Shown: one piece after another, positions 1-42,115 of the stretch
Layout of the letters: each line of letters starts with the position of its first letter
Position numbering within the stretch: position 1 is the stretch's first letter
Assembly (NCBI GenBank): GCA_038831915.1
Contig: JAWBKB010000011.1
Location: 8,696-50,810, forward strand
DNA from: Candidatus Caldarchaeum sp.
GTDB taxonomy: Archaea > Thermoproteota > Nitrososphaeria_A > Caldarchaeales > Caldarchaeaceae
Direction: 5' to 3'
DNA: 42,115 bases
Program-made: the position numbers and the translations under genes
Notes under the pieces: model-generated
Seen by the model: the letters and a program-made list of their open reading frames with translations, nothing else
The model's database searches: none
What the model was told of the DNA's origin: nothing

Positions 1-249
1 TATGATTTGGAGCTTTTGACGCGGATAGTCCATCGTGCAGACCGCGTTAACCAGACGAGCAACGACGTGTTTTTCGTTGTAGATGGGTAGGTGAACAGAG
101 ACTCTAGGATAATGGTTCAGCTGCGTCGACGGCGGCGGCTTGTATTTTCTCGAGAGCATCAAAAGATGTATGTAAGGAATTATGTACAGTGGTAGGATGG
201 CTGAAATGGTGATGAAGAAAGCGGCTAAACTCGATTGAAGAAACGACAT
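1..249 (-). CDS. GT2-family glycosyltransferase (cellulose-synthase-like), N-terminal part; runs off the window start
   Basis: Absent from the ORF track. Manual translation from ATG 249: MSFLQSSLAAFFITISAILPLYIIPYIHLLMLSRKYKPPPSTQLNHYPRVSVHLPIYNEKHVVARLVNAVCTMDYPRQKLQII..., an N-terminal TM helix followed by the GT2 motif P.VSV.LPxYNE...LDYP..KL.I. Confidence 0.9.
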   Translation of the reverse strand, partial: MSFLQSSLAAFFITISAILPLYIIPYIHLLMLSRKYKPPPSTQLNHYPRVSVHLPIYNEKHVVARLVNAVCTMDYPRQKLQII

Positions 250-348
250 ATCGACTACACTGTGAACCGGTGGGAAAAAAATCTATGCCAAATCAACAAT
301 TTGATAATTGGGCAAAATCATAATTATTTGTTCACCTCTTCAGGCTTA

Positions 349-1122
349 ATGATGCTTCCACTCGAGGGTGGAATTTCTTTCATGCTCGATGTCCCGACAG
401 AGAGTTCGCATGAAATTCACGGAGTTGTTCGGGGTCTATGCCCAGTGTACAAAGGTTTGGCGTTGATAGGAGAGGGGATGGGAATAGCGGGCGTTGTCGG
501 AATCACAGGCAGAAAAACACTTTTCCCACTGGATGCCCAAACAACCACGATATGCGATGTCATTTTCCGAAAGATTGAACTTAACGGCTTATCGATAAAA
601 TATTTCGCAAACATCGTAGTCGACAAGCCCTACAGAGCCGCGCACAAGCTGTTCCGCCAATTTTATCTTGGTAGTGATTTTTTCCGCCCACTTTCGTATT
701 TGGTGATGGCCACGCGTTCGGTAGCGGTGAAAAGCCGTTATCATCGAATCAGTAGTTTCGGATCTGTTGAGATTCGTTACGAAATAGATGGCAGGTCGAT
801 TAGTGTGGCGGTTAGACGAAAAACTTTTGGGAAGTTTAAGATTTTGGTCGCCAACGAGCTTTCGGGAAGGCTTTTTTCACGTCTGCGGGTGAACGATTCG
901 CCGGTCAGGTTCAAGCCTTGGATGAAAATCGAGAAAGGGCCTGTGGAACTTCGGTCTCCTTTGTTGAATCTTGCGATGGAAATTGAAAAGCCCGACGACG
1001 TAACGGCTTATGCAGGGCGGGAAGTTTTGATGAACTGGCTTGACTGGGCGGGGATAAGCTTCGAGCTTCCACCAGAGCGGGATACCTTAAACTACCAAGT
1101 GGTGTTCAGACCCATTGAATGA
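349..1122 (+). CDS. Hypothetical protein, translationally coupled to the radical SAM gene
   Basis: Part of ORF 235..1122. Start moved to in-frame ATG 349/352 because 235-249 overlaps the divergent GT2 gene and 250-348 is AT-rich promoter-like DNA. Stop overlaps the next start (TTGAATGA). Confidence 0.7.
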   Translation: MMLPLEGGISFMLDVPTESSHEIHGVVRGLCPVYKGLALIGEGMGIAGVVGITGRKTLFPLDAQTTTICDVIFRKIELNGLSIKYFANIVVDKPYRAAHKLFRQFYLGSDFFRPLSYLVMATRSVAVKSRYHRISSFGSVEIRYEIDGRSISVAVRRKTFGKFKILVANELSGRLFSRLRVNDSPVRFKPWMKIEKGPVELRSPLLNLAMEIEKPDDVTAYAGREVLMNWLDWAGISFELPPERDTLNYQVVFRPIE

Positions 1123-2494
1123 CTTGACGCTGATTTTCCCGTATTTCGACGACGGAAGGTCTAAGTCGTTCAAGTTTCCGCCTCTCGGCATAGGCTATAT
1201 CTCTTCATATTTGAGAAGCTTCGGCTACAAAGTGGATATTATCGATTGCACTTTCAGACGGTTCGACGAAGTGGTCGAAAAGGCTTCGCGTTCAAAGGTC
1301 GTTGGGATTTACAGCATGCTTTCAATGGTGAAAACGGCTATCGACATTGCGCGTGCTTTGAGAAATAGGGTCGATTTACTTATTGCTGGTGGCCCGATGC
1401 CCTCCGCCTATCCCGCGAAATTCCTCGATGACTTCGACATCGTTGTCCGAGGTGAAGGTGAGGAGACCATGCTGGAAATCATGAATGAAATGGATAGCAG
1501 CATGAATTTTGAAAGAGTCCGCGGGATCTACATATCGAAACATCTAATTGAGAAAAACGTTATTAGGGTTTGGGCAAATGGCGGCGGCCATTTTTTTACA
1601 GGTGAAAGGCCTCTGATAAAGAACTTGGATGAGCTGCCTTTTCCCGCCAGGGACCTCTACGACAATGAGTTCTACAAGCAGTATTACCGGAGGCTTTATC
1701 GCTACACTATGACATCGATGATAGCCTCCCGTGGCTGTCCTTTTTCGTGTGATTTCTGCTGGCGACCTGATTACGGCAGAGTTTACCGGACGCGGAGCCC
1801 TGAAAACATCGCCGATGAAATGGAGGAAATCAGGTATAAGTATGGGTATGAGAGGATTTGGTTTGCGGACGAGCTTTTCATCGCAAACCGTAAACATGTT
1901 TTGAAGCTTTGCGATGAGATTATCAGCAGAAAGCTCGATGTTTTGTGGGAATGTTTGGCGAGGGCTGATTTGATGGATACAGAAGTGGCTAAAGCCATGA
2001 AGAAAGCAGGATGCCACAAAGTCATTTTCGGATTGGAAGCGGGGGACGACAGAACCCTTCAGCTGATGAACAAAAAGCTGACGATAAAACAGTCGAAAAA
2101 AGCCGTTCACACCTCTGTTAAGGCAGGGTTGAAGGTTGGCGCGTTCTTCATACTGGGATATCCCGGCGAAACAAACGAAACCATGCTCAAAACCATCAAA
2201 CTAGCGTCAAGTCTTCCGCTCGACTACTTCTCGATGACCGTTCCGTATCCGCTGCCTGGAACAAAGCTCTACGAAAACGTGAAAGACCGCATGATAGCCG
2301 AGGAATGGGAAAAACCTTTGCACGGCTACGACCATCGACTACTTTTCAAACATGACTTTTCCATCGAAAAGCTGAAGTACGGGATGTGGAAAGCTCAGAC
2401 CCAGTGGAAGCTGCGGAAGAAGCTCGGGCCTTTCTACGTGTTTCTGAAGCCTTGGGAGTTTTACACAGACCATGTCTTCAAGGGGAAAAAATAG
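1115..2494 (+). CDS. B12-binding-domain radical SAM protein (class B; BchE/HpnJ/HpnP-like)
   Basis: N-terminal cobalamin-binding region (PPLGIGYISSYL, IAGGPMPS, VRGEGEET); CxxxCxxC motif SRGCPFSCDFC; FADELF, FGLEAG, FILGYPGET, PLPGT. Confidence 0.92.
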   Translation: MNDLTLIFPYFDDGRSKSFKFPPLGIGYISSYLRSFGYKVDIIDCTFRRFDEVVEKASRSKVVGIYSMLSMVKTAIDIARALRNRVDLLIAGGPMPSAYPAKFLDDFDIVVRGEGEETMLEIMNEMDSSMNFERVRGIYISKHLIEKNVIRVWANGGGHFFTGERPLIKNLDELPFPARDLYDNEFYKQYYRRLYRYTMTSMIASRGCPFSCDFCWRPDYGRVYRTRSPENIADEMEEIRYKYGYERIWFADELFIANRKHVLKLCDEIISRKLDVLWECLARADLMDTEVAKAMKKAGCHKVIFGLEAGDDRTLQLMNKKLTIKQSKKAVHTSVKAGLKVGAFFILGYPGETNETMLKTIKLASSLPLDYFSMTVPYPLPGTKLYENVKDRMIAEEWEKPLHGYDHRLLFKHDFSIEKLKYGMWKAQTQWKLRKKLGPFYVFLKPWEFYTDHVFKGKK

Positions 2495-3167
2495 AATCTC
2501 CCTTTCTTAGCCATGTGTAGGCTGCGGCGACGAGCACGATGTTTTGCGGAAAAGCGAGCGGATAACCGGCCACGACCGTGAAAACAGCCAGCGTAGCTAT
2601 GACAAATATCATCGCGTATTTCCTTAACAGCCCCGATAATATCCAAAGGCCGAGGAAGACCTCGTAAGCGCCTAGAAAAAAAGTGATTTCGTCAAGGAAC
2701 GCACTCGGCAGAATTCTGCGAGTTACCTGATTAACCGATAAGTAAGTGATGAAATGGACGGGGTTTCGGAACGCGTCAACACCCCATTCGAAAAAAGGAT
2801 ACGCGAGGCCGAGCCTGAACAAACCATCCAGAGCTTTCGCCGAAAAATTGTTAAATCTTTGCGGCAGCAGGCCGGCGAGGAAGACGGCTGTAACCCCGAT
2901 TATTCCAACTGACTGGGGTTCGGCGATGGGTTCGACGGGCTTCACAAACAACCAATAGTATGTTAATAGAACCATGGTCGCAGCTGCCGCGTGTCTGTTT
3001 TGTTCGGCGATGAAAAGCACAGCGGCAGCGAGATGGAACAGTGCGAAAACAGGGGGTATCAGCGGTTTGAAGACATATCTTTCCGGCTCGATAAGAAGCG
3101 ACAAGGCCCAGATAACGTGAGCAACGACTAAGCTTGCCGCGAAAATTTTCACCTCATCCACCTCCAT
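2478..3167 (-). CDS. Multi-pass membrane protein with a DoxX-like C-terminal half
   Basis: About 7 hydrophobic helices; RLGLAYPFFEWG...LGAYEVFLGLWILSG resembles DoxX. ATG 3167 overlaps the upstream gene end (ORF track start 3209). Confidence 0.65.
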   Translation of the reverse strand: MEVDEVKIFAASLVVAHVIWALSLLIEPERYVFKPLIPPVFALFHLAAAVLFIAEQNRHAAAATMVLLTYYWLFVKPVEPIAEPQSVGIIGVTAVFLAGLLPQRFNNFSAKALDGLFRLGLAYPFFEWGVDAFRNPVHFITYLSVNQVTRRILPSAFLDEITFFLGAYEVFLGLWILSGLLRKYAMIFVIATLAVFTVVAGYPLAFPQNIVLVAAAYTWLRKGDSIFSP

Positions 3168-4321
3168 AGATTCTTGCGCCAAATTACATACCAGAGAACC
3201 CACCACCAAATTACTGCAACTAGGAATTTCGCTAATAGACGCGTCGAATGGTCAAACAAGGCAAGCGTTTCGACTACTTCAGGCCATAGAAGGTATAGTT
3301 GTTGGGGGATGGCGAAGTTGACGCCGGCGAAAACCAGTGGAATGACCCATAGCAAACGTGTCGGAAGACGGTTTGAAATGACGATTAATAGAGCATGGAT
3401 GATGATTAGGTTTTGTTCGGAAACCCACGGCCTGACCGTGAAAAACAGCGAAGCCGAAAACAGTCCCAGCCGCGCGATACCATCCACAGTTGTGGGCGGA
3501 AAAACCACGCCGATAAAAATAGCAAGAAGTATCGCGAAAACCGACAGGTATCCAACGGCCTGAAATGTCTCAGGCAGGACCGGGCTGTTGTAAAAATATT
3601 CAACTAAGTTCATGATGGAAATTCCGCCGGCTGGTTTGAACCAGTTGACGAAGCCGTTCAGGACGGTTTCCAAGGGCCAGCCAAACGCGGCGAAAGGAAG
3701 GAAAAATAAGAGCGTCGAAAATGTTACGGTATAGATTATTGTTTTCATGTTTCGCAGCCATGCACAGATGAAGGCCGGGGCCATCGCCACGGCTAACGGC
3801 TTCACCATCAGAGAAACTGAAAGGTTTAGCGCTTTGTGGCTGCCGTAGAGCGCCAAAAGAGCCAGCAAGGCGGCTATGTTGTCAGGCTTCCCCCAAACGG
3901 CTGTGACCAGCAGCAAGAAAGGGTTGAACAGAAAAAACCGATAATCGCCGTTCCTCATCTTGATGAAATAGCTGAGAAACAGGTTCGCCGCAATTATCGG
4001 AATCTTCAGCAGGATGTTGAAGACAAATATCTGACCTGATGAAAGAAAATAAGCCGCTCCCGTGTAAAGGGCCCATAACGGTGTTTCTCCTATTCCCTGC
4101 ACGTAGCTTCCATATCCAGATGCCAAAACATCTTCCACGAACCCGCCTTCGTAAGGCGAAGAACCGCAGACGATGTTCCGACCGGCCACATAACTGACCT
4201 GAAAATCATACCCGTGAGCCAGAAACAAACCCAAAACAACCTGAACAAAAACAGAAACAACAACTTCCCGCCGTCTAACAAACATTAGAAAATCATACCT
4301 GGCAACGCGGCGGTTTTCCAA
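3149..4321 (-). CDS. GT-C fold membrane glycosyltransferase (GT87/PIG-M/DUF2029-like)
   Basis: Polytopic protein with early-loop Asp (HGYDF) and motifs LKIPIIAANL, FLFNPFLLLVTAVWGKPD, SLMVKP, typical of lipid-linked-sugar transferases. Confidence 0.75.
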   Translation of the reverse strand: MENRRVARYDFLMFVRRREVVVSVFVQVVLGLFLAHGYDFQVSYVAGRNIVCGSSPYEGGFVEDVLASGYGSYVQGIGETPLWALYTGAAYFLSSGQIFVFNILLKIPIIAANLFLSYFIKMRNGDYRFFLFNPFLLLVTAVWGKPDNIAALLALLALYGSHKALNLSVSLMVKPLAVAMAPAFICAWLRNMKTIIYTVTFSTLLFFLPFAAFGWPLETVLNGFVNWFKPAGGISIMNLVEYFYNSPVLPETFQAVGYLSVFAILLAIFIGVVFPPTTVDGIARLGLFSASLFFTVRPWVSEQNLIIIHALLIVISNRLPTRLLWVIPLVFAGVNFAIPQQLYLLWPEVVETLALFDHSTRLLAKFLVAVIWWWVLWYVIWRKNLWRWMR

Positions 4322-4424
4322 GACATTTCACAAGTCAGGGCCAGACATTTTTAAAGGCTTCTCAATCGCATAACCTTAAACAGTCTAAACGAAGGAAATA
4401 ACAGGAGCTATTTCAGTGATTTTT

Positions 4425-5453
4425 CTAGACCTGTTCGACCCATTCGCCGAGCTTGTTGAGGTCTGTGTGGCCTTGGGGCGGCATTCCGATCAACAACGGT
4501 GGGGAAAGCGGCTTTCTTAACCAATAAATGTTATGCATAATGATTGTGGGAAGAAGCCATAAAAGATTCAACACCATCATTCCATCGGCGGAAACGACGC
4601 CGCTTAGATTTGTCGACCAAACACCGGAAACGAACAACACCGCGACTATTGTTGCTATTCCTCTTTTTGGCTGTCGAAATCTCAGTGTCAGCGGATACGC
4701 CATCGACCATGACAAGACAACTGACCAAAGAATTACGCTGGAGAAGAATCGTAACGCAGTTTCCGAGAAAAATTGTTGCGAACTCGTGAGGTACATGATT
4801 AGAAGCGTGGGTATCGATGTCGTGGCTATGATTGCGAGGCCGATTTTCGGCTGGCGCCATAGTGACGTGAAAGGACATCCCTGCAAAACGAAGGGTGTTG
4901 AAAAGATTAGCGTCAACCCAAGGTTTGAAACTGTCAATACATGCAAGTTATCGATGTTGAGAATGTTTTGAAGAGGTATCGTTGCCGAAACGCTGATAAT
5001 GATGCTTGTTACAACCGCTATTATGAGACCTTTTTTAGGTTCGGCATGATAAAGCGGCCATCCGGACATTACAATCCCCCACACTATTAATATCCATAGG
5101 AAAATCACTGCGAAGAAACTAGGGTTGAAGATGGTTGCTGCATGCGATACCCAATACGTGGTGGCGGCCGCTGCAAGAGTTAAAATAGTCATTGCTGCGC
5201 CGGCTTTCAACGTGTTGTTTGTAAAGTTACCGCACGGAGGCGAGTAGGGCCATCCACGGCCCGTCGTAGTGAAAAGAATCAGCCACGCCGCGACCAAAGC
5301 TAGAAAATCTCGGAAATTTGTCAAGACATTGTTGAACACGATTCCCAACATAGCAAACACGGTTAACTGAAGCAGTGATTCCAACCGATACCTTACGTTG
5401 AAATCGTTCCACGTTTTCGAACCTACTCCGATTGCTCTCATACAACAGTTCAC
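4425..5453 (-). CDS. Polytopic membrane protein with internal repeats, putative transporter
   Basis: About 10 TM segments; repeated GWP/GCP/AYP...(Q/E)PKxG units; last gene of the minus-strand catabolic run; exact start uncertain. Confidence 0.7.
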   Translation of the reverse strand: MNCCMRAIGVGSKTWNDFNVRYRLESLLQLTVFAMLGIVFNNVLTNFRDFLALVAAWLILFTTTGRGWPYSPPCGNFTNNTLKAGAAMTILTLAAAATTYWVSHAATIFNPSFFAVIFLWILIVWGIVMSGWPLYHAEPKKGLIIAVVTSIIISVSATIPLQNILNIDNLHVLTVSNLGLTLIFSTPFVLQGCPFTSLWRQPKIGLAIIATTSIPTLLIMYLTSSQQFFSETALRFFSSVILWSVVLSWSMAYPLTLRFRQPKRGIATIVAVLFVSGVWSTNLSGVVSADGMMVLNLLWLLPTIIMHNIYWLRKPLSPPLLIGMPPQGHTDLNKLGEWVEQV

Positions 5454-5456
5454 CGC

Positions 5457-6287
5457 TCATTCAATATGCTCGATTAGGTCGTCGACGTTTCTGACCGTTA
5501 AGTCGGCCTCCCCGTTAGCGTTTCTTTCCCATCGTTGAACACTCGACACTAAAACCGTTGTTATCCCCAGCGAATGGGCTGGAGCTATGTCCGCTTCATA
5601 GGAGTCTCCAACCATCACAGCTTCATCGGGCTTTATCTTCAGTTGGTTAAGCACAGTTTGATAATGGATGAGGCTCGGCTTACCGACAACTACTGCTTCA
5701 CGTCCAGTCTGATATTCCAGGCACTGAACGATCGCGCCCGGTGAAAGACATGGTCCATGATTTGGCGAATAATACCATCTGACCTTGTTAACGGCTAGAA
5801 AGTAGGCTTCTTTATTGTTGATTGCTCTTAAAGCCGCTGTGAGTTTTTTGAAGGAGATTGCTCTATCATGTCCGACTACTACTGCTTCTGCTTCTCTCCA
5901 ATTACTCGTAAGACGATGTCCGTGTTTGACCAGCTCTGCTTTCAAACCCTCTTCGCCGACTACGAGACACTTTGTTTTTCCAAGTTTTTCTCTTAGGTAA
6001 TGTGACGCGACTCGCGAGGCGAGCCACAGTTGTTCGATTGTGATCATGAATCCTAATGAACGGAAGTATGACCATGCTTCGTTTGTGCTCCAGTTTGAGC
6101 CGCTTCCCAGAAGAGCGTAACTGATACCTTTTTTCCGGAGACGAGAGAACAAACGGTAGCCTCCTAGCACTCTTGTTTCCCATTCCATCATACCGGTGAG
6201 TAGAACGCCGTCGATGTCGAAAAGGAACAGTTTTTTGTCTTTTAAATTAATCAGTGTAAACCCCGAGGAGGACTTTCCCGTTTTCAA
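5457..6287 (-). CDS. HAD-superfamily subfamily IIA phosphatase (NagD/CreD-like)
   Basis: Motif I FDIDGVL, VVGKPS, MVGDSYEADI. The real start may be near 6254, since the first ~11 codons overlap the upstream gene. Confidence 0.9.
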   Translation of the reverse strand: MKTGKSSSGFTLINLKDKKLFLFDIDGVLLTGMMEWETRVLGGYRLFSRLRKKGISYALLGSGSNWSTNEAWSYFRSLGFMITIEQLWLASRVASHYLREKLGKTKCLVVGEEGLKAELVKHGHRLTSNWREAEAVVVGHDRAISFKKLTAALRAINNKEAYFLAVNKVRWYYSPNHGPCLSPGAIVQCLEYQTGREAVVVGKPSLIHYQTVLNQLKIKPDEAVMVGDSYEADIAPAHSLGITTVLVSSVQRWERNANGEADLTVRNVDDLIEHIE

Positions 6288-7200
6288 CCTTCACTGGAAA
6301 TGTTGCTATAGGCCGTGCCAGCCCATGATGAGGCTGGGTTAGAACTCTGCCGCTTCTAACGTCGAACTTCGCAAGATGGTCGATGCATGACACTGAGTAG
6401 GAATCGATGAAGCCATCGTGCAGAAAGCCTCCTTCGTGCGTGCATAAGTTTTCAACGGCGAATATTTTGTCCATGGTGCTGACGAGAAGCACCTCCATCC
6501 ATCCATTCAATAGTATCAATTTCTTTCTGCTGGCAAGCAGCTCATTTACGTCGCATACGGGAATCCATGATTTGGGCTGACGTGTCTCCACGCCTTCATG
6601 TGGGAAAATCCCCATGGACAGTGGCAAAATAACGTTGAGCAACCTTAACGAGGGTTGAAAGATGTCAGGTTCCTTCACGTATCTGCCTATGAAGTCTTCC
6701 ATGTACGTGTTGTAGTCGTCGTCCCTTTCTATGATCGGTAGTAAAAGCTCACGCACTTGTCTGTCGTCCATGTAAAAGACTGCCGCCCTCGCCGCGGTAA
6801 CGATGAAGCGTAAAACCGCTCTGCAGGCAGCGAGTAGGTCTGCCATATTTTCCGCTTCCTTTAAACTTTCTAGATACGCTTCGTAAGCTCGTTGATTGTG
6901 CTTCGGCCTGTTATCGGTTTTGATTTCAATCAAGTTGCAGAATTGTCGTCTGTATTTGGTGAGGTATGTTAGAAGCTTGCCGAGCCTGTCGTAAAGATAC
7001 GGGTCGTCGGCGACTTCCTTCGCGTCCACACTCGCATGCATCAAACAGTAGATGACGTATTCCAGCATTGTAAGGACGTTTTGGACGCAGTTCCACGCCT
7101 GCCGCTGGTCTCGGCCTTTGAACACCGAGGAATAGGCGTTCCAGACGAGTGCTTCAAAGTCTTCCGTACGGACTTCTGTTATGATGGGTTTTTGGGTCAT
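6247..7200 (-). CDS. Fusion of a ligand-less ferritin-like helical domain and a C-terminal Rieske [2Fe-2S] ferredoxin
   Basis: C-terminal CTH-x16-CIDH Rieske motif with FAVENLC and FDVRSG...P. The N-terminal ~200 aa aligns by eye with the neighbouring di-iron protein but lacks its ExxH motifs. Confidence 0.8.
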   Translation of the reverse strand: MTQKPIITEVRTEDFEALVWNAYSSVFKGRDQRQAWNCVQNVLTMLEYVIYCLMHASVDAKEVADDPYLYDRLGKLLTYLTKYRRQFCNLIEIKTDNRPKHNQRAYEAYLESLKEAENMADLLAACRAVLRFIVTAARAAVFYMDDRQVRELLLPIIERDDDYNTYMEDFIGRYVKEPDIFQPSLRLLNVILPLSMGIFPHEGVETRQPKSWIPVCDVNELLASRKKLILLNGWMEVLLVSTMDKIFAVENLCTHEGGFLHDGFIDSYSVSCIDHLAKFDVRSGRVLTQPHHGLARPIATFPVKVENGKVLLGVYTD

Positions 7201-7895
7201 AGCGCGTGTGCTTGTGAAAGTTCCACTCGTTTTCTCCGGGCTTTATCTATGGTCGGCAACGTGTATTTCTCTGTTATCTCTAAAACGTCTTTCCGAGCTT
7301 CCGCCGTGGTGCATAATTTTAGCCATGTCCGTTCGGCGATTGACCAGTGGAACAATTCGTCATCGAGAAGCTCTCTAAACACAGCCCTTATCTCGGGATG
7401 GTTTTCGCCAGCCCCATCTTCAACTCCTCTATGATGGCTGACGCTGGTCCATTCTACGACTTGTAGAACGGATGTAAACCTTAGCTGGAAGAACTTTGGA
7501 TTTTCGAGGGCGAGTTTGATTGGTAGTTCGAAAACTTGAACCCATTCCTCCATGGGCTTGAAATTGTCCATGTTTCCTCCATATTTTTTCAAAAGTCTAT
7601 GACGTAAAAGCCAGTGTCTCGCTTCGTCTGACACCTGCCTAGCAAACAACGGATAAAACTCTGGGTCAACGTATTCCGCATAGCTTCGCACAAGCTTGGC
7701 TACGACAGCGGCGGCAGCCCATTCATTCCAAGTTCCCTGCCTAAGCCAGGAAATAATGGACCCCGTGTCAGCTGTTTTGATCCAGTCGCGTCCATATCTA
7801 TAGTGTTGTTCAAAGTGGTGCTGATTGATTCTCTTAAAATATTCTACGAATTCGTGCGGGGTCATGTTCTCAAAATCGACGCCCATCAAGCCCAC
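7197..7895 (-). CDS. Ferritin-like di-iron carboxylate protein, putative oxygenase catalytic subunit
   Basis: Complete E...ExxH...E...ExxH ligand set: WNEW, DEARH, VVEW, DELFH; 4-bp overlap with the Rieske-fusion gene; start GTG 7895 or ATG 7886. Confidence 0.85.
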   Translation of the reverse strand: MGLMGVDFENMTPHEFVEYFKRINQHHFEQHYRYGRDWIKTADTGSIISWLRQGTWNEWAAAAVVAKLVRSYAEYVDPEFYPLFARQVSDEARHWLLRHRLLKKYGGNMDNFKPMEEWVQVFELPIKLALENPKFFQLRFTSVLQVVEWTSVSHHRGVEDGAGENHPEIRAVFRELLDDELFHWSIAERTWLKLCTTAEARKDVLEITEKYTLPTIDKARRKRVELSQAHAL

Positions 7896-7908
7896 CTTGA
7901 TGAACGCA

Positions 7909-7934
7909 CCGATGTATCGGATATAAGCGTTTTG
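7909..7934 (-). promoter_or_regulatory. Internal BRE/TATA promoter with an adjacent palindrome upstream of the di-iron gene
   Basis: Minus strand reads AAAACG-CTTATAT-CCGATACATCGG: TATA about 30 bp from the start codon, followed by a CCGAT-n2-ATCGG inverted repeat at 7909-7920. Confidence 0.5.
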
Positions 7935-7938
7935 TGTT

Positions 7939-8244
7939 TTACATTTTTTGGGGCAAGCCTCGGCCGTAGCCTATCTTCGCGATTTGTTCTCTTGAAGGCC
8001 ACTCGCCGAAGGCTTGCCAAACGAGTGCGAAGATTATGTATGGTTGAACTCCCATGTCATACATCTCGACTCCGTCACGGGACATGACGAGTTTTCTTTC
8101 CTCCTCTGATAGGCCGAATTCGTTCATGACGTTTTCGGGGTCTTTTTGAAATCTTTCCCTGAGTTCTGGGCTTCTTGAGATGCTGTATCCGAGCTTGTGG
8201 AGCTTTAGGAATTTAAGCGGTGGATATCTGAACACGATGGTCAT
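7939..8244 (-). CDS. ligA: Extradiol ring-cleavage dioxygenase small subunit (LigA-like)
   Basis: PELRERFQKDPENVMNEFGLSEEERKLVMSRDGVEMYDMGVQPYI is a LigA-type signature; ATG 8244 follows a GAGGTGA RBS; adjacent to ligB. Confidence 0.8.
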   Translation of the reverse strand: MTIVFRYPPLKFLKLHKLGYSISRSPELRERFQKDPENVMNEFGLSEEERKLVMSRDGVEMYDMGVQPYIIFALVWQAFGEWPSREQIAKIGYGRGLPQKM

Positions 8245-8248
8245 GGTT

Positions 8249-9070
8249 TCACCTCTCGAACCAGACAACTGAATAACCGTTGTTCCAGGCCTTCCAGTAA
8301 TGAAGAATTTCGGTCGAAGATGCGGAATAGGCGGCTGCTGCGGCCAGCCAAGAACCTAATTCGTGATTTCCGGTTGCGTCAAGCCAGTCATAGTCCAAGT
8401 CAGTCAATTCCAGGAACTTGCCGTGTTTTAGCTTGTCGATGATGTAGAGGTCGGCTTCCTCATCAACGTTCCCATAATATGGTGTGCCCGGATAATGTGA
8501 CAAACCTCCTGTTCCAACGACGAAAACCTTCTCTTTCCTTTTACTCTTTTCTATGATTTCACCGACGGCTTTTCCGAGGCTATAACATCTCTGGAGCTTG
8601 ACCCTTGGATGAACATTTGTGTTGACATGGAATGGAATTACTTTGACGTCTGGTTTCTTGAATTCCTGCAGCAACCAATAAACAGGCACCGTGAACGGAT
8701 GGTCAAAGAAATCCACTTCCTGCATGAACCCGACGTCAAACCCTGCATCCACTAAGCCGTAGAGTATTTCTTCAGCGAGTTCGTGATGATTTTTTAACTT
8801 CATAATCGTCTTGCCCGCAACTGCGTAGTTGCATTCATCGCCGGTGAAAATCATCATCTGTGGGAAGCAGCCGAACCAAAAAGTCTGGACGTGGTCAGCT
8901 CCGAAAACAAGCAACACATCAGGCTCAAGCTTGTTAAGCCGCCTACCAATCTCTTTCATCGCGTTCCTAATTTTTTCCATTTCGCTGACATACTGCTCCG
9001 TTTCCTGCCAAGGCAATTTGTAAACGACTGGTGAATGAGGCCCTGCTGCAGCGCCAACTATTTTACCCAT
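8249..9070 (-). CDS. ligB: Class III extradiol dioxygenase catalytic subunit (LigB family)
   Basis: GPHSP, FGADH, FDHPFTVP, GTGGLSHYPG, GNHE metal and catalytic motifs. Confidence 0.88.
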   Translation of the reverse strand: MGKIVGAAAGPHSPVVYKLPWQETEQYVSEMEKIRNAMKEIGRRLNKLEPDVLLVFGADHVQTFWFGCFPQMMIFTGDECNYAVAGKTIMKLKNHHELAEEILYGLVDAGFDVGFMQEVDFFDHPFTVPVYWLLQEFKKPDVKVIPFHVNTNVHPRVKLQRCYSLGKAVGEIIEKSKRKEKVFVVGTGGLSHYPGTPYYGNVDEEADLYIIDKLKHGKFLELTDLDYDWLDATGNHELGSWLAAAAAYSASSTEILHYWKAWNNGYSVVWFER

Positions 9071-9115
9071 GTCAATCCGCCTCCCGCAAAACGGGAATAA
9101 TAATTTTGCATCAAC

Positions 9116-9904
9116 CTATATCATGGAGACTAAATCGTCGACGTTGTTAACGATTATGTCTGGTTTTACACCGCTTTTCTCGACATCCTCAAGCTTTGAG
9201 ACGCCTGTTAGTGCTAGGGCGGTTTTCATGCCGAGGTTTTTGGCGGGCAGTAGGTCGTTGACCAATTCATCGCTAACCATCAGCGCTTCAGCCGGCTTCA
9301 CTCCCAGCTTTTTCAAACCCATTTCATAGATGATGTTTGACGGTTTCCCGATTATGGTTGCGACTTTGTCGGAAGCGTATTCCAGCGCCCTGACGATGGG
9401 CCCCACCGATATTGTTTCCCCTGCTTTTTCAGGTATTCTCTTAGACGCGTGACATCCTATCAGCTCAGCGCCTTGTCTTAGGAATGCGAGAGCTTTGTTT
9501 AGCTTCTCGTAGGTGAGCTCTCTGTCTAAACCTACCACCACAAAGTCGGGCCTTTCCACATTTTCATTGACGATTGTATGGGAATATTTCGCAAGTTCTT
9601 CTTTCAGCCCCTTCTCACCCAAAACCCAGACCTTGGTTTTTCCATATTTTTCCCGTAGATACATCGCCGTAGCCTGACCGGCGGAAAGAATTTCTTCCAA
9701 CTTCAACGGCAGGCCTAGTTTGGTCAGCTCTTCCAAAATTTCCTCGTTCAGCTTTGTGGCATTCGTCAAAACCAAGATTTTCATTCCTCTCTCCCTTGCT
9801 TGATTGATTAGCCGAACACCGCCGATGAGCGTCGTTCGTCCCTGCTGGTCCCTCGTAGTTAAAGTTCCTTGCACATCGAGCAGTATGGCTTTTACGTCGC
9901 TCAA
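9116..9904 (-). CDS. HAD-IIA family hydrolase with a variant motif I (DVQGT)
   Basis: LDVQGTL, LTNAT, IIGKPS, MVSDELVNDL, LTGVS; TTG start after a GTGA RBS. Confidence 0.88.
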   Translation of the reverse strand: MSDVKAILLDVQGTLTTRDQQGRTTLIGGVRLINQARERGMKILVLTNATKLNEEILEELTKLGLPLKLEEILSAGQATAMYLREKYGKTKVWVLGEKGLKEELAKYSHTIVNENVERPDFVVVGLDRELTYEKLNKALAFLRQGAELIGCHASKRIPEKAGETISVGPIVRALEYASDKVATIIGKPSNIIYEMGLKKLGVKPAEALMVSDELVNDLLPAKNLGMKTALALTGVSKLEDVEKSGVKPDIIVNNVDDLVSMI

Positions 9905-9911
9905 GGTTTCA

Positions 9912-10838
9912 CTACTCTTTCACTACTCTGTTACGGAGCAGGCCTAGTTCAGTGATTTCAGCTTCGACCACGTCTTTGTCTTTGAGATATTCTTTACCCG
10001 CTGCGGCCACGCCTGCTGGAGTTCCAGTCGCGATGATGTCCCCCGGCTCCAAAGTAATTCCATCCGACAGGTACTCGATGAGGTCGCCGATTTTGTGATA
10101 CATGTCCCGTGTGTAACCATCCTGTCTAACGTCGCCGTTCACCCTAAGCGTTAGTCTAAGCGAATAAGGTGAACTCACTTCATCCTTCGTAACCAGATAT
10201 GGGCCGCACGGAGCAGCGCTGTCCAACCCTTTTCCATGTATCCAATTCTGTCCAAACGGGTTTAGTTGCTGCGGCCATCCAGGCGGAAACTGCTTATCCC
10301 TGAAGCTAACGTCGTTAAAGACGGTGTATCCTGCTACGTATTCCTCGGCCTTGTCACGTGGAATGTACTTTCCTCTTTTACCTATAACGACGGCCAGCTC
10401 AATTTCATAGTCGACCTTGACAGAGGTTTTAGGTATCAAAATGCTGTGTTCATGACCGATGAGTGTGTTGGTGAATTTGCTGAAGAAATAGGGCTTTTCG
10501 GGAACTTTTATCGTCATTTCCTGGCTGTGTGCAACATAGTTTGCCGCAACACAGAATATTTTCTTGGGGTCGGGAACCGGAGGTTTGAAGATTACCTCGT
10601 CGACACTGTAGAAATGAGGCTTTACTTTATCAAGCCCTTTAGCCTCTTTAGCCAGTCTTTCAACGAGCGGAAATGAATGTTCGCTGGCCGCTAACAAGCT
10701 CCGCATCGATACTAGCCAACTCGGGACATGGTCATCACCATAAACACTTTGGTAAACCGAGGCCATGTCGACAACCATTCCGTCTACTAAAAGACCCACT
10801 CGGTCGACACCGTTGTATGAAAAAGTCAGCAATCGCAA
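9912..10838 (-). CDS. Fumarylacetoacetate hydrolase family protein (hydrolase/isomerase/decarboxylase)
   Basis: KIFCVAANYVAH, FFSKF, VDYEIELAVVIGK, GYTVFNDVSFRD, GKGLD, LEPGDIIATGTPAGV. Confidence 0.93.
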   Translation of the reverse strand: MRLLTFSYNGVDRVGLLVDGMVVDMASVYQSVYGDDHVPSWLVSMRSLLAASEHSFPLVERLAKEAKGLDKVKPHFYSVDEVIFKPPVPDPKKIFCVAANYVAHSQEMTIKVPEKPYFFSKFTNTLIGHEHSILIPKTSVKVDYEIELAVVIGKRGKYIPRDKAEEYVAGYTVFNDVSFRDKQFPPGWPQQLNPFGQNWIHGKGLDSAAPCGPYLVTKDEVSSPYSLRLTLRVNGDVRQDGYTRDMYHKIGDLIEYLSDGITLEPGDIIATGTPAGVAAAGKEYLKDKDVVEAEITELGLLRNRVVKE

Positions 10839-10874
10839 CGTTAACTCACCAACGCATCCCGCTTTTGCAGGAAG

Positions 10875-12164
10875 TTATAAATTTTCAGCCAAATTAATTT
10901 TCGCCTTTCTACGTGTTCTAACTTTTGCAACGACTCTGGCGGGCGCGACCTCTGAATTTTTTATGTTGATGGGCATAGCGTAAACCGTTACCTTCTTCCC
11001 CGCGATGCGTGACATGTCTCCCAGATTTTCGATTATCAAGACATCGTTTTGAAGAAGTGTTTTGTGAACTTGTTTTTCTCCGCTGCGTTCCGGGTTCGGC
11101 ATGTCGATGCCAAATATCTTAGTTTCTTTCTCTACCAGCCATTCGGCAAATTCCACGTCGACAACAGGATGTGCATAATATTTCGGCTGACCTAAGTATC
11201 TGTTCCAACCGGTGTAGACAAAGACAATCCAACGAGGGGGAAGGTAATGCCTGTCGAGCAGTTTTTTCGCCCATTCAAGAGTTATGACATCGTCAGACGA
11301 GGAGCATTCCATGTTTAAAACAATGCATTTACCGATGAACAAATCAGGCGGATATTCGTCTATTGTTTTCCCGTTCGGGAAAAGCAGGGACGGTGTGTCA
11401 AAATGCGTGAAAACTTTTGTGGGTTTGTTGTCTGATTCACGGATTTTAGAAAGGTTAACTTGGCTGAAATCTTCGGGAGCCGGTGGAATTGTCAAGTCGT
11501 AGTAGGAATTAGCCCTTAATTTGGAAATTTCTGGCATATCTGATTTTGAAATCTGTTCGATGTACGTCCGGAGTTGCTGAACGGTCCATTCCTGCGTGAC
11601 CAACTGCTTAAAAGTTTGACGTTGCAAAGCTGGGTCCCGTAATTTAAGTAGATACAATAGGTGGAGAAGCCCTACTTTCCTATCGGTAGGAAGATTCCTA
11701 TACTCTTCTATCACGTCATGGGGAAGTTTGAGTAGTTCAACCCGGTTGTACACGTATTTTGGGTTGATTCCCAAAAGTTTGGCCAGTTCGTCGTATGATT
11801 TCCCCGTTCTTTTAACCCAGAAATTGAAATATTCGGCTTCCTCTAGCGGGTCTCTATCCTTTCTCAGCATGTTCTCGATTGCACATTGAATGATGACTTC
11901 GTCGTCACCAAGTTTATCTACGATGCACGTTATTTCCTCTACGCCGGCAAGTTTGGCGGCTTCAAACCGTCTTCTACCCCAGACAAGCTCATAGAAACCA
12001 TCCTGCGAAGGTCTGACTTTTACGGGAACGTCGACATCGCTCCTCTGTTTGATGGATTTCGCCAGTGAAACAAGATCTCCCAAATCTCTACGGTCCGGAA
12101 GCCAGGGGATTGTTTTTATTTTCTTCACGGGGATTCTCTGAATTTTTGGAAAAAAATCAGCCAT
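10875..12164 (-). CDS. ParB-like CTPase/HTH protein fused to a C-terminal cyclase (kynurenine formamidase-like) domain
   Basis: N-terminal: LAKSIK..PVKVRP..YELVWGRRRFEAAKLAG, IENMLRKDRDPLEEA, HTH SYDELAKLLGINPKYVYNRVELLKL. C-terminal: THFDTP..GKTIDEYP..FIG, YTGW, FGIDMPNP, VHKTLL..DVLIIENL, APARVVA. Confidence 0.85.
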   Translation of the reverse strand: MADFFPKIQRIPVKKIKTIPWLPDRRDLGDLVSLAKSIKQRSDVDVPVKVRPSQDGFYELVWGRRRFEAAKLAGVEEITCIVDKLGDDEVIIQCAIENMLRKDRDPLEEAEYFNFWVKRTGKSYDELAKLLGINPKYVYNRVELLKLPHDVIEEYRNLPTDRKVGLLHLLYLLKLRDPALQRQTFKQLVTQEWTVQQLRTYIEQISKSDMPEISKLRANSYYDLTIPPAPEDFSQVNLSKIRESDNKPTKVFTHFDTPSLLFPNGKTIDEYPPDLFIGKCIVLNMECSSSDDVITLEWAKKLLDRHYLPPRWIVFVYTGWNRYLGQPKYYAHPVVDVEFAEWLVEKETKIFGIDMPNPERSGEKQVHKTLLQNDVLIIENLGDMSRIAGKKVTVYAMPINIKNSEVAPARVVAKVRTRRKAKINLAENL

Positions 12165-12316
12165 GGTACCGTTGTCTCATTTGCTTTGTATATACTTTTT
12201 GCAAGTACCGGCCGACACTTGAGACAACGTACATGACCATTAGCGAGAAGCTTTTTCATCATTGTTGTGGTAAGAAAAAAATTTATACAATTTATTGCCG
12301 AATCGGGTGAGAGTTT
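12165..12316. promoter_or_regulatory. Divergent promoter region of the aromatic island
   Basis: Minus-strand BRE/TATA (AAAAAGTATATAC, ~12188-12200) about 25-30 bp before ATG 12164; plus-strand AAGAAAAAAA-TTTATA (12272-12287) about 30 bp before ATG 12317; GGGTGA RBS at 12305-12310. Confidence 0.7.
12170..12229. repeat. Perfect 10-bp inverted repeat (CGTTGTCTCA / TGAGACAACG) with a 40-bp spacer
   Basis: 12170-12179 and 12220-12229 are exact reverse complements, extendable with gaps to flanking GTAC/CATG; the pair brackets the TATA box. Confidence 0.75.
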
Positions 12317-14152
12317 ATGGTTCAGCAAAACAGGTTTCCGTTCGCTTACGAGGTCGAAACGCCCAAAGGAGCCGAAGGATGGGAAAAGATGTATCCCTAT
12401 TACTATGTTTTCGACAAATCTCCTGGGCAGAGACGGGATTGGGAGTCGAGCGTGTTTTGGTTCCAGGACGGGATGCATCATGGTGAGCCGCTGTATCCGT
12501 TGGACGCCATACATCCGATGGCATGGCAGTGGGCCCTATCCTCATACAACTCAAGGACTTTTGTCGTGCCGCCTGCCTTGGGAATAGCTCACAGAGTTCT
12601 GAATGGCTATCTCTACATCACACCAGTGCCGGTCACCGACCCTAACGAAGTAGCAAAACGCGTGGAATATTTCAAGAAAAGAGCCGGCTACTACTATCAG
12701 AATTGGAACAAGATTTTCGAAGAATGGAAGCAGAATGCCGAGGAAATAATCAAAGAAATGGAGGCTCTCGAATTCAAAGATTTGCCGGAAATAGAGGACG
12801 AAGAAGTCGTCTTCAAGCATCTCGGATTGTCGCGAAGCAGCTTCACGCTATACGACAACTTCCATAAACTTGTGATGCTTCATTTCAGGCTTTGGCAGAA
12901 ACATTTCGAAATGCTGAACCTTGGTTACGCGGCGTACCTAACATTCTATCTATTCTGCAAGGAAAAATTCCCCGCAATAGCGGACCAGCACATCGCACGA
13001 ATGGTCGCAGGAATAGAAAGCATACTCTTTAGACCAGACCAGGAATGCCGGAGGCTTGCGAGACTCGCCGTGGACTTCAAACTGGAGTCGATATTTTTGA
13101 AGAGGTTGGGTTACAGCAAGACAGTTGAAGAGCTCGAGAAAAGCAGCAACGGAAGAAAATGGCTCGAAGAGCTCGAGAAATCGAAGTATCCTTGGTTCTA
13201 CTACGCCACGGGTCCCGGATTCTACCACACCGAACCTCGTTGGATTGACAACATGGATATCCCCTTCACCTTCATCACTGATTACATCGAGAAAATCCTG
13301 AAAAACGAGCCAATAGAGCTGCCCACTGAGAAACTTAGGAGAGAAAGAGAAGAACTCGCCGTTCAGTACAAATCGCTGCTCAAAGACCCCGCTGACGTTA
13401 GAACATTTGAGGAGAACCTACAGCTTTCGAGAACCGTTTTTCCCTATGTGGAAGACCACAACTTCTACATAGAGCATTGGGGACACACGATATGGTACAA
13501 GAAGGTCAGAGAAATAGCCAGGATACTGGTGAAGAACGGAATAATAAACCGGGAAGATGATATTTTCTACATCAACTGGCACGAGCTCAGCCAAATACTG
13601 TATGACCTTTGTGCGAACTGGGCAGTCGGCGTCAAACCAGTGGCGACATATGGATGGCCGGCCGAGATAAGCAGAAGACGGCAAATTATCGAAACGGTTA
13701 AGCAGAACAGGCCGCCGCCGGCTTTGGGCAAACCTCCGGAAGTGATAACTGAGCCGTTCACCATCATGCTTTGGGGAGTAACCAAAGAAAGAATTAACCA
13801 GTGGCTTTCAGGTGCTATGGCTGGAGCTGAGAAAAAGCTAGTTGGGCTGCCTGCTTCGCCTGGAGTCGCTGAAGGCCCTGCCAGGATAGTGTTGAACGCA
13901 GAGGACATCGTCAACGTAAAGGAAGGCGAAATTTTGGTTGCACCCATTACGGCACCAGCATGGAACCCCGTCTTTCTCAAGATTAAAGCCACTGTAACCG
14001 ACATCGGCGGAATAATGTCTCATACAGCCATCGTCTGCAGAGAATACGGGCTGCCGGCAGTTGTAGGCACAGGTTTCGCAACCAAGATGATCAAGGATGG
14101 ACAAAAACTGAGAGTCGACGGAACCAACGGAGTAGTGGAAATCATTGACTGA
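12317..14152 (+). CDS. Phenylphosphate synthase alpha-subunit-like protein (substrate-binding region plus phospho-His swivel domain; PpsA/CreH-like)
   Basis: GAEGWEKMYPYYY, FWFQDGMHHGEPLYPLD, LSSYNSRTFVVPP, RAGYYYQNW, HFEMLNLGYAAY, VEDHNFYIEHW match my recollection of Thauera PpsA. The PEP-mobile motif TDIGGIMSHTAIVCREYGLPAVVG places the His at residue 569 (codon 14021). No pyruvate-binding barrel. Confidence 0.85.
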   Translation: MVQQNRFPFAYEVETPKGAEGWEKMYPYYYVFDKSPGQRRDWESSVFWFQDGMHHGEPLYPLDAIHPMAWQWALSSYNSRTFVVPPALGIAHRVLNGYLYITPVPVTDPNEVAKRVEYFKKRAGYYYQNWNKIFEEWKQNAEEIIKEMEALEFKDLPEIEDEEVVFKHLGLSRSSFTLYDNFHKLVMLHFRLWQKHFEMLNLGYAAYLTFYLFCKEKFPAIADQHIARMVAGIESILFRPDQECRRLARLAVDFKLESIFLKRLGYSKTVEELEKSSNGRKWLEELEKSKYPWFYYATGPGFYHTEPRWIDNMDIPFTFITDYIEKILKNEPIELPTEKLRREREELAVQYKSLLKDPADVRTFEENLQLSRTVFPYVEDHNFYIEHWGHTIWYKKVREIARILVKNGIINREDDIFYINWHELSQILYDLCANWAVGVKPVATYGWPAEISRRRQIIETVKQNRPPPALGKPPEVITEPFTIMLWGVTKERINQWLSGAMAGAEKKLVGLPASPGVAEGPARIVLNAEDIVNVKEGEILVAPITAPAWNPVFLKIKATVTDIGGIMSHTAIVCREYGLPAVVGTGFATKMIKDGQKLRVDGTNGVVEIID

Positions 14153-15185
14153 CTTCTCATACATACTACCTGCCGAACGCTGCGACAAAAATGTTTTAAG
14201 ATTGGTCGGAGGAAAAGCCGCTTCGTTAGGCGAAATAGTAAAAGCAGGATGCCCTATACCTTCATTCTTAACAATCACGTCTGAAGCCTACCGGAGATTC
14301 ATCGAATACAACAAAATGCAACCTTTGATTGTGAGCTTGGAGAATGCAAGCACAGATGAAGAAATTGTAATGGTCTCAGCTAAGATAAGAAGACATATTC
14401 AAAACGGCAGTTATCCACAGAACCTCGAGCAAGAGCTCAGGATTGCTTACCGAAGATTTTGCAGTTCATGGGGTCCTCTGGCCGTTAGGTCGAGCGCAAC
14501 TTTGGAAGACGCACCGGGCGCCAGCTTCGCAGGCCAGTATGACTCGTATCTCGGCGTCAGAACAGAGGAAGATTTCCTCCACTACGTTAAAAAATGCTAC
14601 GCAAGCCTATACACCGACAGAGCGGCGTCCTACCGGCACAAGCTCGGCCTGCCGCAGGACAACGTCGCCATGGCCGTGGTTATTCAAAAACTCGTCAAAG
14701 CGAGGTCGGCCGGAGTTATGTTCACGCTTAACCCGCTCAACGGCGACCCCTCGGTCGCGGTAATTGAAAGCAGCTGGGGGCTGGGGGAGGCCGTCGTCAA
14801 GGGAGAAGTGATTCCAGACAAATACGTTGTGAACAAAATCACGAAGGAAATTGTCGAGTCCAAGCATTCACGCAACAAACCTGTGAAGTACGAGATGATG
14901 GATGACGGCTCCGTGAAACGCATCGCAAATTCAACCGATAACTCAAGCCTTAGCATCAACGAAGAAGAAGCTGTTAAGCTTGTCGAATATGGTTTGCGGC
15001 TGGAAAAATACTTTCACAGACCACAGGACATCGAATGGGTCGTGGACAAGGATTCAAACATATTTCTCGTCCAGAGCAGACCTGTTACAGTTCCTACAAC
15101 TGTCGACAGACCATCGAAACAGAGCAACATAGTAGATACGCTCGACCGAGTTGTTGCATCACTTTTAGCCGGTGTGAAAACATAA
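14145..15185 (+). CDS. Phenylphosphate synthase beta-subunit-like protein (stand-alone PEP-synthase ATP-grasp domain; PpsB/CreI-like)
   Basis: VGGKAASLGE, AVRSSATLED..ASFAGQYDSYL, MAVVIQKLV..AGVMFT, SWGLGEAVVKG, PQDIEW, VQSRP; TTG start overlaps the ppsA-like stop. Confidence 0.88.
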   Translation: MTDFSYILPAERCDKNVLRLVGGKAASLGEIVKAGCPIPSFLTITSEAYRRFIEYNKMQPLIVSLENASTDEEIVMVSAKIRRHIQNGSYPQNLEQELRIAYRRFCSSWGPLAVRSSATLEDAPGASFAGQYDSYLGVRTEEDFLHYVKKCYASLYTDRAASYRHKLGLPQDNVAMAVVIQKLVKARSAGVMFTLNPLNGDPSVAVIESSWGLGEAVVKGEVIPDKYVVNKITKEIVESKHSRNKPVKYEMMDDGSVKRIANSTDNSSLSINEEEAVKLVEYGLRLEKYFHRPQDIEWVVDKDSNIFLVQSRPVTVPTTVDRPSKQSNIVDTLDRVVASLLAGVKT

Positions 15186-15402
15186 AGTCCTCCACGGACC
15201 TATGCGTGAAACAGTCCCTCTCAGGACATAGTAGATGGACACCATCCAGATTCAGTTGGCTGCGCATCTAATGTGAATCAAACATACATGCATTAGTATA
15301 GGTTTCTACCAAAGCTGTCGAATGGCTAGCACATCACTTCTCGAAGAATCGAGCAAACCTCGACCGTATGAAATACTCGAACGTGAGGGGGTTGTCGCCG
15401 GG

Positions 15403-16251
15403 CTATAGCAGATGCTCTCTGATAATTGATGCCAGCTCCGATGGAGCCTCTCTGGGAACGAAGTGACCGCATTCACGGATGGTCACCAGCTCACTGTTTG
15501 GAAAATAGTCTTTAGCGCCGTGACTCCATTCGAGCGGGAAAATCGGGTCCCTGTCGGACCAAACAATCACGCCCAGAGTTGTCACAGGTCCCTTCAACCA
15601 GTCTCCGTACCTGGTTTTCATTCTCGCCCTGTACCAGTTAAACCCACCTTTCAAGCCATGTTTGTAGTAAATGTCAACATATTCCTCGATGTCCTTCTCT
15701 GTAAACGCATCTTGCCGGTAGCTCCAGTGCCGGTAAAAATGCGTGAGATAAATCTTCACAGTGTCCCTGTTGTAGCCGACCAATTTTTCAGCCAAATCTA
15801 ATACATGGAAAAACTGGTACCAGTTTTCGGCGGCATGTTCCAGCTCGAGTCTTTTTCTACCGAGACTTGGGTATGAAGGGTTTATCAGGATTAGTTTCGA
15901 TACTTTGTTTGGATGATTTTTCGCGAAATATGCGGCCACTGAGGAACCGACATCAAACCCCGAAAGAACAACTCTGTCTATGTTCAACGTAGACAAAATT
16001 GAGAGAACGTCGCCGGCGTAGTCATCTAGTGTGTAGCGGTCGGGTGTTTCAGGCTTGTCGGAAAGCCCGAAACCCCGAAGGTCTGGTACGACCATTTTGC
16101 AATCGTTGACAAGTAGAGGCATGACCTTTTCCCAGTCTTTCCAAAACCCGGGCCATCCATGCAGAAATACGACATACTTGCTGCCGTTGCCGGCGACAAA
16201 TAGCCGAAGCCTGCAGCCGTCAAACGAACGGACAAACACCTCTTCGAACAT
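15403..16251 (-). CDS. Alpha/beta hydrolase of the epoxide hydrolase / haloacid dehalogenase family
   Basis: LHGWP oxyanion motif, PDLRGFGLS, Asp nucleophile GFDVG, lid tyrosines WYQFF and NWYR, His in CGHF. Confidence 0.88.
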   Translation of the reverse strand: MFEEVFVRSFDGCRLRLFVAGNGSKYVVFLHGWPGFWKDWEKVMPLLVNDCKMVVPDLRGFGLSDKPETPDRYTLDDYAGDVLSILSTLNIDRVVLSGFDVGSSVAAYFAKNHPNKVSKLILINPSYPSLGRKRLELEHAAENWYQFFHVLDLAEKLVGYNRDTVKIYLTHFYRHWSYRQDAFTEKDIEEYVDIYYKHGLKGGFNWYRARMKTRYGDWLKGPVTTLGVIVWSDRDPIFPLEWSHGAKDYFPNSELVTIRECGHFVPREAPSELASIIREHLL

Positions 16252-16455
16252 TACCTCAACAAGTCACTCCAAACTATTTATTTACAATAACTTCGAAGCC
16301 AAAGCCAGATGTTATCAGAGTCGTTCAACTAGAAACAAGTAACTCACCCCAGTCACCCAAACTTTCGCCATTTTCATGATGGCCGAGCTCACGTCAACAG
16401 TGGTGAATTTTTTCTCACGTTATTTGATCTTGAAGCTTTTCTATTTGGCTATGAT

Positions 16456-18870
16456 TTATTTTGTGTGAACGATTATTGTTGAACCTTTAGCTGTAGCCGT
16501 TACTTCGTAAACTGTGTCGGCGGCTTCTATGAGTTCTCGGTCGTGTGAAACAACGATCACTTGTGGGATGATTCGTTTTCCTCCTGCGAAGTTTTTGAGA
16601 ACATTTACCAGTTCTCTTCGTCTTTCCGTGTCAAGGTGGATGGTTGGTTCGTCCATGATTATTGATTCGAGTTTTTCGCCTGCGAGAGAGGAGGCGATTG
16701 CCAGCCTGAGCAATATTGCGACGACGATTTTCTCCCCGCCGCTGAGGGTCTCGATTGATTGTTCTCCGTTGGGCCCGTACACAGTTACGTTGAAGTCTTC
16801 GTCGATGCGGATGTCGTCGAACCTCAGTTCAAAATGTTGGAGAAAGACGCGGGCGACTTGTTCCACCGTAACGCTGGCTTGTTTACGAATAATTTTCTGC
16901 AGCAGCCCGTCTTTATGGAATACTTCACGTATCCGCTCAAGGGAGTTGACGTATGTGCTTAGTTTGTCGTATTCCTGCCGCAGCTTCTCCAGTGTTTCCA
17001 TCTCTTTTTCCAAGTTTTTCACAGATTCTTCGATGGCGTTCACAGCAGCCAACAAAGCACCATACAGCCCTTCCAGTCTCTTCTCCTCGTCACGCAGTTT
17101 TTCATACAGCGCCTCGGCCTTGTCAAGTAAGCCCTGGTCGAAAAAGAGTTCTTTCTTACGGTTCTCCAGCAGTTGTTTCTCCTCAGTCATCTTCTGGATT
17201 TCGGTTGATAGTGATTCCGCTTGCTGAGACAAGTTTCTGACATAGGTTTTTGCCAGTGTGATGTCGCGTAGCCCATGTTTCTCCACCAAAGCCACCGCTC
17301 TGATGAATGTATCATGGTTTGGCTTCAGTGTTTCTAGGACGCGGTTATTTTCGCGGATTTTGTCCTGAATCGCGGTTCTTCTCTGCTCGAGCACTTGAAG
17401 CTCTCCGACCTGCGAAGACAGTTTCGCTATTTGAGCAGCTAATTCGTCTCTCCTTCTTTGGTAATTTTTGACATCGTCTGGTCTGATTTTCTCCAGCTCG
17501 TTCAAAGTGTTCATAAGTAGCTCAAGCCGTGCTTTCGTGGCTTGGATTTCCTGTTCAACTTTTTTCCTGCGCCGGTTAATCAATATCTGGGTGTAAACGG
17601 GCAGTATGTTGATTAGCAGTGGAACGGGGCTCTGCAGGAAGAAAGCCAAGATAATTGATGCGATGGGTATGCTGGTTAGCAGTGCAGCTGATAACGCCGT
17701 ATAGCGAGTGGTTTGGTGTGAAAGTTTCTCAACTGTCTGCTGCTGCCTCGTTATATCTGTTTGCAGCCGGCTTACGAGGGCCGACCACCTATCGGTTATG
17801 ATGTCCTCCGAGACGCTGACGTTAGTCCTACGCTGAAAATCTGAGAGAAACGCTTTGACCTGTTTGTCAACATACTCGGCCTCGACTTTCTTTCTTTCCA
17901 ATTCATCTGAAAGCGGTTTTTTCTTTTCTATCTGCTCCTCGACTGATTTTAACTCGTCATACAGCTTCTTGACCTCCGACTCGATGGAACGGTATTCCCG
18001 ATAGTCCGCTTGGCACGTATCGATGTCTTGAATCGCTTTTGTCAGCTCCGTGATTTTTTCGCTGACCAACTTGAGCTCGCTCTTCCGGCTCTGCAAATCT
18101 GCGGAAATTGTGATAATATTCCTGGTAAGTTCTTCGTCTATGCGTTTCTTTTCGCGGAGCATCTCCAGCTCACGTCTCTTCCCGGTAAGCTGTTCGGATA
18201 TTTCTCGCCTTTTCGATTCGATCTCGCTGAGCTCGTGTTTTTTTGTTTCGAGTTCTTGTTTTTTCTGCTGTAGCTGTGTTTTGATTTCGTCGGCTTTTCT
18301 GAGCTTGAATTCATAGTTGGTCAGCTCGTTCCGTAGCGTCGATAATGGGTCTTTCAAAGCTTCCCAGAGTTTTTCCAGCTCGTCTATTCCGAGAAGATGG
18401 CCGATGATTTTCTTTCTTTCGGCTGGCCGTTCTTCGATTAGCTGGGCCAGCTGACCCTGTCTTACGTAAATGGCGTTCATGAAAACCTTGCTGTCGACGC
18501 CGATTAGCTTAGCTATTTCTGGAATGATTGTTTTCTCTCCTGAGCCTGGCTTGACGAGCGGGTATCCGCTGCTTATGTCTCGTAGGTTGCCTATACTTGG
18601 CTTTCCCGGTGAAAGACTCCATTCCACTTCATAGTTTTTGCCTCGGACGGAGAAAACCACGGCAACTTTCGATTGTGGCTGGCCTCTCCGTATTAGGTTC
18701 GCGTCAACACCTCTTCCATGTTCGCGGAAAAGCGAATAGGTAACCGCGTCGAGTATCGATGTTTTCCCCGCACCATTCTGCCCAACGATGACCGTCACGC
18801 CGAGCGGAAAATCCACTGAAGCATCCTGGTAAGAGACGAAATTTCTCATGCTGACTTTTTGGATTATCAT
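16456..18870 (-). CDS. rad50: DNA double-strand break repair ATPase Rad50 (SMC family), without a zinc hook
   Basis: Walker A GQNGAGKTS, Q-loop YVRQGQ, long coiled coils, signature LSGGE, Walker B IIMDEPT, SHD; coupled to mre11. Confidence 0.92.
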   Translation of the reverse strand: MIIQKVSMRNFVSYQDASVDFPLGVTVIVGQNGAGKTSILDAVTYSLFREHGRGVDANLIRRGQPQSKVAVVFSVRGKNYEVEWSLSPGKPSIGNLRDISSGYPLVKPGSGEKTIIPEIAKLIGVDSKVFMNAIYVRQGQLAQLIEERPAERKKIIGHLLGIDELEKLWEALKDPLSTLRNELTNYEFKLRKADEIKTQLQQKKQELETKKHELSEIESKRREISEQLTGKRRELEMLREKKRIDEELTRNIITISADLQSRKSELKLVSEKITELTKAIQDIDTCQADYREYRSIESEVKKLYDELKSVEEQIEKKKPLSDELERKKVEAEYVDKQVKAFLSDFQRRTNVSVSEDIITDRWSALVSRLQTDITRQQQTVEKLSHQTTRYTALSAALLTSIPIASIILAFFLQSPVPLLINILPVYTQILINRRRKKVEQEIQATKARLELLMNTLNELEKIRPDDVKNYQRRRDELAAQIAKLSSQVGELQVLEQRRTAIQDKIRENNRVLETLKPNHDTFIRAVALVEKHGLRDITLAKTYVRNLSQQAESLSTEIQKMTEEKQLLENRKKELFFDQGLLDKAEALYEKLRDEEKRLEGLYGALLAAVNAIEESVKNLEKEMETLEKLRQEYDKLSTYVNSLERIREVFHKDGLLQKIIRKQASVTVEQVARVFLQHFELRFDDIRIDEDFNVTVYGPNGEQSIETLSGGEKIVVAILLRLAIASSLAGEKLESIIMDEPTIHLDTERRRELVNVLKNFAGGKRIIPQVIVVSHDRELIEAADTVYEVTATAKGSTIIVHTK

Positions 18871-20000
18871 TTCCTAGCTCTTTTCAGGATGTATTCTTTT
18901 AGTGCTTGTTCGCCTTCGTTGTGGAAGATTTTATAAATGGTGACGGTAAGTTCGGTCTCCTCTTTCGAAAGCTGTGCTTGGGATATTGATTGTTTGATGA
19001 TTGCTTCGATGTCGAATGCGGGTTGTCCACGGCCCAGCAGCTGCTCGAAAGATACAACAGTTTCGGCGACCGCTCTTCTGTACCTTATTTCGAGACATCC
19101 ATGGCTTCGCAGCAAGTCGATTACTTCCCGTAGCTTCTTCGCGTCAACATCGCTGTCCTTCACATTTAGATGAACTATTGGTTTCTTGCTCTGAGAGGAA
19201 ACCCATTCAAGTATTTCGGTCAGCGGCTGCGAAAGGTGAACTTCGTAGACGGCTTGAGGCCTTACATGTTTAAGGTCGATGGGGGTCGGCTCCAGCTCAG
19301 GGCTTGTAAGGTCAACAAGGTAAAACCCTTTACCATCTTTCGTCCAGACGGGAATTTCGTCGCGGCTCAGTATTTCAATCGAGCCAGGGTAGGCGGCGAC
19401 GCCGCCTGATTTTTTCATGACTTTTCTGATGTGTTCATGTCCCAAGGCGTAGTAGTCAAAGCCAGACGGAAGACTATCAACTGACAGGTCATCCGCCGAC
19501 CCACGCAGCGGCACGTGTGTTATCAAGATTTTCCGGCCTTCAAGCCCCGATGCTTTGCGGCTCATTTCTTCAAGCGTTTGGCGTGCTCTTTCCACTGCGA
19601 CCAGAGGCGGTTTGTCAAGCCCTGCCAAAACAGTTTTAACACCGTCTTGATCAAATTCAACTACTTGCCCGTTGACATGGGTTAGCAGCCAGTCTTTGAA
19701 GAAGGCTACTGGGTTCCATTCTCCGATGCGTCTTGGGATGTCGTGGTCGCCGAGAACACAGAAAATCCTCACCCCATGCGTCGAAAGCTTTTCAAAACAT
19801 TTCTTCGCGACGTAAAGAGCTCTTATCGGCGGTCTCGGCGAATGAAACAAATCTCCCGATATCACGACTGTTTTGGCATGTTCTTCGAGTATTTTCTCCA
19901 CCGTTTCTTCGAATGATTCGTAGATGTCCTGTTCCCGTTCAGCCAACCCGTACTGGCGGTAGCCGAGATGAATGTCAGCCAAATGTGCTACAAGGGTCAA
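18867..20000 (-). CDS. mre11: Mre11 nuclease
   Basis: HLADIHLG, SGDLFH, LGDHD, ITH, YYALGHEH, AYPGS; lies between herA and rad50. Confidence 0.92.
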   Translation of the reverse strand: MTLVAHLADIHLGYRQYGLAEREQDIYESFEETVEKILEEHAKTVVISGDLFHSPRPPIRALYVAKKCFEKLSTHGVRIFCVLGDHDIPRRIGEWNPVAFFKDWLLTHVNGQVVEFDQDGVKTVLAGLDKPPLVAVERARQTLEEMSRKASGLEGRKILITHVPLRGSADDLSVDSLPSGFDYYALGHEHIRKVMKKSGGVAAYPGSIEILSRDEIPVWTKDGKGFYLVDLTSPELEPTPIDLKHVRPQAVYEVHLSQPLTEILEWVSSQSKKPIVHLNVKDSDVDAKKLREVIDLLRSHGCLEIRYRRAVAETVVSFEQLLGRGQPAFDIEAIIKQSISQAQLSKEETELTVTIYKIFHNEGEQALKEYILKRARK

Positions 20001-21619
20001 GGCGGTTCACTTCTTTCTCTGAAAACAAGCCATTCGGTTTCGTGTTTCTCGCTTTCGGCGACTTCTTTCAGCGATTCGTCGAGTAGCTGTTCGACATCGA
20101 TGTCCGCTCCCCCTTCCCGGCTTTTCCGTTTCCGGACTTTGATGATGGCGGGTATGTTGACGACTTCGCCGACCACTACAGCTTCTCCCCTCGCTAAACT
20201 CGGCAAATCCTCGAGAAGCTCATGTCCAAGCCTTTCAGACGCTTCGACAACAGCTCTCTGGTCGACGGGGTTGGTTATACGCATGATTATCTGGCTGCTG
20301 CACTGGCTGAGAACGTCGGGATGGACTTTAGAAGGCCTCTGAGTGACAAGTGTCAAAAATATTCCGAATTTACGTCCCTCCGCCGCGATTTTCTTTATGA
20401 ATCCTCCTGAATAAGTGTCGCATAACGCCGGCGGCGGAATAAACCGATGAGCTTCCTCGATGAAGACGAAGACAGGATACTTGTATCCTTGCTCGGTCGG
20501 CAGCATTTTCAACGTGAAAATCTCTTTCAAAACAAAGTACGCGATGAGGTCTGATTCTCTGTCACTCAGCCCAGACAAATCGATGACCGAAAGCGTTTTC
20601 GGCTTCAGAAAATCCCTGACGTCAAAGCTTCTATCACCGAGAATAGTCAAATCTTGAAGACGTTCCATGTAGTTTAACGCTTTAGCCGCTGAATCTTTAA
20701 GCTGCCTCGAAGCGTCAGAGGTGTCAGATGAAAGGTTTCGCAGCTCTTCGATTAATTCTGTAAAAGAGAATTCTCCTTTGCCCTTTAATTCTTTGAAAAC
20801 TTTTACGACCGCTCTTCTAATGTTGACATAGGATTTCTCCACTCCCGTGATGTAAAAAAGTTCTTCGAGCTTGAGGTCGCGGATGCTGATGGAGAAAGGC
20901 CGGATATTTCTGATGTCTGGATAGCGAGCCTTGCTTCCAGCGGGCCTAAACACATAAACTCGCTTAGAAAGCTCATACGGCCAATCATCGGAAGGCACCG
21001 AAAAACGAACGTAGTCGGCGTGCGGGTCGAGAACTATAATGGTCGCTCCTTTTTCCAAAAGCTCCTCCATCAAAACTCCGGCCAAGTAACTTTTGCCCGC
21101 CCCCGTCTGCGCAATTATGGCGAGATGTCTTCTGAAACCAGACACCGATAGACCGATGTTCACGCCGGGCCTCGTCGTCAAACTTCCAACCCAAAGCCTC
21201 TTACCCTTCCCCGAGTAAATTTCACTTAGCAGACGGTCTGGAGCGAGGTAAACTTTCGTACCCGGCGGAATAGAGTAACGGACGCGTGTGTAGCTCGCCT
21301 GCTGAACCGTTTTCAAGTCGTCGACGTAGACGATGACCTGAGCGTTTCTCCAGTGTTTGCATTCTTCGACGAGTCTCTGGGTCAGACGTGTGAGAACCTC
21401 GTAGTCAACGTCTTTTCTGAGAAGCGAGCTGTATGAAGCCACTCCACGCACCTGAGCGACGACAAGCCCGCCTTCAAACGGTGCCACAATGTATTCCCAA
21501 CGCGGAACCCTGGAAGAAACACGTGGATGCACGCTGAACACAAACGATGTTGGACTGCTTTCGCCGACAACTATGCCGACTTCCTCCAAATTCCCCATCA
21601 TGTCATAGGGAGACGACAA
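19997..21619 (-). CDS. herA: HerA bipolar DNA helicase/translocase
   Basis: N-terminal HAS-barrel-like region, RHLAIIAQTGAGKS, LDPHADY, FIEEAHRF, EGRKFG, TQRPS. Confidence 0.93.
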   Translation of the reverse strand: MSSPYDMMGNLEEVGIVVGESSPTSFVFSVHPRVSSRVPRWEYIVAPFEGGLVVAQVRGVASYSSLLRKDVDYEVLTRLTQRLVEECKHWRNAQVIVYVDDLKTVQQASYTRVRYSIPPGTKVYLAPDRLLSEIYSGKGKRLWVGSLTTRPGVNIGLSVSGFRRHLAIIAQTGAGKSYLAGVLMEELLEKGATIIVLDPHADYVRFSVPSDDWPYELSKRVYVFRPAGSKARYPDIRNIRPFSISIRDLKLEELFYITGVEKSYVNIRRAVVKVFKELKGKGEFSFTELIEELRNLSSDTSDASRQLKDSAAKALNYMERLQDLTILGDRSFDVRDFLKPKTLSVIDLSGLSDRESDLIAYFVLKEIFTLKMLPTEQGYKYPVFVFIEEAHRFIPPPALCDTYSGGFIKKIAAEGRKFGIFLTLVTQRPSKVHPDVLSQCSSQIIMRITNPVDQRAVVEASERLGHELLEDLPSLARGEAVVVGEVVNIPAIIKVRKRKSREGGADIDVEQLLDESLKEVAESEKHETEWLVFRERSEPP

Positions 21620-21658
21620 GTTTCTGCCCTGCTCTGCTACGGCCTTGACTAAAAAGTT

Positions 21659-22972
21659 TCAGCCCGGCGGCTCGGGTATCTGTCTTCTCGAAAGCTCGAC
21701 AGGCCCAAGTGCTTTGTCAACGAATTCCATCAGAATCGGTGCATCAGTCTTTCGGAGGCGGGCTCTCCGGTCAGCTTCATATAGCCAAACGTTGTAGACT
21801 TCCTTGCTTCCATACATTTCCCGCAGAGCTGAAAGTAATTTAACGAACTTTTCTCCCGTGTTGAAGAGTTGCGGGACATAGATTTCGAAGAACTTTTCGT
21901 CGGAATCCAGCGTGAAAGCTGGCAGGTCGATTTTGAGGGGATAGTCGCGGCTGTCGAACCTCACATAAGAGGAAACCACTGCAGTAACGGCTTGAAGCCT
22001 GTTCAAAACTTCGTATACTTTCGGGGCCTTATCCACCGAGAGCCGAAGCTTATTTTCCGCGAACATTTCGGGATTCCGTGTTGCGAACAGGAAAAAATCT
22101 CGCAGCCGCGAGGAAGCGCCCAAAAGCAAAGGAGCGGTATAACCTTCGTCCACGAAGCAGTTTTTCAGCAACAGCAGGTCGGGTGTCCTAAAAATCGTTT
22201 CACTGATGATCTTGAACAAATTTTCCAGCTTTCCTGCGTATTTTGTTTTGAGTTTCTCTACTGTCCTGAGAGCCTGCCGCGGGTTTCTGAAAGCAGAATA
22301 GAGAATGTTTTCGATGGTCTCCAGGTCTCTAGGCTCGATGTATCCCAATTCCTTCAACCGCCGGACTTCCTCCGCATGTTGACGCGATATTATGAAATCT
22401 CGGAGCGAAGATGATGAACTGATTTTCGCCATCGAAACAACTTTCACCTGAAAACGTTTCGCTTCGTCAAGAAAATCAGCGAGTTCTTCATAGAAGCGGA
22501 GTAATAATTCACCGTAGTCGGGGGGAGAGTTTGTTGGCGTAATCGGCGGTGTTGATAACAGGCCGTAGAGAGAGCCGTCGAGCAGCAAAAACCCGTCGCC
22601 CGAAAGTTGTTTTAGGGTTTTTCTCGCGACTTTTAGTTCGAGAGATTTCATCAGCAAGCTGGCGTATTTGAAACTGGGTGGGTAGGCGACGACGCATGTG
22701 AAATCTCTTTCCTCTATTCCACAGCCATAAGCATATGCGGAAACAAAGATTATCGAGCCTCCGTTGGCGAGACGAAACTTCATCAACCCTCCATCCACCG
22801 CAGCCACTCGGTCAAATTTTTCGCCACCACCAAAATCCGAAGAAATCCACAAGTTTCGAGAATAATTAACCAGCTCGGTCAGGAAAGGGTTATCGCCGTC
22901 GTTAACGAGCCTTGCTAATTTTTCCCCATGTTTCCGCAGCCACGAATCAAGAAGGTCTGCGACAAAAGCCAT
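21659..22972 (-). CDS. nurA: NurA 5'-3' nuclease
   Basis: AAVDGG and LLDGSL acidic motifs, SMAKIS, C-terminal YEADRRAR; first gene of the nurA-herA-mre11-rad50 operon. Confidence 0.88.
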   Translation of the reverse strand: MAFVADLLDSWLRKHGEKLARLVNDGDNPFLTELVNYSRNLWISSDFGGGEKFDRVAAVDGGLMKFRLANGGSIIFVSAYAYGCGIEERDFTCVVAYPPSFKYASLLMKSLELKVARKTLKQLSGDGFLLLDGSLYGLLSTPPITPTNSPPDYGELLLRFYEELADFLDEAKRFQVKVVSMAKISSSSSLRDFIISRQHAEEVRRLKELGYIEPRDLETIENILYSAFRNPRQALRTVEKLKTKYAGKLENLFKIISETIFRTPDLLLLKNCFVDEGYTAPLLLGASSRLRDFFLFATRNPEMFAENKLRLSVDKAPKVYEVLNRLQAVTAVVSSYVRFDSRDYPLKIDLPAFTLDSDEKFFEIYVPQLFNTGEKFVKLLSALREMYGSKEVYNVWLYEADRRARLRKTDAPILMEFVDKALGPVELSRRQIPEPPG

Positions 22973-23013
22973 CCAAACACCGACAGCAGAAACCCATTAC
23001 CGCAGAATATGTT

Positions 23014-23673
23014 TTATCCGAAAGACCGTTCTCCAGCGTCCCCAAGCCCGGGAACGATGAAACCATGCTCGTTAAGCTCCTTGTCTATAGCGACCGTGAA
23101 AATCTCAACTCTGCTGTAGCGTTCACGGACCCGCGCTATCGCCTGCATCGTCGAAATAATCGTGGCTAAAATGATTCTTTTCGGTGTTCCACGTTTTTCG
23201 ATTTCCGCCAAAACTTTGAGGATTGTCGACCCTGTTGCGAGCATCGGGTCCGCGATGATCACGACGTCTGTATTTGCTATCGCTGGGATTTTTACATAGG
23301 TTACTTCGATGTCGAAGTCTAATCCACCTCTGTAGGTTTCATCCACTCGCCTCGCGCTGACGATGCCTTGTCTCGCATTTGGGAATACTTTGAGAAGGCC
23401 TTCGGTTAAAGGCATAGCCGCCCTCAACACCGTGACCAGCACCACGTTGTCGATGTCTGGAATCTCAATTCCTTCAGCGGGCTTGTTCAGCGGCGTTATC
23501 ACCGTGCGCGGAGAAGTTTCAAACGTGCGGACGATTTCAAACCCGAGAAGCCTGCCAAGCTTTACCAAACCTTTCCGAAACTCAATCTGGCCCGTGTTTT
23601 TGTCGCGGATTTTCGTCAAAACCATCTGCGCGTAGGGATGCTCCACTACGTGAACCCTATCATCCACACCCAC
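23014..23673 (-). CDS. upp: Uracil phosphoribosyltransferase
   Basis: LTKIRDKNT..EFR, VLRAAMP, ADPMLATGST, GFIVPGLGDAGERSFG. Likely start GTG 23673/23667 downstream of a CTTATATC TATA (ORF track start 23736). Confidence 0.95.
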   Translation of the reverse strand: MGVDDRVHVVEHPYAQMVLTKIRDKNTGQIEFRKGLVKLGRLLGFEIVRTFETSPRTVITPLNKPAEGIEIPDIDNVVLVTVLRAAMPLTEGLLKVFPNARQGIVSARRVDETYRGGLDFDIEVTYVKIPAIANTDVVIIADPMLATGSTILKVLAEIEKRGTPKRIILATIISTMQAIARVRERYSRVEIFTVAIDKELNEHGFIVPGLGDAGERSFG

Positions 23674-23746
23674 TAAAACCACCGGTAGCCGATACCTGTC
23701 CTGATATAAGTGTTGCAAACCATCCCAAAACCGCAATAAACTAACG

Positions 23747-24574
23747 TTAATCCGTGAAGCTCAGCTTGTCCTCCTCTTCTTCGTATTCTTTTTCAAGTTG
23801 TTTAATGATTTCTTTGAGTCTTTCATCGCCTTCGACGAGGCTGTTGACCCTGCTTTCGAAAATGGCTGACTCTACGTAAAGCCTGTTCAGGTTCAACGGT
23901 GCTTCGATTATGGTTGATAGTTTCTCGAGGACAGCGAGGACTACCCGCGGGTTCGGTATGTTGAGGTAGCTTGGCACATGGCCCCAAATTGAGAGAGCTT
24001 CGTATCCACGCATCCCGCTGTTCTTGATGATGTAGCTATGCATCGAAGCAGGGCCGCTATAATTAGACGGCCTCAAACCATGCGCCATGCATTTCGCGTA
24101 AAGCCGCTGACTACTCGTGAGAAACGATAATCTCACAGGTTTTGTATGTGGCGTGTTGTCGACAAGACCACCAATAGTAACGATGGTTTTTGAACCAAAA
24201 GAATTCATCAACTCGAATAAAGCATTTGTGAATTCTGACCAGCCGAACGAAAGCTCGTAACCCTTCACGAGAATCAGTTCTGGAGTTCGTTTAGCAGTGT
24301 AATAAATTTCGAAAGAGGGCATTTCAAGCTCCTTGATAAACCCGCCTTCGATCGTTACAAAGGGTCTGTGGTTTGTATGGTCGATTAGGTCGCCGACATC
24401 GATGAAACCGAGGCGGACGGCGTCTTCGGCTTCTTTCAAATACGCAAGTGATAGAGTTGAAACATTTCCAGCGTCTGCCCATCCACCGAAACCTAAAACG
24501 GTCAAAGGCCTTTGCAATCCTGGTCTGTCAGACAGCTTCAGCCTGCTCAAACCGCTATCAAGTGGCTTAGGCAT
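23747..24574 (-). CDS. PAC2-family proteasome assembly chaperone-like protein
   Basis: GFGGWADAG, RPFV, TIGG...PHTKP, YSGPASM, IWGHVPSY...PNP, LEKEYE C-terminus. Confidence 0.85.
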   Translation of the reverse strand: MPKPLDSGLSRLKLSDRPGLQRPLTVLGFGGWADAGNVSTLSLAYLKEAEDAVRLGFIDVGDLIDHTNHRPFVTIEGGFIKELEMPSFEIYYTAKRTPELILVKGYELSFGWSEFTNALFELMNSFGSKTIVTIGGLVDNTPHTKPVRLSFLTSSQRLYAKCMAHGLRPSNYSGPASMHSYIIKNSGMRGYEALSIWGHVPSYLNIPNPRVVLAVLEKLSTIIEAPLNLNRLYVESAIFESRVNSLVEGDERLKEIIKQLEKEYEEEEDKLSFTD

Positions 24575-24749
24575 TTTTTAAGGACACCGCAGAACATCAA
24601 GCCACGACCACGAGGAACACAAGACGCCAACGACATGGTAGACCTATATTAGCGGGTTTAATCCAGACCAAAAGCTGTAAAAAGCCGCCGCAAGCTCTCC
24701 CACAAACACCGAGGCAGCAAATGTCTCAGCCCACGCGTGTAGTCGTCGA

Positions 24750-25097
24750 TTAATTGTCACGCTGGGTCGGGCGGATCTTTTGGAAGACGAAGGCTTTAGT
24801 TAGTTTCGGAGCCACTGTGCGAATGCTCCAGAAAGCCGTCAAGGACAATGTGATGATGCCTCCGGTGAAAACTATTTCTTCAACAAGAGACGTGATGCCA
24901 GCTGCTGGGTTCCAGCCCGTGAGAAACGGTGGGTGAAAAACCAGTTCGCCGGTTATCACGTGGTCCGCAACCAATCCAATGGCACAACCCCACATCAATA
25001 GATTGAGAAGATGAATTCGTTCTCGGAATTCATCACTTAAAACGAAGGCGAGAGATAGCAGAACAGCAACAGTCAATGGGAGGAGGAAACAGGCCAT
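24750..25097 (-). CDS. Small hypothetical membrane protein (3 TM; MACFL.P N-terminus)
   Basis: Hydrophobic ORF with LLMWG..GL..DH..GE...PPFLT. Confidence 0.7.
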   Translation of the reverse strand: MACFLLPLTVAVLLSLAFVLSDEFRERIHLLNLLMWGCAIGLVADHVITGELVFHPPFLTGWNPAAGITSLVEEIVFTGGIITLSLTAFWSIRTVAPKLTKAFVFQKIRPTQRDN

Positions 25098-25158
25098 CTT
25101 AACATCCCATAACTTCCTTGCGACGTCGTGACAAATAAGTCTCTTGGAAAAATAGAAT

Positions 25159-26436
25159 TTACATGTGTTCTACGGGGGACATTTTGTTTTGCAGGGGGTC
25201 GAAAGCTTCCGCTCTCTCCGGAATTTTCCGAGCGACTATTTTACCCCTCTTAATGACGAATAGAGGTTTTTTCTGCTGAGCTAATGCTTGAAGTTCATCA
25301 AATGCGTCAAGCACTACAAGGTCTGCGCTGGCGCCTTGTTTAACGCCGTATGTTTCGGCTATTCGCAGTGCCTTGGCGGCATTGTATGTGATCAGGCTGA
25401 ATGATTGCCGGAGTTCGGTCATGCTCATCAGCTGTCCTACGTGAACAGCCATGAAAAGCACTTGAACCATGTCTCCTCTGCCGAGTGGATACCATGGGTC
25501 CATGACACAGTCGTGTCCAAGCGCGACGTTAACACCGTTAGCTAACAATTCCTTGACACGGGTCATTCCTCTTCTTTTTGGATATGTGTCAAATCTTCCT
25601 TGAAGATGGATGTTGATTAACGGGTTTGCGATGACTGTGACGCCGGCTTTCTTTAGTATGCGGTAGAGTTTGGCGGCGTAAGCGTCGTTGTATGAATGCA
25701 TGGCTGTGCAGTGTCCGGCAGTCACTCTTCCCATATAGTTTTTACGGATGGTGTAGGACGCGACGACTTCGAGAAAACGAGATTGTTCGTCGTCTGTTTC
25801 ATCTACATGTCCGTCTATATCTCGGTCATATTTTTTGGCGAGTTTGAAGGCTTCTTCGATTGATTTGACTCCGTCTTCGCGGGTGTATTCGATGTGCGGA
25901 ATCATTCCGACATTGTCGACGCCCATTTCAACCGATTTTTCAAGCAACTCGAGGTTTTCGGGGTCTGTAAGGATGCCGTCTTGCGGAAACGCGGTTATCT
26001 GAATGTCGACTATGTCTTTGTAGATTTTTTTGACTTCGAGCAGGCCTTTGACGGTTGTGAGGGTTGGGTCTGTTACATCGGCGTGTGTCCGAACCATTAA
26101 GGTTCCGTGGGAGACCATCATCCTCAAAGCTTTTCCTGCTCTTTCAACGATGTCGGAAACCGTGAGCTTCTTTTTCCTTTCACCCCAGATTTCAATTCCT
26201 TCCAGTAAAGTGCCAGATTCGTTAAAACGCGGATCACCCATGGTCAATACCGAATCGAGATGAAAATGCATGTCGATGAAACCCGGCATCACAAGCCTTC
26301 CATCCGCGTCAATTTCTTCAACGTTGGCTTTAATGTTGGGGCCGATTTGGCTTATCACGCCGTTCTGAATTAGAATGTCGACGAGTTCGGCTCTGCCCGA
26401 TATTTTAGCCCGCTTAATCAGTAAAGAGCCGTCCAT
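25159..26436 (-). CDS. codA: Cytosine deaminase (bacterial-type amidohydrolase)
   Basis: HFHLD, NESGTLLEGI..W, RTHAD, AFPQDG, IPHIEYTREDG, HVDETDD, HLQGRFDTYPKRRG, GHDCVMDPWYPLG. Confidence 0.92.
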   Translation of the reverse strand: MDGSLLIKRAKISGRAELVDILIQNGVISQIGPNIKANVEEIDADGRLVMPGFIDMHFHLDSVLTMGDPRFNESGTLLEGIEIWGERKKKLTVSDIVERAGKALRMMVSHGTLMVRTHADVTDPTLTTVKGLLEVKKIYKDIVDIQITAFPQDGILTDPENLELLEKSVEMGVDNVGMIPHIEYTREDGVKSIEEAFKLAKKYDRDIDGHVDETDDEQSRFLEVVASYTIRKNYMGRVTAGHCTAMHSYNDAYAAKLYRILKKAGVTVIANPLINIHLQGRFDTYPKRRGMTRVKELLANGVNVALGHDCVMDPWYPLGRGDMVQVLFMAVHVGQLMSMTELRQSFSLITYNAAKALRIAETYGVKQGASADLVVLDAFDELQALAQQKKPLFVIKRGKIVARKIPERAEAFDPLQNKMSPVEHM

Positions 26437-26461
26437 GTAAAATATATGGTGGTGTTGAATA

Positions 26462-28627
26462 TTAACTTCCTTCCCGTCTGTAAGCTGTCAAAAGTGCTTT
26501 CGGCGGTCTTACACGTTTTCCGAGTACAGCTCCCAACGCGACCGTTAACACATACGGCACTGCTTGGAAGAACTGGTACGGTATCTGGACCACGACGGTG
26601 ACTAGCCATGTCTGGACTGCGTTGAGAAGCCCGAACAGTAGCGTGGCCATCCAAACCCATGCGACGTTCCAGTTGCCGAGAACAACGAGCGCCAAAGCTA
26701 TCCAGCTCCATTCACCGCCGACGTTGAGGTTGAAGGCGCGAATGTCGATAAGTGAATAAAACGCACCGCCGATTGACATCAGTATTCCGCCAATCATCGC
26801 CGCTAGGTAACGGGTTAAGTGAACTTTCACTCCAAGCGCGTCCGCCGACTTCGGGTTTTCTCCGACGCTCGTCAAAACAAGCCCCCAACGTGTCCTCGTG
26901 AAGAAATAGTAGATGATGAGCGGAACTATGTAGATGCCTGCGTACACGTATGGATTTTGTTTGAAGAAAACACCCAGCACGGGTATGGATTCGAGGAGCG
27001 GAATTCTAAGTGTCGGTGTCAGCGGGACTTTTGGCTCGACTAACGGGGACCCGATGAGTATTCGGTGTGAGAAATAAGATAGGTTCATGGCGAAAAACGT
27101 TACGGCGATTCCGGCGATGTGTTGCTGTGCTCCGAGGGTTACTACGAGGAACGCTAACAAAAGTCCGAGAGCGCCTCCCACCGCGATTGCAAGAAGAATT
27201 CCTGCGAAGATGTCATTCATGAAATACGCGCCCACGAACCCCCAAGCTGCGCCGGAAATCATAATGCCAAGGATGCCGAGGTTAAGAACGCCGGCTTTCT
27301 CGCATATGGTTTCTCCGAGGGCTGCAAAGGTTATCGGCGTCGTGACTACGAGTGTTAGCGCGATGATGCTGGACAGAACCGCGGTCGCCAGCTGAATTTC
27401 TGGAGAAGTGGCAAACATACTGAGCGATGAAAACACGGCCAGAACCCCAAACAACGAGAAAAGCCCGACCACCGTTTTTTTACCCAGCAACAGTTTCCTG
27501 AACGATGTTTTGAATGATGTTGCTGGAATTTGGTCGATAACCCCTTTCCAGCCTCGTAGTCTAGGCGGCGAAGCTATCTCTTTCGGTCTCAAGACTTTTA
27601 TCCTGTAGTTAGCGAGACGTGTGAAAACCAAGAAAAAGATGAGCGTCTGTGCTTGGATGAGGTCGGCGAGGAATGATGGCACACCGGTGTTCCAAGCCAT
27701 GGCATTCGCGCCGTTAATGATTATGCTGAAGAACACGGACGCGATTGTTACACCGATTACGTCGAGGTTTCCGAGCATAGCTATGGCTAATCCCACGAGC
27801 CCGTAGTTGGGTCCCACGAAAGGCGTCATGTACAGCAGTATGCCCATAAGCTCTACTGCTCCAGCTAAGCCTGCGATGCCTCCGCTTAAGAACGCCACCC
27901 AAAAGTAAACTTTGGAGACGCTTATGCCTTCGAGGGTTGCCGCACGGGGGTTGGTGACAGCGGTAACATTCATCCCAAAAGTTGTCCGCGAAAACAGAAA
28001 CCATAACACGACCATTAGTATGAACGGTACTAGAACTCCGACATGCAGCCGTGTTTCGGGAATAAGTATCGGCAGCCTCGCGTTTATGCTGATTTCCTGA
28101 GATTGCGGATAGGTTGTGAACGGTGATCTGAGAGGCCCCGTCAGAAGACCGGCGTTTATCAACAGAATTGCCGACCATATCAGAATCGTCGTTAGCACTT
28201 CGTCCTGTTTTCTCCGTGTCTTCAGCCACCATGAAATCAACGCTACGCCGGAACCCCCCAGCCACGCAACCGCCATGATCAAAGGCATCAGTATGAATGA
28301 TGGAAGCGAGCCAAGCTGGACACCCAGCCAAGCTGCAATCAACCCGCCGACGATGAACTGGCCATGTGTACCGATATTCCAGAAGCGGGCTCTGAAAGCC
28401 ACCATAATGGCCAGTGCGAGTAGGGTGAGAGGAGTTGCTGTGACAAAAATTTCAGACGGGTTTTCAAGAGGCCAAGTAATAAGGTAGTAGTAAACTCGGA
28501 CGAGATCGCCGCCAGCTATGACCACGTATATTGCTGAAGTGAGTAGGGCCATGACGGTGGAAAATATGGGAAGCAGAATTCTTACACGGGTTGAAGGCCT
28601 TTCTTTGGGAGTTAAAACTAGCCTCAT
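26462..28627 (-). CDS. Fused double ABC permease (two nucleoside/CUT2-type permease domains)
   Basis: First half FWNIGTHGQ...GGIAGLAGA; second half ALGETICEKAGVLNLG...VGENPKSADALGV; ATG 28627 preferred. Confidence 0.88.
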   Translation of the reverse strand: MRLVLTPKERPSTRVRILLPIFSTVMALLTSAIYVVIAGGDLVRVYYYLITWPLENPSEIFVTATPLTLLALAIMVAFRARFWNIGTHGQFIVGGLIAAWLGVQLGSLPSFILMPLIMAVAWLGGSGVALISWWLKTRRKQDEVLTTILIWSAILLINAGLLTGPLRSPFTTYPQSQEISINARLPILIPETRLHVGVLVPFILMVVLWFLFSRTTFGMNVTAVTNPRAATLEGISVSKVYFWVAFLSGGIAGLAGAVELMGILLYMTPFVGPNYGLVGLAIAMLGNLDVIGVTIASVFFSIIINGANAMAWNTGVPSFLADLIQAQTLIFFLVFTRLANYRIKVLRPKEIASPPRLRGWKGVIDQIPATSFKTSFRKLLLGKKTVVGLFSLFGVLAVFSSLSMFATSPEIQLATAVLSSIIALTLVVTTPITFAALGETICEKAGVLNLGILGIMISGAAWGFVGAYFMNDIFAGILLAIAVGGALGLLLAFLVVTLGAQQHIAGIAVTFFAMNLSYFSHRILIGSPLVEPKVPLTPTLRIPLLESIPVLGVFFKQNPYVYAGIYIVPLIIYYFFTRTRWGLVLTSVGENPKSADALGVKVHLTRYLAAMIGGILMSIGGAFYSLIDIRAFNLNVGGEWSWIALALVVLGNWNVAWVWMATLLFGLLNAVQTWLVTVVVQIPYQFFQAVPYVLTVALGAVLGKRVRPPKALLTAYRREGS

Positions 28628-28631
28628 TTCA

Positions 28632-30152
28632 CTACGCCATTCCACTCAAAACTAATCCCAGTGACTCGACAGTCGCCTCGGCGGACGAAAAGGTTCCAAC
28701 GATTCTTCCGTCCCTCATCACAGATATCCTATCGCAAACAGCGAGCATTTCCTTGACGTTCGGTGAGAAAATCACTGTTGTGAGGTTTCGGCTTTTTCTC
28801 TCAAATACTTTCTGAAAGAACAGATTCGAACCCCTGGGGTCCAGGCCTACGGTAGGATGAAGAGCGATGAGCAGCCGCGCATCCCTTCCCAAAACTCTCG
28901 CGATGTAAACTCTCTGCATGTTGCCGCCTGAAAGGTTTGTCACAGGCGACCGAGGCCCTTTAACCACTATCGAATAATCTCTTATCAACGATTGAGCCAG
29001 TTGGTCCCGAAGCTTGAAGTCGATGACGAAGTTTCGAAATCTAGTGTATTTGTCAAAAAGTCCGACGGTGAGGTTTTCTAGGACAGAGGCTTCCGTCAGC
29101 AGACCGTCCCTGATTCTGTCATCGGACAGTACAGCCACTCCTTTTTCAAGCATAAGTTTCAAAGACGGGTTTTTGATTTTCTCCCCGAACAACGTTATCT
29201 CTCCTTTCTCCATTTTTCTTAACCCGAAGATGCATTCAGCCAATTCTTTCTCTCCTGTGCCTGGAAAAACCGCGACCCCGTGAATTTCGCCGGCAAAGAC
29301 TCTGAGGCTGAGGTCTCTCACGACAACGTTTCCTCGGTCATCTTTCACGAACAAATGACTGACAAGCAACGCGTCTTTATCGTTAGCCGTCCTGATTTGT
29401 GGCAAAACCTCATACTTCACCTCGGTGTCGAACATCGATTTTATCAAACGAGACACCTCGAGCCCCGCTGACTGATATCTAGCTGACACCTTTCCTCCAA
29501 CCATGACCAAAATCTCGTCCGCCACATCGATTATTTCGGGCAAGTCATGCGAAACAACGATTATTGTATAGTTCTGTTTTACTAGGTTTTTCAGAATATG
29601 TTTTAGAGCAGTTTTCTGCGAAAGCGGTAGAAAAGCCGTTGCCTCATCGAGAATCAAAAGAGGATTAAGACCCCTAGCCTGAAGAATTTCGCATTGGAGA
29701 AGCGCTTTTGATATTTCAAATGCCCTGAGATGTCCGATTGGCAGGTCTTCGACGCGGGTGTCAAGGTCGACTTCGATGCCAAGCCGTTCAAGTAGTTGTT
29801 GGCATCTTTTTGCGAGGCTTCTCGAAGGACGTATGCCGGGAATCATCATAGCCAAATGCTGTGCCGGGGTAAGTAGAGGGGATAGGTTGGGATGCTGTTC
29901 GACTTTAACCACTCCACACTGATTTATTGCTTGGTGAAAGTCTTGCACGGGTAAGCCATTCACCCAGACTTCGCCTGAGTCAGGTGTGAGATAGCCCGAG
30001 ATGATGTTCATTATTGTTGATTTTCCCGCGCCGTTTGGGCCTACGATTCCAAATATTTGGTTCGGGTCCAGTTCGAGTGAAATATTATCAACGGCTTTGA
30101 CGCCTCCGACGAAAGTTTTCGAAACATTCGTTAATTTAACTGCGGGGCCCAT
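28632..30152 (-). CDS. ABC transporter ATP-binding protein (tandem NBDs, CUT2 type)
   Basis: GPNGAGKST, ILDEAT, VSHDL, LSGGNMQR, PTVGLD. Confidence 0.92.
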   Translation of the reverse strand: MGPAVKLTNVSKTFVGGVKAVDNISLELDPNQIFGIVGPNGAGKSTIMNIISGYLTPDSGEVWVNGLPVQDFHQAINQCGVVKVEQHPNLSPLLTPAQHLAMMIPGIRPSRSLAKRCQQLLERLGIEVDLDTRVEDLPIGHLRAFEISKALLQCEILQARGLNPLLILDEATAFLPLSQKTALKHILKNLVKQNYTIIVVSHDLPEIIDVADEILVMVGGKVSARYQSAGLEVSRLIKSMFDTEVKYEVLPQIRTANDKDALLVSHLFVKDDRGNVVVRDLSLRVFAGEIHGVAVFPGTGEKELAECIFGLRKMEKGEITLFGEKIKNPSLKLMLEKGVAVLSDDRIRDGLLTEASVLENLTVGLFDKYTRFRNFVIDFKLRDQLAQSLIRDYSIVVKGPRSPVTNLSGGNMQRVYIARVLGRDARLLIALHPTVGLDPRGSNLFFQKVFERKSRNLTTVIFSPNVKEMLAVCDRISVMRDGRIVGTFSSAEATVESLGLVLSGMA

Positions 30153-30169
30153 CGCAAACCACTAAATCC

Positions 30170-30179
30170 AATAAAAAAG
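30170..30179 (-). terminator. Possible intra-operon oligo-T terminator after the substrate-binding gene
   Basis: Minus strand CTTTTTTATT about 14 nt after the BMP stop and before the ATPase start. Confidence 0.4.
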
Positions 30180-30192
30180 TGGGGTTGGTTGT

Positions 30193-31389
30193 TTAAAACT
30201 CTGAAACAGGGGCCAACTCGTTTATGGGAATCCATGTCAAACCTTCCATAATTTTTGTCTGCCACTCTTCGACAAGGTTTAGGATTTCACGGGTCATCGG
30301 AGGCGAAGGTCTGCCGAATTCGTGGAATGGTGCTAGATACGAGCCTCCGAAATTCATCCACGAATAGGTGCCGAGGTTGTCCGCGACATATGTCTTTGAC
30401 AAAACTCTTTCGAGTGCGATTCGAACTGTGGGCCGCATGTCCCAAACCAAACTGGTGATAGTTACCGCGGGCGCGCGGGAATATTGGTCAGCCATGTTTC
30501 CGATTATCCAGACATCTTTTCCTTCTGCTTTGGCTTCTACAGCCGCTTCCTCTGCCCCGACTCTTTCCGCGAAAATCACGTCGGCGTTGAGGTCTATCAA
30601 GGCTTTCGCGAGGCGCTTAGCTGTCGCGGGATGATACCAAGGCGATTCACCAGGCGGAATATTTCCCAACAGGTAAACCACTTTAGCTTTGACGTTTGGA
30701 TTCACTGTTTTCGCACCGACGATGAATGCGTTCACGATTCGGTTGACTTCGTTGATATCCATCGCAGCAACAGTTCCAATTCTGTTTGTCCGAGTAATTT
30801 TGCCCGCAATTATTCCTGCGAGAAACGCGGGCTGATGAAGCCAGTTGTCGAACACAGCGAAGTTAGGCTGCGTCGGAAGGAATTCGCTTCCAGCTGCAAA
30901 GGCAACATTCTTAAAGTCTTTCGCAACCCTACGTGCTATATCTTCTTTCAGAAACGCGTCTAAGAAGACGATGTCGGCAACACGGGCCGCGTCTCTCAAA
31001 GCGAGCTCGTAGTCCCGTGGGTCAATCTTTCTGTCGACGAACTGATAGTCAACGGTGATTCCTTTTGCTTTGTATTCATCGGCGACAGCTAAAATGGCTG
31101 CGTGGATTGCACCGTCCCATGGCTCGCTGATAGGTGTTTGAAAGACCGCCCTGACAGTAATTTGCTTTTTCTGCTCAACTCCCGCCGTAACTGTGCGTGT
31201 AACTGTGGTTGGAACAGTCACGGTCCCAGCTCCGACTGTTCTCGTCTCAACTACTGTTTTGACGGGGGCAGTGGCGCTTCCCGCTAAGTAGCCGCCCACG
31301 CCCGCCACGATTCCAGCCCCTACGACCCCAACCGCGACCTTACCAGCCGTGGATAAGGCTTTTCTACGACTAATTCTTTGACTGTTCAC
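30193..31389 (-). CDS. BMP-family ABC substrate-binding protein (nucleoside/purine) with a Tat signal and Thr/Val-rich linker
   Basis: ISRRKAL twin-Arg motif, hydrophobic h-region, TVTVPTTVTRTVT linker, AFLAGIIAGKITRTNRIG, NAFIVGAKTVNP, WYHP, ADVIF. Confidence 0.9.
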   Translation of the reverse strand: MNSQRISRRKALSTAGKVAVGVVGAGIVAGVGGYLAGSATAPVKTVVETRTVGAGTVTVPTTVTRTVTAGVEQKKQITVRAVFQTPISEPWDGAIHAAILAVADEYKAKGITVDYQFVDRKIDPRDYELALRDAARVADIVFLDAFLKEDIARRVAKDFKNVAFAAGSEFLPTQPNFAVFDNWLHQPAFLAGIIAGKITRTNRIGTVAAMDINEVNRIVNAFIVGAKTVNPNVKAKVVYLLGNIPPGESPWYHPATAKRLAKALIDLNADVIFAERVGAEEAAVEAKAEGKDVWIIGNMADQYSRAPAVTITSLVWDMRPTVRIALERVLSKTYVADNLGTYSWMNFGGSYLAPFHEFGRPSPPMTREILNLVEEWQTKIMEGLTWIPINELAPVSEF

Positions 31390-31408
31390 ATTGCTAAGAT
31401 GCTGTTTG

Positions 31409-31422
31409 TATATTTAAATATA
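31409..31422. promoter_or_regulatory. Palindromic TATA element between divergent genes
   Basis: TATATTTAAATATA is a perfect 14-bp palindrome about 20-33 bp upstream of GTG 31389, consistent with a leaderless transcript. Confidence 0.55.
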
Positions 31423-31490
31423 GTGGACGTGTTCAACCATGTCTTCCGTTGGTGGTTTCTTCGATGTCTGATGCTTGAAAAAGCTAAACC

Positions 31491-32738
31491 TTGGCAGACA
31501 AAATGTCAGACATGTATGATTTCGTTGTGAAAAACGCGCGTTTGAGAAATGTTGAGGACACGGTAAATATCGCCGTCCAAAATGGTGTGATAGCTGAAAT
31601 CAGCCGTGAAAATCTGCGTGGCGAAACAGAGGTCGACGCAGAAGGGAACCTCATAACCGAGCCATTCGTCAACCCGCACCTTCATCTCTGCAAAGCTTAC
31701 ACTTTCGAGATGATCGGAGATTCAGCTCTTTCATTGTATCAAGGGCCAAACATGTTGCAAGCCGCCGAAGCAATCGAAGTAGCTTCAGCCGTGAAAAAAT
31801 CTTACAAAGAAGACTGGATAGTTAATAACGCGAAAAAAGCTTTGGTCGAAGCCGTTAAACATGGCTGTCTCTATGTGCGGGCTTTCGTCGACACCGATAC
31901 TCTAGCTCGGTTGACAGCCGTTAAGGCAATTCTAACCGTGAAGAAAATGTTTAGTGGCTTAGTTGATTTGCAGGTGGTCGCGTTTCCGCAGGAAGGCGTT
32001 GTGAAAGACCCGGGAGCGATAGAAATGGTTTGGAAGGCCGTTGAAATGGGATGCGACATCGTGGGCGGAATCCCCTGGATTGAAATCTCTGAAAATGGTT
32101 CACGTCGCCACATCGAGAAAATGTTTGAAATCGCCAAAACCCACAACCGCGACGTTGCCATGTTGACCGACGACGCCGGAAACGCGAACCTTCACACAAC
32201 CGAACAGCTTGCATCAAAGACTATCGAGGAAAACTGGCAAAATAGGGTTACGGCACATCATGCGAGAGCTTTGTCGCTTTACCCTGAAGACACACTCCGC
32301 TCAGTCATCGATCTGCTTAAGAGAGCAGGACTTCACATAGTTTCGAGCCCTCATACAGGGCCTTTACACGCACCTGTAAAAAAACTACTTGAAAACGGTG
32401 TAAACGTCGCTCTTGGTCAAGACGATGTATCCGACGCATACTACCCGTTCGGAAGAAACAAAATGACCGAAATAGCGTTCATCGCCTGTCATCTTCTACG
32501 CATGATGACAGAAAGAGACATCGAAACGGTGTTTGATATGATAACAGTTCGGCCTGCGAAAGCCATGCGTATAGATGGCTATGGTTTGAAGAAGGGAGGT
32601 GTGGCCGACTTTCTCATATTAGATGCAAAATCGGTTTACGACGCGGTCTGGAATCAAGCAGACCCCATCTTTGTTTTCCGGCGTGGAAAAAAGGTTCTAG
32701 AAAGAACCGAATCGGTCAACTTTCATTTCATGGTCTGA
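31491..32738 (+). CDS. Cytosine/creatinine deaminase-like amidohydrolase with an atypical metal site
   Basis: PFVNPHLHLCK, AFPQEG, GGIPW, MLTDD, TAHHA, ALGQDD..DAYYPFG; start may be ATG 31503/31512. Confidence 0.85.
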   Translation: MADKMSDMYDFVVKNARLRNVEDTVNIAVQNGVIAEISRENLRGETEVDAEGNLITEPFVNPHLHLCKAYTFEMIGDSALSLYQGPNMLQAAEAIEVASAVKKSYKEDWIVNNAKKALVEAVKHGCLYVRAFVDTDTLARLTAVKAILTVKKMFSGLVDLQVVAFPQEGVVKDPGAIEMVWKAVEMGCDIVGGIPWIEISENGSRRHIEKMFEIAKTHNRDVAMLTDDAGNANLHTTEQLASKTIEENWQNRVTAHHARALSLYPEDTLRSVIDLLKRAGLHIVSSPHTGPLHAPVKKLLENGVNVALGQDDVSDAYYPFGRNKMTEIAFIACHLLRMMTERDIETVFDMITVRPAKAMRIDGYGLKKGGVADFLILDAKSVYDAVWNQADPIFVFRRGKKVLERTESVNFHFMV

Positions 32739-32827
32739 AACCATTTTCATTATGATGGGGACGCAAATCGGCACAGCACCATTTTTAATAATATACTTAT
32801 ACCAGCTGGCGATAGTATCATAAGAAT

Positions 32828-34378
32828 ATGCTTTCCCGACCTGATTCTGAGAATATTTTGGAGATAAGAGGGCTGGTGAAGAGGTTCCCGAACGGAGTTG
32901 TTGCTTTAGACCATGTTGACCTTGAGATGAAAGGAGGTGAGATTCACGCGGTTCTCGGTGAAAACGGCGCGGGCAAAACAACGTTGATGAACATTCTTTT
33001 CGGTCTGCTTCAACCGGATGAAGGAGAAATTTATCTCAACGGTGAGAAGGTGACGTTTCATTCGCCGCTCGACGCTATCAACAAGGGTATAGGTATGGTG
33101 CATCAGCATAGAAAATTGATTTCAGCTCACACTGTTTTGGAAAACATCATTCTCGGCCATCCGCACACCGGTAAAGTCATCGATAAAAAGAAATCTCGTC
33201 AAGAAGTAGAAGAGCTCTGTAGAAGATTTGGTTTCAAAATCGATTTGGATGCGAGAGTTTGGCAGCTCACCGCTGGTGAGAAACAGCTTGTCGAAATCAT
33301 TCGAGCGCTTTACAGAGGTGCTCAAATACTTATTCTCGATGAGCCAACGTCTGTTTTGACACCGCCTGAAATAGAGAATTTTCTCGAATCGTTGAAAGCG
33401 GTTTCGAAGGAAAAGGTCTCTTTGATGCCATTCGTAACCCATAAACTTCCTGAAGTGTTCTACGTCAGCCATCGTGTTACAATTCTTCGTAGAGGCAAAG
33501 TTGTTAAAAGCTTGCTGACTTCGGAGGCGACGATACCAAAGCTCGCGGAATACATGGTCGGCAAAGAGATGAGCTTCGAATTGGAGAGAATTCCCACGCA
33601 GCCTGGTCGAGAAATTCTCAGAGTCGAAAACCTGTCAGCGTTAAACGACAAAGGTCTGATCGCGTTTAGCAGTATCAATTTTGTTCTCCGTGAAGGAGAG
33701 ATTTTCGGCATCGCGGGCGTTAGCGGAAATGGACAGCAAGAGCTTGCTGAAACGATTTTCGGGTTACGGAAACCTTTGACAGGGAAGATTTACTTCGGCG
33801 GGAAAGACATCACCAAGGCGTCTGTACTCGAACGTTTGAAGATGGGGCTTACATACATTCCGCCTGAAAGGCTTGGCATGGCTGCTGTCGGAGACCTCAG
33901 CCTCATCGACAACGTCTTGATGATGTACTATTTTGACGATGAATTTTCGCGGGGAGGCCTGATAAACTATAAGCTGGCTAAAGATTATACGGAGAAGATA
34001 ATTTCCGAGTTCAACGTGGTGGCTCCCGGGCCGTCGACCAAAGCCGCCCACCTGTCAGGCGGTAACCTTCAGAAACTCATACTTGGACGAGTGTTGTTAA
34101 AGACGCCGAAAATCATAATCGCTAACCTTCCGACACAAGGTCTCGATGTCGCCGCGGAAAATTACGTAAGAAGAAAACTTCTCGAATGCAAGCAGAAAGG
34201 CATTTCAGTGATTTTGATTTCGGAAAGCCTTGACGAAATCCTCCAGTTGAGTGACCGAGTCGCCCCCATATATGAAGGACAGTTTGTAAACATCCTCGAA
34301 AACGTGGACTTGAGGAAGGAAGTTGTAGGAGCCATGATTGCAGGAGCTTTCTCAGCGAGAGGTGCCAATAATGCTTAG
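32828..34378 (+). CDS. ABC transporter ATP-binding protein (tandem NBDs, CUT2 type)
   Basis: GENGAGKTT, GMVHQH, ILDEPTSVL, THKL, GVSGNGQ, LSGGNLQK, PTQGLD. Confidence 0.93.
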   Translation: MLSRPDSENILEIRGLVKRFPNGVVALDHVDLEMKGGEIHAVLGENGAGKTTLMNILFGLLQPDEGEIYLNGEKVTFHSPLDAINKGIGMVHQHRKLISAHTVLENIILGHPHTGKVIDKKKSRQEVEELCRRFGFKIDLDARVWQLTAGEKQLVEIIRALYRGAQILILDEPTSVLTPPEIENFLESLKAVSKEKVSLMPFVTHKLPEVFYVSHRVTILRRGKVVKSLLTSEATIPKLAEYMVGKEMSFELERIPTQPGREILRVENLSALNDKGLIAFSSINFVLREGEIFGIAGVSGNGQQELAETIFGLRKPLTGKIYFGGKDITKASVLERLKMGLTYIPPERLGMAAVGDLSLIDNVLMMYYFDDEFSRGGLINYKLAKDYTEKIISEFNVVAPGPSTKAAHLSGGNLQKLILGRVLLKTPKIIIANLPTQGLDVAAENYVRRKLLECKQKGISVILISESLDEILQLSDRVAPIYEGQFVNILENVDLRKEVVGAMIAGAFSARGANNA

Positions 34379-35453
34379 CGTAAAAGTTCCCCGGCTCAAA
34401 CGTGAACGGATAATTACTCTTTCAGGCCGCCGCGCCGTCCAAGTTTCTCTGCTTTCCATACTTTCCTCGTTCATCGTTTTCAGCTTGTTTTTGCTCTATG
34501 AGGGCGCCGACCCTATTCTCGCCTATCAGAACATGTTTTCTTTCGCTTTAGACCCTCGTCTCGGATTGCAGCTCACCATACATCGGTCGATTCTTCTTCT
34601 TTTCAGCACGCTGGCTTTCATCATTCCATTAAGGGCGGGGTTGTGGAACGTAGGCATGGAAGGCCAATTCTACCTAGGGACGATTGGTGCGTTTTTCATA
34701 GCTTACACCTTCGCCGACCTTTCGTCCGAAATTCTCATACCGTTAATCATCTTGGGAGCGATGGCTGGCGGTGCTTTCTATGGAGCGGTCGCGGGAACAC
34801 TACGCGGTAAATTCAACGTCAACGAAGTTGTGGTAACTTTGATGATGAACAACATAGCCTTCTGGCTGATTTATCTCTTGGTGGTTGGAGGGCCTTGGGC
34901 TGGAATAGCCGAATCTTCCAGCCGTCCCTTGCCGAAGTCAGCTCACGCACCTTACGTCTTCGACGTCCCCTTCACCACGTTTCTCGCCTTAGCAATAGCT
35001 GCAATTCTGTACATCTTTCTGACAAAAACGACCATCGGATTTAAGATTCGTGTCCTCGGCCTCAGCGTCAACGCTGCAAAATACGTCGGTATCAATGAAT
35101 TCCGAACATCGGTGTTCGTGATGAGCATGGGAGGCGCAATAGCAGGGATAGCAGGTTATCACATGTGGGCGGCTGACCCGGCTTTCCTCATGATTCCTAG
35201 GCCCGAGGCGTACAAAGCCATCGGAGACCTGACCTATTGGGGCATCATCCTTGGCCTCATTACTTTACTGAACCCGCTTCCAGCCATTCCAGCATCTCTA
35301 TTCATGGGCTCGATCATCGTCGGAGCAACCGTGTTAGTGAGACGAATGAGGCTGCCTTTCGGCCTTGACTTTCTGTTTCTCGGCATCATCTCAATCACTT
35401 TCGCCGCGTTTCAGTTCTACTACAATTACCGAATTAGGGTGTTGAAGAGATGA
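34371..35453 (+). CDS. ABC transporter permease
   Basis: RAGLWNVGMEGQF, VNEVVVTLMMN, GGAIAGIAG; ATG 34371 overlaps the ATPase stop. Confidence 0.9.
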   Translation: MLSVKVPRLKRERIITLSGRRAVQVSLLSILSSFIVFSLFLLYEGADPILAYQNMFSFALDPRLGLQLTIHRSILLLFSTLAFIIPLRAGLWNVGMEGQFYLGTIGAFFIAYTFADLSSEILIPLIILGAMAGGAFYGAVAGTLRGKFNVNEVVVTLMMNNIAFWLIYLLVVGGPWAGIAESSSRPLPKSAHAPYVFDVPFTTFLALAIAAILYIFLTKTTIGFKIRVLGLSVNAAKYVGINEFRTSVFVMSMGGAIAGIAGYHMWAADPAFLMIPRPEAYKAIGDLTYWGIILGLITLLNPLPAIPASLFMGSIIVGATVLVRRMRLPFGLDFLFLGIISITFAAFQFYYNYRIRVLKR

Positions 35454-36343
35454 TAGAAATTTCTCCGACTCTTTGGCCTTTCACGACGAGGTTTCTTGAA
35501 GTTGCTACGATTTTGCTGCTCGCCGCGGTCGGCGAGCTGCTAACTCAGCGTTCCGGCGTGATAAACGTCGGTATCGAGGGGCTGATGCTTTTTGGAGCGG
35601 CAACATCATTCCTCACCTCTCAGGCGTTCGGGCCTTTATGGGGGTTTGTCGCAGGCACGGCGATTGGAGCTTTCTTGGGATTGTTCCACGCCGTTCTTTC
35701 TGTTTCACTGCGGGTCAACCAAATAATCAGCGGCATGGGTTTATGGCTTTTCGCGATGGGTTTTGTGACATATTGGGCTGACAGATACACGGGGCCGATG
35801 AAGGAAACGATTCCTCGGATAGCTGGTTTGACACCAGCTTTCTTTATCGCTTTGGCTCTCGTGTTAGTGATTTGGTTTGTCCTATCACGCACTCATTTCG
35901 GGCTTAAGATTCGGTCGGTCGGCGAAAACCCAGCAGCGGCTGAAGTTTCAGGCGTAAACGTCACAAGGATAAGATATCTGTGTACCACGGTCGGCGGAGC
36001 GTTGGGAGGCTTCGCCGGCGCGGTCTTCATGCTCTCCTACTTGGGCGCCTGGAGTCATCTGCCGACGAAAGGACTTGGATGGCTCGCTTTCGGTTTAGTC
36101 ATGTTCTCTCTCTGGAGGCCTGGAATCCTACTAGCCGGCGCCCTCGCGTTCGGATTCGTCTGGCAGTTCGCCATCTCTCCTGAATCAATCTTCCCCGGCT
36201 TCCCCGCCCCCCTACCCATAAACAGGATGCTGCCTTTCCTCATGACCATCATCATCCTGACCATCATATCGACCGAAAGATTCAGGCGAAAATGGGCTTT
36301 AATGAAGCCTGAAGGACTTGGACAACCATACATAAAAGAATAA
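35450..36343 (+). CDS. ABC transporter permease
   Basis: AAVGELLTQRSGVINVGIEG, NQIISG, RSVGENPAAAEVSGV, PEGLGQPY. Confidence 0.92.
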   Translation: MIEISPTLWPFTTRFLEVATILLLAAVGELLTQRSGVINVGIEGLMLFGAATSFLTSQAFGPLWGFVAGTAIGAFLGLFHAVLSVSLRVNQIISGMGLWLFAMGFVTYWADRYTGPMKETIPRIAGLTPAFFIALALVLVIWFVLSRTHFGLKIRSVGENPAAAEVSGVNVTRIRYLCTTVGGALGGFAGAVFMLSYLGAWSHLPTKGLGWLAFGLVMFSLWRPGILLAGALAFGFVWQFAISPESIFPGFPAPLPINRMLPFLMTIIILTIISTERFRRKWALMKPEGLGQPYIKE

Positions 36344-36357
36344 AAAATTCTGAGTGT

Positions 36358-37737
36358 TTATTTGACTAAGACGATTCCGTCGAGCATGAAGTTTAGCCTG
36401 CCCAAGAGGAATTCGTCCGAAGGCATTTCTTTCGCGGGCTTCACCACAGTGCCTTTTGGCGGAACTTTGAGGTTGAGCTCTGGAATTTCGATGCCTTCGC
36501 CACTGCTGACCAATTCATGCTCGTAGAACGGGTCCCACGAACCAGCCATCATCTGTGCTCTTCTCTGCTCGATGAGTTTGATGATTCTGTCTGGGACGAG
36601 TGGCAGTGCTTTGGGACTGATTGCCTCGATGCCTACTTTGTTGTTGTTCTGTAGGTCGACAGCTGGTAGCTTTGTCTGGCCAGGTAGGAACGGGTTGTTT
36701 TCCGGAAGCGACATGTGCGTGTTCATGCCGAGGAAGAACAGTCTGTCTGGATGCGTTGTGCCAGCCAGGTATTCTTTGATGACGCGGTCGAACATCACCT
36801 CCCATCGTGTGTCAAACGAAACGGCCACCGTGTCGGTGCTCGACCAGCCATACATGCCGACTATGTCCGTGTCTTTACCGACGAACCAAATCTTCTTCTC
36901 TTCAGCAACTTTCAAAGGCTCGACGCTGTCCGTGTAGTGGGTGAGAACGTCCACTCCGAGGTCGAGAAGCGCTAGCGAAACTTCTCTTTCTTTCGGCGGG
37001 TCGAACCATTCTCCGACGTATTTGATGTAGAGCGTGGCGTCGGGGTTGGCGTCCTTGATGCCGAGGTAGAAAGCCGCCATTCGTCGGAAGTTTTGCACTG
37101 CAGCTGGACCAACAGCTATTCCGATTTTGTTGCTACGTGTGATGGCGCCGGCGACAAGGCCTTCCAAATACATGGCCTGATACTGCCGGTTGAAGACTCG
37201 TATGAAGTTCCGCCTTGAAGAGAGATCGCTGGCCACTATTCCAAGGAAATATACGTTGGGATACTGGTCTGCGATTCTGTGGAATCCAGGGATGCCAACC
37301 GGTTCCCAGCTTCCAAACACGATGTTAGCGTTAGCTGTTGCGATCAAGTCTCGCGCCGATGATATCGGGTCTTTGCCCTTCAGAATCACACCTTCGTCAT
37401 ACACGAAGTCAAACCATGGGTACAGCTGCTTCAGCCTTTGAGCGGCTTTAAACTGACGCCCATCCCACGTTGAGCCTTCGATATATCCCGCTAAAACGAG
37501 AGCTAAGACGACTTTCTGAGGACCTGGACCCGCAACTGTCTGCGTTACGGTTTGAGTCACGGTTGTCGGCACTGTTACAGTTGCAGCACCGACCGTTCTA
37601 GTTACTGTTGTTGCTGGAGCCGTGGAAGACCCGAGGAAATATCCGCCAACTCCCGCAACAACGCCAGCGCCGACTACTCCGGCTGCAACTTTACCAGCTA
37701 TGGAAAGCGCTTTCCTGCGAGAAATTTTCTCATTCAC
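36358..37737 (-). CDS. BMP-family ABC substrate-binding protein with a Tat signal and Thr-rich linker
   Basis: ISRRKAL twin-Arg motif, TVTVPTTVTQTVTQT linker, YLEGLVAGAITRSNKIG, AFYLGIKDANP, WFDPPKE, GVDVL. Confidence 0.9.
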   Translation of the reverse strand: MNEKISRRKALSIAGKVAAGVVGAGVVAGVGGYFLGSSTAPATTVTRTVGAATVTVPTTVTQTVTQTVAGPGPQKVVLALVLAGYIEGSTWDGRQFKAAQRLKQLYPWFDFVYDEGVILKGKDPISSARDLIATANANIVFGSWEPVGIPGFHRIADQYPNVYFLGIVASDLSSRRNFIRVFNRQYQAMYLEGLVAGAITRSNKIGIAVGPAAVQNFRRMAAFYLGIKDANPDATLYIKYVGEWFDPPKEREVSLALLDLGVDVLTHYTDSVEPLKVAEEKKIWFVGKDTDIVGMYGWSSTDTVAVSFDTRWEVMFDRVIKEYLAGTTHPDRLFFLGMNTHMSLPENNPFLPGQTKLPAVDLQNNNKVGIEAISPKALPLVPDRIIKLIEQRRAQMMAGSWDPFYEHELVSSGEGIEIPELNLKVPPKGTVVKPAKEMPSDEFLLGRLNFMLDGIVLVK

Positions 37738-37795
37738 GATGATATAATTGTTGACGGATACTTAAATTTTACCAAAGACGTGGTAAAGACAAATT

Positions 37796-40108
37796 TTATT
37801 TTGATGACATGAGTTTTTTCAGCTTCGCCGGTGTCAGCGGAGATTCGCATGGAATGACTCGTCCGTCTAACGCGTCTTGAACGGCTGAAGCGATGACCGC
37901 GGCTACGGGAATTGTTCCGCCTTCACCGACGCCCTTGACGCCGAGAGGGTTGAGAGGTGTTGGAAAAGACAAATGCTCTGTTTCTATTGTTTTCGGCATT
38001 TCAACAGCGGTCGGAATCAAGTAGTCTGCTAAACTCGCCGTAAGCGGTGTGCCCTGTTCGTCGTGAACAATTTCCTCGAGTAACGCTCCGCCGAGACCGT
38101 TGGAAAGACCTCCGATTATCTGTCCTTCGACGATTACGGGGTTGATGACCCGTCCGGAGTCGTGGACGATGAGGTATTTTAACACTGTTACCTTTCCTGT
38201 TTCGATGTCGACTTCGACTTCCGCAGCATGTGCACCCGCTCCGAAAACAGACTGTTCAGGGCTGAAGAATTTAGTGGCTTCGAGTCCGGGTTCACGTTTA
38301 ATCAATCCACGGATGGGATGAGCCTTTACAGCAAGGTCGCCTAAGCTCATGCTTTTTTCGGGAAAACCTTTGACGAAAACCTTCCCATCCTTGAATTCGA
38401 TGTCCTCTGGGTTTGCTTCGAAGACGGAGGCGGCTATTTCAGCGGCTTTTTTCCGAACTTCTTTGGCGGCAAGGTATACTGCGTTACCGGCTATTGTCGC
38501 CGACCTGCTCGCAAAGGTTCCTATTCCCCAAGCCATTTCTGCGGTGTCACCCACTACGACGTCGACTTCATGGACATCTACTCCGAGAACATCGGCGGCA
38601 ATCTGTGCAAGAGTCGTGAAATGACCTTGACCCTGTGAACCGACGCCTGTAGCCACAACCACGCGGCCAGAAGTGGTAACAGTTACCCGTGCCATTTCAT
38701 AGGGCCCAACACCGCTTCCTTCAACATAGAGCGCTAGGCCGAGCCCAACATATCTGCCCTGCTCCCGGTACTTTTTCTTTTTCTCCGGCCATGAATCATA
38801 GCCGGTTTTGCGGAGAAGTGCCTCGAATGATTCGGGGAAGTTTCCGCTGTCGTAGCGGACGGGGCCGCCGTCTTGGAATATGATTCCTGTGTCATATGGA
38901 AGTTCATGTGGCTGTATTAGGTTGCGTCTGCGTATTTCTGCCCTGTCCAGTCCAAGTTTTTGAGCGGCGATGTCCATCGTTCTCTCCATGACATACACGG
39001 CGTCGGGCCTGCCTGCTCCACGAACTGGGCTCACAACTGTTTTGTTTGTATACACGGATGCAAAGTCGATTTCCAAGGCGGGAATTTTGTACGGGCCCGG
39101 CATGGTGCCGGCGGTGATGATCGGAACCATTATTCCGTATGGTGTGTATGCACCTGTGTCGACGAGAAACCTGTCGCTGAATTTGAGAAGTTTTCCGTCT
39201 TTTGTGAACGCGGCCGACACGTAGTGAACCTGAATTCTTTCTTGGTTCGCTGAAATCATGTATTCGCGACGGTCTTCAATCCATTTCACAGGCCTTCCCA
39301 ACTTAATTGACGCGAAGGTCGTGAGAATTTCCTCCGGGTAGAAGAGCATGATTTTCGGGCCGAATCCTCCGCCAACGTCAGGAGCGATAACACGAACACG
39401 GTTTTGAGGAATCCCGAAAAGCTTCGCCAAAGTATTCCTGATGGGTATAGGGCCCTGCGTCGAATCCCAGACAGTCAAAAAACCCTGCTTCGCATCGTAA
39501 TAGGACACGATACCAAGAGTTTCAATCGAAACTCCAGCACCTCTGTTGAAAACAAACCTCTGGTTGATCACCAGGTCGGCGTTTTGTGCAGCTGACATGT
39601 CTCCAACCCTGATGACATGCCGGGCCGCTATGTTGTTCGGCACATCTTCATGAACGAGAGGTGAATCAGGTTGCACCGCTTTCTCCACATCCACCACAGC
39701 TGGAAGCGGCTCGTATTCGACATCTATCAATTCCAACGCATCTCTAGCGACGTATCTGTTTTCGGCGACTACGAAGGCTATGGGTTCGCCGACATACCTG
39801 ACCTTTTCTTTTGCAAGCGCGAAATGAGTACGCATGTATGGGATTGGATACTGTGCCAATGGAGAAACGGACGGTGGAAGCGGGCCGTTCAACGGCCCCA
39901 GGTCTTCAGCCGTGTAAACCGCATACACGTTTGGAAGACTTCGAGCCTTTGATGTGTCGATTTTTTTTATGCGGGCATGAGCGTAGTTGCTGCGTAGCAC
40001 TGCGGCGTGAAGCATTTTCGGCAGGTTAACATCGTCAACATAATTGCCCATACCGGTTAAATATTTTTTATCCTCGAGACGCGGAATAGCTGCTCCGATA
40101 ACTCCCAT
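37796..40108 (-). CDS. Xanthine dehydrogenase / CoxL-family molybdopterin-binding large subunit
   Basis: RLED...YVDD, LRSNYAHARI, DVGGGFGPK, active-site loop SPVRGAGRP, GQGHFT, GTFASRS, GQIIGG, KGVGEGG (catalytic Glu). Confidence 0.93.
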   Translation of the reverse strand: MGVIGAAIPRLEDKKYLTGMGNYVDDVNLPKMLHAAVLRSNYAHARIKKIDTSKARSLPNVYAVYTAEDLGPLNGPLPPSVSPLAQYPIPYMRTHFALAKEKVRYVGEPIAFVVAENRYVARDALELIDVEYEPLPAVVDVEKAVQPDSPLVHEDVPNNIAARHVIRVGDMSAAQNADLVINQRFVFNRGAGVSIETLGIVSYYDAKQGFLTVWDSTQGPIPIRNTLAKLFGIPQNRVRVIAPDVGGGFGPKIMLFYPEEILTTFASIKLGRPVKWIEDRREYMISANQERIQVHYVSAAFTKDGKLLKFSDRFLVDTGAYTPYGIMVPIITAGTMPGPYKIPALEIDFASVYTNKTVVSPVRGAGRPDAVYVMERTMDIAAQKLGLDRAEIRRRNLIQPHELPYDTGIIFQDGGPVRYDSGNFPESFEALLRKTGYDSWPEKKKKYREQGRYVGLGLALYVEGSGVGPYEMARVTVTTSGRVVVATGVGSQGQGHFTTLAQIAADVLGVDVHEVDVVVGDTAEMAWGIGTFASRSATIAGNAVYLAAKEVRKKAAEIAASVFEANPEDIEFKDGKVFVKGFPEKSMSLGDLAVKAHPIRGLIKREPGLEATKFFSPEQSVFGAGAHAAEVEVDIETGKVTVLKYLIVHDSGRVINPVIVEGQIIGGLSNGLGGALLEEIVHDEQGTPLTASLADYLIPTAVEMPKTIETEHLSFPTPLNPLGVKGVGEGGTIPVAAVIASAVQDALDGRVIPCESPLTPAKLKKLMSSK

Positions 40109-40170
40109 GTAAATCGTATTCGGAAGAAATTCTAATATATGTTTCGAATCTGAAATGAAAGTTGGAGTGT

Positions 40171-40911
40171 TTAGAGTTCGATTTCGATTTTGCCGGTTGG
40201 TTTAAGCGGATATGTTTTTTTGAGCATGTCTTCGGGAACCGGCCTTTCACCCATCAAACCTCGTTGAACCAGGTCAGGCTTCACGACGCTTTCCCATCTT
40301 TCCTTTGTGATGTAGAAGACACGGCCGCCGCCTAATTCATGCTGGACTTCGGGCCATGGCTTCATGCCGTGCTGCAGCCTGAACCCCATGCGGTAGCCGA
40401 ACGGGCTCTCGAAAGTCGCCCACCATTCCTTGGAGCCGACAAAGTCGAAAGCATGTTCAACCTTCGCAGCGTACAGCATGATTCCCAGCCTTTCCGCACG
40501 TTTAAAAACTATCGTGTGAAGGCTCATGCAGACGTCATCGTTGACGAAACGGTGATTAACTATTCCCATCAGCTCGCCGATGGCGTTTGTCGCGACGATT
40601 ACATATTCGTCTTTAACACGGTTTTGAATCCAGGCAAGGATTTCTGAATATGTTCTGACGGCTACGAGATGATAGAAATCTCTGTCGTAGTTGTGGTCGA
40701 TGAGCTGTTTAAGTGTCTGAAGCATGGCTGGTGCTTCGCTTTTTTCAGCGGCTCGGATGATCACGGGTTCTCCTGATTTCAGCCGATACAGTTTCGGAGT
40801 ATAGGGTTTCATGTATTTTTCATTTGGCGGGGCTCCTCGCAGAAATTCCTCAATTTCGTCTACAGCAAACTTGAATTCTTCAAAACTGATGGGAACCGCT
40901 GGTTTGACCAT
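40171..40911 (-). CDS. Conserved protein, probable GNAT-fold N-acetyltransferase
   Basis: Pattern VIIRAAE..EA, GELMGIVNHR, KRAERLG.MLY, AF..G..EWWATFES is consistent with a GNAT topology; assignment by recall only. Confidence 0.55.
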   Translation of the reverse strand: MVKPAVPISFEEFKFAVDEIEEFLRGAPPNEKYMKPYTPKLYRLKSGEPVIIRAAEKSEAPAMLQTLKQLIDHNYDRDFYHLVAVRTYSEILAWIQNRVKDEYVIVATNAIGELMGIVNHRFVNDDVCMSLHTIVFKRAERLGIMLYAAKVEHAFDFVGSKEWWATFESPFGYRMGFRLQHGMKPWPEVQHELGGGRVFYITKERWESVVKPDLVQRGLMGERPVPEDMLKKTYPLKPTGKIEIEL

Positions 40912-41034
40912 AGTTATAAAATTTGAGCCAGCAATAAATAGATTTTTTCAAACGTCCTTACGAATTCCAAAAATTATTGTCTCTAAATTATCAACAAAAG
41001 ATTGAAATTACTTAGAGCCGCATGTTGATGGGAT

Positions 41035-41883
41035 TTGTTGCAGGGTTTCGCAGGCTGTGAAGTGGAAGAAATCCTTTCACGGGAGAACAGAGCGTGGGTC
41101 GAGCACGTAGGCGAAAAAGCCGCCTACATCAAAACATCAGATAACGACTTCATCATATTTTCGAGAAAATTGTTAACCCCCTATTCCGTGGCTTTCGAGC
41201 AGCACTGGCAACACGTGAAAAAATGCATAACTCCAGGGGTTGAAATACTGTATCAACGCTCGAACCTGTATTTAGGAAACTGCGTCAACGTTCTCCTATC
41301 ACCTGCCGACGGATGTGGAAAAATCACTACCGCGACTAAAATCAAACGTGATGCTCTGAGACTAGCCTACAACGCGAGTCTGATTTTGTTTACAGATTTT
41401 CGTTTCGACGGGGTATTAAAGGATGCGGTTAACCTTGTGAGAAACGCTCCGCTTTCGAATTTGTTGCAGAGTCTTGAGAAAGTTATCGGACTTGGACCGG
41501 GTCTTACACCGGCGGGCGATGATTTTATTTCAGGCGTATTGTTGGGGCTGCGTTTCTGCGGCGTTCACGTGTCTGCTGAAAATTTGGTTCAAAAAGCGAT
41601 TCAACGTTCTCGCTGGCCGAGCTGGAAGATGATTGAACACGCCGTCCATGGATGCGGTTTTATCCCAATCTACCGATTAAGCATCTCCCTGATGAACGGG
41701 AATAATGTCGTAGAGAACTTAGTTGATTCGCTCAGGGTTGGAGCGTCAACCGGTATGGCAACCGTTTGCGGCTTCCTCGAAACCGTGAAACGTTTTCACA
41801 TCAGCTTGTCGAGAATTCGTTTCAAGTCTTCCTCGATCTCAGCGGGCGGCGACCATTCGATGTCAATCACTTCGACGCCTTGA
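41035..41883 (+). CDS. DUF2877 family protein (AllH/YlbF-like)
   Basis: IGLGPGLTPAGDDFISG and VGASTG motifs; adjacent to FdrA-like genes. Confidence 0.8.
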   Translation: MLQGFAGCEVEEILSRENRAWVEHVGEKAAYIKTSDNDFIIFSRKLLTPYSVAFEQHWQHVKKCITPGVEILYQRSNLYLGNCVNVLLSPADGCGKITTATKIKRDALRLAYNASLILFTDFRFDGVLKDAVNLVRNAPLSNLLQSLEKVIGLGPGLTPAGDDFISGVLLGLRFCGVHVSAENLVQKAIQRSRWPSWKMIEHAVHGCGFIPIYRLSISLMNGNNVVENLVDSLRVGASTGMATVCGFLETVKRFHISLSRIRFKSSSISAGGDHSMSITSTP

Positions 41884-41951
41884 CGCTTCAAGCTGTCCGA
41901 GAAAATCGATACACCCACGCAGACGACTTTTTTGATTTCTTCAAGTTTCAT
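41796..41951 (-). CDS. Small stand-alone FdrA C-terminal-domain protein (51 aa)
   Basis: Below the ORF-track cutoff: MKLEEIKKVVCVGVSIFSDSLKRQGVEVIDIEWSPPAEIEEDLKRILDKLM; GGAGGTGA RBS and ATGA overlap with the upstream gene. Confidence 0.75.
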   Translation of the reverse strand: MKLEEIKKVVCVGVSIFSDSLKRQGVEVIDIEWSPPAEIEEDLKRILDKLM

Positions 41952-42115
41952 AGTTTCACCTCCACTATTAACGAGTTTGCTAAGCCGTCTATTGCTGAAG
42001 GGTCGCCTAAAGCACAGGCCGCTGAAAAAGCAGCTGCTAAAGCGTTGGACGGCGCGGTTATCACGCCGTGTTTAGCCAAAACATGTGTTTGACCGTATTG
42101 AACATCTTTATCGGT
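41948..42115 (-). CDS. C-terminal end of an FdrA/AllF-like (succinyl-CoA ligase-like) protein; starts beyond the window
   Basis: Manual translation ...TDKDVQYGQTHVLAKHGVITAPSNALAAAFSAA...EVKL* resembles the FdrA (G)TD.DPQ...Q...L...GV....SNA.A region. Confidence 0.6.
   Translation of the reverse strand, partial: TDKDVQYGQTHVLAKHGVITAPSNALAAAFSAACALGDPSAIDGLANSLIVEVKL

Follow-up and report, generated by a model that had tools for sequence, protein, structure and literature searches.

We found a conserved gene cluster in the hot-spring archaeon Candidatus Caldarchaeum sp. that we read as an archaeal variant of the aerobic phenolic catabolism that begins with phosphorylation, here using an uncharacterised di-iron/Rieske oxygenase. 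The cluster lies at positions 4425-16251 of the window, the whole 42,115-nucleotide stretch of DNA that was analysed, and we give about an even chance to this region being a single catabolic unit for O2-dependent phenolic breakdown whose upper pathway runs via an aryl-phosphate intermediate. The initial annotation had called the pathway undescribed. This is too strong, given the Hpe system, which has a NagD-type phosphatase, and the Cre system, which has a P450 (PMC9618137, PMC12167813), and given an Aigarchaeota LigAB operon published in 2016 (PMC4681859). The features are as follows.

4425-5453, minus strand: polytopic membrane protein, 342 aa, without a Pfam or NCBIfam match
5457-6287, minus strand: second HAD-IIA (NagD-type) phosphatase, 276 aa, TIGR01460 113.6 bits
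6247-7200, minus strand: helical domain plus Rieske [2Fe-2S] ferredoxin domain, Pfam Rieske 5.9e-11
7197-7895, minus strand: di-iron-type helical-bundle protein, 232 aa, with invariant ligand motifs
7939-8268, minus strand: LigA small subunit, 109 aa, PF07746, E 6.8e-12
8249-9070, minus strand: LigB catalytic subunit, class III extradiol dioxygenase, 273 aa, PF02900, E 2.5e-33
9116-9904, minus strand: HAD-IIA (NagD-type) phosphatase-like protein, 262 aa, TIGR01460 126.4 bits
9912-10838, minus strand: FAH-family enzyme, HpcE/HpaG-like, 308 aa, PF01557 FAA_hydrolase, E 6.5e-69
10875-12164, minus strand: ParB_N + HTH_ParB + Cyclase fusion, 429 aa, Pfam 3.2e-13 / 1.3e-11 / 5.8e-21
12165-12316, no strand: divergent intergenic region between the ParB-cyclase and PpsA-like genes, with an inverted repeat and TATA-like boxes
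12317-14152, plus strand: PpsA/CreH/HpeH-type dikinase alpha subunit, 611 aa, PF00391, NF006153
14145-15185, plus strand: PpsB/CreI/HpeI-type ATP-grasp subunit, 346 aa, PF01326 PPDK_N, E 1.6e-94
15403-16251, minus strand: alpha/beta hydrolase, 282 aa, PF00561, E 1.3e-30

An ORF check of the window confirmed all listed ORFs at these coordinates, which are those first assigned. The earlier gene calls also gained Pfam/NCBIfam support, except for the "transporter", a membrane protein that fits no known family. Gene spacing is tight, with overlaps of 4 bases between the Rieske-fusion and di-iron genes (7197-7200), 20 bases between ligA and ligB (8249-8268) and 8 bases between the PpsA-like and PpsB-like genes (14145-14152).

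In the pathway that we propose, the split dikinase (611 aa + 346 aa) would use ATP to phosphorylate a presumably phenolic hydroxyl via a phospho-histidine, and the di-iron protein, with the Rieske domain in its fused partner as electron donor, would oxidise the aryl phosphate, most likely by ring hydroxylation next to the phospho-oxygen. One or both of the NagD-type HAD-IIA proteins would remove the phosphate to leave a catechol-type diol, by analogy with HpeD. LigAB, whose family and active-site residues are observed, would carry out extradiol ring opening, and the HpcE-like FAH enzyme would process the ring-fission product, a stage at which a second archaeal lineage also has an aldehyde dehydrogenase. 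Substrate import may fall to the membrane protein, and the ParB-cyclase fusion, placed beside the divergent promoter, is the probable regulator of the unit. We infer the phenolic substrate, the action of the oxygenase on an aryl phosphate and a trap-or-protect rationale for the phosphate. In the Hpe pathway, the closest characterised homolog of HpeD is NagD and the middle enzyme takes the phosphorylated substrate only (PMC9618137). The present pair shares its kinase family with Hpe, and HpeD is NagD-type like both HAD proteins here, whereas Cre uses a P450 and the present genome has a candidate di-iron/Rieske oxygenase instead.

The PpsA-like protein has a substrate-binding region and a phospho-histidine swivel domain (PF00391 PEP-utilizers, residues 535-605), keeps the catalytic-His motif GGxMSH as GGIMSH, and scores 892 bits with NF006153 against a cut-off of 578. 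Over its full length (residues 3-610) it is 47% identical to PpsA of the Thauera aromatica pps-ppc cluster, and a domain search found no PEP/pyruvate-binding domain in it. In the PDB, the PpsB-like protein matches PEP synthases in their ATP-grasp parts, 5fbs/5hv1 and one 387-aa chain; 5fbs/5hv1 are presumably rifampin phosphotransferases. Judged by sequence, the pair is a true two-component small-molecule dikinase of the aryl-dikinase family; the split of domains, the motif, the model score, the identity to PpsA and the missing PEP-binding domain agree with the family placement made initially. Since HpeH and CreH act on different substrates at 46% identity, the 47% identity to PpsA does not fix the substrate of the kinase.

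The initial annotation had noted that the window holds no carboxylase or P450 and had called for a genome-wide search for UbiD. Neither UbiD nor P450 genes were found in the window or in the 95.6%-complete genome that contains it (G000). UbiD was likewise not found in two related genomes, G015 (88% complete) and G044 (66%), and it is absent from the clusters of the second lineage, family f14, where UbiD genes elsewhere in the genome are over 100 kb distant. In G005, which is of the same genus, a 477-aa Ppc-like UbiD, sharing 49% identity with one from the Thauera pps-ppc cluster, lies directly upstream of PpsAB in the cluster, together with HAD and NUDIX genes, which shows that a carboxylating branch exists in a close relative. 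A hybrid route, from phenol via phenylphosphate and 4-hydroxybenzoate to protocatechuate, made by the di-iron/Rieske pair and then cleaved by LigAB at the 4,5-position, would fit these upstream genes and also the best solved relative of LigB, a protocatechuate 4,5-dioxygenase. We consider this route improbable given the distribution of UbiD: the cluster gene was found in one of the five carrier genomes searched, and none was found in G000, searched besides, so the carboxylase is an add-on.

The two HAD-IIA proteins both pass the TIGR01460 cut-off of 100.15 bits and differ in their motifs. The protein at 5457-6287 has the canonical DIDGV (DVHGV in all three of its f14 orthologs), and that at 9116-9904 has the variant DVQGT, in which Asp+2 is replaced by Gln, as it is in 6/6 archaeal orthologs examined. 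Lacking the Asp+2 general acid/base, the latter may, from its sequence, be something other than a plain phosphatase. A good aryl leaving group would need no general acid in HAD hydrolysis, and in the phenylphosphate carboxylase of Thauera the HAD subunit cleaves phenylphosphate to an enzyme-bound phenolate. The phosphate could thus be an activating leaving group: aryl-phosphate cleavage by a HAD-IIA protein would take place on or near the di-iron enzyme, with no phospho-diol released, and either activated oxygen would attack the phenolate as it forms or an ipso/ortho epoxide would collapse and shed the phosphate. In favour of this, a HAD gene accompanies UbiD and Pps in the Thauera locus (annotated here as ppsA-ppsB-CBS-UbiD-HAD-UbiD-UbiD-UbiX), in G005 and in 9 of the 80 bacterial loci compared. 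HAD-IIA adjoins the PpsA-like gene in 13 bacterial loci, and since UbiD is present in 9 of these 13, HAD-IIA beside Pps can mean carboxylation rather than protection and deprotection. The leaving-group mechanism is also favoured by the invariance of DVQGT and the likeness of the adjoining alpha/beta hydrolase to epoxide hydrolases. However, two distinct conserved HAD-IIA paralogs fit free-standing phosphatases equally, and the G005 locus lacks the hydrolase, as do the f14 loci as far as examined; we regard the leaving-group mechanism as unlikely.

That hydrolase, which probably belongs to the unit, follows PpsB in three of four related clusters (G000, G015 and G044). Its motifs are HGWP and GFDVG, which we take to mean an Asp at the nucleophile elbow and, together, an epoxide-hydrolase/dehalogenase-like enzyme; with haloalkane dehalogenase models it reaches about 71 bits, below their cut-off.

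The initial annotation had asked whether Pps, di-iron/Rieske, LigAB and HAD-IIA genes recur as neighbours, and the outcome is strongly positive: they do so in two archaeal lineages with differing gene orders. In a sample of 401 genomes from the phylum, nine have PpsA-like genes (E<=1e-60) and eight the di-iron gene, and all eight fall within the nine. The di-iron, PpsA-like, LigAB and two HAD-IIA genes are linked in seven genomes (split across contigs in G356), although the carriers represent only two or three independent lineages. G000, G005, G015 and G044 have the same genes in four arrangements, fully collinear in G005. In family f14, a single locus in G233 and G085 contains PpsA (57-58% identity), PpsB (43%), both HAD-IIA types, di-iron paralogs (41-48%), Rieske, LigAB and aldehyde dehydrogenase; FAH (52%) is in the G233 locus and was not found in that of G085. 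A 7.8-kb contig of G356 has PpsA (56%), PpsB, both HADs and FAH (50%), with the di-iron genes on a separate contig. On G233 L113, a PpsA paralog (8583-10331), a 104-aa Rieske gene (10312-10626) and a di-iron gene (10623-11426) overlap end to end.

These data largely refute a chance neighbourhood between an ordinary LigAB aromatic operon and a kinase pair with some other role. Of 76 genomes of the class, 10 do have LigB-family genes, and six of these 10 have neither the di-iron nor the Pps genes (the di-iron gene is in 4 of the 76), and the two gene sets lie on opposite strands in the window, but the complete co-occurrence of di-iron with PpsA-like genes, the adjacency that persists across gene orders and the overlapping genes in f14 make coincidence very improbable. 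The di-iron and Rieske proteins co-vary with the kinase and the two phosphatases, together forming an upper-pathway module, and LigAB also occurs without them. Weak evidence for the unit comes from a metatranscriptome run, in which contigs match stretches of the Rieske, di-iron, PpsA, PpsB and hydrolase genes at 99% identity or more; this is contig evidence only, and carried-over DNA is a possible source.

The di-iron protein belongs to a very rare, uncharacterised family (only 26 proteins at E<=1e-3 among 1.84 billion representatives) and is, from its sequence, the presumed catalytic subunit of the oxygenase. Its invariant residues are one Glu (E58), two ExxH motifs (E91xxH94, E180xxH183) and an HH pair (H154/H155). 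No curated Pfam or NCBIfam threshold was passed; the sole Pfam match is Rubrerythrin at 17.3 bits, below the cut-off of 22.8. Foldseek with its AF2 model (pLDDT 93.6) gave weak matches (best E 6.6e-3, TM 0.63-0.65) to PqqC/TenA/BesC/CADD/DPS-like/MiaE bundles, with HrmI among the best, so the oxygenase call rests on the ligand motifs and the Rieske neighbour. In the Rieske fusion (AF2 pLDDT 92.5), residues 1-205 form a helical domain of no known family with six invariant Arg, and residues 211-312 form the Rieske [2Fe-2S] ferredoxin domain, whose PDB matches are Rieske ferredoxins of ring-hydroxylating dioxygenases. A complex prediction weakly supported the pairing of the two proteins (0.41, the median of 0.88, 0.41 and 0.40; best control 0.00); 58 of 80 solved complexes reached the pass mark, as did 2 of 110 mismatched pairs, and passes at 0.60 or under comprise just 7 of the 80 solved complexes, yet both passing mismatches. 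Contact agreement between runs was at least 0% and the pLDDT of the Rieske partner at least 86. No ferredoxin reductase was found among the cluster genes.

The fold neighbours PqqC, TenA, BesC, CADD and HrmI of the di-iron protein are biosynthetic or salvage enzymes, and the cluster contains a formamidase-like cyclase domain. Both would suit a hydroxylated N-heterocycle or aminophenol-type substrate, or a biosynthetic or detoxifying unit, with the kinase assisting oxidation. A PEP-utilising pair of this kind is reported to be essential for 3-hydroxypyridine conversion in Ensifer, where a phospho-intermediate was not detected (bioRxiv 10.1101/2020.01.08.898148). An Aigarchaeota LigAB operon, possibly the same one, was described in 2016 with a Rieske protein and a hypothetical protein that was very highly transcribed in situ, the substrate then being unknown (PMC4681859). 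We nevertheless hold such a role to be doubtful: LigAB, HpcE-like FAH and, in f14, aldehyde dehydrogenase together form a lower pathway of the classical meta-cleavage type, the fold neighbours are matched weakly (E >= 6.6e-3), and the cyclase domain, in which one His of the motif is lost, is joined to a ParB DNA-binding part.

LigB, the only one in the genome, matches protocatechuate 4,5-dioxygenase beta best in the PDB (8.9e-20), and its H12, H60, H192 and E237 align with conserved positions. The best PDB match of the FAH enzyme is 1gtt, HpcE (1.4e-47), and this gene is kept in 4/4 Caldarchaeales clusters (60-72% identity) and in family f14 (50-52%). Aldehyde dehydrogenase, hydratase and aldolase genes are absent from the window, where the lower pathway is therefore incomplete.

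The membrane protein (4425-5453) has at least six hydrophobic stretches, and its nearest structural neighbours are uncharacterised membrane proteins. It is a possible permease, with homologs in the G005, G015 and G044 clusters (30-42% identity); as it belongs to no known family, the description "transporter-like" is unproven.

In the ParB-cyclase fusion, residues 7-210 match Spo0J/Noc/KorB in the PDB and the C-terminal part matches MJ0783/kynurenine formamidase, with the last His of the aligned THxDxPxH motif changed to Leu. Besides being the probable regulator of the cluster, it is possibly also an enzyme. Cluster-linked orthologs are present in G015 (61%) and G044 (56%), with none in the G005 cluster. 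The intergenic region upstream of it contains a perfect 10-nt inverted repeat (12170-12179 / 12220-12229) flanking a 13-nt palindrome; conservation of the repeat does not extend to G005, G015 or G044. TATA-like A+T-rich boxes lie about 25-30 nt upstream of both divergent start codons.

Nine tightly packed genes occupy the minus strand between 12164 and 4425, and a pair of kinase-like genes runs divergently from 12317 on the plus strand. The gene identities and coordinates proposed in the initial annotation were borne out by the ORFs and by Pfam and NCBIfam matches, apart from the call of a transporter-like gene. The genome that carries the window (G000) comprises 1.59 Mb in 34 contigs and is 95.6% complete (95.58%).

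Features of the cluster, in window coordinates.
10875-12164, minus strand: fusion of ParB_N, ParB-HTH and cyclase domains (Pfam/NCBIfam)
Next along the minus strand: FAH-family enzyme (Pfam/NCBIfam)
9116-9904, minus strand: HAD-IIA protein of 262 aa (Pfam/NCBIfam)
Next along the minus strand: LigB (Pfam/NCBIfam)
Next along the minus strand: LigA (Pfam/NCBIfam)
Minus strand: helical protein of 232 aa, with a sub-threshold Rubrerythrin match only
Minus strand: protein of 317 aa, the last 100 residues of which form a Rieske ferredoxin domain (Pfam/NCBIfam)
Minus strand: second HAD-IIA protein, of 276 aa
Next along the minus strand: membrane protein of no family in Pfam, NCBIfam or Atlas
12317-14152, plus strand: protein of 611 aa with a C-terminal PEP-utilizers swivel domain (NF006153, 892 bits, cut-off 578)
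14145-15185, plus strand: PPDK_N ATP-grasp protein of 346 aa (Pfam), its gene overlapping the preceding one
15403-16251, minus strand: alpha/beta hydrolase, after the kinase genes

The two plus-strand proteins show the split architecture of a two-component dikinase. PF00391 lies at residues 535-605 of the 611-aa protein (alpha), PF01326 matches the 346-aa neighbour (beta) with an E value of 1.6e-94, and the two genes overlap by 8 bases. The catalytic motif sought, GGxxS/C-H-A/T-A-I within about 50 residues of the C terminus, was found in the alpha protein as GGIMSHTAIV (residues 564-573), and its H569 is conserved without exception across the 24 aligned homologs. A Ser before the catalytic His, as seen here, is reported for PpsA and CreH, and PpsAB, CreHI and HpeHI are treated as one subfamily of two-component phenolic dikinases (PMC12167813). 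A scan of species-representative genomes gave 597 confirmed PpsA-like relatives, of which the best 80 were retained; among these 80 is the classical phenol cluster of Thauera aromatica, in which ppsA and ppsB are accompanied by a CBS-domain gene, three UbiD genes with a small HAD gene after the first, UbiX and NUDIX. Aligned along almost their entire lengths to this Thauera pair, which comes from a strain other than that of the biochemical work, the alpha protein shows 47% identity (residues 3-610) and the beta protein 39%. Judged by sequence, membership of the kinase pair in the PpsAB/CreHI/HpeHI dikinase family is solid. Family membership does not fix the substrate, because HpeH and CreH are 46% identical and yet act on different phenols (PMC9618137, Table 1). 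A kinase pair of this type is also reported to be essential for the conversion of 3-hydroxypyridine, in which no intermediate was detected (bioRxiv 10.1101/2020.01.08.898148).

That the pair might instead be the PEP synthase of the cell was considered and rejected, since the PEP/pyruvate-binding domain is absent (TIGR01418 matches only positions 2-337 in beta and 354-456 in alpha) and a separate 893-aa PEP-utilising ORF is present on contig 6, where TIGR01418 positions 146-773 are matched in three stretches, including 590-773. The place of the alpha protein among its relatives was examined in a quick maximum-likelihood tree of 91 rows, which is midpoint-rooted only and carries no conclusion on the direction of transfer; its characterised anchor is the Thauera-type clade only, with CreH and HpeH not included, and the rows of G015 (gene split over two contigs), G044 (split over two loci) and G291 were left out. 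The window protein pairs with its ortholog from G005, a genome of the same genus, with a support of 100. This pair falls outside a clade of 83 rows (82 bacterial rows and the archaeal G220), and those Pps genes that have UbiD and CBS neighbours group in an inner clade of their own, outside which the window protein also lies.

The 232-aa protein passes no curated family threshold (its Rubrerythrin score is 17.3 bits, under the cut-off of 22.8) and has no sequence match to a solved structure at E<=1. Its residues E58, E91xxH94, E180xxH183 and H154/H155 are invariant across all 10 sequences compared, and the AF2 model is an all-helical bundle with a pLDDT of 93.6. Foldseek comparison of this protein to solved folds gave weak matches (best E 6.6e-3, TM 0.63-0.65) to a mixture of heme-oxygenase-like and ferritin-like proteins, namely PqqC, TenA, BesC, CADD, DPS-like proteins, MiaE, FlcD and HrmI, and remote relatives score weakly with DUF455, AurF, Haem_oxygenas_2 and Rubrerythrin, mostly below cut-off. 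The family is small and essentially uncharacterised: 11 members turned up when 5.8 billion proteins were searched by word index, and a full profile search found 26 at E<=1e-3 among 1.84 billion representatives. The cluster offers this family its first functional context.

The gene for the 232-aa protein overlaps that of the Rieske fusion by 4 bases. The first 205 residues of the fusion are helical, belong to no family and contain six invariant Arg. When the fold of this domain was searched, Foldseek returned matches to the Rieske domain only, hhalign against the di-iron family found no match (probability 0.2), and the Atlas feature search gave values of 0.77 or below, to unnamed clusters. Complex prediction for the 232-aa protein and its Rieske partner gave a score of 0.41 (runs of 0.88, 0.41 and 0.40), compared to 0.00 for the best control, with a partner pLDDT of at least 86 and agreement between runs in at least 0% of contacts. 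Of 80 solved complexes, 58 reach the mark applied to such scores, as do 2 of 110 mismatched pairs, and the passing scores of 0.60 or below came from only 7 of the 80 solved complexes and from both passing mismatches; the result lends weak support to the predicted complex. Comparable enzymes are the toluene-4-monooxygenase type, in which a multicomponent di-iron oxygenase is supplied by a Rieske ferredoxin, and the heme-oxygenase-like di-iron oxidases BesC, CADD and HrmI. The window resembles these in encoding a helical bundle with Glu/His di-metal motifs beside a Rieske [2Fe-2S] carrier; it differs in that the Rieske domain is fused to the 205-aa domain, and no effector protein or Rieske reductase was seen in the cluster. 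Since family and structure matches are lacking and the fold matches and the complex score are weak, it is by reasoning rather than by family assignment that we infer a di-iron oxygenase with a Rieske electron donor.

The initial annotation had named the recurrence of the gene combination in other genomes as a check on its proposal, and the combination of kinase, di-iron/Rieske genes, LigAB and HAD-IIA does recur, rearranged, in two lineages. Among 40 close relatives, an ortholog of the kinase alpha gene was found only in G005 and in G015, which belongs to another genus, and the di-iron gene is present in 4 of 76 genomes of the class (G000, G005, G015 and G044). In all four, the kinase pair, FAH, both HAD-IIA types, LigAB, the di-iron protein, the Rieske fusion and the membrane protein occur together; the four clusters have four different gene orders, that of G005 being fully collinear. 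Of 401 genomes sampled evenly across the phylum, nine have PpsA-like proteins (E<=1e-60) and eight the di-iron protein (E<=1e-10); each of the eight belongs to the nine. The ninth genome is G220, in which PpsAB adjoins UbiD and an AMP-forming ligase; this arrangement is the anaerobic layout.

The second lineage is family f14; protein matches of this kind carry the source name Pyrobaculum. Its genomes G233 and G085 encode PpsA (57-58% identical), PpsB (43%), orthologs of both HAD-IIA types (42-52%), LigAB, an aldehyde dehydrogenase and further phosphatases of the HAD-IA and IMPase families. Their di-iron paralogs number two to four, they have Rieske genes of 104-110 aa that stand alone, and an additional PpsA paralog, 37% identical, keeps the catalytic His. 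G233 also has FAH (52%) and a Rieske fusion of 323 aa with 28% identity along its whole length, and a short contig of G356 carries PpsA (56%), PpsB, both HAD genes and FAH (50%). At one f14 locus (L113, 7846-11426), the genes for an IMPase-family protein, a PpsA paralog without PpsB, a small Rieske protein and a di-iron protein overlap in a single run. The carriers are kin and amount to two or three independent lineages, and the counts are not to be taken as statistics. Because the genes have been rearranged and yet retained together, their distribution is strong evidence that the kinase, the phosphatases and the oxygenase work together. The same kind of IMPase/PpsA-paralog/Rieske/di-iron run was also observed at L114 (11465-16374) and L108, with up to four di-iron paralogs per genome.

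Both HAD proteins score above the TIGR01460 cut-off for HAD-IIA, the group to which NagD belongs. In motif I of HAD enzymes the first Asp is the nucleophile and Asp+2 is the general acid/base. The feature DxDx(T/V) is present in the 276-aa protein as DIDGV, and its f14 orthologs have DVHGV; the 262-aa protein has DVQGT and lacks the feature. This change of Asp+2 to Gln is shared by 6 of 6 archaeal orthologs examined (L014, L016, L021, L113, L114 and L116), while DxDG is kept in 12 of the 13 bacterial HAD-IIA neighbours of PpsA-like genes among the best 80 of 597. Going by HAD enzymology, the loss of Asp+2 points to a chemistry other than ordinary phospho-ester hydrolysis; possible readings would be that the substrate has a good leaving group, that hydrolysis is gated, or that the phosphoryl group is transferred. 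A HAD-IIA-like neighbour is present in 13 of the 80 PpsA-like loci (again the best 80 of 597), one bacterial locus having the order AMP-ligase, UbiD, HAD-IIA, PpsB, PpsA. Since 9 of these 13 loci also have UbiD, a HAD gene beside Pps can belong to a carboxylase.

For ring cleavage, LigB matches PF02900 with 115.7 bits (cut-off 26.3) and LigA matches PF07746 with 45.8 bits (cut-off 25.3). H12, H60, H192 and E237 of LigB, the predicted Fe(II) ligands and catalytic His, align with the conserved His/Glu of LigB, MhpB and gallate dioxygenase. The FAH protein matches PF01557 with 232 bits and HpcE (1gtt) at 1.4e-47. The specific NCBIfam equivalog models all stayed far below their cut-offs for LigB (best 112 bits vs 290), and the specific FAH models were likewise all under theirs. 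The cluster shares with LigAB meta-cleavage pathways (protocatechuate 4,5-cleavage and the homoprotocatechuate hpa/hpc pathway) the active-site residues of LigA plus LigB and an HpcE/HpaG-like FAH protein; the hydratase, aldolase and lactonase of such pathways were not seen in the window cluster, and the f14 clusters add an aldehyde dehydrogenase, as in LigAB-type lower pathways. LigB-family genes occur in 10 of 76 class genomes, 6 of which have neither Pps nor di-iron genes. This wider spread fits a scheme of two parts, in which an upper module (kinase, oxygenase and phosphatases) feeds a more generic lower module.

The alpha/beta hydrolase at 15403-16251 follows PpsB in 3 of 4 Caldarchaeales clusters. 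As a hydrolase of the meta-cleavage product it was rejected, since it has Asp and not Ser at the nucleophile elbow; this residue and an HGWP motif point to a candidate epoxide hydrolase or dehalogenase rather than to hydrolysis of a ring-fission product.

To our knowledge, aerobic catabolism of aromatics that begins with phosphorylation is described to date from bacteria alone, for the Cre and Hpe systems. The Hpe/Acv systems of Rhodococcus rhodochrous GD02 and Sphingobium (HpeHI kinase, HpeCBA carboxylase and HpeD phosphatase) are, like the window cluster, aerobic and begin with a two-component dikinase of the same family. The carboxylase, their middle enzyme, is reported to take only the phosphorylated substrate (PMC9618137, PMC12167813), and HpeD, of which NagD is the closest characterised homolog, removes the phosphate after this step (PMC9618137). 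In the window, too, a NagD-type HAD protein is paired with the kinase, HpeD being compared here by its description. Unlike Hpe, whose biotin-dependent carboxylase acts on the side chain, the window has a di-iron/Rieske protein as its proposed middle enzyme, two HAD-IIA paralogs (one with DVQGT), an archaeal host and LigAB for ring cleavage directly after the unit. In the Cre system of Corynebacterium glutamicum, also aerobic, a phenol is phosphorylated, the aryl phosphate is oxidised with O2 and the product is dephosphorylated (PMC12167813), the enzymes being CreHI, the P450 CreJEF, CreG, CreC and CreD (PMC8796525). Cre oxidises a methyl side chain by its P450 (CreJ), whereas ring hydroxylation is proposed for the window.

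The Thauera system PpsABC plus PpcABCD resembles the window in its kinase pair and in being accompanied by a HAD-type protein and NUDIX, and differs in being anaerobic and in having a UbiD-type carboxylase and the CBS-domain PpsC. The initial annotation had noted that the window holds neither carboxylase nor P450, and wider searches agree. UbiD (PF01977) was not found in G000 and gave no tblastn match in the window; P450 (PF00067) was not found in G000 by a search that gave matches in control genomes; and no biotin-carboxylase/carboxyltransferase domain was detected by Pfam in the 34 window ORFs. Nor did tblastn with the Thauera CBS protein give a match in the window or at the archaeal loci searched. 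UbiD was found within the cluster only in G005 (contig C14, L014, 6253-10055), where a 477-aa UbiD, 49% identical to that of the Thauera pps-ppc locus, lies directly upstream of PpsAB; the upstream extras of this cluster also include a PEP-mutase/isocitrate-lyase-family gene, a 236-aa HAD gene and NUDIX, and the ParB-cyclase gene is missing from it. Searches of G015 and G044 gave no UbiD, and the UbiD genes of the f14 genomes lie far from the cluster.

Because Cre and Hpe have been described, the oxic principle of phosphorylating, transforming and dephosphorylating is already known, and the initial annotation's description of the pathway as undescribed goes too far in this respect; its family memberships and the linkage of the genes stand. 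What is new is the oxygenase, the direct coupling to LigAB and the archaeal setting, and our literature searches found no paper linking a Pps-type kinase to LigAB in archaea. Taken together, the cluster is probably one functional unit for the O2-dependent catabolism of a phenolic compound via an aryl phosphate. For the order of steps within it, from the kinase to a di-iron oxygenase acting on the phosphorylated form and on to HAD and LigAB, we see an even balance of likelihood.

A bolder extension, which we think improbable, would make the di-iron protein, together with its Rieske partner, the founder of a new family of arene oxygenases specific for aryl phosphates and confined to thermophilic archaea, in which the phosphate would serve as recognition handle and leaving group and the six Arg of the partner would be candidate binders. 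In the same extension, PpsA paralogs without PpsB would recycle the phosphoryl group from product to substrate, as HpeH does in vitro, thereby saving ATP, and the DVQGT HAD would be a phosphotransferase or a gated phosphatase. HpeH alone is reported to catalyse phosphotransfer between aryl phosphates and phenols (PMC12167813), and the PpsB-less paralogs of the second lineage, whose genes overlap the Rieske and di-iron genes, keep the catalytic His. Why ATP is spent on a phenol before its oxidation is a question that could be tested with the two HAD variants and the extra kinase paralogs.

ParB_N-HTH-cyclase fusions occur in 12 of 76 class genomes. A paralog 38% identical to that of the window (10875-12164) was observed in G004 (contig C2, L118, 15119-16357), in another aromatic-type cluster that holds LigAB and two UbiD genes and has no Pps, HAD-IIA or di-iron genes; this suggests a role for such fusions in aromatic gene clusters, either regulatory or enzymatic. 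In the interval that separates the two divergent start codons, at 12170-12229, a perfect 10-nt inverted repeat surrounds a 13-nt palindrome and is a possible operator; the 10-nt repeat is not conserved in G005, G015 or G044. A protein with an AbrB/MazE-type N-terminal domain (304-348 aa) was seen in 3 of 3 f14 clusters examined (L113, 18177-19223; L114, 3779-4693; L116, 1600-2607), and may be the regulator there in place of the ParB-cyclase fusion.

DNA nearly identical to the window occurs in hot-spring metagenome runs, one of which (X5) contains 97% of the sampled words. In the metatranscriptome X7, 21 contigs at least 99% identical to the window cover parts of the Rieske, di-iron, HAD/FAH, PpsA, PpsB and hydrolase genes; stretches free of contigs (3000-6156, 7961-8411 and 10667-11568) say nothing about expression. 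These data are contigs that cannot rank genes, and RNA libraries may contain DNA; they hint only weakly at transcription of both divergent operons. Aerobic catabolism of aromatics in archaea is poorly known. In an aigarchaeon of an oxic hot spring, an operon with LigA and LigB (_01094-_01099) is reported as very highly transcribed, its substrate unidentified (PMC4681859). The terms "phenol" and "PEP synth" are absent from the main text of that paper (PMC4681859). The operon may be the unit described here, which might then explain that observation. If confirmed, the unit would extend the phosphorylation-first strategy to thermophilic archaea, with a different middle enzyme, and a possible use lies in thermostable tools for making or using aryl phosphates.

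The surroundings of the cluster were also inspected. At lower coordinates (1115-2494 and 2478-4321), a B12-binding radical SAM protein (459 aa) stands beside two membrane proteins, one of 243 aa with weak, sub-threshold DoxX/MauE matches and one of 390 aa with no family. By tblastn, these three were not found at the related Caldarchaeales and f14 loci searched, and a homolog of the radical SAM protein (35% identity) was found only at the separate G220 locus, about 3 kb beyond PpsB. On the other side, a complete operon of Rad50, an Mre11-like phosphoesterase, HerA and NurA, the proteins of archaeal DNA-end resection, directly adjoins the cluster at 16456-22972; this operon identifies the host as archaeal. 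Close protein matches carry the source name Candidatus Caldarchaeum sp. The region 25159-41883 is rich, on both strands, in nucleoside/purine-type functions, with two Bmp/PnrA-type ABC uptake systems, two amidohydrolases, an AllH-domain protein and a 770-aa molybdopterin subunit of the xanthine-dehydrogenase type, and is probably an island of purine or pyrimidine salvage or catabolism.

Follow-up and report, generated by a model that had tools for sequence, protein, structure and literature searches.

We propose that the gene at 10875..12164 (minus strand) of the window, meaning the whole 42,115-nucleotide stretch of DNA that was analyzed, encodes a one-component regulator of the adjacent operon, in which a pseudo-enzyme domain would dimerize the protein and probably sense a metabolite; we hold this reading with moderate confidence. 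The gene is an open reading frame (ORF) with an ATG start that encodes 429 amino acids, within which ParB_N, HTH_ParB, and Cyclase (PF04199) each score above their Pfam cut-offs, and the AlphaFold2 model of the protein has a mean pLDDT of 87. Its parts are as follows:

10875..12164, minus strand: whole gene, with ParB_N, HTH_ParB, a cyclase-fold domain, and a basic tail (ORF list, Pfam, AlphaFold2)
11868..12146, minus strand: ParB N-terminal (NTP-binding) domain, residues 7-99 (Pfam PF02195, TIGR00180, alignment to Spo0J 6sdk)
11964-11981, minus strand: Box II WGRRRF, residues 62-67 (translation)
From residue 97, minus strand: Box III ENMLR (translation)
11547..11858, minus strand: ParB-type helix-turn-helix (HTH) domain that binds DNA, residues 103-206 (Pfam PF17762, Foldseek)
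11505..11546, minus strand: flexible linker, residues 207-220 (pLDDT <50 at residues 209-218)
10920..11504, minus strand: cyclase-fold (KynB-like) domain, residues 221-415 (Pfam PF04199, PDB sequence matches, Foldseek)
11385-11417, minus strand: altered motif KVFTHFDTPSL, residues 250-260 (motif table)
10878..10919, minus strand: basic C-terminal tail (KVRTRRKAK...), residues 416-429 (Lys/Arg content, low pLDDT at 419-429)

The family matches are to ParB_N (PF02195; E 3.2e-13; 50 bits vs. a cut-off of 26.3), HTH_ParB (PF17762; E 1.3e-11; 45 bits vs. 22.6), and, at residues 249-359, Cyclase (PF04199; E 5.8e-21; 75.6 bits vs. 23.1); the protein also passes TIGR00180 (91.5 bits vs. 58.45). The motifs quoted in the original prediction (WGRRRF; IENMLRKDRDPLEEA, at residues 96-110; and KVFTHFDTPSL) are all present in the translation. 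The 429-aa protein has no Pfam match to the ParB C-terminal dimerization domain (PF23552), the place of which is taken by the cyclase-fold domain. The basic tail contains 6-10 Lys/Arg in all 12 clade-A proteins (clades are described below).

All three domains occur together in 33 of 70 matching protein clusters and at 42 further loci (12 genome loci and 30 near-full metagenome loci), and 9 of the best 150 matches among 1.84 billion representatives span both halves of the protein. Every named carrier of the fusion is a Caldarchaeales archaeon. Because the fused architecture recurs as a conserved, lineage-specific family, it is not a fusion artefact, a possibility that the original prediction had raised. 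Apparent split homologs were considered and rejected: P0036 (236 aa, ParB half only) matches P0018 as far as YNRVELL and departs from it beyond that point, as if through a frameshift or a break in the assembly, and P0001 and P0033, on contigs of 1.3-2 kb, are probably cut short.

In sequence and fold, the ParB half is closest to Spo0J and Noc (6sdk, 3e-19; 7nfu), with Foldseek matches of the HTH domain to ParB and Noc at 1e-13, and KorB is matched both by sequence (8qa8, 1e-9) and by fold (8qa9, TMt 0.72, Foldseek). The Noc equivalog is not reached (105 bits vs. a cut-off of 315). G63, R65, R66, E97, N98, and R101 are invariant in the family alignment (23 of 23 sequences), and the phosphate/Mg-contact motifs GxRR (Box II) and ENxxR (Box III) are kept. 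In alignments to Spo0J, L22 aligns with the Box I Gln and R64 with the Glu of GERR; the Box I position is Leu in 21 of 23 fusions, and Glu occupies the GERR position in none of 24. According to the accessible text on Myxococcus xanthus ParB, the Q52A and E93A variants lose hydrolysis and keep nucleotide binding and closure (bioRxiv 10.1101/2021.05.05.442810). By alignment, both residues that drive CTP hydrolysis in that protein are missing from the fusion family. Given the loss of both and the retention of the phosphate/Mg contacts, the fusion ParB domain is predicted to bind an NTP, probably CTP, with slow or no turnover, although the available part of a 2025 survey describes nucleotide specificity as unpredictable from sequence (PMC12704722). 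The same M. xanthus text offers in PadC an earlier case of CTP binding by a ParB fold in the absence of hydrolysis: PadC is catalytically inactive and, like the fusions, has neither a Q52 nor an E93 equivalent (bioRxiv 10.1101/2021.05.05.442810). PadC itself has no cyclase domain and, instead of acting as a transcription factor, brings ParA to bactofilin.

With Spo0J and Noc as best matches, TIGR00180 passed, and Boxes II and III canonical, the protein might instead be a ParB/Noc-like organizer of the chromosome or nucleoid whose catabolic neighbors are incidental, but this is very unlikely. Of 76 genomes of the order, only 12 carry the fusion, as do 6 of 12 other genomes of the genus; two 99%-complete genomes of that genus lack it, and two genomes carry two copies each (Archaeon HR01, with L008 and L014, and G013). 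No ParA-type family was detected in the window among 33 of its 38 ORFs of at least 150 aa (the other five overlap longer ORFs in another frame) or in the 109-aa LigA ORF, six of the scanned ORFs having no family at all at 1e-5; this agrees with the earlier observation that no parA is adjacent. Nor was a ParA-type family found among 110 neighboring ORFs of relatives (E up to 1e-5) or among 83 further neighboring ORFs (at a strict E of up to 1e-10, with some ORFs left out), and the N-terminal ParA-binding motif is present in none of 23 proteins. Compared with canonical ParB/Spo0J and Noc, the fusions conserve GxRR, ENxxR, and the HTH, but have Leu for the Box I Gln, a variable residue for the Glu of GERR, no PF23552 domain, and neither a ParA partner nor a ParA-binding motif. 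In its available part, the 2025 survey states that chromosomal ParABS is generally absent from archaea and that archaeal ParB + HTH proteins are rarely associated with ParA and unlikely to act in segregation (PMC12704722).

The same portion of the survey notes a frequent link between orphan ParB-fold proteins and mobile elements (PMC12704722), and the patchy distribution of the fusion would suit a mobile-element partition protein or a component of anti-phage defense. Against this, a PADLOC search for defense systems returned no matches, by which we reject the defense reading; no integrase, phage, or plasmid families occur among the scanned ORFs of the window and the neighboring ORFs of relatives; and base composition is even across the window. 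A mobile or defensive role is thus highly improbable.

In the cyclase half, PDB sequence matches are to 2b0a, 1r61, and 4co9, and the fold matches 3krv (1e-11, TMt 0.76, Foldseek). Solved cyclase-family hydrolases have the motif HxGTHxDxPxH; compared with it (alignment to 1r61 and motif table), Lys stands in place of the first His, Phe of the Gly, and Leu of the last His. In the accessible text on KynB, Asp56, His161, and Glu173 bind the first Zn, while the second is bound by His50, His54, and Asp56, and His60 hydrogen-bonds the bridging hydroxide (PMC4243253). H254, D256, H367, and E379, equivalent to KynB His54, Asp56, His161, and Glu173, are invariant in the 23-sequence family alignment, and four of the five KynB metal ligands are thus kept. 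The earlier description of the cyclase as 'degenerate' suits the replaced first His, Gly, and last His, but understates this retained site. The equivalent of His60, the catalytic last His, is missing in all 24 fusions and kept in all nine stand-alone relatives; the His50 equivalent is missing in all 12 clade-A proteins, a clade in which the Gly equivalent is also lost. Because the catalytic His is lost, the cyclase domain would act as a pseudo-enzyme. In four of the 24 fusions (P0027, P0030, P0031, and P0032), the residue immediately before the His60 equivalent is a His, and this might take over its role.

Bifunctional enzyme-regulators are exemplified by PutA and BirA, and the fusion would be of that type, or a DNA-tethered enzyme, if its C-terminal domain were still an active pathway metal hydrolase. 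Residual catalysis would fit the invariant metal ligands just as well: the whole KynB metal site (D256, H367, E379) is present together with H254, clade-B proteins retain the first His of the motif, and isatin hydrolase, whose fold is the same, functions with one Mn according to the available text (PMC4243253). We nonetheless consider retained activity unlikely in view of the difference at the His60 position between fusions and stand-alone relatives, the score against the arylformamidase equivalog TIGR03035, which is not reached (40 bits vs. a cut-off of 223.05), and the presence of three intact stand-alone cyclases in the source genome itself. The fusions thus resemble KynB/PF04199 proteins (isatin hydrolase; 1r61/3krv; MJ0783, 2b0a) in fold, dimer elements, the Asp56/His161/Glu173 site, and His54, and differ from them in the lost positions, in the failed equivalog, and in being joined to a DNA-binding module. 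The idea that the putative sensor is a recent duplicate of a neighboring pathway cyclase was also examined, as stand-alone cyclases lie directly upstream of three clade-B3 fusions; when 116 stand-alone cyclases are ordered by similarity to each of eight fused domains, these take places 113-116, and the idea was therefore rejected.

When two copies of the C-terminal domain alone (residues 215-420) were modelled, the homodimer reached an ipSAE of 0.70, vs. 0.00 for the best control, a score that may reflect model memory of solved KynB dimers; in calibration, 20 of 30 proteins with structures solved as pairs, and 1 of 23 with structures solved as single chains, attained the mark. Contact agreement between runs was at least 86%, and pLDDT at least 84. 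The modelled interface comprises residues 219-234, 269-277, and 395-414, and matches the KynB dimer elements as given in the accessible text (PMC4243253). On this modelling, the cyclase domain is likely a dimerization module, a role that the original prediction overlooked. It is conceivable that the domain does nothing else, the protein being a regulator in which the cyclase fold serves as a dimerization module (C-gate) and the nucleotide state of the ParB half is the sole signal. The modelled homodimer is in keeping with this, as are the position of the cyclase domain exactly where the ParB C-terminal domain would lie and the other, non-enzyme C-termini borne by P0075 and P0078, close relatives of the ParB half. 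A dimerization-only role is nevertheless doubtful: it leaves unexplained four invariant metal-site residues in aligned fusions that share as little as 36% identity, and the active-site loop differs systematically among clades tied to different pathways.

The gene opens a run of eleven co-directional ORFs (among them FAA-hydrolase family, HAD, LigB, and LigA genes) and is divergent from a PEP-utilizers/PPDK_N pair, as its earlier placement at the head of a catabolic operon implied. The neighbors concerned (Pfam, NCBIfam) are:

9912-10838, minus strand: FAA-hydrolase family gene
9116-9904, minus strand: HAD-IIA gene
8249-9070, minus strand: LigB gene
7939-8268, minus strand: LigA gene, 109 aa
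12317-14152, plus strand: 611-aa PEP-utilizers protein
14145-15185, plus strand: 346-aa PPDK_N protein

The downstream genes at 7939..10838 (minus strand) are the presumed regulated operon. The divergent pair (12317..15185, plus strand) includes a match to NF006153 (NCBIfam) of 892 bits and is, to judge by such matches, a split PEP-synthase-like kinase. The FAA-hydrolase/HAD/LigB/LigA neighbors recur beside clade-A relatives, and the divergent PEP-utilizers/PPDK_N pair is conserved beside clade-A fusions.

We sorted 43 fusions, 41 of them with visible neighbors and 38 with neighbors that were scanned (L024, L030, and L046 were typed by ORF sizes only), into five types of neighborhood:

FAA_hydrolase/LigAB/HAD/PEP-utilizers
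Luciferase-like/CoA-transferase/2-oxoacid dehydrogenase, with a divergent ABC binding protein
180-aa unknown/luciferase-like/UbiD
M24 creatinase/M20/amidohydrolases
3HCDH/luciferase-like

In a quick maximum-likelihood tree, the fusions form five paralogous clades (SH-aLRT supports of 100, 100, 100, 98, and 100), each beside a different catabolic cluster, in most cases at the 5' end of that cluster or in divergent orientation to a transporter. Four of the five neighborhood types each make up one side of a tree branch alone, and the two rows with no context, L020 and L007, each fall within one clade. The neighborhood labels require 6 changes on the tree, vs. a minimum of 5, and none of 200 shuffles was as low; as synteny among orthologs is expected from descent alone, this amounts to five independent associations, not 43. 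Stable, clade-specific synteny with catabolic clusters is as expected of a local transcription regulator. It argues against a nucleoid protein with incidental neighbors, and an association with five chemically unrelated clusters likewise argues against a pathway hydrolase. The reading of the protein as a transcription regulator, already advanced in the original prediction, is thus strengthened by five clades each tied to its own cluster, the absence of a ParA partner, and the lost catalytic His, while the class of metabolite needs revision along with the wording on the cyclase: an aromatic-ligand sensor fits the aromatic neighbors of the gene's own clade, but is not supported as written, since other clades lie beside non-aromatic clusters. 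CTP dependence, likewise part of the original prediction, is a candidate property in a family that lacks both hydrolysis residues.

The region between the gene and the divergent pair contains candidate regulatory elements:

12165..12316, no strand: divergent intergenic region, candidate operator (sequence)
12170-12179 (plus strand) and 12220-12229 (minus strand): exact 10-nt inverted repeat CGTTGTCTCA (repeat finder)
12188-12195: TATA-like GTATATAC, between the repeat arms (sequence)
12202-12221: imperfect 20-bp palindrome (sequence)

The two arms, whose function is putative, are the only exact copies of CGTTGTCTCA in the window; one-mismatch copies elsewhere in the window are at chance level (6 found vs. 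3.2 expected). The search for an operator conserved among relatives found none, in that the upstream regions of L004, L005, and L028-L030 lack the repeat, and the alignment of clade-B1 upstream regions showed TATA-like boxes only. One metatranscriptome library contains 100%-identical contigs within the gene (11874-12081) and in both divergent units; these are a weak sign of transcription and not proof of it, because DNA can occur in such libraries, in which stretches without cover carry no meaning.

For the regulator that we favor, the following mechanism may be envisaged. The ParB-type N-terminal domain would hold its nucleotide with little or no turnover, and the HTH would bind DNA close to the promoter that the gene and the divergent PEP-synthase-like pair have in common. 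The cyclase/KynB-fold domain would replace the ParB C-terminal dimerization domain and form the dimer, and as a pseudo-enzyme that keeps one metal site (D256, H367, E379) and H254 it would bind a metabolite of the pathway and not cleave it. Occupancy by this ligand would alter DNA binding or the clamp state, and through this the expression of the adjacent meta-cleavage-type cluster would change, positively or negatively. A more specific version, which we put forward very tentatively, is a ligand-gated ParB clamp, in which binding of a metabolite to the metal centre kept by the C-terminal pseudo-enzyme dimer (the 'C-gate') would open or close the clamp, the five clades being tuned to five catabolic substrates; such a clamp could not reopen by CTP hydrolysis because the hydrolysis residues are lost.

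Regulatory use of the ParB fold has precedents in KorB (RK2), VirB (Shigella), and BisD, which the accessible part of the survey describes as ParB-family, CTP-dependent clamps that regulate transcription (PMC12704722). As in those proteins, ParB_N and a ParB-type HTH would here serve gene regulation and not segregation. KorB, VirB, and BisD are bacterial and plasmid- or ICE-borne, have their own C-terminal dimerization domains, and are described with both CTP binding and hydrolysis, whereas the fusion family is archaeal and chromosomal, has a cyclase-fold pseudo-enzyme as its C-terminus, and is without the Gln and Glu hydrolysis residues. The fusions share with others covered in the available part of that survey (PNAS 2025), in which the ParB-CTPase fold is joined to CBS, ASCH, MT-A70, HNH, and methyltransferase domains, the modular joining of a ParB fold to lineage-specific domains (PMC12704722). 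Our literature search found no description of a ParB + cyclase architecture, in agreement with the earlier remark that no such example was known.

ParB-family proteins are the founding CTP switches, and to our knowledge the known regulatory members (KorB, VirB, and BisD) come from bacteria and respond to nothing beyond nucleotide and DNA. The fusion family suggests a kind of metabolic gene switch that has not been described before: it would add an archaeal ParB-type regulator, and one in which the switch is coupled to metabolism by a built-in, enzyme-derived, metal-containing sensor domain. If the ligand-gated clamp were true, it would be the first DNA-sliding-clamp transcription factor under small-molecule control, as well as the first ParB-type regulator of transcription to be described from archaea. 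The natural, family-wide loss of both hydrolysis residues would provide a ready-made evolutionary experiment on the purpose of CTP hydrolysis, and the family would offer a handle on the regulation of several uncharacterized catabolic clusters in the uncultured Caldarchaeales of hot springs.

The product of the window gene combines a ParB module with a cyclase-family domain, and each of its Pfam matches lies above the curated cut-off:

10875-12164, reverse strand: ORF with an ATG start, 429 aa (ORF list of the window)
Residues 7-99: ParB_N
Residues 103-206: HTH_ParB
Residues 249-359: Cyclase (PF04199)

The protein also passes the NCBIfam ParB domain model TIGR00180 (91.5 bits vs. a cut-off of 58.45), and every motif quoted in the original prediction is present where expected in the translation. 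Scores fall far below all cut-offs for the NCBIfam Noc, RepB, and arylformamidase equivalogs, and the protein does not belong to the equivalog families for partition ParB, Noc, or arylformamidase. An AlphaFold2 model (mean pLDDT 87), for which the family alignment of 23 sequences was the input, comprises two folded halves and a low-confidence linker (residues 209-218). In Foldseek, structures of ParB, Noc, and KorB are matched by the N-terminal half and those of cyclase-family hydrolases by the C-terminal one (3krv, TMt 0.76; KynB; isatin hydrolase; MJ0783); PDB sequence searches concur for both halves.

All three domains occur in 33 clusters among 70 matches (35-60% identity) from a search of 5.8 billion proteins, and scans of contig collections recovered the fusion at 12 loci in genomes and 34 in metagenomes (30 of these 34 near full length). 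Among the best 150 matches from an exhaustive HMM search against 1.84 billion cluster representatives, 9 span both halves (4 of these 9 were re-checked with Pfam), and the remainder are single-domain cyclases or ParBs. The fusion on which the original prediction was built is real and constitutes a family. Named records are all from Caldarchaeales-type archaea (Caldarchaeum, Calditenuaceae, Pelearchaeum, archaeon HR01, and Nitrososphaerota). Within the order, 12 of 76 genomes encode the fusion (by family, 10/17, 1/19, 0/4, and 0/35), as do 6 of 12 other genomes of the window's genus; it is absent from two 99%-complete genomes of that genus. The host genome (1.59 Mb, 95.6% complete) has a single copy, and two copies each are present in archaeon HR01 (loci L008 and L014) and genome G013. 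In one genome of the same genus (G002:C48:138-1463), the fusion is broken by a single TAG, either as a pseudogene or through sequencing error.

In KynB, one Zn site is formed by Asp56, His161, and Glu173 and the other by His50, His54, and Asp56, with His60 hydrogen-bonding the bridging hydroxide; across 336 KynB sequences, none of these six residues falls below 99.7% conservation (PMC4243253). The equivalents of His54, Asp56, His161, and Glu173 (H254, D256, H367, and E379) are invariant in the 23-row fusion alignment. The His60 equivalent is replaced by Leu, Gln, Ala, or Tyr in all 24 fusions, 4 of which have His at the preceding position, and the full H...H motif is retained in 9/9 stand-alone cyclases examined (three from the window's own genome, two neighbors of clade-B3 fusions, and the four nearest representatives); therefore, loss of His60 is both specific to and universal in the fused form. 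The His50 equivalent is missing from all 12 proteins of clade A (which includes the window protein) and from the representative P0076, and is present in all 11 proteins of clades B1-B4. Judged by this conservation, one metal site of the fused domain appears to be under selection, and the residue pattern is the one expected of a pseudo-enzyme in which binding of metal and, plausibly, of a ligand resembling the substrate has been kept. Across clades, fused cyclase domains share only 28-45% identity, and the active-site loop varies (KVFTHFDTPSL, SHIGTHVDTPRQ, THVGTHIDSPHQ, THAITHIDTPKL). Three clade-B3 fusions have a stand-alone cyclase gene immediately upstream (L040:430-1110, L048:711-1457, and L049:756-1502), with the HxGTHxDxPxH motif intact; similarity comparison ruled these out as the closest kin of the fused domain.

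Pfam identifies no ParB C-terminal domain in the window protein. When two copies of residues 215-420 were modeled, ipSAE was 0.70 in each of three runs (the best of three controls reached 0.00), with contact agreement of at least 86% and pLDDT of at least 84; in the calibration of the modeling tool, 20 of 30 proteins with a solved pair structure attained this mark, as did 1 of 23 with a single-chain structure. The modeled interface (residues 219-234, 269-277, and 395-414: the first strand, a short helical segment, and the last two strands) uses the elements named for the KynB dimer (PMC4243253). Because KynB dimers have already been solved, the result may reflect the predictor having memorized them, and the model is best read as likeness to KynB, not as binding. 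All 12 clade-A proteins have a strongly basic tail (6-10 Lys/Arg). The C-terminal domain of B. subtilis ParB has a lysine patch that makes non-specific DNA contact, and by analogy we would guess at the same for this tail.

In the ParB half, Box II (GxRR; G63, R65, and R66) and Box III (ENxxR; E97, N98, and R101) are invariant across the family alignment. Alignment to Spo0J of B. subtilis and T. thermophilus places L22 at the Box I glutamine and R64 at the glutamate of GERR; the former position is Leu in 21/23 fusions, and the latter is never Glu (0/24), being occupied by R, K, Y, W, N, S, or H. In M. xanthus ParB (MxParB), Q52 and E93 form the catalytic pair; as reported, their alanine variants nearly lose CTP hydrolysis and release DNA more slowly, with nucleotide affinity close to wild type and ring closure and DNA loading kept, and R95 of GERR is required for binding (bioRxiv 10.1101/2021.05.05.442810). 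Q52 and E93 are equated with the Spo0J columns by motif spacing (Q-x-R; G-E-R-R) rather than by direct alignment of MxParB. PadC, a CTP binder inactive in hydrolysis, lacks equivalents of both residues and in this respect resembles the fusions (bioRxiv 10.1101/2021.05.05.442810). We infer that the fusion family binds an NTP and hydrolyzes it poorly; which NTP is not deducible from sequence (PMC12704722). Only six residues precede the ParB domain, and a ParA-binding motif is found in 0/23 fusion proteins.

Elsewhere in the host genome, L001:1489-1812 (contig C3) encodes a 107-aa protein consisting of ParB_N alone (motif DGSRRLEAAKQAG), and a 244-aa frame at L003 (contig C6) gives a weaker ParB_N-like match. 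The ParB half has near relatives in the representatives P0075 (345 aa; 252 bits) and P0078 (280 aa; 211 bits), which keep WGxRR and have I or L at the glutamine position; their C-termini are of other kinds, either a Pro-rich linker with a Cys-containing module of ~90 aa or a helical tail. ParB modules of this type have apparently been joined to several different C-terminal partners. A survey of ParB-CTPase fusions published in 2025 gives CBS, ASCH, and MT-A70 as the partners in archaea and finds archaeal ParB+HTH proteins seldom with ParA (PMC12704722). "Cyclase," "PF04199," "kynurenine," and "formamidase" do not occur in its main text, and one dot of its Fig. 4C may correspond to the ParB-cyclase architecture (PMC12704722). 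Literature on ParB/cyclase/Aigarchaeota, archaeal ParB/CTP transcription, Caldarchaeum ParB, and ParB pseudoenzymes yielded no published description of such a fusion.

Eleven closely spaced ORFs run in one direction from the window gene, which is the first of them and is followed by FAA-hydrolase family, HAD-IIA, LigB, LigA, unknown, Rieske, second HAD, and further unknown proteins; two HAD-IIA phosphatases fall within this LigAB cluster. The divergent side and other parts of the window include:

12165-12316: intergenic region, 152 bp, holding the next three elements
12188-12195: TATA-like GTATATAC, ~27 nt ahead of the ATG
12170-12179 and 12220-12229: exact 10-nt inverted repeat flanking the TATA-like box, the sole two exact copies in the window
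12202-12221: imperfect 20-bp palindrome (repeat finder)
12317-15185, forward strand: split PEP-synthase-like enzyme, a 611-aa PEP-utilizers protein (NF006153, 892 bits) and a 346-aa PPDK_N protein
16456-22972, reverse strand: complete archaeal DNA-end-resection operon (Rad50-like SMC ATPase, 804 aa; Mre11-like phosphoesterase, 377 aa; HerA, 540 aa; NurA, 437 aa)
25159-41883: two Bmp/PnrA-type (nucleoside-like) ABC transporter sets, three amidohydrolases, a xanthine-dehydrogenase-like molybdopterin subunit, and an AllH-like protein, which looks like a region for purine/pyrimidine or ureide catabolism

The split pair is conserved together with the LigAB cluster, and its only NCBIfam label is PRK08296 ("hypothetical protein"); in size and split it presumably resembles the two large subunits (alpha/beta) of phenylphosphate synthase. 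The spacing of the TATA-like box suggests a leaderless transcript. By rough estimate, ~0.01 exact 10-nt inverted repeats within 60 nt and ~0.06 such palindromes are expected by chance in a region like this one; neither is conserved upstream of the relatives compared, and both are candidate operators only. In one metatranscriptome library, 100%-identical contigs fall within the window gene (11874-12081) and the genes for FAA-hydrolase and LigB, and cover a large part of the divergent pair; contigs of this origin can neither prove transcription nor give its strand or level.

Neighboring ORFs were scanned around 12 genome loci (110 ORFs, E up to 1e-5) and 26 metagenome loci (83 more, E up to 1e-10), with L020 having no neighbors, the near-duplicates L024, L030, and L046 omitted, and some distal ORFs trimmed. 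No ParA-type family is found among these ORFs, and the neighborhoods sort into five types:

Type A: FAA_hydrolase directly downstream in 8 of 10 scanned loci having downstream sequence; LigB, HAD, Rieske, and the PEP-utilizers/PPDK_N pair
Type B1: luciferase-like oxidoreductase, CoA-transferase, and 2-oxoacid dehydrogenase E1/E2; divergent branched-chain-type ABC binding protein
Type B2: 177-180-aa unknown protein, luciferase-like protein, and UbiD; divergent ABC system
Type B3: M24 creatinase/prolidase, M20, and amidohydrolases
Type B4: 3-hydroxyacyl-CoA dehydrogenase and luciferase-like protein

Every clade-B2 fusion is followed, in the same orientation, by the conserved 177-180-aa protein, for which Pfam gives no family (L010:1340-1873, L011:11310-11843, L012:1471-2013, L038:4248-4790, L039:2593-3135, and L041:1665-2201).

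In a quick maximum-likelihood tree of 43 fusions, four of the five types each stand alone on one side of a branch, and two rows with no context each fall inside a single clade (SH-aLRT supports 100, 100, 100, 98, and 100). Neighborhood labels require 6 changes on this tree (minimum 5), a value reached by 0 of 200 shuffles. Because kin share synteny, these are five independent associations rather than 43. KorB, VirB, and BisD, regulators with a ParB fold, would be the closest to the fusion family in mode of working, and its C-terminal half has the same fold as KynB. The CTP-dependent, metabolite-sensing transcription factor originally proposed is supported in part: by comparative evidence we consider the regulatory role well founded, and CTP dependence, ligand, and operator are putative. 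That each of the five paralogous lineages goes with a catabolic cluster of its own is not the pattern of a segregation or nucleoid protein; this looks like the pattern of local, substrate-specific regulators.

Follow-up and report, generated by a model that had tools for sequence, protein, structure and literature searches.

Locus and domain architecture

The window analysed here is a stretch of 42,115 nucleotides from contig JAWBKB010000011.1 of a Candidatus Caldarchaeum sp. assembly (GCA_038831915.1). A first-pass annotation, made from the letters alone, had placed a rad50 gene within a nurA-herA-mre11-rad50 operon, an assignment that Pfam matches for all four genes bear out:

21659..22972, minus strand: nurA, 437 aa (Pfam NurA, 5e-12)
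19997..21619, minus strand: herA, 540 aa (Pfam DUF87/HerA central domain, 5.9e-39; NCBIfam helicase_HerA, 7.4e-68, under cut-off)
18867..20000, minus strand: mre11, 377 aa, overlapping rad50 by 4 bases (Pfam Metallophos, 4.7e-12; NCBIfam Mre11_Sulfo, 4.2e-60, under cut-off)
16456..18870, minus strand: rad50 (protein P0001), 804 aa, hook-less hydrophobic-apex type (single open frame; Pfam, PDB and Foldseek matches)

Pfam recognizes AAA_23 (5.7e-25), SMC_N (4.6e-24) and SbcC_Walker_B (1.1e-7) domains in P0001, the best PDB match by sequence is Rad50 3aux (2.2e-59), and Foldseek searches with the AF2 model of the protein retrieve Rad50 structures 7zr1 (1.2e-27) and 3auy, the latter with a TM-score of 0.84–0.87 when normalised by target length. 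The top NCBIfam match, Rad50_Sulf, stands at 298 bits, far under its cut-off of 1000, which a hook-bearing sister protein (P0160, 354 bits) likewise does not reach; the NCBIfam sbcc model reaches 108.8 bits, its cut-off being 478.5. In the AF2 model (mean pLDDT 83), helices run from residue 173 to residue 650 and reverse direction at 412–421, and the same long antiparallel coiled coil joins the head halves in the model of a second hydrophobic-apex protein, P0007. The 804-residue chain divides as follows:

18346..18870, minus strand: ABC ATPase head, N-terminal half, residues 1–175 (sequence; AF2 strands and helices, pLDDT 83–95)
17704..18345, minus strand: outgoing coiled-coil arm, residues 176–389 (AF2 helices 173–349 and 358–411)
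17638..17703, minus strand: apex helix 1, residues 390–411, YTALSAALLTSIPIASIILAFF (AF2 helix continues to 411)
17608..17637, minus strand: apex turn region, residues 412–421, LQSPVPLLIN (non-helical in AF2, pLDDT <50 at 410–421)
17575..17607, minus strand: apex helix 2, uncharged part, residues 422–432, ILPVYTQILIN (AF2 helix 422–460)
17560..17574, minus strand: RRRKK basic cluster adjoining the hairpin, residues 433–437 (sequence)
16939..17559, minus strand: returning coiled-coil arm, residues 438–644 (AF2 helices 422–460, 464–531, 537–575 and 579–650)
16456..16938, minus strand: ABC ATPase head, C-terminal half, residues 645–804 plus stop (sequence)

The N-terminal head half carries Walker A (GQNGAGKT, 30–37) and the Q-loop glutamine (Q138), and the C-terminal half the signature (LSGGE, 709–713), Walker B/D-loop (IIMDEPT, 737–743) and H-loop histidine (H776); all five are invariant in the alignment of hydrophobic-apex proteins. 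By its ATPase motifs, coiled coil, closest relatives and neighbouring genes, the window protein is an archaeal Rad50 orthologue.

Among 19 loci encoding a hydrophobic-apex Rad50, the four operon genes are complete in 12, and herA-mre11-rad50 continue until the contig end in 2 more. The genome was checked for a second, hook-bearing rad50, as had been suggested, and none was found; likewise, a hook-bearing query retrieved no further full-length Rad50 from any of five genomes that carry the variant. With the operon kept, no other Rad50 and invariant ATPase motifs, the variant is predicted to have kept its function as a repair protein. No conserved gene for a membrane protein or partner adjoins the operon across the loci compared. 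A possible link to a Ced-type DNA importer gained no support from a CedD family search of the same genome, where every match fell under the cut-off and corresponded to the two herA copies or to two other HerA-like ORFs.

A hydrophobic hairpin in place of the zinc hook

The first-pass annotation had reported a Rad50 with no CxxC and one cysteine (DTCQ), together with 43 uncharged residues followed by RRRKK. The sole cysteine is residue 286 of the 804-aa translation, and the uncharged segment occupies residues 390–432, exactly 17575–17703 of the window. This is the longest run free of D, E, K and R in P0001, the runner-up being 15 residues, and it also contains the maximum 19-residue Kyte-Doolittle mean (2.17, at residues 393–394). 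The Pfam zinc-hook family PF04423 matches neither P0001 nor P0007, as against 31.3 bits (cut-off 24.3) for sister protein P0160.

The segment sits where the hook does. The centre of the segment falls at 0.51 of the protein length and the CPxC of hook-bearing relatives at 0.49–0.52, while hydrophobic-apex proteins measure 804–831 aa against 800–807 aa in the sister clade, so length was kept despite the swap. The further claim that a hydrophobic hairpin sits at the hook position agrees with the helix-turn-helix of the AF2 model and with a MAFFT alignment in which the QSPVP turn at the centre of the P0001 segment lines up with the CPLC motif of relatives that have a hook. A word-indexed search with residues 330–500 alone yielded 1,223 candidates and scored none, so the apex has no sequence relatives that such a search can find; an ESM Atlas look-alike search with residues 383–442 gave feature scores of at most 0.82 and structure matches to generic helix hairpins, all under the tool's bar. 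We conclude that, at the tip of the coiled coil, a hydrophobic helix-turn-helix has taken the place of the CxxC zinc hook together with some 40 adjoining residues.

A conserved variant among close relatives

Relatives separate sharply by identity: all those with at least 35% identity have an uncharged apex of 35–45 residues, and all full-length relatives below 35% have CPxC. Among the best 150 representatives out of 1.84 billion, 142 carry CPxC and 6 the hydrophobic apex (the four closest full-length matches and two fragments), with two further fragments showing neither. A separate set of 25 proteins held 6 hydrophobic-apex and 19 CPxC members; 76 genome loci comprised 5 and 67, respectively, plus 3 truncated and 1 without such an ORF; and 69 metagenome loci comprised 14 and 42, plus 13 truncated. 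In total, 21 distinct apex versions were gathered across assemblies, each with 35–45 residues devoid of D, E, K and R. Relatives are labelled Caldarchaeales in their records, and the hydrophobic apex is confined to a few archaea from hot springs that form a small group.

The same genome holds a second copy of the nurA-herA-mre11-rad50 operon, also with a hydrophobic apex. Between the two Rad50 copies the apex is 67% identical, against 44% for the outgoing and 45% for the returning arm; correspondingly, dN is 0.25 for the apex, 0.45–0.46 for the arms and 0.04–0.07 for the head. Conservation of this kind, over 21 distinct sequences and at 67% apex identity between copies, excludes a chance origin of the segment.

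A frameshift or misassembly concealing a CxxC had been named as what would overturn the first-pass reading. Neither was seen: the other two frames over 17400–17900 are stop-rich and lack CxxC, and contigs from two further public sequencing runs span the whole segment with no indels (run X6 record 5, window 17522–17962, no differences; run X8 record 18, window 17288–17738, one difference). Two short contigs of metatranscriptome run X13 are identical to parts of rad50 and, DNA carry-over being possible, are a hint only of its transcription. The intact 804-aa frame with every ATPase motif, the closed alternative frames, the indel-free independent contigs, the recurrence of the apex in 21 variants from many assemblies, the low head dN and, as a hint, the X13 contigs all speak against an artefact and against a gene decaying into a pseudogene, with an apex that has ceased to matter. 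Decay could draw on one same-genus genome (G003) with a broken copy in which mre11 and rad50 are split, and on 5 of 12 other same-genus genomes, two of them 97–99% complete, in which no Rad50 came up at E ≤ 1e-10. We consider an artefact or decay extremely improbable: the hydrophobic apex is a real, conserved Rad50 variant.

Descent from hook-bearing Rad50

In a tree built from the heads only, with the type B Rad50 described below as outgroup, eight hydrophobic-apex proteins group together (SH-aLRT 99). CPLC Rad50 proteins from the same order make up the sister clade (joint SH-aLRT 100), and both clades are nested within hook-bearing archaeal Rad50. A tree constrained to unite all nine close members has a log-likelihood 6.2 higher and is not rejected (p-AU 0.62). 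The hydrophobic-apex Rad50 thus descends from hook-bearing Rad50. A divergent hairpin protein from another family, L028, groups in the unconstrained tree with CPVC Rad50 from its own family, its branch being long and flagged with a warning, and forcing it in with the others (all ten hairpin proteins united) costs 9.65 log-likelihood units (p-AU 0.33); it may represent a second, independent exchange of hook for hairpin. With P0009 as another candidate, the hairpin may have one, two or three origins, and its patchy distribution over four families might reflect gene transfer.

Where the hairpin is likely to reside

The first-pass annotation had left two readings, a membrane tether and a metal-free hydrophobic dimerisation tip, and the evidence leans towards the membrane. 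Over the 21 versions the apex consists of 22% L, 17.5% I, 11.5% A, 11% S, 7.5% T and 7% V, with a Pro-, Gly- and Ser-rich centre. Its 12-residue flanks are positive in net charge on the N side in all 21 and on the C side in 19, the other 2 being zero, and six-residue flanks of at least +2 occur on each side in 8 of 9 clade members compared with 10% of 3,219 coiled-coil windows. Apex helices have a mean hydrophobicity of 0.36–0.87 and a hydrophobic moment of 0.04–0.31 (0.61 and 0.13 for helix 1 of P0001), whereas the arms lie at about −0.3 and 0.3; high hydrophobicity with a low moment means that a polar face is missing from the apex helices. Within the clade alignment the apex sequence varies while its hydrophobic character stays constant. 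As a backdrop, 116 of 1,313 crude ORFs in the same genome contain an uncharged run of at least 36 residues with a mean Kyte-Doolittle value of at least 1, and 104 of these have at least three strongly hydrophobic 19-mers and so resemble polytopic membrane proteins.

The two arms of the hairpin are unequal in the window protein. AF2 predicts a helix at 358–411, a loop at 412–421 and a helix at 422–460 in P0001; in P0007 one helix runs to 411 and another starts at 416 after a 4-residue turn (412–415), giving 19 + 4 + 22 uncharged residues. Confidence is lowest at the tip in both models (pLDDT <50 at 410–421 in P0001, 56–75 in P0007), AF2 having no membrane in its model. On an approximate insertion scale applied without position terms, helix 1 of P0001 sums to about 0 kcal/mol, making it the better candidate for a membrane span, and the second arm, which contains two prolines plus N, Q, T and Y, reaches no better than +6.9 kcal/mol in any 17-mer; on the same scale, the second arm is similarly weak in the closest kin (P0155, P0156 and P0005), and both arms are near or below 0 kcal/mol in P0007, P0158, P0159, P0068 and L028. 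The first-pass view of a transmembrane-like hairpin fits helix 1, with the qualification that helix 2 of the window protein is only marginally hydrophobic. Also against insertion, an internal hairpin following 389 cytoplasmic residues requires a targeting route, and none is evident; the lack of a conserved membrane-protein gene beside the operon points the same way.

These features bear on what the tip might do in solution. The hairpins of two or more Rad50 molecules could assemble into a bundle of helices or a core resembling a micelle, which would dimerise the complex without zinc and without a membrane, in keeping with the known job of the hook, joining tip to tip (as given in the accessible part of PMC7752040). 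The slower evolution of the apex relative to the arms would suit a packing interface, as would the barely hydrophobic helix 2 of the window protein, and the central domain of Bacillus subtilis SbcE is hydrophobic and insoluble with membrane binding unreported in the available portion of PMC2811018. Such a tip would nevertheless have to accommodate zero charged residues over 35–45 positions in 21 variants, and the low hydrophobic moment leaves no water-facing polar side, so that even a four-helix bundle would present a wholly apolar surface. Lipid-facing helices, rather than specific protein interfaces, typically show free drift in sequence at constant hydrophobicity, and basic clusters at both apex ends likewise argue against a soluble tip, which we judge unlikely.

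Alternatively, the hairpin might wedge into one leaflet as a peripheral or re-entrant anchor, or dock into a hydrophobic groove on a membrane protein, in neither case crossing the bilayer. Other members of the clade, whose arms are both full-length (19 and 22 residues) and flank a 4-residue turn, do not fit this, nor do the insertion sums of about 0 or lower for both arms in P0007, P0158, P0159, P0068 and L028, and docking finds no conserved partner gene next to the operon. It is the window's own subclade that gives the idea its footing, through uneven arms (22 residues, a Pro-rich stretch, then about 11–17 residues) and central prolines (QSPVP, QNPAP). We regard a non-spanning anchor or docking site as distinctly improbable, and prefer anchoring of the apex hairpin in the membrane, which sequence features and structure models together make fairly probable.

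Proposed mechanism

As a whole, the account we favour, with moderate confidence, is a hairpin in the membrane, tips joined there and repair at the membrane-nucleoid interface. The hairpin would be inserted in the cytoplasmic membrane with its N and C flanks both cytoplasmic, and the Mre11-Rad50 head would hang below the membrane on about 210 residues of coiled coil. Lateral association of two hairpins within the membrane would substitute for the hook, joining the coiled-coil tips of Mre11(2)-Rad50(2), and HerA-NurA-linked processing of DNA ends for recombination repair would continue, restricted to the membrane-nucleoid interface. Insertion, hairpin-hairpin association and the biological consequence are all steps that we infer.

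A bolder version, which we put forward as rather unlikely, would make Mre11-Rad50-HerA-NurA a membrane-resident DNA-end machine, its tips joined in lipid without zinc, that works where DNA contacts the envelope. Possible roles would include DNA entry or exit, destruction of incoming linear viral DNA, or tethering of broken chromosome ends to the membrane. The idea of DNA traffic arises because HerA-NurA was proposed to feed archaeal DNA-transfer pili (Beltran et al. 2023; accessible part of PMC9905601).

Significance

To our knowledge, the zinc hook is held to define Rad50 and to be essential to it in every domain of life. It is still debated to what extent its role is simply to hold two coiled-coil tips together. 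The variant amounts to a natural swap experiment, in which the repair operon is kept, no other Rad50 is present and the hook has been replaced by a lipid-like hairpin held under selection. Were the hairpin in the membrane, the protein would be the first integral-membrane Rad50, to the extent that literature and database searches can tell, and would couple double-strand-break processing directly and physically to the archaeal cell envelope; were it not, it would show how tips can be joined without metal. In both cases the function of the hook can be probed simply with this protein, for example through exchange of hook and hairpin apices. A search of the main texts of open-access papers found no archaeal Rad50 with a transmembrane or hydrophobic apex, and the one in hand is apparently undescribed so far; in PMC5654768, Rad50 appears only as a Sulfolobus test substrate.

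Comparison with known systems

Canonical archaeal Rad50 (Pyrococcus furiosus, Methanocaldococcus jannaschii, Sulfolobus) shares with the window protein the bipartite ABC ATPase head, arms of about 210 residues, the overlapping upstream mre11 and the nurA-herA-mre11-rad50 operon; it also supplies the best PDB matches in sequence and fold, and the tree nests the window protein among its members. Unlike these, the window protein lacks CxxC and PF04423 and has a 43-residue uncharged hairpin with basic flanks, and for this reason it is predicted to reside in the membrane and not to float free in the cytoplasm.

Closer still are the CPLC-hook Rad50 proteins of the same order (P0160, P0010–P0013 and L011–L013), the sister group, which have 800–807 aa, 30–34% identity and the same apex position; they differ in keeping CPLC and a PF04423 match and in apex flanks of charged coiled coil. 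A third apex type within the order, type B (Rad50-like ATPases L017, L019 and L021–L027; 730–790 aa), lacks CxxC like the window protein and has a herA-mre11-rad50 context at L017, L019, L022 and L024. Unlike the window protein, type B has no hydrophobic segment, its apex resembling a short polar loop free of cysteine, and its heads are just 24–36% identical to the window Rad50. With hook, hairpin and polar Cys-free apices in one order, the Rad50 apex is far more changeable than textbooks suggest.

The layout proposed here, taken purely as an analogy and with no homology claimed, resembles that of mitofusin, atlastin and bacterial dynamin-like protein, in which an NTPase head is followed by a long helical stalk and a distal hydrophobic hairpin or paddle with cytoplasmic flanks. 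Those proteins are GTPases of unrelated fold that remodel membranes.

The bacterial precedent invoked in the first-pass annotation, that of SbcC-like/YhaN proteins, proved apt: in the accessible part of PMC2811018, YhaN (SbcE) of Bacillus subtilis is an SMC/SbcC-like ATPase, paired with the nuclease SbcF, that like the window protein has no CxxC, with a hydrophobic central domain, insolubility when overproduced and a polar location in competent cells. The first half of that domain is the hydrophobic one and contains a conserved proline, and the same portion of the paper reports SbcE as insoluble and polar, not as membrane-inserted. Tree and operon alike mark the hydrophobic-apex proteins as ordinary Rad50 orthologues, SbcE being compared here by description alone; SbcE forms a bacterial family highly diverged from SbcC. 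What the window-type apex conserves is hydrophobic character rather than sequence, whereas SbcE, as the available part of PMC2811018 describes it, has a conserved central domain of its own.

A hydrophobic hairpin at the apex of Rad50

The 804-aa protein studied here, encoded in the window within the classic four-gene nurA–herA–mre11–rad50 operon of thermophilic archaea, is a Rad50: its head motifs, its architecture and its partner genes all say so, as do its closest matches in sequence and fold and its place in the tree.

Operon genes and apex segment in the window
16456–18870, minus strand: rad50, a single open frame of 804 aa
17575–17703, minus strand: apex segment, Rad50 residues 390–432, a 43-residue run free of D, E, K and R
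18867–20000, same strand as rad50, upstream: mre11 (Pfam Metallophos)
19997–21619, same strand as rad50, upstream: herA (Pfam DUF87)
21659–22972, same strand as rad50, upstream: nurA

A Pfam scan matched the protein to Rad50/SMC head families (AAA_23, 5.7e-25; SMC_N, 4.6e-24; SbcC_Walker_B, 1.1e-7) and returned no match to the Rad50 zinc-hook family PF04423, while a scan of the entire protein sequence found no CxxC. The first-pass annotation had reported a single cysteine (DTCQ), which proved to be residue 286, and a charge-free, CxxC-less apex followed by RRRKK, which the sequence bears out: the basic run occupies residues 433–437, directly after the apex segment, the second-longest D/E/K/R-free run is 15 residues and the top 19-residue Kyte–Doolittle mean (2.17) falls within the segment. 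The two remaining frames over 17400–17900 contain many stops and zero CxxC, and contigs from two other public sequencing runs (X6, 17522–17962, 0 differences; X8, 17288–17738, 1 difference) span the whole segment without indels. The frameshift or misassembly that might have hidden a CxxC is thereby ruled out, and we regard an artefact or a decaying gene as a highly improbable account of the hairpin.

Neighbouring genes are of the housekeeping kind, including uracil phosphoribosyltransferase, PAC2, ABC transporter parts and an alpha/beta hydrolase, without the look of a mobile element. Further along lie an unusual fusion of ParB N-terminal, ParB HTH and ‘putative cyclase’ (PF04199) domains in a 429-aa open reading frame (ORF; 10875–12164, minus strand) and split dikinase-like parts in an unusual order (12317–15185), where a 611-aa ORF ends in a PEP-utilising mobile domain (12317–14152, plus strand) and the PPDK_N ATP-binding domain is in a 346-aa ORF of its own that comes next (14145–15185, plus strand). 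Runs containing the rad50 gene are labelled as hot-spring metagenomes. Two contigs of metatranscriptome run X13 are identical to parts of rad50 (window 16750–16999 and 18006–18209), a hint of transcription, with DNA carry-over possible.

Replacement of the hook among relatives

Relatives with a hydrophobic apex, which spans 35–45 uncharged residues and has no CPxC, were found in every search.

Apex types of Rad50 relatives
Best 150 of 22009 matches, 1.84 billion representatives: hydrophobic apex 6, CPxC hook 142, neither 2 (fragments)
Word-indexed protein search, n = 25: hydrophobic apex 6, CPxC hook 19, neither 0
Species-representative genome contigs, 76 loci: hydrophobic apex 5, CPxC 67, truncated 3, no Rad50-like ORF 1
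Metagenome contigs, 69 loci: hydrophobic apex 14, CPxC hook 42, truncated fragments 13

Those among the best 150 of 22009 matches are the four closest full-length proteins (36–42% identity) and two fragments, and identity to the window Rad50 separates the two types without overlap (hairpin at ≥35%, hook at ≤34%). The relatives are labelled Candidatus Caldarchaeum, Caldarchaeales and Aigarchaeota, with two MAGs labelled Sulfolobales and Desulfurococcaceae; distinct apex sequences number 21 in all. The proposed hook loss could be mapped by MAFFT alignment with related Rad50 proteins, in which the CPLC hook of the sister group lines up with the hairpin's central turn. Total lengths also match (800–807 aa in the sister proteins versus 804–831 aa). 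The hairpin has thus replaced the hook in place, rather than having been inserted.

A quick IQ-TREE analysis of the heads only (333 columns, 67 rows, apex columns excluded) recovered eight hydrophobic-apex proteins as one clade (SH-aLRT 99), sister to the CPLC-hook Rad50 of the same order (joint clade 100), both nested within hook-bearing Rad50. The ninth, P0009, was placed in the CPLC sister group on the free tree; constraining all nine together improved the likelihood by 6.2 units (p-AU 0.62), and a single origin is the simplest reading. Another family contributes a highly divergent Mre11-linked Rad50-like protein (L028, also recovered as L137; 802 aa, 41-residue uncharged apex), which sits on a long branch next to the CPVC Rad50 of its own family in the same tree. 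Forcing it in with the nine lowered the likelihood by 9.65 units and was not rejected (p-AU 0.33); L028 may represent an independent hook-to-hairpin swap.

The genome of the window (G000; 1.59 Mb, 34 contigs, 95.6% complete, 0.49% contamination) carries a second complete nurA–herA–mre11–rad50 operon on the 9.7-kb contig C29 (L113, 1–9747), with 77% DNA identity to window 16502–23264. Homology stops within a fragment of upp, a neighbour of the operon in the window, which is fused to an unrelated reading frame; the copy may have arisen by segmental duplication, been acquired from a relative or come from a relative binned with this genome. Identity between the two Rad50 copies is 65% over the full length, 93% and 88% in the heads, 44% and 45% in the arms and 67% in the apex, with dN of 0.25 at the apex, 0.45–0.46 in the arms and 0.04–0.07 in the heads, dS being saturated. 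From its lower dN and higher identity, the apex is more constrained than the flanking coiled coil.

Patchy distribution and operon retention

Of 76 species-representative genomes in the order, five, spread over three families, were found to have the close hairpin form: that of the window (two copies), G011, G003 (broken), G049 and G059. A fourth family with a hydrophobic apex is represented by L028 of G028. Distribution is patchy, since only 2 of 12 other genomes of the window’s genus have the close form and 5 of the 12, two of them 97–99% complete, gave no Rad50 match at E ≤ 1e-10. A possible second, hook-bearing rad50 was sought with the CPLC-hook protein P0160 in G000, G011, G049, G059 and G028 (completeness 81–96%); no second full-length Rad50 was found, the query otherwise recovering only an SMC and a roughly 600-aa ATPase related to SMC. 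In G000 an ATPase of this kind is a 618-aa ORF on contig C16 (L003), and many relatives have similar ORFs of 582–612 aa; NCBIfam includes a model named ‘archaea-specific SMC-related protein’.

The four-gene operon is retained with the hairpin Rad50: of 19 hydrophobic-apex loci, 12 have nurA, herA, mre11 and rad50, 2 have herA–mre11–rad50 as far as the contig end, 3 have mre11–rad50 alone (one broken) and 2 are short contigs with only rad50. The G003 locus (L010/L040, same genus), which shares an adjoining PAC2 gene with the window, has mre11 in two parts (198 + 184 aa), a hydrophobic-apex rad50 in three with 6 TGA within the match, and neither nurA nor herA; either the copy is decaying or its assembly is rich in errors.

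Nine genomes of the order (G032, G023, G010, G020, G004, G026, G002, G007 and G031; loci L017, L019 and L021–L027) encode a third kind of Rad50, 730–790 aa long, which lacks both a hydrophobic apex and any CxxC and has a tip resembling a short polar loop; herA–mre11–rad50 context is seen at L017, L019, L022 and L024. Since this kind also lacks a CxxC, the hook has been lost at least twice in the order.

Physical character and proposed placement of the hairpin

Across the 21 variants the apex is composed of L (22%), I (17.5%), A (11.5%), S (11%), T (7.5%), V (7%), G (5%), P (5%) and F (5%), its centre rich in Pro, Gly and Ser. Net charge over 12 residues is positive in all 21 N flanks and in 19 of the C flanks (zero in 2). 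Six-residue flanks reach at least +2 on each side in 8 of 9 full-length members, against 10% of 3219 windows from the coiled-coil arms of the same proteins. The apex helices are uniformly apolar (mean hydrophobicity 0.36–0.87, hydrophobic moment 0.04–0.31; arms about −0.3 and 0.3; Eisenberg scale). Insertion energies, as simple sums on the Hessa 2005 scale (no position terms), were about 0 kcal/mol for helix 1 of the window Rad50 and +6.9 kcal/mol for its second arm; both arms were near or below zero in L028 and in the relatives P0007, P0158, P0159 and P0068. AlphaFold2 modelled P0007 (mean pLDDT 85) as a textbook hairpin of 19 + 4 + 22 uncharged residues (helix to 411, turn 412–415, helix from 416), and the window Rad50 (mean pLDDT 83) with an outgoing coiled coil continuous with helix 1 to residue 411, an ill-defined loop at 412–421 (pLDDT below 50 at 410–421) and a returning helix from 422. 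Long apolar charge-free runs occur in 116 of 1313 crude G000 ORFs, 104 of which have at least three strongly hydrophobic 19-mers; the remaining 12 include both Rad50 copies.

We favour, with some reserve, a hairpin embedded in the cytoplasmic membrane. Counted against this placement are the weak second arm in the window’s subclade, the low AlphaFold2 confidence at the tip, the lack of any obvious way for an internal hairpin to be inserted and the lack of a conserved membrane partner gene. A soluble, self-associating tip is a distinctly less probable alternative, and a peripheral anchor or partner-docking site is less probable still. Were the hairpin in the membrane, both coiled-coil arms would exit on the cytoplasmic side, with the head and Mre11 hanging about 210 coiled-coil residues away. 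The accepted role of the zinc hook is to join two Rad50 tips within one complex, which sideways packing of two hairpins in the same membrane might take over. Because carriers have no other Rad50 and herA and nurA are kept, the machine would most likely still carry out DNA-end resection in recombination, with the membrane–nucleoid interface as its site.

Comparison with known systems

In a small clade of hot-spring archaea, Rad50 thus exists as a genuine and conserved variant kept under selection, in which a membrane-type hairpin occupies the exact position expected of the zinc hook. A full-text search of the main texts of open-access papers found no archaeal Rad50 described as having an apex that is transmembrane or hydrophobic. 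Beltran et al. 2023 note that rad50 and herA-like genes adjoin archaeal DNA-transfer pilus genes, and propose that HerA–NurA produces the transferred single strand (PMC9905601); given this link, a membrane-resident Mre11–Rad50 would be an attractive idea. A CedD family search of the window’s genome gave nothing above cut-off.

The nearest described precedent, judged by its published description, is Bacillus subtilis SbcE (YhaN), which has no CxxC and whose central domain has a hydrophobic first half and a conserved proline. Overproduced SbcE is reported to be insoluble, and in competent cells the protein accumulates at the poles; it is not there termed a membrane protein (PMC2811018). Set against canonical Rad50, the window protein differs in one defining feature, having no CxxC hook; such a Rad50 would surprise Rad50 and SMC-protein specialists and offers a direct handle on the purpose of the zinc hook.
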